From assembly GCA_965153455.1 (NCBI GenBank), contig OZ234493.1:20884213-20948212 (forward strand): a stretch of DNA of 64,000 bases, written 5' to 3'. Below, in pieces: positions 1 to 64,000 of the stretch. This stretch comes from Sphagnum compactum. Its lineage: Eukaryota. The position numbers and the translations under genes are program-made. Each line of letters starts with the position of its first letter. Position 1 is the stretch's first letter. Below the pieces are notes generated by a model. It saw only the letters and a list, made by a program, of their open reading frames with translations, was not told where the DNA came from and did no database searches.

Positions 1-272
1 GGACCTATATGCGGGTATTGCAACAAATGAAGACTATCTGCAATTTTTGGGACCTATATGCGGGTATTGCAACAAATGAAGACTATCTGCAATTTTTGGG
101 ACCTATATGCGGGTATTGCAACAAATGAAGACTATCTGCAATTTTTGGGACCTATATGCGGGTATTGCAAGGAATGTTTATAAAACCCAGTGGTTATTAT
201 GGGACCTATATGCGGGTATTGCAACGAATGCAAAATGCATATGGCTATTTTGGACCTATATGTGGGTATTGC
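1..272. repeat. Tandem repeat, 49-bp unit (GGACCTATATGCGGGTATTGCAACAAATGAAGACTATCTGCAATTTTTG), three exact copies then degenerate ones; truncated by window start
   Basis: Unit starts at 1, 50, 99, 148; the core GGACCTATATG(C/T)GGGTATTGCA recurs near 202 and 251 with divergent spacers. Confidence 0.9.
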
Positions 273-678
273 ATTTTTGAAAATGGAGTTCATAATAGAG
301 AATGATGTAGGTATTATATGTTTAAAATGTGTGGATTGTTTTAAAAGTCTTCAGGTGATGTGAGTCGTATTATATTAGATATAAGTATTGCATAATGTTC
401 ATTTTGATCTTTGGTTTGATTCTTACATCTCCAGTACTAAAAAAATTATGACAAAGAAGACATATATGATTAACCATATACCCATCAACAAGTGTGAGTA
501 CAAGGTGCTATTATATTGAAAAAAGATGTACAAAAATGGGTGCATGAAAGATTACTAAAGAACCTATTGAAAAAAAAATGTTGGTTCTCTATAACATATC
601 AAAGGATTCAAGTTCAAAATTGGGTAGTCCAAAAAATGAAAGGGTTACAAAACCTAATTAATTATATAAAGTGAAACC

Positions 679-2326
679 CTAACACATATCACTATCTACA
701 ATCCCGTGTTTAGCGCGGTATGCAGCTGCTGCATTTGCAGCCTTTGCTGCATGACGAGCAGTGTACAAATGTCGGCATTGCATCTTTACTTGAATTGCAT
801 TTGCAACAAACTGGGCCTTTGTTTGGTCCTGCACCCTGTAAACACCCAAAAATCACAAAATTAACCCTAAACACACCTTGGATGAAATACAATAAAAAAA
901 CAATAAACATTACTTATTATTGTTTCTTACCTTCCATGAATCATTCTAGATTCATGAAAATCCAAAACATCTCCCAGCTGTTTTTTCCGAGATGTTTTAC
1001 TGGACTCTCGCTCCCAGTTCTTCACATCCCATGCCGTCTTTAATTCTCGTGCATATGCACAACGGGTGGATCGGATCGTCCCCTGTAAGTCTTCATCCTT
1101 CTCCATTCGTACAATTGCATCTGGTGCCACACTGCCCACGCCCCAAGCATTGAAGCCCAAAACCTTCAACAATTGTTCTTGGGCTAATTTGACCAAAGCA
1201 GGTTTTGGCAATGGTGGACACTGTTTTGCAATAACCACCAGGTGATTCCACTCGCGCTCTGCTTTGGCACGAGCACGACCAACAACTTTCTGGTCATTCC
1301 TCCTTTGAATAGCCATCGCATTTCCCAAAATGCGAGCGTTCATCTTGGCATGGTCCTGATGTCGAGGACCTCCTGTAGCAGTTGAAGGCTTACCAGGTTT
1401 GGACTTTTCTGCCACCAAACCATGTGCCTCCTTCAGATGCTTGGTCAATAGCCATTTTGCACAATATGCCACAGTGTAATTGCCGACTCTGCACTTCCAT
1501 ATAGACCCAACCTTTGTCCATTCCTTATCCTTCCGAGCCAAATTAGCTGGACAAACAAGTGCAAGTGGTTGAGAAGCTTGCTCAGTTTCTAGTTCCAATC
1601 CTAAACTCAAAAAATGAAAGTTCAAAAAACAGAATGCAGGTATTGCAAAACATCAAATCACAAAATCACATACTACTCCTATAAACATGAACTGTTTTAA
1701 GGTATTGCAGTAAAAAAAATTTGACAAAAAAATTCCCGCACCTTCCAACAAATGATGGAAGGTGCGGATATAATTAAACTTCAAGAAAACTTGTACAATG
1801 TTATTAATCTGTAATTAATCTAATGTCCTATCTTCTAATGTCCACAAATTCTAAAACAATCTATACCAATGCTATCCTTGTGTTTCAATTTTGATAGAGC
1901 ACAATTTTTTTCACCAATTTCCTGATCTGATGCAGCAACACTTCGATCATCAATTGCTTCATTTAATGTAGCGACATTTTGTTGGGCAGTTGCTGCATTT
2001 GATGCAGCAACATTTTGCTGGGCAGTTGCTACATTTGATGCAGCAACATTTTGCTCGGCACCTCCCGCATTTGATGCAGCAACATTTTGCTGCATAACTT
2101 CCACATTTGATGCAGCAACATTGTGCTGAAGAATTGCCGCATCTAATGCAGCAACAAGTGGCTCAGCATTTGCCTCATCTTCTCCAGTAACATATGAAAG
2201 AAGAATCGGCTCATCTGAAATAGCAACATTTGGCAAAAGACTTGCCTCATCTGCTGCAGCATAATCTTGCCTCTTGCCTTCCAACTCACCACCACTGCCC
2301 TTCCTTAATCTTCTTCCCCTACCCAT
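679..2326 (-). CDS. Three-exon orphan protein (412 aa): N-terminal QQNVAASN repeats and a degenerate C2H2-type zinc finger; probably transposon-borne
   Basis: Exons 2326-1915, 1600-931, 835-679 with GT-AG introns in phases 1 and 2; 1239 nt open frame from ATG (MGRGRRLRK) to TAG (..HGIVDSDMC*). Motif CRVGNYTVAYCAKWLLTKHLKEAH. Probable non-coding upstream exon with donor CCAG|GTAAGC at 3541/3540. Confidence 0.6.
1925..2156. repeat. Coding tandem repeat, ~39-bp unit (TTTGATGCAGCAACATTTTGCTGGGCAGTTGC..) encoding QQNVAASNxAxA
   Basis: GATGCAGCAACA recurs at ~39-bp spacing; the repeat is visible in the ORF translation. Confidence 0.85.
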
Positions 2327-2419
2327 TACAACCTCTAACCCTAAACCAAAAACCACCAGTTTGTTAATTCAAATGAACTAAAGCATACGCAACAATAAAG
2401 AAAAACAAAAACAATTGCC

Positions 2420-3730
2420 ACCATAGAGGAAGGTGACGACATTGCTGCCGTCACCTTCTTCGCAGCAAAACCATAAAAGAAAGGCGGAGGATGCCACTTC
2501 CTTATAGCAAAGCCATCGAAGAAGGTGCTGGCAGCTGTCGTCATCTTCTTCTTCAATATAAATTCTCCTACGTTGCAAAACTACAAGAAGAAGGCGCCTT
2601 CTTTTGCTGCGCTGCAGCGCAGCAAAACCAAACGAGGAAGGTGATGGCAGATGCCATTGCCTTCGTCTGTAGCATAGCAGCAAAGGAAAAAAAAAAGGCA
2701 ACGGCAGCGTGGCTGCCGTCGCCTTCTTCACTGCGCTACAATGCTGCAGCGCAGCGCAGCAACAAAAAAAACCAATGCGCCTTCTTTGTGGAGCTGCGCT
2801 GCAGCGCAGCTCCGAAGTAGGGAGAAGAAGGCGACGGCAGCTACCGTCGCCTTCTTCGTGGAGCTGCGCTACAACGCGGCTCCGCAGCAGACAAAAGAAG
2901 GCGACGGCAGCTGCCGTTGCCTTCTTCGTGGAGCTGCGCAGCTCCACAGCAGGAAGAAGAAGGCGACGGCAGAAGGCGACGGCAGCTGCCGTCGCCTTCT
3001 TCTTCCTTTTTTTTTACAACACGAAGAAGAAGAAGGCGACGGCAACTGCCATCGCCTTCTTCTTCCTTTTTTTTTTTGCAACACGAAGAAGAAGAAGGCG
3101 ACGACAACGTTGCTGCCGTCGCCTTCTTCCTTTTTTATTTTGCAACACGAAGAAGAAGAAGAAGGCGACGGCAGCTGCCGTCGCCTTTTTCTTCCTCGTT
3201 TTCTTGCGCTGCACAAAAAAGAAGAAGGGGATGGCAGCGTAAGAAAAAGAAGAAGGCGACAAAAAAGGAGAAGAGCAGAGCGAGCTTGGAGCAGAGGAGC
3301 TTGGAGCACAGGAAAAAGAAGAAGGTGATGGCAGCGTAAGAAAATGCCATCACCTTCTTTTTTTTCTTTTTTCTTGCAACACAAAGAAGAAGAAGGCGAC
3401 GGCAGCAACGCTGCCATCGCCTTCTTCTTCTTCTTCTTTTTTCCTACAACACAAAGAGCTGCATTGTGGAGCTGCGCTGCGTATCTTGTGCAGCGCAACT
3501 CCACAAACAAACAAACAAACAAACAAAAGGAAGATGCTTACCTGGGTCTCGCGTGGGTCCCGCTCCGGCTCTAGGCTCCTCTGTTCCAAGCTCTCGCTCC
3601 CGCTCCAGGCTCCCCTGCTCCAAGCTCTCGCTCCCCTGCTCCAAGCTCTCGCTCCCCTACTCCAAGCTCCTGCTCCAAGCTCCGAGCTCCTGCTCCAAGC
3701 TCCTCTGCTCCAAGCTCGCTCCCGCTCAAC
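2420..3730. repeat. Low-complexity GC-rich array of GAAGAAGGCGACGGCAGC / GCTGCCGTCGCCTTCTTC in both orientations (local palindromes), followed by CTCCAAGCTC repeats
   Basis: Many alternating direct and inverted copies; accounts for the many overlapping spurious ORFs; lies in the predicted 5' intron/UTR of the 2326-679 gene. Confidence 0.85.
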
Positions 3731-4032
3731 GTCTCTGGAGCTCTGGCGATGGAGTGAGGGGGAGGGGTTGGTAGGTGGTAGGTAAGAGGGGGGGAGGTAG
3801 GTGGTAGGCAGGAGGGGGGAGGTAGATGGTAGGTAGGAGGGGGGAGGTATGTCGTAGGTAGGAGGGAAAATTTTGGGGTAGAGAAGAGGTGAAAAAAATA
3901 TATATATGCGGGCAGGGAGGATGGGATTTTCGTTCATCCGGAAAACGGCCTCAACGGGCTCATCCGCAACTGGTGCATTGGTGGCTGTTAATTCACTCCA
4001 GGCCATGAGTAGGGGTTTCAAACCATTTTCGA

Positions 4033-4346
4033 ACTTGGTTTGAGTCTGTTTGGAGCTACAGTGTGAAAGCTATTGATTATTGAACCATTTTCTCAATGAA
4101 AACTAAATAAAATCGAAACTGAAAACTGTATTGGAATTTGAGGGTGTTCTTGCTGGCATTGGAAAGTCCTTGGCAAGTCAGATTCAATAGAGTTTATTTC
4201 ACAATTTTCAGAGCTAAGGTGTAGAAGAAATTGATTTTTTAGTGGATTTTGTTGCTGGAAATTCAAAAATAATGGGTTTGGAAGGAAACATCATTTGAGG
4301 CCTCAATGTGTGTTCACACTTGGGATAACAGTGCAGGCTACACTAT
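4033..4346 (+). mobile_element. 3' part of a non-autonomous Helitron-like repeat (same family as 5267-5630)
   Basis: Close similarity to ~5390-5630 (e.g. TGGCAAGTCAGATT.AATAGAGTTTATTTCACAATTTTCAGAGCTAAGGTGT); ends in CTAT, a degenerate CTRR, after a short palindrome GTGTGTTCACAC. Confidence 0.5.
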
Positions 4347-5266
4347 TGAAGTGCCACTACCTGGGCGAAATATTATGGCTTTAGGTAGACCCCTATGTAG
4401 ATAGGTAGACCCCCTAAGTAGGTAGTTAGATCCTCTAGGTAAACTGCCTGGGTAGGGGGTTTAAGTGAACCCCCTTATGTATGTAGAGAAGGTGTGTAAG
4501 CGAAATATGTTCTCCCTCCGAAACTGACCCAGTTTCCACCTCGTATTCTGGATTTGGGTCCCAGTTTATGGGACTTTAAGGAAATATGAGAGTCAGGATT
4601 AAAATTTAAAGTCAGGACGAAAGAGGGTGGCAAACAAGGCGCCAGGTTATGGATATCTCTATTGCTCTTAGGCCCACTTTAGACAAGGGTTCAGCGTCCA
4701 ATTTAATAGGAACCAATTGGGATTGATTTGAATCAAATTGAATCCTTGAGTTGGACTGTACCTTGATCCCTAGCCTGATTCTTGGTTCTCCACATCAAGA
4801 GCTCTCCTTTTAGCACTGCTTTTTGGTCTAAATCAATGGATTTCCCCTCCAAAGCAAGTGCCATGTAGGTTTAGCCTCAATTTGCCACTTTTTGGTCTTG
4901 GACCCTCATTTCAAGGCCTTGGGACCAATTTAAAGCTTTTGACGAATAAGATTGCTTGAATTCATTGGTCCCTGGACCTTGCACCCTCATCTAAAGTCGC
5001 CTTAGTTTGTTTTTCTTTTTGGGTCAGCCTTCTTAGGAATTAATTAGTGTTGAACCTGAGTACCAGGTATGGTATAAGAACTCTTACCACTAAAATGCCT
5101 TTAGATTGGTTGGACAAAATATAGCCTTGTAATAGTGAAAAAAGGGGTCGGACCTGTAAAGGCCCACAAGATAGCACAAGGCCCAATAAGATAAAATTAT
5201 TGCTTCTCATTAGCTAGCCTTAATATTTTGCCCAAGTGGTGGCCCTTCAATAGTTTTTCACCATAT

Positions 5267-5630
5267 CTATCTATGAAGCAAGGTAGTTTGTTTTGTTTTG
5301 TTTGTCATGGTCAGATCTCCCAAACCACAACGTTTCATGTTAAGCTCTTGGTATTTCTGGAAAACATTGGATGAATAGAGGGTACACTGACTTGGTTTGA
5401 GACTGTTTGGAACTGTAATGTGGAAGTCATTGGTTATTGAATCATTTTCTTAATGAAAATTAAATAAAATCAAAACTGAATTTGAATGTGGGGGTGTTCT
5501 TGGTGTTGTTGGAAAGCCCTTGGCAAGTCAGATTTAATAGAGTTTATTTCACAATTTTCAGAGCTAAGGTGTGGAAGATATTGATTTTTGAGTGGAAAAA
5601 TCAGTTGCACCCTCAATGTGTTCACATTCC
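5267..5630 (+). mobile_element. Non-autonomous Helitron-like repeat, 5' end present
   Basis: Begins A^TCTATCTATG (Helitron-type 5' TC after A); second copy at 4033-4346. Confidence 0.5.
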
Positions 5631-5834
5631 CAATTTTTTAAAACAAAGTTAAGAATTAAGGTTTATGGATTCAAAGAGAAAATTTTAATAACTCCAACAA
5701 TGATGGGAGGGGTTAAAAAATAGGTACCCCTAATGCCATATACAAGCATGGTATTCATCTTCTATGCCACAACCTTCCTTTTTGCAAAACATGATTACCA
5801 TGTAACCACTAAATAGGCAAATAAAGATGGAGTT

Positions 5835-6095
5835 TGCCATGTTTGCTTCTCTATGCATTCATAATGATAGGAGCTCTAAGCATCTTTGAATGTAATGCAC
5901 TTCCCAAGGCTGTCATTTCTTCGACTCTCATTGTGCAACCATTGAGTTTGTCTCATTTGGTTTAGTTTGCCAGGTTTGCTTCTCTATGCATTCATAATGA
6001 TTGGAACTCTAAGCATCTTTGAATGTAATGCACTTTTCAAGCACGTCATTTTTTCACCTCTTCATTATGCAACCATTGAGTTTGTCTCATTTGGG
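5835..6095. repeat. Direct duplication of ~130 bp
   Basis: GTTTGCTTCTCTATGCATTCATAATGA..CTCTAAGCATCTTTGAATGTAATGCACTT..CAACCATTGAGTTTGTCTCATTTGG occurs twice (~5841 and ~5974). Confidence 0.85.
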
Positions 6096-6800
6096 TTTGA
6101 TGTAGGTAATAAACGTTAAGTTTTTTTCCAAAGAACATGAGGGAAACATGCCAAAATTTGTTGAACAAACATTTTTTTCCTTAAATATTGCATAACTTTA
6201 TTCATCTCTAACAATAGAACCGATGGAATGTGTATCACCACAATGACCAATGTTTTTGATTGGAATAGCAAAGCATGGTGTCACTATATATTTGTAATAT
6301 ATATGAAACACTTGAAAATTTAAAATTGTCCTCTGTAATCCTTTTGCAGTAAAACACTCTTTTTTGAAACCCCAATCGTGAATGAGTCTTGAGATACTTA
6401 ATAATAATTTAAGGATTAACATTTAAGAGACTGTTGAAATAAGTCAAGGACACACCTATCTAGATTATAGGGAAAAAAAAAACTATTTGAAAGGTTACAT
6501 AAATGTACCTAAGGGGCTATTGAAGAAGACATCTAAGACTTACCTAGGTTATCGGATACTAAGGAGATTACTTTAATGGGGCTACTTAAGGAGACACCTA
6601 AGGTCTACCAGGGTCATAGGACAAAAAAAGGACTTGGAGGGGTACATAGAACCCATTTGTGTGCAAAACCCCTAATTTCTGAGAAAAGAGATGTTCAATA
6701 AAACAAGATTTGCAAATAAAGCGTGACAAGGCCAGGTGCATGCCCCATACAAGGGGGGATCGTGGGAGAACATCGCTAGGGTGATGACTATTGAATGCTC

Positions 6801-7073
6801 TGGTCGCAATAGCCATGGCAGCTGCTGGCCGTGCACCAATAGCCAGGACACATCCTTCCACAACACCCATAGGACCATTTCTTAATTACATAGTGTTTTT
6901 ACAGCCGCAGGACAGTGCATCCATGACGTTGGAAAACCATTGTCTAGTCACCGCCCTTAGTTTGACCTCGTCTGTGGTGAATTCATTGTTTAAAAGAAAG
7001 AAACATCCCCTAGGAGTTCACATAACGCTGGCTATTGAGGGAGGGACAGCAGCTGCTGTGACTATTGTGGCTA
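6801..7073 (+). ncRNA. Candidate miRNA-precursor-like hairpin
   Basis: 6801-6846 pairs without gaps with 7028-7073. In the outer 22 bp, five of six non-Watson-Crick positions are G:U on the + strand. I do not recognise the family. Confidence 0.45.
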
Positions 7074-7440
7074 GCACGTTTGCCTCATCGGGTACCCACA
7101 GAAAAGAGATGTTAATTAAAGCAAAGTGCAAATCAAGCGTCATGATGAGGTGGGATAACCCCAAAGTCAGTGGCTACATAAAGAACAGAGCATAAAAGGA
7201 TGAACGTATAAGTTTCCACCAGAAGTAATTTACTTAGCAACAGTTCCAAGTGGTTTCTCCGAATGCTCTCATTTGGGAGCATTTTTGGAGATGATGTAAA
7301 ACGTGAATATTTGAACGCACAGAATGTCAGGCTGCACTTTCTTTAATTGATATTTGAAGCAGGCTCCTTAGATTTGTCCAATTGTATTTTGGTTCTCGGT
7401 TACGGGGTTCCCCTTCCACATGCTCTTATGGCTTCCGCTC

Positions 7441-7704
7441 CAGTGTTTTTTTTTCAATTTCCTAATATAGCCAGGGTGGCGAGCATCCCTAGGTAGATTT
7501 CTACTTAACTGGCGAATTTCTTTCAGAAACTCTGAAAACTGTAGCCAATAGGCATAAATGTGGTGACACCATCGCCAAAAAACCAGTTTCCTGTCGCTTT
7601 TTGGCGAATTTTTTTCTCAAAAACAGGGAATTTGCAACAGAATATTTCATTTTCAGAAAACTGTGTCGCCTTTTAGCAATTTTTCGCCAAAAACAAAATC
7701 ACTG
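7441..7704. mobile_element. MITE-like element with CAGTG-type (hAT-like) termini
   Basis: Starts CAGTGTTTTT, ends AAAATCACTG; a related start CAGTGATTTTT is at ~14823; TSD degenerate. Confidence 0.5.
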
Positions 7705-8786
7705 CTTCACTCTTTGTGCACCACCTTGCAAGTGCACCCCAAATGCAAACACAGGCTGACTAACAGGGCAGAGAGGGGCCCGAGGCGCGTTCGTTGGTAG
7801 GCTCGTATTGGATTGAATCTCTCATGCTGACTGGCCTTCTCTCTCTTCAGTTTTCGTGTTCATACTTATGTTCTTCAACTGGCTCATGATTTTACATGAG
7901 AACTAAATTATACTCAATTTTTTACTTTTGAATCCACTTGGAATTCTCCAGCCCTGCAGCTTCTCGAATCTCACTATCCAAGAGTTTGCAAAAAGTTACA
8001 ATCTACCAAATGCCCAAGTAATGTCGTCAGAACTAAATTTCCTACCTCCCTTCACAAAGCACCTGATTGAATTCTGTTGGATTCCTGAGAATCCTTGGAC
8101 CGTATGTGAAGTTTGGTATAAAACTGTAGTTGAATTCATATCATTTCAAGCATCACCAGTATTCCATCGTATCAGCCTGCACCTCTATTCTCACTCTCAT
8201 CCAGCACCTCATTCGTCGGAGTCCTATTAGAAGTTATAGAACAAACCCTAATATAGTGTTCAGTATTTAGATACACTCAGTCATACCACACTCCAATTTT
8301 CCACACACAGCTCTATACCTGCTTTCATCATTCAAGCTGATCAAGTCATCATGACTTACAACATTCGTTCCGGTATGGGCTCTTGCCAGGCTTGGCGGAT
8401 AATTGTCGCATTTGTATGTACAGCATTAGGGGTTTTCTTCTCATTTTGGTCTTACCATAATTTATTAATGGCAGATTGAGAGCTTGACAGGAGAGTTTCC
8501 TGTGGTTAATTGCAGGTCCAGTTTGACCAAAAGAAACTTTGATTTGTCAGAGGGGCTCATCTCGTATAATAGCAGGCTAGCCTCACTGGATACAACCTGC
8601 TTTCATACAGGAGTAGTGTCTGGCGAATTGGAGTTAAAAACTCTTGTTGTGGTACTTGTGCCTCCGAAGAGGAAGGTGACAGAGGTTTATGTGAACATTT
8701 GTGATTGGGATTTTAAGATCCAGCATGTTGTGAGGGTAACACCACATACGAAATTGTCGTCGGGTATTCACTTTTTTGTTTAACTT

Positions 8787-8915
8787 ATGGGATGAAAGCA
8801 CTCCTACCCATTAAACTAGAGATAACGATTTTACGCATTGCCATAACGATGAGACTTCCTTTGGATGAATCTCAACGCCATTGATTGTTACAACTTTATA
8901 AACTGAACAAACTAT
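8787..8915 (+). mobile_element. Gypsy integrase C-terminal fragment (decayed)
   Basis: Translates YGMKALLPIKLEITILRIAITMRLPLDESQRH*LLQL, resembling the YGxEAxLPxE..LR region of Ty3/Gypsy integrases. Confidence 0.55.
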
Positions 8916-11599
8916 AATTGGGAACCCAACAATCCATTGAAATCGAATGCTTTTGGAAAATATCCAATTTAGGTGACAATAACATTTTTTTTTCTTCGAT
9001 TGTAGAACAATTGACACACCTCATCAAAATATTATACCATATGAAACGAGTGCAAATACACATTTAAAAGCCAAAAACCATGTCAAGTAATGGTGAAAAC
9101 TAACAACTTTTTTACACATGTTTTTCTTTTACATTTTAAAGTTATGTTAATCATTCCAAATTGCGCTAAATGACTAATATAAATGTTGAAAATTTCATAT
9201 TAAAAAATCTTTAAATTTAATTTTTCAGCTTCTAAAGTATGTAAAAATCTTTTATCACATGTAAATGGGGTGTAATGTGCATGACGTACAAAATAAAATT
9301 GTAGTTTATGATACAAGAAATAAAAACCTAAAGTAATTAACATATTTTAATATGATTCAAAATTATGATAAATTTTCAAGATGAAATGCAAAATTTAACA
9401 AAACTTACTCATTTTGAAATTTTCATATTTATTCAACAATGATTAACACAAAACATATGATTGATTGGGGCAGCTATATGTATTTTTAGTAACAAGTTGA
9501 AAAATATTTCATTCAAAAAAACTTTCATATGAAAAAGTGAAAATGAATTAAAATATATTCATAGTCATTTTGTGAAGTAATCCTATTGGCTCTTTGTGTG
9601 TATTTTGCACCTAATTCTAAAACAAATTAAGCCCAAGGAAATCATGTTGCCCAAGTATCTTGAAAAAATTTAGACTTTTGATAAGACTTTCTAGGTTTTT
9701 TGGCAAGTGATTGGTTTGCATCAAAGCTACAAAATAGAAATGGACAGATGGTTGGCAAAGTAGAAAAACTTGGAGTTGAAGCATAAAATCAAGGAATGTT
9801 AACTAAGCCTTCTCTTCTGGTAATGACAAAGTCAAGACAAAATAAATGCTTTGGCCTTCTACTAGAAAAGCCATCTCCACAAAATTCCATGAGATTGCAT
9901 AGAAACCCCCACAATGACACATTGAAGGTAAACATTATGTCATCTTTGGCCAAACCAACATAAACATGACAAGAATGAGTGTGCTCATAATATAGTGAGC
10001 ACAACTCACAAAGATCAGACTATCACTTTCATCCTGAATGGCAGCAACTAGCTGCCATAATCCCCACTTGCATCATCAAGCTCCTGACCATGGGTGCAGA
10101 TAGGAATACAATAAATCTTCACCCACAGTCAGTAGCTGATGATGCAGATATTGTTCATCATATTGGCTAGCACTCAAGAGGACAAGTTGATCAATAAATC
10201 AGTAAAGTTAACCGCATCTGCATTCAAGCTGGAAAATGTTCATGAATGCAAGCTTCAGTTCATTTTTGCTTCATCCTGTACAAGCAAGCATCTAAGCCTA
10301 AGGCATAGTGAGGCCTACACAGAGGTTACTGGTGGGGCCTCCTGCACCCTGCACATATCCTTTAAGCACAAATGCTGGAGCCTAATTGGATGCAGCACAT
10401 CTGCCTTCGCCAGTGTAAACCATACTTCTGAGTTTTCAGAACAAAATCCACAATAAAACTTTAAAACTAATAGACTAAGACACCCCCAATGTCATTACTT
10501 CCCGGTATTATTCTGTGGATAACAGATGGGAGTGAAACATGTGAACCACTTGTCATGCCATGAAGTCCAAACCCAGTGAAGCTGGTCTAGCTTCTGGAAT
10601 CAGGCACAAAAAGGATACCAATTTGTGAGGTTCCAAGGATTAAGATAGGACTGCGCTAATTCCTCACAAACAAATATGGAGTGTTGGTGTTCAGATCAGA
10701 TTGGCAAGAGATCGGTCGCACATACCAAAAAAGTTGGCCGACTTGATCGGTGCCAGAGCACTTCAGTCTAGAAGCAACGCAAAACTGTGGAAATAGTAAC
10801 ACAGCGACTTTCTCAATGACTTGTTGGGAGGTGTGAACCCTGTCAGGGAGCTTCAGATGTACTAGCGTCGAACTTCGATCAAAGCCATCAAACAAAAGGC
10901 ACGGTCAGTTGTCCCAGAGCTCGACAAGCTACAGTCCGCTACCTACCCGGGCAATCCGTATAATAACGGAAGTTGAAATGGTCAAAGGAGCGTTACCAAC
11001 TTCAAATTCGAAGATCACCTGCTCAAGTATCAAGTAGACAGCAGTCAACAACAGGTCGGAAAACCATGAACGGCAAACCACAGGCCGATTCCTATGCCCC
11101 TCAAACACTCCGGCCCCGAGGAAAAAAAAAGAAGAAGAAAAAAAATAGGACTCGATCAAGAGTTGAAAGATTGCTTCTACTAGGGTAGTTATCGGATAGA
11201 AACAAGAGCAGAACCTACAGGGTAGGAGTCCATTAAATCTCACATACAGCAATCTGAAACCGCTCTCAACGATATGCAAAAAAGAGGAGGCCAACAGGAA
11301 TGAATTCGCTTTGTGTAAAACTAAATACAGCTTGTAAAACAAAACAAGAAGCTAGAATGAAGCAGCGGCCGGGTGTTGAATAAATTAGACAGATCCGACG
11401 AGGTCCGTGACCAGCTGCTTGTATCAAAACTGCATGACGATCTGTGAAGAAACTATCAGACTTAATTTCGGGAACCACAAACAGCTAGCCAGATTAACCT
11501 TGGTATCCAAAAGTCGAGGAGGAGGACTCCACACTCCACAAAGGATGAAACTAAAGGAAATTGAATTTTTTGAAAAAGTCTCCACATGTTAAAAATAAG

Positions 11600-12650
11600 G
11601 CTATTTATGTTGGTGTGGCAAGAAAAAATGTATTTCATCTTGTGGCACAGAAAAATGGGAATCACAATAGGCAAAAAATTGTTCAATTTACATATGTTAT
11701 GCATTTGTTAAAAAAGGGCTAAACCAGTGACATACTTTGAAAGTTTGATTTGAAAAAATATCTTCAAAATCATTTGAATGACACATTGAGGTGATCAATA
11801 GTTCAGCATTTGCACCATGTGGTGTTAGATGCCATTAAAGGGTTTTGAATTTTTCCAACTATGTCAATTTTAGTTTTGATGAAATCACAACCTCACACAA
11901 CCAATCTTGTGCTAGTGTGCATGTTTATATAATTTATAATGACACATCTTGTTGTCTTTGAAGTGTGTTGTTGATGGTGCAAGTGCACACAATATGACCT
12001 AATTGATCATTTGAGGTGTGCATTAAGCAAGAAAAACATGACTATGAAATTAATTTCATTTGGAGTTAATGGGGTTGTTATTTTTCAAGGCATTTTTAGT
12101 GATGTGATAATGAGAATTCAAAAAATATATGCACCACACATGGTGAGGATGCATTGCATGGCACACGACACAAATTTGACGATGCAAACCTTAAGCCACT
12201 TATCTTAATTTTGAGGTTGAAACATATGTGCTAACAACTTTATGCATATTTCACCCATAGCCCCAAATGACACTTTGAATTTCAAAAGTTAATAGAATTG
12301 ATGAAGACAAAAAGGAATACAATTTTGAAAAATGTGTGCACTAGGTGGATCAATATGCTTATTCTAGCAAAATGAATGATGAAATAGCACCACACATTAT
12401 TGATCAAGTTGGCTATTGATGTCTCAAAAGAGGTAAAGGTTGTTGCAAACTTGGATCACCTAGTGGATGTGGAATTGTTGTTGGGTTTGTCATGTGTGTT
12501 TCTACAATGGAAGCAATGCACAGCCTTTTCAAGTTTAGGTAATTATGGGATGTTTTTGTTTGTGATTTCATTGGTGCAATGAAAATCAATGAAAATCTAC
12601 AATGGGGATGTTTAAAATTTATATTATGACCCATCCACATTTTTCAAATC
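11600..12650 (+). pseudogene. Decayed hAT-superfamily transposase (ZNF862-like)
   Basis: Fragments FDEITTSHNQSCASVHVY, ISFGVNGVVIFQG, HCMAHDTNL (CxxH motif), LYAYFTHSPK*HFEFQKL..KNVCTRW (RW motif), with stops and frameshifts. Confidence 0.75.
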
Positions 12651-15548
12651 CATTGTGTTCCACAGCTTTATTTCATTGGTGAAGTAACGGTCTTTCAATT
12701 TACCAAATGTTCTTTCTATGTGTGCATTCTTATACGACTTTGAATGAAATTCCAGTTGTATTCCTCTTTGAACATTCCATCTTTGTGTCCTTTGAAAGGT
12801 GAAAACATCCATGGACAAGCAAGTTATGTAGCATCACCAACTAGAGCATAAGGAACAAATCTTCCAATGTTGCAATTTTAACCAATTGTAGTGTAACACC
12901 ATAAGTGACTATCATGCGTAAAGCCTACCCAACCTATGTCATACTTGCAAAATGTACATTTACTTGTGACAATTCCTTGCATAGCACGAAATTGCTATGT
13001 AATAAGTTGCTACATGAAATTTTGGAACTATGATTGAAATATGTGAGCCATCAACAACTCCTACAACAAAAGGAATGCCACAAAATGCTTGAGACTCTTC
13101 CACAAATTTTTTAATCATTATGCCGTAAGACCATTAATATACTTCTTAAGAAACAAGACTTTCACAACAATGATCAAGTCCTTCACACATCCTTGACAAA
13201 CCTACTCCATACACATCCACAAACATTTGCATACCATGACCCTTTGCAAATCTAAACATAAAATCTAAAATTCTAGTTTCAAAAGGTATTGTAATATACA
13301 TAATGGTATCATGTTTTTGCAACATTAGGATTTTACCTAAGGCAACATGAAGCCAATCAAGTGAAGGTTGATATCACTGGGGGTTTGCAATTAAATTTGA
13401 GAGAGGGCAAGTTGGCAACATTTTTTATGGCTAATCCACTACCAATCAACTAATTTTCTGGTCTGATGCATGAGTGTGAACATGTTTTTTAAAATCACAA
13501 TATGACCAATTTAATTGTGAGTTGGCCTGCATATGGTGCCAATCATTTAGGCCATGGGGGTTAACATACAATTCAATTTTGGCTTTCTGGGTTTGATAAC
13601 ACATCATAGATACAATTGGAATTTCTGGTTTCATGGATTTGATATATTGTCACATTGTATATATTTGTTTGAAATGCCAATTTTTTTTAGAAATTACTTG
13701 TTTGAAATTTCTTTAAAAATTTTGCATTTCCAGAAACAATTTAATTACCACCAAACCTGAAGAGGTACTATGGTATCACAAACAAAAAACATTTGGAATT
13801 TTTTCAGTTTCATCAATTTGATATACCATGGCAAAAACCAGACAACATTGGATTTTTGAATTTCATAGGCGTCATATACTGTCACAGACATAATTGGATT
13901 TTAGGTGTATTGTCACTCAGGAGAGATTCCACCCCTCACCCTAAGATTCCCATGGTCAAATGCTACTGGCACGCAGAACATCACAGGGTGCAACAAATAG
14001 TCTGGAAAGTTCTTATTGATATGACAGAATTTCCCACCATTGCTAATGAAGTTAGGTAATGGCAATTTGACCCTAAAGCCCAAAGTTTGGCTCATGGCCA
14101 AACTGCTGCTTCACCAAGTTCTCCCAATTGCCATTACCTGATATGTATTACTATACATATATACACAAATTGAGGTTTTTGATTTCATAGATTTACATAC
14201 CTACAATCAGAGACAACTATGAGAATATTTGGTTTGATGGGTTTGGCATACCATCATAGCAACATGAACTGGACTTGTGACTTTGCGCTAGGTAACTGGC
14301 TCAAGTGTGCAGGTAACCAGACATACTCAATTGTACAGGAGCTCCAAGCTCACAGGTTATGGGACACAGAATAGTGTCAGTTATGAGGTTCAGCCAACCA
14401 GTGAGCAGGAACATGCAAAAAAGAACTAGAGAGGTACGAAAAGGTCAAAAGGCAACAGGATACATGATAAAACTAGGGAGGAGCTCTTGTTGGATGGTGT
14501 GCTGCCATGTTAGCAGCGAGACACTCCCTAGAATCAGTCATATGGTATTGTCACTGATCACACGAGACAGTCAATAGAATTGGATTTTTGAACTGGATGT
14601 TTTGATTTGAACTCGATGAGACTGGTAGTTGCCTGCTGCCACAGCACTGATTCAGTGCGTGCTCAGAAAAGACAGAAGAATTCTGAGGTTGTTGTTGATT
14701 GAGTCCATGCAGGTTCTGCTGCAGCTCCTCTAAGTTAATAATAACACAACCACCAGCTCTTCAGCTTCACTCATGAGTCATGACAGTCTTCTGATGTTCT
14801 TGTTGATGGAAGCTGTTGCTAGCAGTGATTTTTTTGTGGCAAAATTTTGCAAGATTTTGACCGCAAAAATTAAAAAGGGTCTGTTCTGTCTCAAATTCCC
14901 TGTGTTTCAAGAAAAAAATTCACCAAATTTTGAGAAAATTCTATTTATTGAGAAAGTTTAGCCACATTTCCACACAGTTTTAATCCTGTGGATATATACC
15001 AAAACCTGCAAATTGAAAATTTCCAAAAACTAACTGCAAATTAATCCTACTCCTGTTCAAAGCAAACAGAATTGAATTTTGGGGATAAAAATTTAGAAAA
15101 AAAAATAATTCCAATTTTTTTAAAATTTTAATATTTCTATCTAATAAAAAATCGCAAAATTCAAAAAAGTTCAGGAAAAATCTCCAGAATTTCTTTTCAC
15201 GTGCCTCCTCCATCTAACAGTCTATGACTCGTGAGGGAGGACTCTCAGGGGACAGTTGCAACCGACTAGATTCCTGGGCCCCGCTGTTCGTCCCTGCTGC
15301 TCCTCAGGAAAGGGAAGAGAAGAAGAAGAAGACAAAACAAATTTGCAGCAAACAAAGCTTGATTGATTGATTTTTTTATGCTGTGCACTTTAGTCCTTAG
15401 ATCTCGCCAAATTTCGATCAGGGATCACAATTCCCCATATCAAGAAGGCGTCTGTGATGAACCCATCCCTAGGAATCATTAGTGCGAAAAAAATCCCTAA
15501 TAATTAAGAAATCTAGAGTTTGGACTCTGTGCTATGATGAATCCCTAA

Positions 15549-15887
15549 GAGCCACTCACTGGTGCTCAGTACATGACCCCTGCAAATTAAAAATTAGATG
15601 AAGAAAAGTCAAAACATGCTCGTTTGGTTCAATAAATTGGTTTTGGCCCAGCATTTTTGCATAGTTTCTTGAGGCTGGTAAATGGCATAGCAAAGCTTTA
15701 CACGTGCTGTTGATTGGGTAGATAGTTTGGTTGGTGCAGGCGGGCTACTAATTAGTAGTTTCTTGGCACTTATTTGCAATCCCAGTTTTAGTTTCATAGG
15801 TGGGGTTGGAAAAAAGTAAAATAACTGTACTTGGATGTGAGAAATCTTTTTGCAGGGTCACATATTGAGCACCATTGGAGATGCTCT
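15549..15887. mobile_element. MITE, Harbinger/Tourist-like (same family as 29196-29480)
   Basis: Degenerate TIRs GAGCCACTCACTGGTGCTCAGTACATG ... CATATTGAGCACCATTGGAGATGCTC; 5' flank TAA; internal similarity to 29360-29480 in reverse. Confidence 0.6.
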
Positions 15888-16964
15888 ACAAGAAGAATTA
15901 GTCTGTGATGTAAGCTCTTCTAGTCGTGCATTTGGTTGTGTGGGTGGAGGAGTGGGGTCCCCATACTGGGTGCAGAGAAAAAAAGGTGTGATGGGAAGTT
16001 ATGGAGATGGCCATCATGTTACTGAGTCCACCCACTCTTGATCTTTCCTTGAAGTGTTGAAATCTTCACAGGGACTCGCAAAGAAGCTCTTGTGTGTGTT
16101 CTTTGTTTTTTTTTGTTTTTGGGGCGATTTTGTTTTGCTTTTCAGATTTGGGTGACGACGCTTTTTTGGGTAGTACAGTTTTGTATTCAAAAGAGTTCAG
16201 GGACGAGCCTGAAAAAGCCTCTCAGGGGTTGATGATTCATTGCTATGTTCGTCAAACATTCGGGAAGGAAGGAAGCTTTTGAAATGGGTGTTGGTTTTGA
16301 GAGGATGTTCTTCTTAGAGGGAGGTGCAGGAATCAACATCAGGCTGGGAAGAAAGACTTTGCAGAAGGAAGTTTGAAAGATGTTAAGCTGGGTGATTCAT
16401 CAATCATGAAACTCGGCTGGGCTTTGCTCTTTTGTTTCGCCGGAGCCGTCTGTGCCCGGCTCGACAGGTGGATCCAAAGCTGCTTGGGAACCGCTTGCAT
16501 CGTTGCAGACGCACTACGTGAGGGTGACCTCCGTCGCGTCATTCATGTGGCCTGACTGCAAACAACCAGTGCGAAGCATCAGCAGCAGCAGCAACACAAC
16601 AGCAGCTCTACTCAAAATCTTCTTCGACGACGCTTCTCCTCAACGTCCAGCATTTCTGCCCAACATTTCTTCTCACAGCTTCTAATTGCAGGAAGCTGCA
16701 AAACAAATTTCATCACAGCAATCTCGTCAGATCTGACGTATTTGAACAAATTTCACGAATTCCTAGAAATTCTCAGGCACATTACAGCCTGAAGAAGATT
16801 GTAGAAACAAGATCCATGCCATCCAGCAGCTCAAGTCCACTGTTTCTGCACAAGTTTCTGCTCTTTGTCCAGACAGAATAAATGATAGATATTATTATCA
16901 TTAGCCTGGATGCTCTCAGACTTCATTACTATTAGAGTGCTTGCTTTGCAGATCAAGACAATTG

Positions 16965-17370
16965 TGTGCAAAAGTGTGAGCTTTGCACAAATCTAAATTA
17001 TTGTTTGAGCTTGCATAAAGCTAAATTAATTGCTTGAGATTGCACAAAGAGTTGTTGTTCAAGATTTGCACAAAGAATTTGTTGTTTTTGTCTGAGCTTG
17101 CACAAAGATCTCTTGTTTCAGCTTAAAGATTTGTTGTTCAAGCTTAAATAACAATTTGTTATTGGAGCTTGCACAATTTTTTTTGGTTTTTGTTTGAATT
17201 TGCACAAAGCTTTGTTGTCGGAGCGTGCACAAAAACTTCTTGTTTTTATTTGAATTTGCACAAAGCTTTGTTGTTGGAGCTTGCATAAAAGTTTGTTGTT
17301 TTTTGTTTCAGCTTGCATAAAGCTTTGTTGTGCAAGCTTGCACAAAAAATTGTTTTGTTCAAGCTTAAAC
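16965..17370. repeat. Degenerate minisatellite built on GAGCTTGCACAAA(G)..TTGTT
   Basis: More than 10 imperfect copies at ~20-35 bp spacing. Confidence 0.8.
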
Positions 17371-18479
17371 CAACCACTTACAGTGTATCAGCAGGATGCA
17401 ACCCTTTACTAAATACTAGGAGTCCTTATTTGTAATCACACTTGAAATATATCTAGATTGAAAGACAAACCCGTATTTTTCTTTATATTCACTTATTGAA
17501 ATGCGTGGATTAAATATGTGAAATCTGAAACCATTTTAGTTTTAAAAACTAATCCGTCAATTTCTGATCCTTGCTTACTCACGCAATGTTGCCTTTTATG
17601 ACATCTTGGAATAACCGTAATTTTAAGAACTTCTTTTTTAAATTAAGATAATTAACTTTATAATACATTCCATTAACAATGAGTTCTCATGCACCCATTT
17701 TAGTACCCAATGTGAAAGATGGGTTCGCCCTTTCATTCCTAAATATTCAACATAAGTTCATAACCCGGTGTTGAGGGGTGCCTGATACTCCTTTTGGGTG
17801 TCAGGATGTGAGTTATATAATTCATAACTCATGTGTGCCATGTCACCCGATTGGTCGAGGTCATAACCTTTGTGTCTATGTTCATGGAGCACATGCATGC
17901 GACTGGTGAAGCAACAAGGTGTGACTGGTGCTTCAATGAAGGGGAAATCAGTGGGAGCTTGATGCCCCTTCACAACCGGTTTTGTCTGGTAACCAGCTTG
18001 AGCTGCCGGCTTACCAAAGGTAGTCTCACTGCCTCTACAGATCAACTACAATCAGGAACTGGGCAGCTCTCTCCGGTTACCTAGTCCTTAATAATTTAAG
18101 AACTATTTGTGTGGCTAGCCTGGATAAAGACAAGCTGTTGTTGCTTGCAGAGACTACTAAGTTCAAGAGTAAGACGCTTTGATATGGAGTGAGAGTATCT
18201 ATCTTGTTAGTTGCTTTCCTCCTCTCCCCCCCCCACCCCACCCCACCCCACAACTTGCCATAACAACTTGTACTCCTGGCCCACCATATGTCTGGTACTT
18301 CTTCCACTGAGGGAAGTGGCGCCTCACTTGTTGTACTTCCCAAAACTTTTTGGACTTTTCCATTTTGTCTTTCATTACTGCTGGCCCTTCATACCACATT
18401 CAACTATGCATTCAATAGTGCTGGTCCTTTGCAAAGCACCCCAACAACATTTCCTAGTGCATGTGAAGGGCAGTTTATA

Positions 18480-18760
18480 TTCAAGAATGCCCTTCCAAGA
18501 AGAGAGGAGACATATTACACCTACTATAGGTGTAAGATCCCTCCCACTCTTAAGGTGTAGGCCTACTAGCTCTCCTTTCAACACCTTGTGGTCTACATAT
18601 GTTTAGGCTGATAATAACATTCACCTCATGCTTTGCTTCACCATGGGCAAAGTCCACAAGTGGGAATCTTCTTCAAATGTGGGGCCAAAGTCAGCTACCT
18701 GCCTCTTAGGCCCCTTATTTTGCAAATGTCCCCACTCTCCAGCTTTACCCTACACACCAT
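18480..18760. repeat. Dispersed repeat family; other copies near 21300-21650 (inverted) and 23400-23680
   Basis: Shared blocks AGATCCCTCCC.CTCTTAAGG and AGG.CCCCTTATTTTG.AAATGTCCCCAC. Confidence 0.5.
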
Positions 18761-20547
18761 ATTCAATTTTGCTTCTTTTTCTTTTTTTTTAAAATTTTGA
18801 GCCTCACAAAATTGGACCAATTCTACAACACCCATCAAAGAAATACCTTACACTACACTCAATTGTTGGAATTGGCTTGTAATTGATTAATAACAACCCC
18901 CCAATGTATTTATTTTTTGGAGTGATGCATTTTGGTTTCTATGCAGTGGTTTGTCCTTCCCACCAACATTTAACCTTGCTTCCCTTTTTAGCCTCACAAT
19001 GGGGCCCAATTCAACAACAAATCCTCCAAGGATTATTATGTCACCCAGCACCCACCAGTGCATCAGCCATTTGGAAACCTGCTATGAGTCATGACTCAGT
19101 TTAAACAGCCACTAATTTTATTGGCATAATTTTGCCCCAAAAAATTTACAAATGAAAATTTTGAAAATGAAGTGATTTTTGAGGGTTTCAATTACTAGAA
19201 GTCAGAGTAAAAAAGCTAGTAAAGGCTTCCAGATTTCTATATTTGGTTCCATGATGTAGCCAAAAATATAAAAGGTTAATTAAATTTGTTTGCTTTCATA
19301 TCTGGTGTATAGCCAGATTTGGCTAAATCTTTGTATGGATGATCACCATGTTGGCTACATCACAAAATTCTTTAAAAAACACTGCTCAGGTATGGATGAA
19401 CCCAAACTGAGTTGATATCCAACCTCCCTCCATAATCTATCCTTACATAGGACAATAGGTTGCTACTAGGTAAGTAAATGGTCGGTACATAATGAAGGGC
19501 TACTAGGTTGTTAGTCAGTAGGTAGTTAAAACAGAAATCTGAGCTAACCAAAACACTAAGGTTAGCTAGGGAACTGGAACTGGATGGAAAAGTTTCTCTT
19601 GTCCACCCACCACTCATCCCTCATGGTGCCAAGATGAGATACCTAGTTGGTCTAGTCATAGGAGTGTTGGAGATTGGGTTCATTTTTTCACCTTTTGTTT
19701 TACATGCCTTTTGATTGCAAGACACTGTAACATTTTTTGCATTCAGTTAGATTGCAAGTCGTTAGAACTTGCAAAGTTGTTGTTGCTAGGGGACCTTTTT
19801 GCGCACGTCATAGTGATTCTTCAACGGCTTGTTGCCCTTGGTTGGGGCTCCTCATCTCTTCCACACATCATAGCTAGTGCACCTTTGTCATCGATTCGTG
19901 ACAAATGATAACTTTTTTGTTGTAGGTCTTCTCTGATATTGTTGATTGTCATTTTGTAATCATGAGTCCTCTTTGCATAGGTTCTTTATCTGATTTTTGT
20001 TTATTGTTTGTTTTTGTTGGGCCCTACCTCCCACAGGGACAAGGACTATCGCATTCAATCCAAAGTTAATTTTTTTTGAAAATTCAATATATGTTTGCAA
20101 GGCTTTTTCCATTTCTTTATTTTTAGTTTTATTTAAAATATTAAGTCTTTGTCTACATTTTCCTAATGAATTTTTTTGCTATGTCTCTTTTAATTATATA
20201 TTTTATTTTATTTTTATTGAAATTCTTGTTCTTGTCTATATTGGTTTTTATATACATATACATGTACCCATGCACACTTATATATGAAAACATATATACA
20301 TTCATATATACATACACATATAGACACATCCATGCACACAAACATATGTATTTCTCTAAACATGTTTTAAATACATCTACAAGATATCATCTACAGGGAG
20401 GGCCTGCATGTTTGTGATGCCTTGGATTTTCTTTGGGTTGTGTCTACTTGTGTTCTCTTTTGCCTTATACTTTTAATGGATGTTTCCCATCCTTGATTTT
20501 GATTTCTTCTTTTTCCTCTCCAAACAAGTGTAGATGTAAAGAGAAAG

Positions 20548-20550
<3 letters not shown>

Positions 20551-20579
<29 letters not shown>
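20551..20579. repeat. (AT)n microsatellite
   Basis: Direct inspection. Confidence 0.95.
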
Positions 20580-20581
<2 letters not shown>

Positions 20582-22399
20582 TAGTTTGATTCCAACCAGT
20601 TCTCAAAAGTGCAACGGTTGGTAGTTTCACGTACCGTAGCCTAGGGTCAAATTTGTCACAATAAAAAAGAAATTTGATTATTTTTTGTTTTCTCTTAATA
20701 AAATTATTTAATTCTTCATTCATGTAAATTTTGAATATTCTTTAGAAATTTTTCATATGTTGGATATACATGTAAAAATATTAGATATACATGACAAATG
20801 TTGACATTGAATGGATTGTCAAATGCTGCTGCACATCCATGCCTATTCATGCTTTTATAGGTAGGGATGTCTGATCTATTCCATTAAACATACATAGTCC
20901 AAGTGGGTTGCTTGTAGAGGGCTGACTGCTTATACAAATGTCTATATTTTGTGTTCACAAATTTTTGTCATTAGGAGAGGTGTAATGTTCAAGATTTTTG
21001 TCACCTCCACTTGGACATTTTTAAAAAATTAATTTTATGATTTTTTGAATTGTTTAATGACGAATTTGACCATAGGCTAGAGTATTATATCATAAGATTA
21101 ACCATGATTATATACAATAAATAAGAAAATATACATTAAAAGATACCTCTTTGGGTCTTGTTGTGTACACGCAAAAGGAAGGCGGGAACAAAACACCATA
21201 AAATCCTAATTTCTGTGTCCTCTTGCCTAAACTAAGTGAGTTTGGAGAATCTTGCTTGCACACAAATTGGTACTACCCAAAAATACTAGGCACCTAAAAC
21301 CATCAAGAGCTCTCCAAGAGAAAAGCACTCAGGAGAACCCTAGGATGCCACTTTCTTAGAATACTAAGAGAAAAACTCCTATTGCAATTGGAGGGCACCT
21401 CATATCCATGAATAATATCCCTCCTAAAACAAGGATGGATTTTATGCCGACTCCTTAAGAGAGGGAGGGATCTTGGGCATAAGATCCTGCTCCCTCTTAA
21501 GGAATAGGTGTAAGAACTCTCCCCTCCTATGCCTCCTAATGGGCAAATATTGATGTTCATCATAACTTTCACCTTGTGCTTGAGGATGAGGAAAAGTGCA
21601 ATGGTGGGGACATTGCAAGAGTTGTCCTCTGAAATGGAGGGGCATTTCAAAAAACAAAAGGCCCATCTCTTTTTTCATCTTTCCCCCATTTCTACCCAGC
21701 AAGTATCATGGGAAAAAATTTAAAATTAAAAAATTATGCCGATGCTCTATGTAGGGTAATGCCCCCACTAGGGTAATGCATAAGGAGCAGGGTGTTCTTG
21801 AAATAAGTGCCCCTCTACCTTAAACAGGCCCTTATTTCAGGAATGCCCTGTTCATCAAGCCTTACCCTACACTTATTGGGGGAATGCCCTTACTTTGGAG
21901 CTTTACCCTATTCTTAATTTGTTTCATTTTGGAATATCTAGTGGGGGTGGGTGTTCTTGAAGCAACCTACCCAACTAAGCTACATTGGGCTTTAACTAAA
22001 TGAAAGGTTATTTAGTCCATGAAGTGATGATGAAACCCTGTCAATCTAATCTATTAATTCGCTTAGCCTGTCTGTGACAGGGCGTTCTGCACACAGACAG
22101 ACTAAGTCCTCACAGGCGTAATTGGAATTGTCTGCTATGGCGGTAATTCCAGTGTTGTTTTCTATGGCAGAATCGGCCTGGCCTCTGAATATACCAGATA
22201 GTTTAGATATAAACGAGGCCGCACCAAGCAAACCAAGGGAACAGCTTGCCTTCTTCTCCAAGCTCTCCCTTCGTTGTCATCGCTCTTGCCATCGCGCACC
22301 AAGCAAACGGTGGGTACAAAGAAGGAAGGGGGGTTGTATGTGCATTCTGTCGAGGTGCCAATTTGAGGGGCCAATTTTGAAGTATCAATTCGAGGAGAC

Positions 22400-22522
22400 A
22401 AAAACTCAGATCCCGTCTGTCCGTCTGTCAATGTCCTGAAACTCAGATCTCGTCTGTCTATCGAGGTCTTGAAACCCAGATCCCGTCTGTCTGTCTGTCG
22501 AGGTCTTGAAACACAGATCCCA
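22400..22522. repeat. Tandem repeat, ~35-bp unit (GAAAC.CAGATCCCGTCTGTC..GAGGTCTT), 3-4 copies
   Basis: CAGATC(C/T)C recurs at ~22407, 22444, 22477, 22514. Confidence 0.75.
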
Positions 22523-23969
22523 AATTGTAAAAGTAAAATAACCGCCCAAAAACTTGCCTGGCTCCTCTTTTCCGGGTTTTCGTGAAACCCGGCAGTTCTG
22601 TGAGGTTTTTTTGAAATAACCAGAATCGACAGCGGTTCTTTGATTCTGAATTTTTTTTCAAATACCCGGAACTTGTGATTCTTTGACTCCGAGTTTTAAT
22701 TCTTTTAATTCTCATTTTACAAATACCCAGACATGAAGGTTATTCAACATATCAAATACCCGCCCAACACTGCTTATATAGTACACAGACAAAACAACAA
22801 CAAGAGTTATTAATTGGTTGAAACAATTAACGGGTACCCACTAATCTTTAAAAAAACCAAAGCACTCAGAAAAGGGAGAACACAAGGAACAAAATGGAAG
22901 GACCTACACCCAAGAACACAAAAGAATCACCTTTTAAAAAAAGTGAATCACAAGGGGAACATCAAGTTCCCAAACCCTCTCCTGTCACCAGAAGCCTATC
23001 AAATAAGGAAAGGAGAGATAATGCCAAGGGTGAGGCTATTCCATGACATTAAGGTCTGGGACGGCAGATTCAACGATTTAAAGGGTTTAAATTCATGCCC
23101 AACGAACACATTTTGATCATTATTATGAGCATATGATCATCACCAGAAGATTATTTCATACAATGTGGTCAAGACAATGGTATAATCTGCTGCCACCCCA
23201 GACCTTAATGTCATAATAATTCTCCTCTTGAACTACTACTAGGAGGCCAGTTTTTCTTTCTAAAACCAAATACCTTTTGTAATGCAAGATGATGATATTT
23301 TAAGATTTTTAATTCTCTTGTAAAGAACTTGATGAAACATCCTAGTGTGTTTGGAGGGCACATTGCATTTGTGAATAACCTTTCTTCAAAAAAGAGAAGG
23401 GATGTTTATGCATGCTCCTTAAGATGGTGGTGGGGATCTTATGCCTATGAGAAGCCATGCTGCTTAAGGAGCACATGTAAGAACTAAGAACCCTCCCCTT
23501 CCTCCACGTGATGTTCTACATATGTTTAGGTTAGGTCCATGATAATGTTTGCCTTGTGCTTTACAATTGGTAAAGCCCATGGATGAAGGAGATTCTCAAA
23601 TTGTGAGGGTGACCTCGTCTACCACCTCATCTTAGGACCCCTTATTTTGGAAATGTCCCCACCCTTGGGCTTTACCCTTCACAAGAGTGTCACAATTTTG
23701 AAAAATTTTAACATGCTATGTCAAATCCCCTGAGGTTGTTATGACTTTGGGGTAAGGCTTTTTACCTTTTAACCAATTAAATTTTACTATACTCAAATTA
23801 GGCTACTTAGCAAGTTAAAATTTTGTTGTTAAATTAGGCTATGTTCGTGGTTCACCCACGGTTGGTACCATGGTTAAACCCAATGTGGGTGCTGGTTCAC
23901 CCAAGGCACCAGTCCTACCCTAGACTTGGTGCAAGTGCTTTTGGCTTAACTACGTGGCCGCCACGTCAG

Positions 23970-24340
23970 TTTTCTAAGCTGACCGCTTGGGGAAGTATAT
24001 TTTACGGGCTGCCCATGATTCCTCCAGGCTAAGAAACAAAAGAGCATTCCGCAAAAGCTCCTTAAACCCTACACCCAATAAGAGAACCGGACGCGCGCGC
24101 GCGCACGAGAGAGAGAAGGATCGTTTGATCGACCGTCCAGAAACTGAAATTGGAAGTTGCAGCAGCGCGCCGCACAAGAATCTAAAACCCAGTTTTGGAA
24201 ATTTTGTTTTGGCAGAATCTAGGAGCTTTTTTTGCGACAAATTCTCTTGTTGGGGCCAAGCCTAATTGATACCCATTTCCTCGGAGCGCCGGTTGTTACG
24301 CGCACGCCCCCGCGCACGCCTGTTGTCTCTCAAGACTATC
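23970..24340 (+). promoter_or_regulatory. CpG-rich putative promoter/5' end of the USP-domain gene
   Basis: Local CpG enrichment, (GC)n-GAGA tract at ~24092-24118, telo-box AAACCCTA at 24064-24071, upstream of a CT-rich 5' UTR-like region. Confidence 0.4.
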
Positions 24341-25007
24341 TCTCTCCAGTCTGCATTTGCTTTAGACTGCTCTGCTGCACCAACTGAATTTTTCCTCTTT
24401 TTTTTCCTGGCAGTTCTTGACTGATGTGAATGCAATAGCTGTGGACTAGTATAGTTAGTTTGTTGTTGTTGTTGTTGTTTGCAGTGTCTCTTTGTTGAGC
24501 TGCTAGTTCAGTGGTGAGAACTGAGAACCGTTTTTTTCGCTTCAAATCCGTTGGATGTGTTTGCATGAAGATCATGGTCTGATATCACGGACGATTTTTG
24601 TTTATGGGTTTCTTCTTCTTTCTTTTTTTTTGGGTGTGTTGGATTGTTCAATATGAGCTGCATTTGGTGAAGATTCTCACAAATGTGATCGCATTGAGTT
24701 CTTGTTGAGTTCATTTCTTCTTCTTCTTCTTCTTTGGCAAATTGGAGCCCAAGGAATTGCTTGCCTCTGGAAATTATAGATCTCACAAGTCTAAGTACAT
24801 GGGGATCAGGAGGATTCCAGTCATGATTTCTCCTCAAAAGAGCTTGATATGAGCATCTGATGAAGCAGCAATAAATGTTCGAGAAGCTGCAACCCATGTG
24901 GTTTACAAGCTGTAGTAGTACTGAATCTGCTGCTGAGTCAATGTGAATACAAAAGAAGGCAGTGGCAGCAGTCCAGCAGCAGACTGTCAATGAACAGCAG
25001 CAGCAGC

Positions 25008-27746
25008 ATGTCAAGGGATCATCATGTGCCTTATGCAGCAGCCTCAGTGTTAGTGGTGTTGGATGCAAACAACAAGGATATAACAGCGGCTCCACTGTAC
25101 TGGGCACTCGGCAATGTAGTTCGAAAAGGAGATTACCTGAAAATCTTTGGCATCGTCACAACATCCACTGCAAAAAATACTTGTAAGCTTCTCAATTATG
25201 AAACCCGGCTTGCCTGCACATGTCAGGCCACATGATGAATGTAGTCTACATCTTCCACATGCATTTTCAATTAGAAACAGAAGAGTTGATCTCCCACTGA
25301 TGGATTGATTCCAGGATTCATGCGATGAATGGGTTTTGAATGGTGGGGTTTGGGGTTTTGGTGGTGGTGGTGATGGTAGAAAGAGAAGTACTAACTCCCT
25401 CCCACTGATGGATTCTGGGACTCATGTGATTGATTTTGAATGTTGGGTCTGGGGTTTTGGTGGTGCTGATGCTGGTGGAAAGAGAAGTACTACTCCCTCT
25501 GGCCACTGATGGATTGGATTCCAAGTGGGTAATTGTGAATGACATTGTTTGGTTTCGGGTGGGTGGTTCATGCATGAATCTAGTGGGGTTGGGCCGAGGT
25601 GGAGATGAAATAGACTACCGCAACAGATCAATGCAGCAGCTTCAAAATCAAGTCAACATTAAAAAGCAGGCCCTCAACAGCATTCCTCATGTCACCGAAT
25701 GGTGTGAGAAAGCAGGGGTAAACATGATTGATACTACACTACTACAACCCTTAATTAGACTTGAGTAACACACATGAGTCTTGAACGTCTTCTAAGAGCT
25801 TTCTTTGTTCACACAAATTGTCAATGGTGTTTGAATCTGTCTGAACTTCCAGAAACCCCCTTTATTTGGTGGTTTATATCATGAAGCTCCTGTTCTGTAC
25901 TGCAGTTACCACTCAGACTTCAAGTTATGTCAATTCCATTCATGTGAGTTTGGTGTCTTAGTTTTGCATCTCACATGAGAGAGAAGAAGTGATGGGAGAA
26001 GTGTGGTAGCTGCTGTTGTGCAGGTGAAGTTGGAAATTGATGTGAAGGCTGGGTTGCAAGCCAAGGTGATAGCTGTGGATGAAGCCAAGGCCATGGGAGC
26101 TTACCATGTCATTCTTGACAGGTCTTGTGATCTATCATCCTTTTCTTCATTCTTGATAGACTCAATTTCTCTTATTCATACCTAGACAGCTGGAAATCTT
26201 TTGAACATGAACCAAGTCATGGCCGGTCATGCATCTATCCCATTGATTTGGTGGTAGTCCGAATTTGCTTGAAAATATGACTATGAATTTTCTTATACAT
26301 CATGCTTCCGATTGGTGCTTGCAAAAGACATTTGGCTTCATGGAACTAGTGTAACAGAAGTGTTAGAAATCTCATAGGTACCAGGATATGTGATGAGAAC
26401 TCAGACCACCCATGATTTTGATTTTGGGCTGGTAGGCTTGACCTTTAATGTACAATTGTTGGTTCACAGCATTTTGAAGCTCTTGAAAGATTTGTTTAGA
26501 CTGTGATCTGAGTCTCTGTGTGTGGGTGGGGTTTGTATTGGTGTGCAGTAATATGAAGAAGGATAAGAAGTATTTTGTTGACAACTTGACATGCTTTGTG
26601 AGTCGATTGAAAAACAGTGGTGGTGTGGACACTATCCGTACCTTCACCAAGTCTGTCATGGACTCAGCCTCTCGTAAGCCAACTTCAAAAGCCTCAACTT
26701 TGGACACATCTGCTTCTACAGAGTTTGGACATAATACCATCAGAAGCTCCTCATCAACAAGCTCAGCTAGTTTTGATCTGCTAACATGTGATAGCAGTGA
26801 AGACTTGAATCAGTTCAGTACTCAGGACTCCGAGACTCTGTCTTGGCCAAGAACAGACCATGACTCTTCCTCCATACTGGAGAAACCTTTAGAATCACAC
26901 AACTCTCAAGCTGACTTTCAGAACAAGGTGGGCATGATTAGATCCACATCCCTCACAAGGGCAATTAACCTTGAGCCTGGGCTTCGAGTAATCAATCCTG
27001 TGTTGCGGCCAGTGAAGACCAGTGTTGACACTACAGCAGCAGGGGAATCAGCTGGTCCAACACCAGTTGTGACATTGCAGCTTGCATCTCAAGCTTCAAA
27101 TTCAGCTGGTGTAATGAACATCAATCCTGAAAATCACCGCTACACTGCTAGTCCTACTGTGTCCTTACTACATCCACCAAGTATTTTCCCAGCTTGTCCC
27201 CTGATATCTTTTGCTGCATATTTGCTGCTACATTGGATGTGTTTTTGGTGAAACAATCAAAGTGAACTGCAGTGTTATATTGAGTGCTTGAGAAAACCTG
27301 AGGTATCTAGAGATGTTCCAATTTTGGGAAATTTAGAGAGCCAATAATATCTATTTGCTGGTTCTTGTGCAGGTGGATTGAAGACGGTGAGCTCTGAAAG
27401 GGATTTGAGAAGAGGGGGACAAGGAATTCAAGCATCTGGGTCCCCACGTTTTATACATGGTGGTGCAGGCAGCTTCAGCCACACTTCTAGATCAATGCAG
27501 GCAATCAAAAACCAGGTTCGAGCTGACAACATGAAGATGGATATGTATTGGCCTATATTGGACTGGGCCGATTGCCGGCATTCATCTAGGCTGAAAACCA
27601 CATCTCAGACTAGTAATCTGGGAGGTGGATCCAACCTGAATATCAAAGCAGTGAGCAATCTATTGGCATCAGTCCGCAGGCGACATATTGCGTCGTACTC
27701 TTCATCATCATCCCTCCTCTACAATGACATGGTTGACTCCGATTAA
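25008..27746 (+). CDS. USP-like (adenine nucleotide alpha hydrolase-like) domain protein with Ser-rich C-terminal region, ~470 aa, no kinase domain seen
   Basis: Exons 25008-25182, 25584-25717, 26024-26121, 26549-27180, 27373-27746; all GT-AG and in consistent phase (1413 nt). Motifs VLVVLDA..ITAAPLYWALGNVVRKGD and EAKAMGAYHVILDSNMKKDKKYFVDNLTC match the USP-like N-terminus of plant USP-kinases. Last-exon end less certain. Confidence 0.8.
25325..25525. repeat. Intronic direct duplication (~100 bp)
   Basis: GGGGTTTTGGTGGTG.TGATG.TAGAAAGAGAAGTACTA.CTCCCT..CCACTGATGGATT present twice. Confidence 0.7.
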
Positions 27747-29195
27747 TGTGATATCTGACATGATATCATCACTCTTTCTTCAGGTTTGTGTACACAGCAG
27801 CTCACAACCCTCAAATGCTCCCCCACCATCAACCAGCTCAATTTTGTTTCTCTCGATACCCAGTTGGATACACACACTGTTATATGAAGATGATTTTGTT
27901 GTTTTTATTTTTTTCATTTCCATCAATGTTGATTGGGAAAAATGTGCTGATTTCAGGCACATGAGTTTGGGCATCCTTTTTGTAACATTTGGAAACTTAT
28001 TAAGCTGGGTGTTGTAGTACAACCTACTAAATTCAGTTCAGAAATTCTGGTTTGCAGGGATGGGTCAGGCAAGCTCTGGCAACAACATGAAAGATGTAGC
28101 AGTAGCAGCAGCTCCAGCAAATACATGATAAAATCACAATTGATCATCATGTCCAAATTAGGGCATGTTATGCATCTGCACATTGCCAGGAGTTATCAAG
28201 GAGCAGATGATGCACCACAAATGCACAAGCAGGGGAATTATTATTATTATGTGGGAGTGTTGGAGCAAGGAGGTGGAACTGAAAGTTGCTGCTGGAACTA
28301 ACAAACCAGAACACAAAACCACAGCATTATATTGCTTCTTTCACTTCCGTCATAAGAAATGACAGGTAAGTACTTTGGGCTTGATCCTTTTGCATATGAA
28401 CCCACAATTCAAGAATGAAATGGGTGCAGTTTGTAACTTCATATGTTGTTGCAAATTCAGTCATATGAATTGTTATGAAGAAAAGAATTTGAGTTTTTGA
28501 AGCTGAGAAAATGGATGCAGTTGTGTGACCAACACAATCATACAATTAAGCTGTGACTGAAGACAGGGTGAAAAGATGCATCAAATGACAAAGCAACAAT
28601 AGTGGTTTATTCTGAGATAATTCATATAACTACCATGCAGGTGCCAATATCTCAAAGACCTGAGTTTTAAAGGAGATGCCAGCAGTTTGGCTGTTGGGTG
28701 TTGGAGGCAGAAGCTGATAAGGTGATAAATGGTTTGTTTATGAAGTACCTGATTGGGGGATTGTGGATATTTGCTTTTGTTTGAAGGAGAAAAAGAGCTG
28801 GAAATTATTGCTAGAAAGCACATGACCAGCCAAATGAATGACGGATTCACAAGCATAGAGCTCTATACTTCAACAATGTTCGGTATTTGCCACCTTTTGC
28901 TTGACTACAGGCTGTAACAGGCCATCAACCTGGTCTCAGTGCTTCCACACTCAAAGGGGTGCTCACCTACGCCATTGACTTGGGGATTAGCACGAGAGCA
29001 AGGTCACAAGCTTGGAAGTCATGGCACAAATTGGACATCTGTGGTGGGTCGTGGATGGGTGGTGGACTATGCATCCACAGTAAAAGATTGACAGAAATTT
29101 TCCTTTAGCAAAACAACCAAAAGGGTGTATTTTGCTGTGTTTGAAATCGTTATTTGATTTTGTTCTTTTTGTGTGGTGTGTCTTACAAAGTATGC

Positions 29196-29480
29196 AGAGC
29201 AGCTCCACTGGTGCTCAGTATGTGACTCTCCAAAAACATTTCTCACATCCAAGATTAGTTATTTACTTTTTTTCCAACCCCACCCATAAAACTAAAACTG
29301 GGACTGCAAACAGGTGAGAGACTAGGTGTTAGGCTCTGTTATGCCTTTTCCTAGCCTCAGCATCCTGTGGGAAAATGCTGGGCCAAAACCATTTTGCTGA
29401 GCTAAACTCGCATGTTTTGACTTTTCTTCATGCAATTTTATTTTGCTGGGCCACATACTGAGCACCAGTGGAGCTGCTCT
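29196..29480. mobile_element. MITE with perfect 29-bp TIRs, Harbinger/Tourist-like
   Basis: AGAGCAGCTCCACTGGTGCTCAGTATGTG (29196-29224) is the exact reverse complement of 29452-29480. Confidence 0.85.
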
Positions 29481-30125
29481 TCGAGGGTATATGTGCATGG
29501 TTGTGTATCATCTTGAGAGAGTCATGTTCATTTGGAAATCATGATGAAGAGACATTCTGCGAAAATCACTAGATGGTGTCAATTGATTATGCTAATTTGT
29601 TGGTAGCATTGTTGGACTGGAATCAACACTAACTAATAAGTGGACAAGTCCTTAGTGTAGTGCCACCATAAAAGTGGCTTTACTAATGGTTGAAATTCAA
29701 TTACACAAGTGGGTTGAATTATAGGGTCATTTCAATGGCTTGTTATAAGTTAATGGTTGGAATAAATTGAGTATTGGCAACACTGAATTTGCATAACCCA
29801 TAATGAGGTTCTTTCAATAGGAGAAGGGAAAAAATTAATGGTAGCAAGGTTGGAATATGTAAGTATTTGGATAAATAATTGGATGAAGGTCTTCACTTCC
29901 ATTCCAAAAGGCCTAAAGTCCAAAAATTTCAATACAATTTCGTTTTGCAACCAAGCAACTAGGAAAGCAATTTTCAAAATCCAAAAGTATTTGGGAAAGA
30001 AATAATTTCTCTTTGGAAGTAATCAAGGCTTTTGAATGAAATTGGCTTTCTGGATTTAAAACAAGCTCCCCCCAAAAATCACCATAAATAATCTAGTTCC
30101 CAAAAACAACCCTTCCCCAACAATT

Positions 30126-30135
30126 GGGGGGGGGG

Positions 30136-30166
<31 letters not shown>
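30126..30166. repeat. Poly-G tract abutting the Copia LTR
   Basis: Direct inspection. Confidence 0.9.
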
Positions 30167-30488
30167 TAGAAAATGCAAAACTTTATAATCTTCAAAGAAC
30201 TTACATGAACAACAACTACAACATGGAATGGGATCCTTCCTATATATATGTCCATAATGATCTTGCATACAGTGATGGTAATGATCAGCAGTGATGGTTG
30301 GCGATAATTAACTAAAAAGAAAAAGAACTAACTACTACTTACTAATAATTAATACTTGAACTTATGTGGCTCTTCATATAACAGCTATTACCTTCTCAGT
30401 CTGAGAGAGTCACATGTCCCCTTAACTCACAAAGAGTCAAATAAGAAATATGCTAAAATGATCAAGATTGTTAAATAATTCTCCTACA
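30165..30488 (-). repeat. Copia 3' LTR (minus strand), preceded by polypurine tract 30489-30512
   Basis: Reverse complement of 37917-38236 (TGTAGGAGAATTATTT...TTGCATTTTCTAC); PPT on minus strand GATTGAAAAGGGG..GTG. Confidence 0.9.
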
Positions 30489-31805
30489 CACCCCCCCCCC
30501 CCCCCCTTTTCAATCCTGACTTTCTTGGAATGAAGTATTTTTCTAATGATGAGATTTTTTAAATAAAATTATGATTATTATTATTGTAAAATTTATGAAC
30601 TATTTGAAAAAATCCTTCAACCCATGGTCCAAACTATTGATGATTTTTATTGGCAAATGTTAAAATTTTATGATTATTAGAATAATTCATCCAAGTTTGT
30701 TATTCCTAATTGTCTCCTTGATTCTACAAACTTCAGTCTTCCCATTGGTTTTGACAGCATGTCTGCTTTTTGCTTCGTTGTTGGAATGTATGCAACTTCC
30801 ACATTTCCAACGACAACATGCTCCCTAATGTAGTGATGTTCAATTTCAATGTGTTTTGTTCTTGCATGATAAACATGGTTCTTCACAAGTTTTATGCTAG
30901 ATTGGTTGTCACAAAACAACATAGTTGGTCCTTCTTGCGGTCTGTGCATATCAGCTAGTAAGTTCCATAACCACACAATTTCTTTGGCTCCTTCTGCCAA
31001 AGTCTGGTATTCTGCTTTAGTGGTTGACATTGCAGTAGTTGGCTGAAGCTTGCTACTCCAGTGAATTGGCGCACGTCCAGTTTGAACACCATGCCCGATG
31101 TGGTTCTTCTTTTGTTTAAATTCCTTCCCCAATCCGAATCTGTGTAGTTGATCAATGTTGTCGTACCTACATGAAGATAGAATACTCCATAACATGTTGT
31201 TCCCTTGATGTATCACAAAATCCTTTTTATAGTAGTGAAATGAGTTTGTTGTGGTGCTCTAAGATACTAGCTCACACAACTCACAGCAAAGGATATGTTT
31301 GGCCTTGAATGGGTCAAGAAAATCAAGCTTCCAACCATACTTTGGTACATGAACTCTTTTCCCATGTTCGATTGTAGTTGTAATCCTTCCTCCATCGAGG
31401 TTGAAACAAGGTTGTTGTTCTCCATTTTAAACCTTCACAGCAGCTTGTTGGCATATTTGTTTTGCGAAAAAAAAATTCTTGTTGAAAGGTACACAAACTC
31501 AAGTCCAATGTACTATTGCATGGTTCCAAGACTAGACATTTTGAATTTAGCAGAAAGTTGAATTTCAAGGTCCTTTATTTTCTCAACATGTCCTCTTGTA
31601 ATCATTAAATCATCAACATAAAGGATGATGATAATACACTTATCTCCCTTCATCATGTGATACAAGTTGTGGTCAACGTTGCTTCTAGTTAGACCTTGTT
31701 GCTGAAGAAACTCGTCCATTTTTTAATACCATGCACATGGAGCTTGCTTAAGGCCATAAATGGCTTTTTGAAATCTACAAACTAGCTTCTCCTTGCCTGG
31801 AACCA
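30165..31805 (-). mobile_element. Ty1/Copia element, 3' half: RT C-terminal part, RNase H, PPT, 3' LTR (decayed)
   Basis: LVPGKEKLVCRFQKAIYGLKQAP..WY; ILYVDDLMI; YTDSDWG; WSSKLQ..STTKAEY; CDNQSSIKL..YHARTKHIEIEHHYIRE..ADMLSK. Confidence 0.92.
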
Positions 31806-32075
31806 ATTTTGGAAATAAAGATGGCACTTGAGGATGTAAGGAAAACAACCATAATCATGAAAGTTGGATTGTTTGATTGGAATGTTATGCCTTTTGGCAT
31901 GAAAAATGCAACTAACATTCTTTCAAGGATGACAATTGAGGTTTTTGGAGAACACATAGATAAGTTCTTGAAGATGTTTGTTGATGACCTTAACATATAC
32001 ATCATGACATGGGAAGAACACTTGGAGCATCTCTCATTCATGTTGTTGAAGTTAAGGGAAGCCAATTTAAAAGTC
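31806..32075 (+). mobile_element. Ty3/Gypsy RT middle segment, displaced
   Basis: IKMALEDVRKTT..VMPFGMKNA..FVDDLNIY..WEEHLEHL..KLREANLK. Confidence 0.9.
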
Positions 32076-32812
32076 AGTTTAGCTATAGATCTAGAGTAGA
32101 TAACCATTAAGACTGCCCTAGCTAGACATCAAAACATCTTCAATTAGAGGCATGAGGAATGCATCTCTTCTAGTCTATTGATTCATTGACATGTAGTCCC
32201 CACATAATCAACAACTCCCATCTTTCTTTACTAGAAGTGTCATTCTATAAGCATATTTTGATGTGCTAGGTTTCATTTTCCCCAATGCAACCAAATCATC
32301 TATTTTCCTCTTCACTTTTACCTCTTCCCAAAAAGATAACCTACTTGGAGTAATGTGGCACAACGGAAACCCTTGTGTATCCACAATATGTTCTCCAAGC
32401 TTGTTTAACAACTTCACGTTCACAATTTCCATCTTCAAATGCATCTTGGTTAGATTCCCCATTAGTTTGATTACTTTCTAAAACAAAATCCAAACTCTGT
32501 ATATCATTTGTAATGTCCATATGTTATAAACTTACATCCATCTTCATTTTATTTTCTTGATCTACATTGGACTTAGGTTGCACTTTTTCCATAACAACTT
32601 GCAACGTATTAACCCTATTTAACATGTTAATATTTGTATGTTGTTTTAGGTCTTTGCCTAACTTGGATCATTCCCTTCTTCACATCTACAATTGCCCTTA
32701 TCTTGATCAACAAATCCAATCTCAACAAGAGATGATAGATGAATGGGTCTACAATCACGAATGTCATGAAACATTTCTCCCACCCTTATAAGTATCTCAT
32801 TTATCCTTCCTA

Positions 32813-33139
32813 GTGTTTAACATCAAAAATTTAACATGTGACGAATTAATAATGAAAATCGTGTGAAGTTTGTTCATTTGTAGGTTCATACATTTTACAT
32901 ACAAATATCACGTGTTGAAAACATGTTTGACACATAGATAAATGTGTTGATGGATGAAGTACGAACCTATGAATGAATGAATGTTGCACAAATTTTTCAT
33001 TTTCATATAAATCCATTTGTCAAATGTGTTTTCAATGCATGATATCAATCCAAGAAACATACGAATTATGAATGAACAAATTTTGCATGATTTTCATTAT
33101 TACATCATGAGATGTTAAATTTGTGATGAAATAGTACAC
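32813..33139. mobile_element. Foldback/MITE-like insertion nested in the Gypsy element
   Basis: Long imperfect inverted arms (CATCAAAAATTTAACAT..ATAATGAAAATC vs GATTTTCATTATT..GATGTTAAATTTGTGATG); GTGT/ACAC ends flanked by CTA on both sides. Confidence 0.6.
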
Positions 33140-33969
33140 CTAAAGCAATCTTATATGACTTTGACCCTACCACCATATGCATAATTCTTACTTCACATAC
33201 CATTTTAATGCCATGATAGACAAAAATGTTCCCATATCAACCAACCCTTCCACCACATTGTTGTTAACTTCTACTAGTAGATGTAAAGTTTTACTCTGGT
33301 GACTTTTGTTGATGCAAATCTTATGGATTGCCAAAAAAAAATCTAGCTTGAATGCATTAAATGGTTTCAAATTTTCATCTCACTTCTTCCATGCCAACGT
33401 AACCAAACTCTCAAGGTATTTTAATTTTCCAAGAATAAATAAAATTGTCTCCATTGAAAATAAGGCAATCTTGCATTTGATAAATTGTTTAAGGATCTTC
33501 AATCATGCGTATATCCTTCCCTTAGGATATCCATTGGTCATGTTTGCATGGTTTTATCTTCAACTTTATTAGTTTTTGGTGCCTTCATTTCCATTTGCAA
33601 CCTTTTTTTCGATAGTTTTGCACCGTAAAAGATATCATGTTTGGTCCCACACAATCGACGGCCTCATCATCAACAAGAACTTGTAGGTAATTATTGGTTG
33701 CCAACTCAAGGTTTGACATCTTTCCCCTTCTTCTAGCATTTGTCCTCTATATGGTTCATTCTTGTACAATATCCACATCTAACACCATAGTTTTTTGTCC
33801 TATGAGGAAGATCACCACATTTACCACATTTGGATTTAAAATCTCCTATTCTTAAACATATAGTAGCAAGATGATCTATGGAATTGCATAGTTGGCATGT
33901 AAAAGAGTTATTATTCTTGGAGAACTTGCTCCATGACTTGTTGAAACTCCTTGTTTGAAAAGTTTATGA

Positions 33970-34578
33970 GGGTGAATGCAAGTTATAATGGCTCACTTTT
34001 TGTGACCCATTGCAATTTTTTGCAAGGTGTAGTGAATTAACATGCCATAAAATTATTTATATGCACAATTGGGACGGTTTAAGATTTTCAACTTCAATCA
34101 AAACTATCTATATATATTTGTGCACAATAAATGTGCACCATTATGTAGTAATGGACTTTTGAAGTGAAAACATATGAATTGTCTCGTACATCTATTCTTC
34201 CCATACATATGAAATTTTCAATATCATTTTTTAAAAATATATCTTATAGGAACTTAATATTTGATCAATGAAAAAAAAACATAGATTTGAAAACTTCATT
34301 ACAAAAGCTTTAACCAAAATATAATTATGAACTTTCGAATGATCAAAATCTATACCTTATTTTCAAAAGTCTTTACATGGGTCATTTTTTGTCGGATTGA
34401 TGATTTTTTTCCTTGTAAAATGTATGTCAAAATATTTCTAAGTGGATATATTTTCATATGAACTTAATTAGCTCATTAACCAACCCATAGTCCCCCATTT
34501 ATGGTAATTTGACACCAAAAAATGGAATTTTATGGACTTTTTATTTGTCAAAAAGGAACCACTTAACCCTGTTTACCC
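33970..34578. mobile_element. Non-coding insertion nested in Gypsy gag, GGGT/ACCC ends, 4-bp TSD ATGA
   Basis: ATGA|GGGTGAA ... TTTACCC|ATGA; AT-rich interior interrupts the gag-like sequence. Confidence 0.5.
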
Positions 34579-36312
34579 ATGAATGATATAATAAAAGATT
34601 TGACCTATTTTTCCACCATTTCATCAACCATAATTCCTTCTTCCAACTTTTCTTTCAAAGGTTTACCCAATTCAACCACTACCCATTCTACTGTTAAAGT
34701 TGTAACAAACATAACATCCATGTTTACATAATCCCACATTACACAAAAAAATTTAATTTTAGAACAAAGCTGAAGAAAAAACCTTCTCTTTTGTTCTGCA
34801 TCTTCAAGCTTGCTTTTTATAAACAAATTTTCCATTTTATCATAATAAGCGTGCACCAATTGTTTGAGATCATGTTTGATCACATCTTATTTAACTACAA
34901 TCTCTTCCTTATCAACATTCCCATATTTCAATAGCATGGCTACTTTCAATATGGCTTGCTAATTAATAGGAGTTGTAAATAGCTTCTTGGAACATTATTT
35001 AGATTTGCCTTTTAAGTTCAATCTACCAATCTTGAACAAATTTTGTTCATCAATCCCTATTACTTATGCTGTCATTTCCAACCTTTCCACCCAATCATTG
35101 ACATCCTCAAATACCCTACCCCAAAACAACTCATCCATGTCATTAGGGCTTGTCATTTTAAATTGTTATCCTATTACTAATGAGTAACATTCTTAATATC
35201 TATCCTATGCATAAATTAACATGATCTTCACTTTCATTAATCGAGATGTTCTCTCTCATAAGGCCATGTTCTAACACCCAAGATAGTAATTTGGATGTAA
35301 TTCTAACATGTTGTACTCTAACAATTCTATCTCCCTTTCTGAACAATTTTTCCATGTTAGGTACAAAAATCCTAACATATCAAGTTCCTTTTAAATTGGA
35401 AGAGTAGGTATTTAAATATTTCCTACATAAGGTGGGGGTTTCTTCTTCTCAACATCTTGAAAAACAAACTCAAAACTAAAGGTTTTAAAGGGTTTATTTG
35501 GAATTGAAAATTTTCCTTTGTTTTCAGAGCTCTTTTCCATTTTATGAATGGTTGTGAACAAAATATTTTCCAACGTTGTAATGTGATGCTAATGATGTTC
35601 TAAACTTCATTCTCCTAAACATCAATGCTACCTTTCTTCTCCAAATGATGTTGCACCAAAGTCTATAGGTGTTGCAACAAATGTAATAGTTTCACAAGTC
35701 CTAAAAGTCCATTGGATTTTTTTATGTTGATCTCATCCTACTTTCCAACTTATCACCTTAGAGAAATATCCAATATGTTCCACCTTAATAAGTTTGTTTC
35801 AAGGTGCAAACAACTTTTCCATCCTATAAATAATGAAACATACTTTGTGGTTTTTTTTATCTTATTGCAAATTAGGATTCCATATGTTTCCATTACGAGG
35901 AATGGAATCGAAGAAGTGAAAAAAGTAAGTTATTTTCTAAAATTGAACAACAATTTGCCAGGCTCTGTTGCCATTGCACATCTTCATCTAAATATAAACC
36001 TGAGCCTTAAAGCCTTTATGGGATATTTTTATTGCTAAGTCTCCCATTCTAGCCTTTGTTGGGTCCAATCCAATAATGTTAATCACTCCAAATCCAATAA
36101 TGTGAAAAATAATGGATCCTTATACTAGTGTAGCCATTCACGCATCTTGGTCAAATTGTTGTATCAACTGCTACTCATACACCACTTGTGAATCTTCCTT
36201 GATAAATGTATCTTCTTCATTAAAATATGTCATCCTACAACCAAGTCACACATTATATCCTTAATTCACAAGCTTTTTATTCAACATAGTCACATTAGAT
36301 AAAACCGTTTTA

Positions 36313-37357
36313 ATACCAAAAAGGTGGGTGCAATACTTATGTTATGGATTCACAACAACACATGGCAAGAACACAAATGGATCTTTTAATAAGAATAATC
36401 CACATTTATTACAACCGTACATATCCATAATTCTCCTACATAGTATTCTTACACGATTAAATTCATAATCCTAAACCTATTGGCACAAGGTGGATTAGAG
36501 TATTCCAAATCTCAACTCATTGGGCTATTGTGATTTTTTGATATGGCATCCTAGACACACAACTCATAAATATAACATAAATATAACATCTTGACTTGCC
36601 CCACACAAAATGTCATAACAATTAGCCCGCATTGACTCCTTTGCAATCACAAATTGGGAAGGTCCTAACAAGAAAAATTCCCAACCTCCTAGAACACCAC
36701 CATTTGAAACTCCACACAACAAATGAATTCTTAAAAGAAAAAACCTATACTTAAAACTCCCATATTGATAAGTGCTTGACCTCCCCACACATGCACAACA
36801 TTGTAAATTCCTTACAAACATTCATATAACCGCATATGCCATAAACATATTAGCCCACATTGACCCCTTACAACCTCTCATGAGCTCCAACCATGTTTCT
36901 AAGGACTCATCCACCTTCAACTTCCTAATTATTGAATCCCCTATGTAGTGGATATTTTGGAGATCCATGCATAGATCAAATGAAGTTCACATTTAGGGTA
37001 TTTTTCTCATCAATGTGACTATGACATAGATAAAAACCAAAGAAAACATCAACCTCCTAAAATCATGGAATGTGAAAGTGTACTTAACTTCACAATGTTG
37101 TTGTTATTTATCCTTATTATCCAAAGGTTCCACTCCATTGTTGGCACCAAGCGCATCCACACACAAGAAAAACAAAAGAACACTAGGCTAATGCCAAACT
37201 GTCACCATTTCCATTGCCACTCCCCAAATCATTGAACACTCAACTAAATGATAAACGACAAAGTAGGAGGTGGTTTTTGGCACTTAGATTAAAACAAGTA
37301 CATTTCCTTTCACACCATAAACCCTAACAACATTGTTAGATACAATTATGGGTTACA
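36313..37357 (-). repeat. Gypsy 5' LTR (minus strand)
   Basis: Reverse-complement similarity to 42658-43694 along its length; starts TGTAACC on minus strand; outer flank ACAT. Confidence 0.85.
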
Positions 37358-37916
37358 ATGTTTTCCAAAAACAAAAGAGTCGACATTTGAACTTCAATTC
37401 CTTCAAGAACCAAATTGAAAGATTTAAAATACTTACATTCTAAATGAATGAAATTTGTTTAGCTCATTGACAATTTGTGATCAAGCATGGAGATCGAAGA
37501 AAAGTTCTAATGTGTAATTTGGTAGTTTGGAAGGAGTAGCTAAAAACTCCTTTCCTTGAGTGATTTTTCAAATAATGACAACAATGATTTTTGTGTAAGG
37601 TAACGCCCCAACCCAAGGGCATTAGCCAGTGAAAAACACAACTCAAGTTTATTTATTTATTTATTTTAATCATGATATGTGATGGGTACGAGTGGGGTGT
37701 TTGCTAGATATCATGGTAAAAAATAAAAAATAACATGAGCTTTTCAAAAAACAAAAACACCTGCTTTTGTGGCCATTTCAATTTTCAAAATGCTTGCTTG
37801 TTGCTAATGCCTAATCATGGCATATAAGGCACCAGGCTTCCATTTACATTGCCACAAAAATGCAAATGGTTTTATGACCATTTAATATGTTTAGTGAAAA
37901 ACTTGTTCTCGCACCT

Positions 37917-38236
37917 TGTAGGAGAATTATTTAGCAATCATGATCATTTTAGCATACTTCTTATTTGACTATTTGTGAGTTATGGGGACATGTGACTCTC
38001 TAGAAATGGAGAAGGTAGTAGTTGTTACATGAAGAGTCACATAAGTTCAAGTATTAGTTATTAGTAGTAGTTAGTTCTTTTTCTTCTAGTTAATTATTGC
38101 CGACCATCACCACCTACCATTACCACCGTTATGTGCAAGATCACTATGGACATATATATAGGAAGGATCCCATTCCATGTTGTAGTTGTTGTTCATGTAA
38201 ATGCTTTGAAGATAATAAAGCTTTGCATTTTCTACA
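37917..38236 (+). repeat. Copia 5' LTR followed by tRNA-Met-type PBS TGGTATCA (38237-38244)
   Basis: TGTA...TACA termini; matches 30165-30488 in reverse. Confidence 0.9.
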
Positions 38237-40739
38237 TGGTATCAAAACAACTACATGCTTGAATCTTAAGTTTTTTTTCAAAAGAAAGTGTTTGTTTTGC
38301 TAATGCTTGATTAGTGGAATGCTACAAAGGAGATTTTTTTTTGTTGTAAATAAGTATATTAGTGATAGATTGATGGTAAGCTACATAAGGAATCACTTGT
38401 TTCACAATCATGAGTGAAAGTCAATTTTCCATGTTTAAGGTGAATAAGCGTGAAGGAGTAAGCAATTACGACGTTTGGAAAGTTAAGGTTCGTCAACTAC
38501 TGAGATGAGAATGACTATGGGAATCAGTTTGCCCAATGGAACTGGTTGTAGTAACAACAATACCAGTGCATCCCATTACTCATGCACAAGCCACTGCTCG
38601 AGATGAAGGAGCAATTGAAGAAGTGGTTAAGGTGCAAGAAGATACAGTGGCGCAACAAGCAACTGTAGCTGAGGTACAACAAACAAAGGATGTGACTATA
38701 CTACGATCCGAAAAGGACAAAGCCCTAACTATCTTGATCATGGCAATCAAGGATAATCTGATCCCAATTATAGGAGATCTTTTGGAACCAATAGAAGTAT
38801 GACAAATGTTGAAAAACTTGTTCAAAAGTCATAATGTAGCTCGAACATTGTATCTCACAAACAAACTTCATTCCATGATAATGGAGGAAAGGACTTGGGT
38901 GAGCAACTTCATGCAGATGGTTAAGGAGACAACAACCAATCTTGCTTTAGCTAAAAAAATTATCGACGAATCTAAAGTGGTTGATGTTCACACGAAACTA
39001 TGAATCATTCATCTACTCGATAATTGTTCAAGATGAACTATTGGGTCTTGAAAAATTGATGGGAAAACTCATGTTAGAGGAAAAAAGGAGGGAGGTATGT
39101 TTTGGAGGCCTTGGTGAAAATGAAGTTTTGCTGGTGAGGACCGGAAATTTCAAAAGTGGAACCAAAAATTTTAGAGATAGAACCGAAAATTTCAAAGGCG
39201 AAAAATAATTTCGTCACCAAGATAAAAAAAATTTTGGAAATGGAAGACTTAATGCGTTCAATTCCATGAACAGGTCAGGGCACAACAATCGAGACCAAGT
39301 CAATAGATTCAATCTAAAGAGTGTGGCTTGCTATCGAGAAGATAGCCATGGTGTTGCAACCATTGCTGTGAATTGGGACATTGGGCAAGAATGTGCCCAT
39401 ACATTTCACAATAAGAGCAAAATGGTAAAAATAGACCTTTGATCAATGCCATGGGAAATGAGTTTCAAAAAATTGAGATTTTTGAAACTAATCAAGAGAA
39501 GTTGTCAGAGAGGTTTGAAGTTGCGATAATGATTGAGGATGGAGAGAACAAGATGAGAATGTTAAGAACTGATCAAGGTGGAGAATTTTTGTTTAAGGAG
39601 TTCAATTCCTACTGTGAGCAGAATGGCATAAGGAGACAACTGATAACTGCTGAAACACCACACCAAAATGGCATAACATAATGAAAAAATAGGACAATCT
39701 TGGAGGTTGTTAATACAACCACATATTTAACAAATAGGAGCTCCACTTGTTCAAATGGTGGACTATCCCCAGAGCATGTATACAATGGCAAGGCACCTGA
39801 TCTTAACCATTTGAAGGTGTTTGGTAGCTTGGTTTACATTCATGTCTCCAAATCATGGAGGAGCAAACTTGAATCCAAATCTATCAAATGCATGATGGTG
39901 GGTTACAACAACCGGTCCAAAACATAGAAATGTTTTGACCCAAAGGAAAAGAAGGTGTTAATTAGCAAGGATGTGGTATTTGATGAATGGATAATTGGTT
40001 TATTTGCGCTACCATGAAACAAACATTGAAGTTTGATAACACTACCATTCCACTTGCATTATACAATCCAAAGGCAAGCCATGGGGATCAAGGATCAATT
40101 AAAGTCAATCCGGAATCAATGATCCATGATGATGAACCAACAATAGACAAACCACCACTCCATGGAAATGAAAATCCTACCAATGATGATGATCATTCCA
40201 ACGATCAAAGTCATCTTTCTGAACATGAAGCAGTGCAGCATCCAGAAGAAGCAATTCAACCAGTAGGTCTCATGAGACGAACTTCACAGAGGTTGAGGGG
40301 TGCTTCTAGTTGGAGTCGTGACTACGTGTTTCTCACATAAACACTTGAACCAAAAGAGTACTTTGAAACCATCCAACATCTTAGATGGATAAAAACAATG
40401 CAACAAGAGTACAACTCCATTGTGGAAAATAACACCTGGGATTTAGTAAAGTTGTTAGAAGGAAAAATACCCATCACAACAAAATGGGTATTTAAAATCA
40501 AACAAGCAGAAGGAGACCAAAAGGAGATATTCAAGGCACACTTGGTTGCACGTGGATGTGAGCAAAGGAAAAGGATTGATTTTGAGGAAACATTTGCCCC
40601 CATAATCAAATGGGTGACAATCAGGGTTGTAATAGCATTGGCTGCTCAAAGGAGATGGATCATTCGCCACCTCGATGTGAAGACGACCTTCTTAAACGGA
40701 GAATTAATTGAAGAAGTTTGCATGTAGCAACCTCTAGGC
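37917..40739 (+). mobile_element. Ty1/Copia element, 5' half: LTR, PBS, gag, integrase, RT N-terminus (decayed; protease and integrase N-terminal region not found)
   Basis: gag NYDVWKVKV..; integrase LRTDQGGEF..TPHQNG..LKVFGSLVY; RT ENNTWDLV..KWVFKIK..LVARG..DFEETFAP..LDVKTTFLNGEL.EEV. Confidence 0.92.
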
Positions 40740-43694
40740 AAATGTGAATTCACTAAGACTTGTGTTGGAATTTTGGGTCATATTGTGAATAGGGAAGGGA
40801 CACTACCAAATCAAAGGAAAATTAAGGCAATAATTGAATTTCCAATACCTATATCTATGACTAATGTCCAAGCATTTTTGAAACTTATTGGTTATAACAT
40901 GAATTATTTGAAATGGTATTCCTACATATTTGTGTTTTTATTTGGACTAACAAAGAAAGATACAATGTTTTCATGCAATCTTGATTATCATGCATTTGAT
41001 ATGTTAAAAATGCATTAGTTAGGGAACCCATTCTAATTAGGTTAAATTTCACTAACCTTCCATTTTGGATGTAGAATGGTCAATTCAAGGTGTTGAAGTC
41101 GAAGTATTGGTGCCATTCTATCATGACAATAAGGAAAGAATGAAAGGGTTGTAGCTTATGTGAGCAAAGGACTCTCACATGTTCAAAAGTAGTTTCATCC
41201 AATGGAAAGTGAATGATATGGGGTACCATGCATTTTCAGCAATACTTGTACTATAATCACTTTACCCTACACATTGTCCACAAGCTATTGGAATGGCTAG
41301 ATATTATGTCACACACATACAAAAGAAGAGGAAGGTGGATTAATATATTGCAACTTGCTTCAATTTTAAGATAATGCATTGTGTAGGGTCCAAACACACA
41401 ATTGATGATGCATTAAACAAGATTCAAGTGGGATGTGTGGATGAGGATGAAAATTTCTTAAAAGAGATATAAGACTATGAATGGATGCAACATATTCACA
41501 AGGTGGAAGAAACTTGTCAAACATGCAGATGGAGTTCAAAAATGGGATTGATCTTGCTACATATGGATAGTAAAAAGATGTTCAACCAATTATTTATGGT
41601 TGGAAAAACATAGTTGGAAGCTACATGTGGAAATACAATGATCAATGATGATTCAATTGGGAGTCAAGCGGAGAAGATTGAAAATAAGTAGCACGATCAA
41701 ACTTTGAAGAGGAGATGGAAAGATCTATGGGATACTTAGATGCATCTTCATATATTGAATAAGAATAATCGTTAGTTGATGAAGATGAGGTGGATGGGAG
41801 CTATTTAGAAAGAAAGAAAGATGTGAATGGAATTATTCCAAAAATATGGATATATGGAATGATGATCAAACCATGATGGTTTTAAATGGAGGACATGTTC
41901 TTGTGGATTATAGTATGAATGAAAGTGCCAAAATTTAAAAAAAAAATTATATTATCACTAGAAGCATGATAGATTGATGTTAAAAGAATTGGTGCTTTCA
42001 AAACCTGAGGACCACAAGTAGACTATTTTAAATGTGCATAAAGAGATTGGACACTTTGGTGAAGGATGCATGGTTATTAACTTGAATAGACACCACTTTT
42101 GGCACAACAAAATTGAAGATGTGAAGGTTTGATTTGTGTTTATAAATAATGTTAATTTGTGAAAAGAAATAGTAGTATTAGATTGGATGCGAAGAATCTT
42201 AAAAGTATATTGGTATGGGATCATTTCCATAAATTTGTTTTTGATACAACAAGTCCGTTATTAAATTACAATAACGGATAGGTATCAATAGGGTAATTGA
42301 CAATGTGGGCCAAACAAAAATAAAACATAAACAAATTTATGTTTTGAGGAAGGGAAAGCATATGTTTTTAAGGTTCATTGAAGGGGTGACTTATGTTAAG
42401 ATGAAGAAATTTAAAAATAAAAAATAAATCTCCAATTGGGAGGGACCTTTTTAATTCATAAAATACTTTGATGAGAATGGATTTTTAAAATAAGAAAAAG
42501 CTGGTAGAGTTTGTGTGATCAAGGGAAAAGATGAACACCTTTGGGATAAATTAAGGAAGGATTTCCAGTTTTACCATTTTGCCCCTTGAATGATGAAGAC
42601 TAAAGGTTTTAATCAAAATTATTGGGGAGTGGTTACATCTAGGCCATTGAGGAGCAATGTATTTGACAACATTGTTAAGGTTTATGGCGTGAAAGGAAAT
42701 GTACACGTCTTAGTCTAAATGCCAAAAAAAACCACATTTTTTTAATAATAATCATTCAATTGATTGTTCGGTGATTTGTGGAGCATCAATGGAGATGACA
42801 TTGGTTTATGAAGGTAAGAGACTTTTGGCATTAACTTGCTTTTGTTTTGTTTTTTTGTGTGTAGATGTAGTTGGTGCCAACAATGGAGTGGAACCTTTAG
42901 AGGACGGGGATAAGAAATGATAGTTTAGTGTGAAGTTAAGTACACCTGCATTCTATGTTTTTAGGAGGTTAATGTTTTCTTTGGTTTTTATCTATGTTGT
43001 AATCACATTGATGAGAAAATTGCTTTACATGTGAACTTCAATTGATTTATGCATCAATCTTTGAAATATCCATTAAGTAAGGGATTTAGGTATCATAAAG
43101 TTGGAAGTAGATGAGTCGTTAGAGTCATGGGTGGAACTAATGAAAGGCTTTAGGGGGTTAATGCAAGTTGATCTATTTTTGGCATTTGTGGTTTAAATGA
43201 ATGTTTATAAAAAATTTATGGCACATGTGTGGGGGAGGTCAAGTGCCTATCAATATGGGAGTTTTGAACATAGGTTCTTTTCTCTAGGAATTCACTTATT
43301 GTGTGAAGTTTCAATTGGTGATGTTATTGGTAGGTTGGGGATTTTCCTTGTTAGTACTTTCCCAATTAGTGATTATAGAAGAGTCAATGTGAATTAGTTG
43401 TTGTGACATTTTGTGTGAGGCAAGTTATGATGTTTTGAGAAGCGTTTATGGGATGTATGTCTAGGATGCCATATCAAAAGATCATGATAGCCTAATGAGT
43501 GGGAGATCCATATTGATTTGATCCACCTTATGCCAATTGTTTAGGATTAGATTTTAGTCATGTAGGAATATTATGGATATGTAGGAATGTATCTAATGTG
43601 AATTATTCTAATTTAAACATCCATTTGTGTTCTTGCCATACGTGTTGTTGTGAGTCCATAGCATAAATATTGCACCCTCCTTTTTTTGGTTACA
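40740..43694 (+). mobile_element. Ty3/Gypsy element, 3' half: RT C-terminus, RNase H, integrase remnant, PPT, 3' LTR (decayed)
   Basis: KCEF..ILGHIVNREG..P.SMTNVQAFL.LIGY; RNase H GIGAILS..VVAYVSKGL; integrase HKEIGHFG near 42036; LTR 42658-43694. Confidence 0.88.
42658..43694 (+). repeat. Gypsy 3' LTR
   Basis: Follows purine-rich GAGGAGCAA; ends GGTTACA then ACAT; homologous to 36313-37357 in reverse. Confidence 0.85.
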
Positions 43695-46029
43695 ACATGC
43701 CACCACATATCAACATGCATATGGGCCCAAGGTCCTTTAGTGCCAAAATCCCAAGAAAAATTCATAAGAAGCCATATGTTGCCACTAAGGAAGACACAAA
43801 CCCAATTTGCAATAGTGGAAAGTGGTTCTGGTCCATGTGGAGTGGAATTTCTCAAGTAATAACCTTTTTTTCTTGACTTAGTCCTGAATTCATTGCCACT
43901 AATAAGCACTACTTGGTGCTCATAGGAAGACTTTAACCAATTCCTCTGTTAACATCAAATTGTTCAACAACTCTAACAACACTATTGCACTCTGGATGAG
44001 CCACACCAAGCTGGAACACAAAATGGAATTGCCAAACCTTTGGTCTTAGAGAAGGTCAGCCTCGTATCCAGTTCCACCATAGTGACTTCCAATACCTATG
44101 TAAGTGGGTAAGTATCAGTGTTGTGTGGTTATTTGAATTTTAGAGAACTGTCGTTTCTGTTTTTAAAAATATTTCAGAGTAAGAGAACCATCGATTTCAG
44201 CTCTTTGAAAAAAATCAGAATAAAAAAAACTGTTGGTCCTAGTTATTTCAAAAACCTTAAAGAACTTGAGATTTTCATGAGAGAATTAGTAAAGGATTAG
44301 CAGTTCTATGTCCAGTTATTTGATTTTTTTCAATTTTTTGGGAACCATGGTTATATATCAAAATCTGGTCTTTTGACCTTTTTTAGAATCATGGTTACAA
44401 AGCCTAAGAACCACCTTGATAACTATTGAGGTTTATTCCTGTTTATAATTTTCGCCCATGGATTGAGGTTTAGGGTTTAGGGATATAACTTCGGTTTTGC
44501 TATATAATCATGGGTCTGTCCCTGTTTTGAATAACCATCCAGGTGCCTCGTAGGTACGGAATGTAGGTGATTGTTATGGAGGTGGGTAAGTATGTAAGGC
44601 ACATGGTCACTACTAGGTAGGTAGAGATGCATGTGAATGGTTGGTGCATATCTTGCCATTTAGAGGGTTAGCTGTTGGACAGAAATACAATGAACAAGTG
44701 TTTGGTGTCCACATATCATCCATCTTGTATGGTGCTCACATATCATCCATCTTGTATGGTGCGCTGGTGGGTGTTGGTTCACTCTGGCCCTGTCTCTCTC
44801 AATACTCAAAAGCAGTGTATAGAATGCATCAAAGTCCCTTCTTTTGTTATCAATTCAGCATCTGCTTTAGTTCGGACTCTGGCCATTTGTTAACCAACAA
44901 AATGTTGTTCCCAACACTCACAATTGCAACTTCACAAAGCAAAAGGAATATTGATACTAAGTTCTACTTCACATGGAATTGGAGTGCGCATTCACGTGCA
45001 TGTCTTGATTCTTCGGAATAAAGTGTTGCTTCTGACTTTTTGTTGCATCCACACCGACTTGAGTTAATTTCCCAAGTGAGAAAAAAACTCTCATGTAAAT
45101 GACAAGGAATGACTTTTACTCATTAAAGTAGCTCGGCTCACATGTAGCATTTGGCCTTACAACAATATTTCTCCCATCCAAAATTATTTACGTGCTGATT
45201 CCAAGCCTCTCACCCAGAAACATGAACCTGAGTCATTAAAAGATTAAAATTTATTAATAGCAAACCACTTGGACCAATCAATATATCTGACCATTCCAAG
45301 AGCAAATGTTAGATTGTGCATGTGACTTTCTCCAGTATCAAAATATTGGGAAAAATGCTGAGCCACACCATTTTATTGAGCTTATTGGGCAAATTGTTAT
45401 GGATCAAAACATGCTGTGCAATGTGTTGGTGGAGTTGCTTTTGGGGAGGACAAGAGAAAGTGTGATTTCCTTTTCATGGACATTTGGCTTGGAGTGACCA
45501 GGTTATTGGATTCTTTTATGAATTATTTTTCTTAGTGCTAAGAATGTAAAGAAGCAACCAAACAAAAAAGTTTATTGTTCAAGCCATAAAGGTTATAATG
45601 TAGAGGTATGAGAATTTCATCCCATGGCTATGAACATGATTCAATCTTTCTCAAAAACCTTGAAAACCAAATCAATTTCCCTACATGTAGGTGCAAGATG
45701 AGTGGCAAAGCAACGCGTGATTTGACAATGACACATTGTGCACGACTTTCTAACTGTTGCACGGGGCTAGTGGCTTTCACAAAAGAAGTAGATGGTGGTG
45801 TTCATGGTCAAGCATGGTTTCTTCAGAGTTGCCAAGGCTAGTAGTTCTTGTCCAATGAATCAAGTAGAATATCATTAAAAAGATGATGGTGTTCATGGTG
45901 GACAATCAACCACGGATCATCCATCGATGGATGGTGAGACGACAAAGAATTTGTCTCTAGATATTATCCTAATATTATCCCTTATCCAAATTCAACTACC
46001 ATCTCTTATGAAAGAATTTTTTTGTTGAT

Positions 46030-46059
46030 TCCCACCCCCCCCCCCCCCCCCCCCCCCCC
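46030..46059. repeat. Poly-C tract
   Basis: Direct inspection. Confidence 0.9.
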
Positions 46060-49000
46060 TGCAACCCATTCTCTCTAGCCATACATATACCCAAAGAAAA
46101 GTCTAAAGAGATGGCGCTTGAATCTATACCAAGTGCTTCATTGGGGTTTGCGGATTCGCCTTATGATGTGGCTATTTCCCGTCAAAGCCACCCTTGTGTA
46201 TTTGTCCCGTTGTCCCGGCCCAGCTTTCGCTCTCTACCCCAAACTCATTTTCTCATCCACTCACATCCCCACAATATCTATATTTGCAACAATGCAAATT
46301 TGAAGTAGCACCATCTGCCCTTTTTTAATTCTTCGTAGATCGAAGAGAGGAAATTGTCACATAGGACCCTCCTTAGCTCCATTTTGGCTCATATTTCCAT
46401 GTCAAAAAATTCTGATTAAAGGAATTCATTGGTTCCATTTTGTTCCTAGGATTATCTTCTCACTAGTGACTAGCTCTAAATAATCATTAAAAAAGACTTG
46501 TGTGCATGCTCCCTGAAGAAGTGCAAAATGTTGCACTTTGATCAAGGTCCCAATCTCCTAATGGAAGGGAAATTGAGGGTCACTTCACTCAAGCTCCATA
46601 TATGAAAACATTTCGAGGCCAACAAGTCTTTGTAGCACCTCCTCTCATCCCTTCCAATGGCAATCCTAGCTTTTATCACTACACAAAATATTTTTTTGAA
46701 CCTTTTTTGTTGGTAAAAAATGGGGGAAAAAATCTCTTAAATTTTTTTCCCACAAGTTATTTGCCACCTAAAAAGAAAAATCTCAACACAAATCAAACAA
46801 GTTTAGGCCATCCCAATTACTATAGGTTGTCTTTTAAAGAGCTAAGCATCATTTTCCATTTACTACTTTTGCCATGCATTTCTTTTGTATTCCTTCATTT
46901 TTGTTCTATCCTTTGGTTTCATAGCCAACTATGATTTCCACAACATGTAGGCTCAATAAGATCTCAGCTTAACATGCAAGACTTTATCAACACTCACGAC
47001 AAACCTTCATAGTGCCTAATTTGGGCCCCAAAACATCCAACACCTAACAAATAATTTTCTATAGCCAATACATCACACAATTACTTCTTCCCCTTCTTTT
47101 GCTTCCTCCTCCCCACCCCACCTCTTGGGTGAAAGTTGGGAGATTTATTGGGAGATTTATTGAAACTTGCACAAATTTGGGGATAGATATAGAAATATTG
47201 GGAGATTTATTGGATGAAAATTTTAACATTAATGTTCACATATTGTTCCAATTTTTATTTTTTCTCACCCAAGCATTAAATTTTCACAACATACATATTC
47301 TCACAATCAAAACATCGAAAAGAATATTTAAAATGGGTCAACTTTCATCAATCAACACAAGTGTAAGAAGAAAAGACAAAACATTCATTGTCGATTTATC
47401 ATGATTTTAGGGTATCGAAATATGATGCACATACATTTCACCTTTTGAATTTGAATAAATTAATGTAATTGAGAAAAGATAGCATATGCAACATTGACCA
47501 AAATACATATCTAGAAGGATGTCATCAACACACTTCTTTTGCACTTCACCAATTTCTACTTCTTGGCTCTTCAATGGTGTTCTTTGTAAGGTAATATTAT
47601 TGTGTTTCCTCTTCTCATGAAAGCATTATTAATATTTGATGTCAATAGAAACATCTTCCTCCTCCCCCTCAAACAATCTCTCTAATTTAACACTTGTGTA
47701 ATTGAATTGCAAATGGAGACATGCTCTGACTTATTACAAAACATGACTTCAAAAAGACGTCCAAGATCAACCTTGACAACAACAATTCCTTTGATGGCCA
47801 AGCACACAACAACAATCACATTGAAAAAACACAATCTAGATCATCGAAAATTCATCTAAGCTAAATAGAAACCAATGCAATGCATGCAAATTTATGAAAC
47901 ATGATAAATTTTTCCCTACATTGTGAATCTAACGTTCTAAATTATTGATTTACAATTAAAAAATTTTGTTCTTAAAACAAATTTTGATGTTGGAGATCAA
48001 GTTGGAACATGTCTAAGTACTTAACAATTATGATTATCCATGTGATAATTTGTAAAAATCATCACCAACATGATCTTGCAAAGCTCATCATTCATGGATG
48101 AAATTCATTATTTTCGTTCATTTTTCATGCCTTATATATTAAATCATTCATTTTTGTTCATTTTCATCCATGATGTGCAATTATGAAAATATTCAAGAAC
48201 ATTTCTTGGATGATGAGTTATATGAAAATCTTCATGGAAGTTTTTTTTTGAGCTAGGCCTCAATACAGTTACAACTAGAGATAGTTCCTTTATTATTTTC
48301 AATTTGTTCAATTTGTTCAATATTAAATATAATCTTGTGTTTAAACCTTATTCATTCGTTTCATGTTTCCAATTATTTCATATTCTAAATAAAAAAAAAT
48401 TATGCATTTTTTTTGGCATTCATTTTGTGACCTTGTTTTGGGTTGTTTTGTTATGTGATCGTGATTTAAATTTAGGTTTGGTTTTTGTTATAGATTGTCT
48501 TAATATTTTGTGTATTGTGAATTTTTTTTGACCATGGTAAATTTTTGCATATAGGGGGGTTAATGGGTGATCCAAAAGCGTGCACTTTTTTAGGGTTTAT
48601 TTTATAATATTTTATTATGACTTAAGTTCAATTCCACATTTGAGGATTGTCCGAGTTGAGTTTTCTATGGCACTCATTGATCCATAGGTGCCTTCTTAAC
48701 ACCGTTTGTGACGAGACGAGATGGTTAGAGAACCACAAGGGGGCGGGCCCTAAGAAATTCGGCCTTACAATTTCCCACTCGGGATCATTCAATGGTGGAA
48801 AGAATTTTTCCGGTTTGGAAAAACATAAAAACTAGAAAAGGGGGGCCCTCAAAAAATTGAAAAATGTAAAAAAATTGTCAACATACTCGTGCTTATTCAT
48901 TCAGCCAACAAACAAAAACACCGGCCACGTGCACCCACTCCCCCGGGCCGTGTAACTTGATGGTTGAGGGAGGGAGGGATGGACTCGGTCAATGAAAATA

Positions 49001-49074
49001 TCGGAAGTCGGAACTAACTAACAAACTGCCGAGCAGTAGTCTTACATAGGGAGTGGATGAGTCCAGATGCATAC

Positions 49075-49232
49075 TTTTTTTTGGATGAGACCACCACATA
49101 TGAATTTGTTTTTTGGATGAGACCATGAGACCATCACATATGAACTTGTTTTTTGGATGAGACCATCACACACAAGCTTATTTTTTGGATGAGACCACCA
49201 CATGTGAACTTTTTTTGGGGGATGAGAATGAA
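49075..49232. repeat. Tandem repeat, ~32-bp unit TTTTTTGGATGAGACCA.CACATATGAACT, ~5 copies
   Basis: TTGGATGAGACCA recurs at ~49081, 49113, 49153, 49185. Confidence 0.8.
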
Positions 49233-49469
49233 CTTCTTTCTTCTTTTTTGATATATTTAATAAACATGTTCATTGTGCAAAAAGAGAAGAGGAGGTTCTC
49301 ATCCATCCATGCAAAGAAATAAAGACCACACAAAACCCCCTTTTTCAAAATACGTGCAAGTAAAAGAAACTCGTCCAATTTTTTTTCTTTTTTACGTGGA
49401 ACACACCCAAAATTTTCCACGTGGAGCCCCCCTCCCATTTTTTTCCTTTTATTTTCCTTTTTCTTTTGG

Positions 49470-49930
49470 GAGCGAGCTGGCGGGCGGGCGAGCTGGCGGG
49501 CGGGCGGGGGTTTCCTTTTCTCGGGTTCACGGGACCGGTGCGGGGCACCACCCGGGGGCGGGAACCAAGGCCCGGTTCTTCCACGGGTGCAATCGCGCAC
49601 ACGCCAGCGGGAGCAGAGACTAGGACGGTGGAGGCGCTGCCTGGCGACGGTGGGCGACCGCCCGGTCGCCCACCCGCGCGCGCGCGCGCGCGCGAGGGGG
49701 AAGGGAAGGAAGGGACGAAGGACGGTGGCCCATGCATGTGCTGCAGCAGGTGCATTTGTTGCTACAGGAAGAAGCGCAACTGTTGCGGTTGTCATCGGTC
49801 TTCGTCTTGTGCTGTTTGGTTTCGTTTGTTTTCTTTTCTTTTGTTGCTGGTATTGTTTCTCAATACTGGTGACCACGGGTGGGTGGCTGGGGTGGAGCGG
49901 GCGGGGCGGGGCGGCGCGGGGCGAAGAACT
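49470..49930 (+). promoter_or_regulatory. CpG island/putative promoter of the ABCB gene
   Basis: Very GC/CpG-rich, with GGGCGG boxes and a (CG)n tract at ~49676-49694, in an otherwise AT-rich, CpG-poor window. Confidence 0.5.
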
Positions 49931-50424
49931 CAGAAGATTCAGAAGCCTGATGAGAAATTCCTGATTCACCAGCATCCGCTTTTGTTCTGTTTTCTCTCTT
50001 TGTTTTCTGTTTTCTTGTTGTAGAAATCATTAACTGTTTTCGGGTTGGTTGCTCCACTTTTGGTGGCCCCTCTGTCTCTCTCCGGGTTGCTCCTCTTTTT
50101 TCTTTCTTTCTTTTTTTTCTTTTTTTTTGGGGGCGGTCCGTGGGGAGAAAAGGAGAGGCTGGGGATTCATAAAGAGCTGGGTAACAATTGAGGTGTGATT
50201 TGAGGAGAAACGGAGGGAGGAACGGAGGGACGGAGCAATCTAATACGAAAATTTGGTGTTTTGAAGTGGGTGTAGTGAGTAAGTAGGAGGGGGCAAGATA
50301 GGAGGAGAAGCGTACTTACTTATTTCAATACAATTTAATTTTCAGTTTTGGGTGGTGGTGCAATTGGGTGTTTGTTATAAGGGTGGTGAGATTAAGGATT
50401 TTGTGTTTGTTGTTGCTGGTAGAA

Positions 50425-50700
50425 CTGCATCCATGGTTTTGTTATTGACAATTCAGTGAATGGGTGTTCCTGCATCCAAGGTTTTGTTATTGACAATTCA
50501 GTGAATGGGTGTTCCTGCATCCAAGGTTTTGTCCATGACAATTCAGTGAAGGGGTGTTCCTGCATCCAAGGTTTTGTTCATGGTAATTCAGTGAATGGGT
50601 GTTCCTGCATCCAAGGTTTTGCTCATGACAGTTCAGTGAAAGGGTGTTCCTGCATCCAAGGTTTTGTTCATTACAATTCAGTGAATGTGTGTTCCTTGCA
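50425..50700. repeat. Tandem repeat, 45-bp unit (CTGCATCCAAGGTTTTGTTCATGACAATTCAGTGAATGGGTGTTC), ~6 copies
   Basis: Unit starts at 50425, 50470, 50515, 50560, 50605, 50650. Confidence 0.92.
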
Positions 50701-50880
50701 ATGGGGAAATTTTCTTTCCTTGAGTGTCTCGAATATGATGCTCCATAACTTTTGGTGTTAGGAGCAATTCGGAAGAAGAAGTTTTTTGTACACAATTTTT
50801 TTTTTCATTTTCTGGTTTCGGAAAAGAGAAGAAGAAGAAGAAGAAGAAGAAGAAGAGGGAGGCCGAAGGGGTACCGGAGG

Positions 50881-53800
50881 ATGGGGAAAAGGAATGGGTA
50901 CTTGCCAGAGACGCCAGTTTTCAAGGGAACAACGAATGTGAGCCTTGCACTCAGGCAGAGAAAGTGGCGATTGGCGATTTTTGTTGCTGTCTGCTGTCTG
51001 GATCTTCTGTTTGCCTCGGTAATCAATTCCTTCTTCACACAACCTAAATTCATTTCAGAATGAATTTCTGCACACCTTGAAAAATTCTTCTAATAAATAA
51101 GCCTGAAGAAATCCAAAACAATATGTAGCTTATGTTTTCTGCCTTGTAGTAGTTGCCTTCATGTTGTTTATTTTGCACACTTGAAATTCATTTGAGCTTC
51201 GTTGTTTGTCTGAGCCCTGAACATCCCCCCTTGCAATGTATGAGCAAAGGCACCTAATTGGCTGAAATCGATTTCACACAAGGATGTTGAGTCTCAGACT
51301 ACCAGAACAAGAAAATATGCATACCCATGATGATATGTGGTTTTGTGTGAAGAATCTGTAGCTGCAGGGAAAAACCCTAATGATTTGCTTTATGTGGGGG
51401 GATGTTGTTGTTGTTGTTTCAGCTCTTATATATCACGGTACATCTTTCGAACAAGAAGAAGGATCCATTTTCGTTGCGTGGGTTGTGGTATTCTCTCACG
51501 TGCTTTACCACAGATACCTTGGATTTGCTTCTCCTGAGCCTGCTGCGGGTGGGGAGCCTTTCAGGGCTTTCCTATTACGGGAGTGTGCTTGCCTCAGCTG
51601 AAGCTGTTGAAAAAGAGAAGGGGAAGGGCAGCAAATTGCAATCAAAGCTGCTGTCAAATGCAATCACTAGTAAAGTACTGCACTCTAATGCAGATGCATA
51701 CACTAGCAATGGCAGCAAGTCGTCTCTTCCCAATGGGAATGGCAAACTTGAGAATGGAACTCTCAAAGAGCCCCTTTTGTCCAGGAAGGACTCTGTAGCT
51801 GTAAAAGCTCCCACCACTTTTTATCAAGAGTGGTTTGCAGGATCATCAAGGAAAGATGCTGTTCTGCTCGTTGTCTTTCTTCTTTGCACTGGATTCCAGG
51901 TACATCTTTGTTCCCACTGCTACTCTTTCCGTTAGCCCCTCTCATTTTGTGCCCCATCTTTGATGGCACACAGAGATGACAACTGCATTGCTGCTGAGAT
52001 TGGCAGGCAGGAATTTATCAGTTACCAGATTACTTAGTATTGTGGTGTGATGATTTGGTGAATTTTGCAGGCTTATGTGGGGGCCAAGTGCGTCGGGTTT
52101 TATTTCGACAAGACTGTGGAAAAACTGTTCCGCGTGCGCCTTGAAATATGGCAAAGCATTTTGATGGGTGCCACTGTTCTGTGGATAAATGCAGAAAGCT
52201 CTATGTTGACGCGTGTTGTGGACTCCAACCGTGTGTTGAGCCGCGCTCTTTTTCTCAATGCAAAACGCACAGCCCAGGACCTTGAAGGTTCTCGAATTTC
52301 CATCGGATCTAACAAGTAGGAATTGCTTCCTGTGATGGTTCTGAATGATCAATAGCCAGCTTGCATTCCCCCCCCATCCCCATCCTACGACTGCAGGGCT
52401 GCTCGTTATCAGTAAGTGCTCTCTGTTTATTTAGATGCCAATCGAATGGAAAAACTTACACAGGGGGAGGGTGAACTTGGTTTTCAGCAATGTGAATTCT
52501 GCGGAAGCCGAGGAAGGGACCTTGAGAGGGGACAAGGGAGTAAGAGAGGAGCAAGATGTGGACCAGACCAGTTACTTGATGCGTGCGGTTTCTCTAGCTC
52601 GCAATGAATCCCTTCTGCTTGCCTGCGCTTTTTTCTGCCTTATGGTGTCATCTGTTTCCAGCTTGATTCTGCCCAATTATCAGGTTGTTTTCAATCTGAC
52701 TTCACTGCTCTTGCTTGCATTCGTGCTACCAGAAGTCCATGTTAGGTGACATTAGCTGAAGATTTTCTTTTTTTCTTTTTTTTTCTTGTAACTTTTGGAT
52801 GCTTCCCAGTGCACCAACAGATGAGAATTTGACTCTGAAAAGACAAAGGGGTTTCTGAAGCTCATCATATGTGTTATTTCTTCTGCAGGGTCGCATACTG
52901 GATCATGTGATTCAAGGAGCAGTGGCTATGTTCAAGAGGGATGTGCTACTACTGATAGTCTTTAGCTTGATAACAGGCCTTTTTGAGGCAGTCCGAAATC
53001 TCTCCTTCACAGTGGTGAGCAAGCGCGTGCTAAAGACTCTGCAGGACAAGCTTTTCACGGGCATTGTGATTCAAGACATTGCTTATTTCGATGGCACTAC
53101 ATCTGGAGAGGTCAGCAATATTCAGTCTTGGGTTTGAATCTCTTTTTTTTGGGTTTACATGAGATGAAAAAATTATGAAGCAAACTGGTGGCAAAGGATT
53201 TGAAGGAGGGATTGTTTCTTTCCACCTTGGGGAGGGTTTCTGTTTGTTTTATGTGTGTTTTCTTTTAGTGGCGGTAAAGACAATGAGGACTTGCTTGCAC
53301 ATAAGGTTTGTGTCCTTTGACAATGAGAGTAGAAGGATTTGTTGATGAAGACCCTGATTGTATTGTCTTGTTTGTGCACTATGTATGAACAGCTGACCTC
53401 ACGGCTCACCAACGATGTGTCTTCAATGGCTGAACCTGTGAACTGGATGCTTTCAGCACTTTTACGGAACTTGCTCTCACTTGCTGGTGGATTCGGGATG
53501 TGCTTCTTCATAAGCTGGAAGCTGAGCATGCTTGCATTCACAACCATGGCTCCCATCATGCATATCACAGCTGTGTACTCTCGTTGGTCTCGGGAGCTGA
53601 ATCGCAAACGGTACGCTTTGCTGGCTGAGGCAAACTCCTCTGCTGCTGAAGCTCTCGGAAACATCCGAACAGTGCGTGCCTTTTCCACTGAAGATGTGGA
53701 GATTGACCGATTCAAGTCAAAGACCCTTGCCGCTATGCAAAAGGGTGTGAGGGATGCTTTTGCCTACGCTGGTGCTGTTGCAATCAATGACTGGCTGGAT

Positions 53801-55798
53801 CTCGGTGCTTCTGTGCTTATTTTATGGTGCTTCCCTCCCTCCAATCCACTCATGCATTTGACATGGTTTCTGAATGTCATCAAGGGTTCCCCCCAGTATA
53901 TGACACAGGGTCTTGCTCATGAAGAGATTAGCTTTGGCCAAATTTGTAGCAGAGCAGCCTGATACCAAACCGATACTTTAACCCAGTTGTGTTTTTCTTT
54001 TTCTTTTTTGCATTATGAATTGCTTATGTGTGGTGGTGGTTGCAAAGGTATGGAGGCGTTTTAGTGATGAACAATCGCCTGTCAGTTGGCAGGCTCATCA
54101 CATTCCAGCTATACTGGAACCAAATCCAGAGTGCGTATAAAGGTATCATGTCTGTGCTGATGTCACTCACACGCGCTGCAGGAGCAGCACAGCGTGTCCT
54201 CTCATTGGTGGATGCACTCCCAGATATTGACCCAAATGCAGGCACCATGGTTTGCTCCTTGTCCTCTTTTTCACATCTGTTTTTCTTTACAAGGTTGTAG
54301 CTGTAATGGGTTTATTGTGTAGCATCTGGTATGAAATCCATGTAGATAAGGATAGTAAAACTTTGTTTCTCTGGCTTGTGTCATGACAGGTTTCACATCT
54401 GGAAGGAGAGATCAAGTTAGAGGCTGTCCATTTTTCCTATCAAATGAGACCTGAGCATTCTGTCATTTCGGGGGTGAACTTGGAGGTGGGAAGGGGTGAT
54501 GTTTGTGCACTCGTGGGGCGCAGTGGCGGTGGCAAGTCGACCATAGTCCATTTGCTCATGCGCTTCTATGATCCAACACACGGGCGTATTCTTCTCGATG
54601 GTTGGGACCTAAGAGACCTCAATCTGAAATCAGTTCACAAGCACATGGGGTTGGTAGCACAGGACACCCAAATGTTTGCAGGTTCAATTGAGGAGAACAT
54701 AATGTATGGATTGAGTTCTTGCAATCGTGAGGATATGGAGGAGGCTGCAAGGTGGGTGATGTTATTCATGTTTGTTGTGAAGGTTTTGGATAGTCAAGAA
54801 AGTTTCCACTTCGTTGCATTTTGCTCAGGTAGTAGCACTGATGTTTTTTGTTCATTTGAAAGGTCTTTTCTCAAAATGACATTTTTGCTTGGTATTTGAA
54901 TGGATTGTGACCTGTGTGACTGTCTAGGTATGCAAATGCCCATGACTTTATCTTGAGATTTCCAGAAGGCTATGCAACACGAGTTGGTGAGCGTGGGGTG
55001 CGTCTCTCTGGTGGTCAGCGACAGGTTTCATCTCCTCTTTTCAAGACTCCCTCATGATTGTTTCATCTCCTTTTTGTTGTTGAATTGTTCTGGGCAACAG
55101 GCGGTTTCTTTGTTATTCTCTTCAGAATGCACAGGTTTTTACTTCTCAAGAAAGGGGTAGGAATGAGAATTAATTGGAGACTTGCTTTCCATTGTGATTC
55201 CATGTAAACTCATTGGTTCTTTGTTGTTTTTTATTTCTTTGTTTGATCACAAAACTCAGCGTGTTGCAATTGCACGAATGCTGCTTCGACGACCAAAGGT
55301 ATTATTACTGGATGAAGCAACAAGCTCCTTGGATACTGAGAGTGAGGCATTAGTACAACAAGCCTTAGACAGGCTCATTGGAGAGGGTGGGCGCACCATT
55401 GTTCTGGTAGCTCACCGACTCTCCACTGTGCGCAACGCTGACAATATCGCAGTCTTGGATAAAGGTGCTCTTGTTGAACAAGGCACTCATGAGCAACTGC
55501 TCACAAAAAGTAAGCCACAAAATCCTCTTTCTTGACGGCAAATACCCAAATTGTGGTGGATATGCTTCTTTTTTTTTAAAAAATAATTTAATATTTCTGA
55601 AGCATGTTCGTGATCACCACAAGACTGGTGAGTATGACAAAGTTTCAATTTTGGTACTGTGCAGAGGATGGGGTGTATGAGAAGCTTGTGCGAAGGCAGT
55701 TGCACAAAGCAAGTAATCCTATTTTGGATGATCTAGGGGCAGAAGATACCAGTGACAATATCAGCACATTGCTGGATGACAGCTCCTCTCACACATAA
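50881..55798 (+). CDS. ABC transporter subfamily B half transporter (TAP/TAPL-like; TMD0-like extension + TMD + NBD), 918 aa
   Basis: Exons 50881-51018, 51423-51899, 52071-52315, 52488-52683, 52889-53110, 53393-53826, 54048-54249, 54390-54751, 54928-55024, 55260-55509, 55665-55798; all GT-AG, 2757 nt open. QDIAYFD..SGELTSRL; Walker [10 protein letters not shown]; signature LSGGQRQR; Walker [14 protein letters not shown]-loop VAHRLST. Confidence 0.93.
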
Positions 55799-57849
55799 GG
55801 AAAAACAAAAAAACTCATATCCTGTGCAAATATGTGTTTCTCCACATGGTGAGGGTGTTATATTCCCCTTTCCTCTTCGGTTCACTAAACCACCTGCAGT
55901 GAAACAAGATGAGAGAGCTTCTCTCATTTTGCATGTAAAAGAGTTCATATTGGAGAAATCAGTGACTTTAGAGACATTGGTGGACTTCACTCTACCACAG
56001 AACATATGGTCTTTGGGTAAAAGACCCAGTTCAGAAATTCCTTGATCTGGAGATGATGTTGCAACAAAAGTGATCCGAGCAGAATTCAGATGGCTGGAAG
56101 CCTGATTGACTTGTTCCATGAAGGAAATGCAAAGAAGATCTCAATGTGTTTGTTGCCGCCAATTACAGCATTTAACTCTTGGATATCTGGAGACCCATTT
56201 TGCAGCACTGATTCCAGTTTCAGTTAACTCTGGTTGGCATTATTATTCCTATTACTAACTATGGGGAAACACCCACTGCTACGCAAAAAAAAATAGTGAA
56301 AATAGTGTCGCGCTTGAGGCGATGTGAGGCACAGATAACAAATGCATCATCTTTCGGGGGAGTTGATGCTCAAGCTTTTTGAGTTAGGATTAGTGGGAAA
56401 TTTTTGTATTTGACAACAACCTCTAGTACCGATTTGAGGGAGCAGGATGGGGAAGGCAGCTGTTGGGTTATCACAATTTTAGTGTATACTTGTAGCATTA
56501 GTTTTTTTTTCCTCTGGTAAGTATTGTTGTCCACTTATTATGTTACTGGCCTACCTTAGGTATTTCTTTGATGCTCTAACTCTTCATGTCACTTATGGAA
56601 GTAGTACTTCCAATGTCAGAGTCAAACCCAACTGTAAATTTTTGTTGGAAAATTTCCCATGGATTACTTGTCTTCTCTAAATTTTGTTGGAAGTTTTCCA
56701 AAGAGTTCAAGGATTACTATCTTCTTTTGCCACAAAAGTACACAGCAGTCATCCCCTTTATATGAAACACTTATATAAAAAGGTGTGTAAGTATGGGGTG
56801 TGTTGTTTTCATAGGAAAGGTGTGGGTAATAGGCTTCTGAATTTGCACAGAGTTAGTGTTTAAAATTCTTTCTGAGCACAATATGTGTGGGTTTCAATGC
56901 ACTGTCAGAAATGAAAGATATGCGTGATTTCATATACACGGGTTTTGTTGACATTCCAAGTATATTAGTCACCTACCATATATGGCAGGAAAGACACAAG
57001 TACTATTTACAACCATTTTACCACAATCCAAACAAGTTTAAGTACCCTACTTTACTTCCACATTGTAGGTATAATTCATCTGCTTTGAATCAGTGTTGCA
57101 ATCTTCAGACTGCTCCTTGAAACAACTACTTAGTTGGGTTGCAGAGTTTTAACTCCGTTGCACCAGAAATGTTTTTGTACTTAGTACATTAGCCAATGCT
57201 TTACTTTTCTTTTGTTGTTTTTTTGTTTGATTTTCAATGGTGTTTAGAACACTTAAAAACAAAATACTCTTCAGATGGGTTTTTCAAAGCTTGGTTTAGT
57301 TGTCTGTTGCAGTATATACTAGTGGTGGGGTAGTACCCGCCACTGACAAGCTCCAGTTAAGCCAATTGACACACATTTTACAACACCCAAATTGTCACCA
57401 CCCAACACAAACCATGCATGCATAGAAGAACTTGCTCAAAGCAACAGGAGCCTGGGAGCACATTCATTCACTACCGTAGTAGTACCTTGGCAGCTGCAAC
57501 ACATGTTTGTGGAATAAGTAATTAATTAATTAATTTTCAAATTCTCATTTCAATCATTCTCAAAGATTTAATAGAATGTTCTCAAAGATCTACCTCCAGA
57601 ATTTTTTCTTATTTGAAAAAAAGAATTGAAAATTTCAATATTTCAGAAAATAATATAATTTAGTGTTGAAACTGCCAAGGTAGTAGGGGTACTCAGGGAT
57701 GGAGGAGTCCAGGTAGCCAAAGTGAATTGAACCATCATCCATCCATTGGAAGTCTGTTCTGTCTCAGTTGTGGATGGACCTCATTTCAGTTGAGGTCAGG
57801 TTTCACCTTTGTAGATGGTTAGTACATGAGGTAAGGGCTAGTGGGTTGT

Positions 57850-57893
57850 TAGTAGGTAGGTAGGTAGGTAGATAGGTAGGTAGGTAGGTAGGT
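57850..57893. repeat. (GGTA)n microsatellite
   Basis: Direct inspection. Confidence 0.9.
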
Positions 57894-60800
57894 AATAAAA
57901 ACAGAAAACTAAGCTAACCACCATGGTTAGCTACTGAAACTGAAACCCAATGAAAAAGTATTTCCTGTTCACTCACTATCATCCATCCCTAGGTCAAATC
58001 TGACAATAGAAGCTACCAACTCCAAACACACCTTTTGACCTCCTTTTAATGCCACAACTCTGACCTTCTGTTTTGACCAAGTTCACTGAATCCCTAAATT
58101 GGCAAATCTCTTGGTTTGTGTTTTAGGGTAGGGTTAAAAAAAAACCCCAGGGTAAGGGGCAGTCTCCAAAAAAAAAAAGGGGGGGCTGAAGACAAGGTGC
58201 TACTAGCAAAGTCCAGCTACACATTTCAGGAATCTACCCCACCCATGGGGGTTACCCATCATAAACTGTGGTTAATTTGAAGGAATTTTTTAATGTAGCC
58301 TACATGGTGATCATCCATAGATGATATGGAAGTAAAATGACCATCATCCCTAGTAGGAAGATTTAGCCAAATTTGGCTATGAACCAGATATGAAGTACAA
58401 CTCTTTAATCAACCTTCTCTATTTATGTTTGCACATTGAAAACCAAATGGAAAAATCTGGCAATTTTTTATTTTACTCTATTTTTTTCCTCATTTCTAGC
58501 AATTGAAACCCTCCTAAATCAATTCATTTTCAAACTCTTTTTCTTCTTAAATTTTGGCTAAATTTTGCCAATGGGCTGATTGTTAAGCATGAGGTGAAAG
58601 TTATCATAAACCTAAATAAGTAGATCACAGGACATAAGAGGGGAGGGTTATTGCCAGTATTGGGTGGGTATTGTTTTTTTAAAGATACCTGGCAAATCTG
58701 GTTTTCACAAAGGTTTTGAAATACTTGATCGGTTTATTCCTAAGAAAATTTTAATTTTTCCAAGATAGGGGCAGGGCATCAAAAAAAAATAGTTCACATG
58801 GACCCTAATTGCAATAAGTATTATTTTGTCAAGTAGGTGGACTGGCCATCATCTTCAAGAGGAATAGCCAAATTTGGCTACATGTCGGATAATAAAATTA
58901 TTTTTTTGGAGAATCCTACCTCGTTGTTATGGTGATTAGAAGGAACTTGCTGTCAAAATATGCACCACCCCTGACTTTTTTTCTCTCAAAATGTGGCATT
59001 TTCGTCAACAAAAACCCTTTGTACACTTTGCACTATGTTTTTTTCTTTGTTGCCACAATGCAAAAATTCACCCAAAAAACACCTTAATTTTGCCAAATGA
59101 GGATATTTACAGATCCATTTAAATTTTAATTATCAAGAAAAAATAAAATCATGTTTACTTTCTTCAAAGAAACTCAAATCCAATTCAATTGCCATGCTAC
59201 CAAACCCATATGTTTTATTTAATGAGTATATGCCTTATAAAAGATCTTTTTTTTTCATCATTTTTTTTCCTCAAAATTTCAGCACCTTATTTGGGGCTTT
59301 TCCTTTCACATTAATAGCCTAGGATTAACCTGGCACCTTAACCCTTCTTCCACCATTTTACCCCATCTTGAATATCAACATTTTGAAAGGTATGGCAAGG
59401 GTAAGGTTCTCAAGGTTAACTTTCACACAATGGATATTTGAAGGTCTAGATATCACCAAATGTGATATCCACATGTGGTTGAAAGGTTAATACCCAGGCC
59501 AAATCTTGATACCCATCTAACAAAATCTTGTGAATATATCTCTATAGGATTTGTTATTTGAAACTTGTGTTTTTCTACCAACAAATCTTCAAAGTCCATG
59601 ATATGTTGGAACCTACCACACAACACATGAAATATATATATATAGATATATACTAGGGCTTAAGAAGTAGCGATTGGTTACTATTGGCAATGAGTTCAAA
59701 CCCTAAACCAAACTTTGAACTCATTGGCCCCAACCCAAGAACATGATTGAAATCATTATGTACAATAGCACTAGTTTTGTGTTGAATTTGTAAACAAACT
59801 CGTGAAAAAAAGGGATCCAAATCAAACGGAGACCCATATGCTTGGGCTTGACTTAAATGTTGTATGAATATATGCAAAACACATATTCATATTATTTATC
59901 AAAGGAGGTTGTCATCGTACAAGGATTTTCATAAATAGTTCTAACTTTCTTTCTCTAATGATGATGATAACATAAAAGAACGACTTTTTTTATTTACCGG
60001 TTTACAAAGTGCATATTTTAAGGCATATCAACAAGGAAGGGTAGCTTGAAATAACATCTTGCCAATGTTGGCTTCATTTGAGCACCCCTTCTATGAAACT
60101 CTTCAAAAACTTGTAGGCAATATATAAGGAAACATAGTTTAGAAAATTAATATTTGAGGCCCAATTGTAAATGTATGAAAATAGGGATTGTGGGAACATA
60201 TGCACATTTAATAACATATTTATCAATATTTCAATACAATTGAAACAATTTCAGTTTTAATATGTGGTTGAAACTACTTCCAAGAATGATTGTGCATGTT
60301 GCATGTTATTATAGTACAAATGTGGGTTGTAAGAAGATGTCTGATATTATTTTCGTATTTTACAAACAAAGAAAATTCAATAATGTTGTACCTAAAAAAA
60401 CATTATTTTTGTTTCATATGAATATGTATTGCTTCTTTAGGTGAAACCATGGTTGTGTTAAGTAACCATCTTTTTTTCTAGTTTTTTGATAAAAATATTA
60501 ATTTCATCATCCTTTTCACTATGTTTGTCATTATAAAAGAGAAAGGTGTTAAAAAAGGGGGAAAGACATTGATTATTAATTCCAAAAAAATTTGGCCTTC
60601 CATAACCAAAATATATTTTAATATGGATTCAAACGATCCCAAAACTTACATGTTGTCATGAATAGGTTGAAATCAAGCCAAATTTCAGGGCTCAAACTTT
60701 GTTGTCAAGTAGGCCTTGTTTTGCTATTCAACAATTGAACATTCATTGATGTGAACCAAGTTGGAAGGAAGCCCAAGGTGTGTCATGAACTAAAGGAAGA

Positions 60801-63800
60801 GAAACACATTTGCAAGTTCTTAAGTTGCATTGTCACTTTAAGAGTTTTCAAAAAGTCTTGACTTTTTAGAACAAGGTTCAAAGCATTAAAACATGTCCAA
60901 ATCAAGTGTCTAAATTATTTGGGCATGACCCACGAAGTTAGCAATTATGCCTAATTGAATCCTAGAGTTCTTAAATTAGTTAGTTAGTGTGAAAAAGTTT
61001 GAGATATTTTTGAATTTGCGATATGTCCTCATAGGAGGTGCTTGGGACTCATCTTTCTCCAATTGAAATTCTATTCATTCAATGGGTGATAATCCATGCT
61101 TTACACCAAGAACCTTTCATAAGAACTTTAAGATAAACACAACAAACAAAATGAGATGCAAGAAACTCAACATTGTGTGTGTGTGTGCACACGCTATTAG
61201 GGTTGTTATTATGTGTTTTATAATTGTAGACAACAATGGATGTAATTGCTTGAATATGACAACGCAAGGCATAAATGACCTTTAGATCATTGGAAAGACC
61301 TCAATGCAAAGTATAATGTAGCGGGGGGTTCATTGCCTCCTACAAGGAAGAATTGCTCAAAAGTTGACAATTTAAGATATGAAGATAAAATTACCAAAAT
61401 AACTCCTAATAAATGACTAGGATTGGTTTTGATTTCAATTATGAGTTGACATGGATAGTTTTTTGGGATTTTTGGATTCGCTATGTTGGGATTATCACAA
61501 ACTTATGGCATCACATTACACATGTTAGTCGCATGCATCATTGGTTAAGGCCAACATTGGTTATCATAGCCAAAGGTAATCCCAACGATAGTTTGAAGTT
61601 TCTTTCTACCTAATAGATGAACAATTAGTCGATTTGTATGACATGTGGTGTTACAATTACTAAGGAAGGCCAGTACAATATAGATGGATAATTTTGGTTA
61701 TTTGGTTACAATTTTTTCCAATGTTGTAACAACACTAAGTGTTTGATTTTCCATGGACAAAATCTTGGAAAACTAATAAGCTCATTTTTTGTGTTGTCTT
61801 TGAGTAATCATCCTTATGTTCTTCTTATGCAATCATTTAAAACATTATAGGGATTATAATCATTCTTCCTAGTTCCAATCACCAATATTTTTCATCCTTT
61901 TTTAAAATCAATCTAAGAGATCAAATGTGTTAGGGTAATGTGTGTTTGTGGATTGTGTTCAATTATAGGATCAATTTTTTACCATATTATGGAAGTTTGA
62001 AAGATTTGACCAAGGAGAATACAAAAAATGTGGCTATATGGACAAGTTTTAGAGAACACGTCATTGGTGGACCAATCATCTTTTCTTGAAAATTTTGAAA
62101 AGATATGCAAAAAGTTAACTTGTTGGACCCAAATGATATGATAAAAAACAAAGAAAAGTTTCTTTGGTTCCATGGATCAACAAAATCACACTTAATTACA
62201 TCAAGGACCATTTCATTTTATAATTTTAATGACAATTGTTTCTTGACTTTTAGTGATGACTTACCGTGGAGAAATATTAAGATATGGAATTTTGCTAAAC
62301 TTTCTTATTTTTTATATGATTCTTGCATTAGAGATTAATATTTCTAAAAAATCTCAGAATTATTATTATTTTGTTTTAAGGACTTTGCCATTGTATGCTC
62401 ATTTTTTGATTAAAAAACTTGAAGTTATGATTTATTAGAAAGGAAAAGAGGGATGTAAAATATTTAAGCAAAAGATGATATCATAAACTTTCGATAATTA
62501 TGTGAATAGAATGAACATAAGTAGATAAATACACAGCAATTGTAGCAAGTGAAATTATATTCATTATAATTAGTTGCTAAAGATAATGCAAACCAAAAAA
62601 ATTATTAATGAGTTTACAAGTTGGAAACTATGTTGAAAACAACTTTGTTAGAAAAAAAAATTATTAAAGATTATCCAAAATTGGAAGCACAATTTTAAGG
62701 CATTTAAAGTTGATTTTGAACAACACATATCTATATTGGCAATATAAACTACCAACATCTATGGTTTTAAATTTTTTTTAAGTCATTAATTTTAAGTTTG
62801 CTGGATGACACAAAACCTCATATAAACAGTAAAAATGAATTATAAATGATGAATGAAATATGTTGTTCATGGATGAAATTTACCACAACTACACAATTGT
62901 TTCAAGATGGATGGAATGTGATGATACAAACAAATTCATTCATTCATATGAAATTTTCAATACATAAGACTTGAATGAAATTGAACTTCAAGAATAAAAC
63001 TATTTAAAAAGGGTAAAATTAGCGTATATGGATTAAAAAAAGATGATTATAAATGATTCAGTGTATTGCATGGGTGAAATTGAATTTCATAAACAAAAGT
63101 AACTCATCTTGAAATTAAGATGAATGATGAAAGGTATCACATGGATGAAATTACTTGAATGAAAAATACACACCTATGAATGAAACTAGATTCAAGGATG
63201 AAAAATGACATGAAAGGACATATACATGCAATGTTAGTATATATAATCAAAAACTTTACAATACTTGAAATTGTTGACATTTTTATGAAGCACTAGATTT
63301 GGCAATTGAAGGTGTTTCGAGCACATATGAATGCCAACTAATTGGGTATAATTTCATTATAACATTTTCCCCCAAGCAAGTGATTTAGAACTCACATGAA
63401 CATTGGTACCAAAAAAAAGAACAAAAAAACCTTCTCCAACCTTTTTGGGGGGCAGGGGTGCTTGGGCTTTTGCTTCCTAGGGGTTTTGGGGGTACTTTTT
63501 CTTTTCTTTTCTTTTGGAATGGCTCCCTCTTTGCATCCCTCGTTAATTCGAAATACCCTTTGTCTTCATTGTTTTGACCTTTACATTTTAAGTAGCCTCT
63601 CGAGCATGTCAAAAGTGCTCACCCTCTTGCTAACCTAGTTTCCCAAGCTAATTAGGATGTTTTGTCTTTGTAGATGCTTCTCCTCTTGTGGTTTTCCCTG
63701 ATTCTATTCCTCTTGTTTTTTGGGGTTGGCTTCAGGATCAGTCTAATTCCATTTTGGGGTTATTTGAGTTTTGTTTTGCATGCCTTCGTTTGTTTCATAG

Positions 63801-64000
63801 GATCCTTTGAGCCATTTAGGACGAGGTCAAGCAAACTTTTTGCTTACCCCTTGACCGAATTGCTCAAAACCCAACAGACAAATTAGCATGGTTCCTATTC
63901 CTCATGTTGCCCCATTGGTGTTTGCATTATACTCGAGGAGGTCATTCAAGTAAATGAAAGGTTTTTGCTTATTTCAAGAGGTTTATGGTGAGTGATTGGT

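Follow-up and report, generated by a model that had tools for sequence, protein, structure and literature searches.

Two decayed retrotransposons in Sphagnum compactum, formerly head to head, are each cut inside the reverse transcriptase, with an 8.65 kb piece flipped

We found a locus in Sphagnum compactum that consists of two decayed plant retrotransposons, a Ty1/copia element (Copia) and a Ty3/gypsy element (Gypsy), which formerly stood head to head. Each element was cut inside its reverse transcriptase (RT), and an 8.65 kb piece was flipped. The most probable history (about 60%, in our estimate) is that Gypsy and then Copia inserted, that both decayed, that three breaks allowed the 8.65 kb piece to flip, and that end joining, without use of homology, sealed the ends. 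This is a real chromosomal rearrangement of an ordinary kind, and no new mechanism is indicated. All positions (Table 1) refer to the window, which is the whole 64,000-nucleotide stretch that we analyzed (positions 20,884,213 to 20,948,212 of contig OZ234493.1, assembly GCA_965153455.1).

Table 1. Pieces, long terminal repeats (LTRs), and junctions (J1 to J3), in order along the window
Feature	Positions	Strand	Evidence or remarks
Copia 3' LTR	30165-30488	-	89.7% identical to 37917-38236; purine run before (element sense), ~40 nt poly-C after
Piece A: Copia 3' internal part (rest of RT, RNase H region)	30489-31805	-	RVT_2, tblastn, family DNA copies
J1: Copia 3' part (antisense) to start of Gypsy RT middle piece	31805-31807		Sequence and bridging contigs
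Piece B: Gypsy RT middle piece, ~278 bp	31806-32084	+	RVT_1, protein alignments; ends uncertain by ~3 nt
J2: end of Gypsy RT middle piece, head to head with end of Gypsy 5' part	32082-32086		Sequence and bridging contigs
Piece C: Gypsy 5' internal part (sole recognizable portion, RT N-terminus)	32085-36312	-	tblastn
High-copy 308 bp element nested in piece C, with terminal inverted repeats of 58 nt	32821-33128		Repeats 83% complementary
Gypsy 5' LTR	36313-37357	-	79.0% identical to 42658-43694; outer end 37344 by homology, 37357 in the original prediction
Piece D: spacer between both 5' LTRs	37358-37916		No family match; present in the relative's contig L003 at 88.1%
Copia 5' LTR (TG..CA)	37917-38236	+	LTR alignment; 91.2% identical to 5' LTR of L003
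Piece E: Copia 5' internal part (gag, integrase, SH3-like, RT N-terminus)	38237-40739	+	Pfam, P0002, family DNA copies
J3: Copia RT N-terminus to Gypsy RT C-terminus, QPLG/KCEF at 40739/40740	40736-40740		Sequence and bridging contigs
Piece F: Gypsy 3' internal part (RT C-terminus, RNase H, faint integrase)	40740-42657	+	tblastn, RT_RNaseH
Gypsy 3' LTR	42658-43694	+	Self-blastn, LTR alignment

Both pairs of LTRs are inverted, as originally predicted. A repeat search of 28000-46000 found nine inverted pairs and no direct families. By self-blastn, the Copia LTRs (30166-30488 vs. 38235-37917) are 88.3% identical over 324 nt (E = 9e-114), and the Gypsy LTRs (36318-37344 vs. 43685-42658) are 75.9% identical over 1056 nt. 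The remaining self-matches were just three poly-C/G matches of 26-29 nt, and no duplicated segment was found at the locus. The identities in Table 1 are over 319 aligned nt for Copia (K2P distance of 0.113) and over 1005 aligned nt for Gypsy (0.254). The Copia LTRs are inverted because of the rearrangement.

We compared 122 stop-to-stop open reading frames to Pfam. The Copia RT is in two pieces: RVT_2 positions 1-98 are in the reading frame at 40341-40724 (plus strand, E = 1.3e-27), and positions 134-200 are in 31516-31722 (minus strand, E = 1e-12). Both of these matches are above the curated cut-off. The stretch at 38803-39924 (plus strand) matches Retrotran_gag_2 (38803-39000), rve (39415-39678), and SH3_retrovirus (39685-39924), with the gag and rve matches under Pfam's cut-off. 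The element has an RVT_2-type RT and the Ty1/copia gene order, with the integrase upstream of RT (gag-PR-IN-RT-RH), and gag, rve, SH3_retrovirus, and RVT_2 are all on the plus strand. A tRNA-Met-like sequence after the 5' LTR at 37917-38236 is presumably the primer site.

The two pieces of the Copia RT are colinear with related proteins and related DNA. In tblastn, query positions 16-214 of P0002 align to 40170-40739 and positions 216-251 align to 31806-31699; piece A is also matched by positions 524-652 and 670-748 of P0005. More broadly, the Copia proteins P0002, P0032, P0038, P0041, and P0042 run along the plus strand to 40739 and continue on the minus strand from 31806-31815, with a gap of 0-1 residue. 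All six of the related DNA copies (L001-L005 and L008) match the window up to 40738 and again from 31805 on, and they carry 5 nt of their own between these two points. The peptide LVPGKEKLVC, with which RT had been predicted to resume, is on the minus strand and ends at 31806. Judging from the related proteins and DNA copies, ~3-8 nt are missing at the Copia break. Copia also lacks ~0.9 kb that related copies have, and its 3' flank is a poly-C run in which a 5 bp site duplication is unreadable.

The Gypsy RT is in three pieces, whose order, according to Gypsy proteins, is C (minus strand, to 32124-32130), B (31812-32084), and F (from 40740). Pfam matches that pass the cut-off are RVT_1 positions 111-186 in 31752-32096 (plus strand, E = 2.6e-10) and RT_RNaseH in 41213-41371 (plus strand, E = 7.3e-06). 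Minus-strand tblastn alignments in piece C are P0014 (query positions 71-124) on 32291-32130, P0029 (531-621) on 32399-32124, and P0030 and P0031 on 32447/32450-32130. In piece B, query positions 1-87/88 of P0009 (88.6-89.7% identity) and of P0010 (84-85%) align to 31821-32081/84, and the alignments of P0011, P0012, and P0014 start at 31812. For piece F, the first alignment starts at 40740 in 11 of the 11 matching reference proteins (tblastn). P0009 and P0010 are uninterrupted across the join from B to F, where they read NLKLNLG-KCEF; the window's VSLA, at the end of piece B, is a decayed form of their LNLG. These two proteins place the end of the middle piece at ~32082-32084, instead of at 32075 as in the original prediction. 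The peptides that it quoted for both split RTs are all present, including LDL at 32086-32094 (minus strand) and ..IKMALEDV..ANLK (plus strand).

Gypsy is missing ~5-9 nt at its first break and 0-2 nt at its second. Given these small losses from both elements, judged from colinear relatives, the claim that almost nothing was lost holds up. Downstream of RT, there is a faint tblastn match to the Gypsy integrase (positions 805-839 of P0019 on 42022-42126, E = 0.02), and neither Pfam nor tblastn at E = 0.05 detected Gypsy gag or protease. ACAT is indeed present at both outer Gypsy flanks, and it might be a duplication of the target site. This reading is weak because the match needs the LTR to start 13 nt outside the LTR-to-LTR homology, which starts at 37344/42658; the 13 nt between there and 37357 are unaligned.

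The arrangement is not a misassembly. Short-read contigs from the same organism, from three studies (runs X1, X3, and X8), bridge J1, J2, and J3 in 3 of 3 runs. J1 is bridged by X1 record 1 (30968-31901, 0 differences), X3 record 9, and X8 record 18; J2 by X1 record 2 and X3 record 10 (31874-32856) and by X8 record 19 (31879-32856); and J3 by X1 record 7 (40575-43491), X3 record 15, and X8 record 22. X8 is another individual, because its contigs differ from the window by 5, 8, and 22 letters at J1, J2, and J3, respectively. The long-range order is supported at each junction separately, by contigs no longer than 2.9 kb, rather than by one molecule across the 13.5 kb. In run X9, from a second organism (with a small word share), none of the contigs listed bridges J1, J2, or J3. 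Among those contigs, coverage apparently ends near 31806, and there is almost none at 32001-32500 and 41001-41500.

The uninverted state, which the original prediction would have sought in other accessions, turned up in a related plant, on the Copia side only. Three public contigs of this plant (L001-L003), which overlap each other at 99.0-99.7% identity, jointly tile the end of the Gypsy 5' LTR, the spacer, an unbroken Copia, and the window's left flank (29940-24381, 96-97%). They match the uninverted state predicted for Copia, with the same neighbors. A stop codon four codons before the Copia break is common to the window and L001-L003 and is absent from L004, L005, and L008. Among four distinct copies, the Copia of L001-L003 is closest to that of the window in all three segments compared, by a narrow margin: across piece E, the distances are 0.100-0.107, vs. 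0.109-0.127 for the other copies. The distance between the 5' LTRs of the window and L003 (0.088) is less than the distance between the window's own Copia LTRs (0.103), as it should be if Copia inserted before the lineages split. L003 stops 210 nt into the Gypsy LTR, and the contiguity of Gypsy is judged from paralogous proteins only.

Identity to the window is 85-92% in the relative's retrotransposon block, vs. 97% in the flank. The ratio of transitions to transversions is 2.1-4.2 in the block vs. 1.2-1.65 in the flank, and we explain the gap in identity by faster, transition-rich decay of the block. There is a small chance that the relative's block is paralogous instead of orthologous. Among 100 flanking reading frames (19963-29507 and 44480-52746), Pfam found nothing that fixes the orientation of the spacer independently. 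One of these reading frames has weak EGF-like matches.

In the history that we favor, Gypsy would have inserted first, and Copia would have inserted later, ~560 bp away and oppositely oriented, with both 5' LTRs face to face. Both elements would have decayed before the breakage. Then, in the lineage of the window's organism, the Copia RT would have broken once and the Gypsy RT twice, 278 bp apart. The 8.65 kb piece (the Copia 5' half, the spacer, and the Gypsy 5' half) would have been reinserted in flipped orientation beyond the 278 bp piece, which would have kept its orientation and swapped places with it. End joining without homology would have cost Copia about one codon and Gypsy ~2-3 codons at its first break and nothing at its second. 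Because the 278 bp piece keeps its orientation, either three breaks or two inversions with a common breakpoint are required. The single two-break inversion of 31806-40739 that was originally proposed fails to give the observed order, as that proposal half-saw in its call to re-flip the small piece. Its ancestor was right in that two once-whole elements in opposite orientation were broken in RT after insertion, but these are not near-intact, given the shortened Copia and the undetected gag and protease of Gypsy. One end-joining event is our best reading, and we infer both the single event and the break-and-join repair.

The break sites offer little homology. When the unbroken Copia break site is compared with each of the four Gypsy ends, the longest exact match is 4-6 nt; random 32-mers from these elements give P(≥6) = 0.27. 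Self-blastn at E = 1e-5 found no match between break sites. Microhomology via the Gly-Phe and Leu-Gly codons that are common to the break sites was also considered and is not above chance. Non-allelic homologous recombination (NAHR) would imply long inverted homology at both breakpoints, and staggered breaks would imply an inverted duplication at both ends; neither is present, and the 278 bp piece is single copy in the window. FoSTeS/MMBIR would imply copy gain or templated insertions, and microhomology at each junction; we saw no copy gain, and microhomology, as judged from the unbroken Copia and the window's Gypsy ends, is not above chance. The balanced product, the blunt or near-blunt junctions, the loss of a few nt, and the lack of homology above chance fit end joining as the probable repair pathway.

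Two successive inversions with one common breakpoint (a flip of 278 bp and then of the whole 8.93 kb, or the reverse order) would have the identical end product, and each step would be a simple and common two-break inversion. One event and two are indistinguishable from sequence. However, the second inversion must cut within a few nt of the first one's junction, and no intermediate was seen: 3 of 3 runs carry all three junctions, and the relative's Copia is fully unbroken. We consider this route unlikely. Replicative template switching (FoSTeS/MMBIR) seems no likelier: copying the Copia 3' part, the 278 bp piece, the 8.65 kb backwards, and the rest of Gypsy would yield the observed order with three switches in a single pass, and the small losses at the junctions are compatible with this. 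FoSTeS/MMBIR-type events usually alter copy number, but nothing is duplicated or triplicated at the locus, and the microhomology is at the level of chance.

The original prediction noted correctly that every breakpoint is in the RT of two unrelated superfamilies, but we found nothing beyond chance behind this. Given that the breaks are within both elements, arithmetic from the element lengths gives ~1% for all three to be inside RT-coding DNA. Their location is unexplained and is probably due to chance. It is quite improbable that one process favored the RT-coding DNA of neighboring divergent retroelements, such as breakage tied to transcription or replication; if it did, small balanced inversions in plant genomes would repeatedly involve pol genes from unrelated superfamilies as partners. 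Still more doubtful is an exchange via common RT motifs, in which coding similarity between the superfamilies set the break sites. Besides the shared location, Gly-Phe precedes the first Gypsy break and Leu-Gly the second, and each of these pairs also precedes the Copia break. But the exact matches are as expected at random, the observed junctions do not pair similar sites, and, by our reading of the motifs, the Gypsy Gly-Phe aligns structurally with a Copia Thr-Phe that is 17 codons upstream of the Copia break. Least probable of all is an assembly artefact or a chance neighborhood of unrelated truncated copies. The elements are old, with LTR pairs that are only 79-90% alike, and no single read was seen across the region; against this, contigs from three studies bridge the junctions, at three sites the break ends fit each other to within one codon, and the relative has the same flanks and an unbroken Copia.

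Ectopic recombination between inverted transposable elements of the same family requires long homology and yields two complete chimeric elements with direct LTRs. The locus is similar in having oppositely oriented transposable elements at both ends of the inverted piece, but its partners are Copia and Gypsy, their homology is at most 6 nt, and both elements were left split. In the staggered-break model from Drosophila, a short stretch is duplicated at both ends of the inversion, in opposite orientation. Here too, one breakpoint has a short stretch that departs from the rest, but it was not duplicated. Narrow word searches of the literature found no description of a split Copia-Gypsy pair of this kind.

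Closer parallels in wheat, as given in part of one study, are end-joining cases with breakpoints inside truncated elements of different families, such as BARE1/WIS vs. Fatima, with a few nt of microhomology; the authors ascribe these events to double-strand-break repair by NHEJ (PMC7156093). Breakpoints within unrelated transposable elements are common to those cases and our locus, but the wheat events described there are deletions or replacements, while at the Sphagnum locus nothing was lost and a piece was flipped. In CRISPR-edited poplar, the repair of several simultaneous double-strand breaks close to each other produced inversions and complex rearrangements, some of which the authors put down to HDR/MMEJ (bioRxiv 10.1101/2022.08.26.505498). 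The poplar breaks, in the portion of the preprint that we cite, were induced in a tandem gene array with long homology, while ours are natural and no homology was found.

The locus is a cleanly resolved, natural, copy-neutral rearrangement, by three breaks in our reading, in which each fragment is traced to within a few nucleotides. This was possible because retrotransposon genes have a known intact order, against which the broken pieces could be set. One partner is still unbroken in a relative, and the locus could be used as a marker of lineage history. It is also a worked example of how split retrotransposons reveal small inversions that synteny maps miss.

The nested element inside piece C has a summed contig depth of 1047-1187 in X1, vs. 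~30 nearby, and contigs have loose ends at 32820 and 33128 in 4 of 4 runs.

Two retrotransposons are interleaved in this region. By self-blastn, one pair of LTRs (30166-30488 and 37917-38235) is inverted and 88.3% identical over 324 nt, and another (36318-37344 and 42658-43685) is inverted and 75.9% identical over 1056 nt; when aligned globally, the pairs are 89.7% and 79.0% identical (K2P distances of 0.113 and 0.254). The first pair belongs to a Ty1/copia element and the second to a Ty3/gypsy element. A repeat search of 28000-46000 gave 9 inverted repeat pairs and 0 direct families, and self-blastn found no further copies of either family in the 64 kb window besides three poly-C/G matches of 26-29 nt. 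Domains were called with Pfam on 122 stop-to-stop ORFs. The originally predicted order of the six pieces, A to F, is borne out (see the table).

Pieces, domains, junction-bridging contigs and the relative's tiling (window positions)
Feature	Position	Strand	Basis or detail
A, Copia 3' half	30489-31805	-	
B, Gypsy RT middle	31806-32084	+	
C, Gypsy 5' half	32085-36312	-	
D, spacer	37358-37916		
E, Copia 5' half	38237-40739	+	
F, Gypsy 3' half	40740-42657	+	
Copia gag, integrase, SH3-like domain	38803-39924	+	Pfam
Copia RVT_2 positions 1-98	in 40341-40724	+	Pfam
Copia RVT_2 positions 134-200	in 31516-31722	-	Pfam
Gypsy RVT_1 positions 111-186	in 31752-32096	+	Pfam
Gypsy RT_RNaseH	in 41213-41371	+	Pfam
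Gypsy RT N-terminus	32450-32124	-	tblastn only
A/B junction, bridging contigs	30968-31901 (X1); 30561-31901 (X3); 30968-31901 (X8)		5 differences in X8
B/C junction, bridging contigs	31874-32856 (X1, X3); 31879-32856 (X8)		8 differences in X8
E/F junction, bridging contigs	40575-43491 (X1); 40575-42450 (X3); 40575-43496 (X8)		22 differences in X8
Relative, step 1: Gypsy 5' LTR end	37133-37357		92.4%
Relative, step 2: spacer			88.1%
Relative, step 3: Copia 5' LTR and 5' internal part	to 40738		LTR 91.2%
Relative, step 4: 5 own nt, then Copia	31805 down to 30454		
Relative, step 5: window's left flank	29940 down to 24381		96-97% over ~5.5 kb

The junctions are not a misassembly. Each of the three is bridged by short-read contigs in 3/3 runs from the window's own organism, organism A (X1, X3 and X8, from three studies). 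This bridging is junction by junction, with no single contig record across the whole region. The assembly may derive from one of the best-matching runs, though clearly not from X8, since that run has sequence differences of its own.

The broken ends fit together closely, as judged piece by piece and with junction positions good to about ±3 nt. Alignments of Copia-family proteins extend to 40739 and pick up again on the opposite strand at 31806-31815, skipping 0-1 residue (for instance, q16-214 then q216-251 of P0002, and q1-98 then q100-116 of P0038). All 6 related DNA copies match as far as 40738 and then again from 31805, with 5 nt of their own unmatched in between. Because both proteins and DNA copies resume with this gap, Copia is missing roughly one codon, for the Phe in the QPxGF motif. 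Gypsy reference proteins run from C (to 32124-32130) to B (31812-32084) and on to F (from 40740). The close relatives P0009 (88.6-89.7% identical to B) and P0010 are continuous across the B-to-F join as NLKLNLG-KCEF, so B ends at about 32084. More distant relatives have three residues between LDL (in C) and FW (in B), which implies a small loss there. The claim that almost nothing was lost is thus right: 3-8 nt from Copia, allowing for mismatched end letters, about 5-9 nt at the first Gypsy break, and none at the second.

The Copia side of the predicted ancestral arrangement is present in a related plant. When metagenome contigs were searched with the N-terminal part of the Copia RT, 78 loci came up, 9 of which match the region by blastn. 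Three of them (L001-L003) are one locus, since their mutual overlaps are 99.0-99.7% identical. Their order is the one predicted for the ancestor's Copia side, with the same neighbours on both sides and Copia unbroken. L003 reaches only 210 nt of the Gypsy LTR, and the ancestral Gypsy half therefore lies outside the contigs.

The ancestor would read A E' D' C' B F (primes mark reverse complements), while the window reads A B C D E F. The original prediction was a single inversion of 31806-40739, but one two-break inversion cannot yield the observed order: the 8.65 kb of E'D'C' was flipped and swapped places with B, whose orientation is unchanged. This product could be reached by three breaks rejoined at once, by two inversions sharing a breakpoint, or by a single replication pass that switched template three times. 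Self-blastn found no duplicated segment at the locus. Between the natural, unbroken Copia site (in L002) and each of the four Gypsy ends, exact matches reach 4-6 nt at most, and random 32-mers of these elements reach at least 6 nt in 27% of 3000 trials. Because nothing is duplicated, matches are at chance level, and losses are a few nt, the locus has the signature of end joining.

We therefore favor three breaks whose ends would have been rejoined in one end-joining event (probability about 0.6). With two inversions, the later one would have had to break only a few nt from a junction left by the first, and a single event is more economical; we consider the nested inversions unlikely, and switching of templates, which would also give this order, improbable to a similar degree. 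Recombination between inverted homologous copies was rejected, as there is no self-match at the break sites and exact matches of at most 6 nt are at chance level; so was a staggered-break model, as nothing is duplicated.

All of the breaks are in RT-coding DNA. Given breaks within these two elements, the chance of this is about 1% by our own after-the-fact arithmetic (Copia of ~4.5 kb and Gypsy of ~8.5 kb with nested inserts; RT domains of ~0.7 and ~0.6 kb). The break sites do not correspond in position within RT, and their sequence similarity is no higher than chance. We treat the coincidence as chance, and a non-chance cause seems very improbable. The kind of event is already known, and this locus is a new, well-resolved instance. 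In wheat, rearrangements whose breakpoints fall within transposable elements of unrelated families, with microhomology only, have been described and attributed to NHEJ (PMC7156093), and in poplar a study describes complex inversions following several nearby breaks (bioRxiv 10.1101/2022.08.26.505498).

Is the relative's Copia the same insertion? L001-L003 and the window have in common a stop codon located four codons ahead of the break, where three other copies (L004, L005 and L008) have Gln. Among four distinct copies, the relative's is the nearest in 3/3 segments, narrowly (distances to the window of 0.100-0.107 vs. 0.109-0.127, 0.102-0.111 vs. 0.123-0.142, and 0.137-0.141 vs. 0.155-0.169 for the others). 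For the 5' LTR, the window and L003 are at a distance of 0.088, less than the 0.103 between the window's own two LTRs, which is what an insertion older than the split of the two lineages would give. The common stop codon, the nearest Copia and the LTR distances are evidence that the insertion is the same. The relative lacks 29941-30453 (513 nt, at L002:2257), a stretch that takes in 224 nt of flank and the greater part of the Copia 3' LTR.

The retrotransposon block (30454-40738) is 85-92% identical between relative and window, vs. 97% for the flank (24381-29940). The excess divergence is mainly transitions (ts/tv of 2.1-4.2 in the block vs. 1.2-1.65 in the flank), and the contrast may arise because methylated repeat DNA decays faster. 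The same pattern holds for organism B, with ~1.3% divergence in the flank vs. 4-8% in the block. A contig from its run, X9, omits 533 nt of the Gypsy 3' LTR (43086-43620) and continues into the right flank, so the Gypsy insertion is common to organism B.

The elements are not near-intact. Copia is ~0.9 kb short at 39534 relative to L003, L005 and L008. In the Gypsy 5' half, which holds nested high-copy inserts, gag and protease were not found by Pfam or tblastn. ACAT does read at both outer Gypsy flanks, but as a site duplication it is weakly supported: LTR-LTR homology begins 13 nt inside the LTR start first assigned. A purine-rich tract adjoins the homology-defined start on the 3' side, and if the LTR is taken to start there, the flanks show no matching duplication. 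Copia's site duplication is unreadable because its 3' LTR passes into ~40 nt of poly-C.

This poly-C (30125-30165), at the LTR's outer end, resembles a homopolymer run 16 kb off (46031-46060); a 16 nt G run lies at the inner border. Nested in the Gypsy 5' half is a 308 bp element (32821-33128) with 58 nt terminal inverted repeats (83%). Its summed contig depth is ~1000-1700 vs. ~30-40 nearby in 4/4 runs, with loose ends at both borders, and it looks like a high-copy MITE common to organisms A and B. A second high-copy stretch (34035-34545; depth 145-894 vs. 8-40 nearby) has many small indel variants among contigs. In X8, one 2430-letter contig links 35909 to 39480 through 385 other letters, and depth falls almost to zero over 36501-37000 and 38501-39500. 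Part of the flipped piece seems to have been deleted or replaced in this individual, taking with it much of the spacer and of the two 5' LTRs. Farther right, 49181-50315 has long ORFs (up to 282 aa) in several frames and on either strand, none of them with a Pfam match, and is probably low-complexity or repeat DNA, and a nearby ORF (50423-50758) has weak EGF-like matches.
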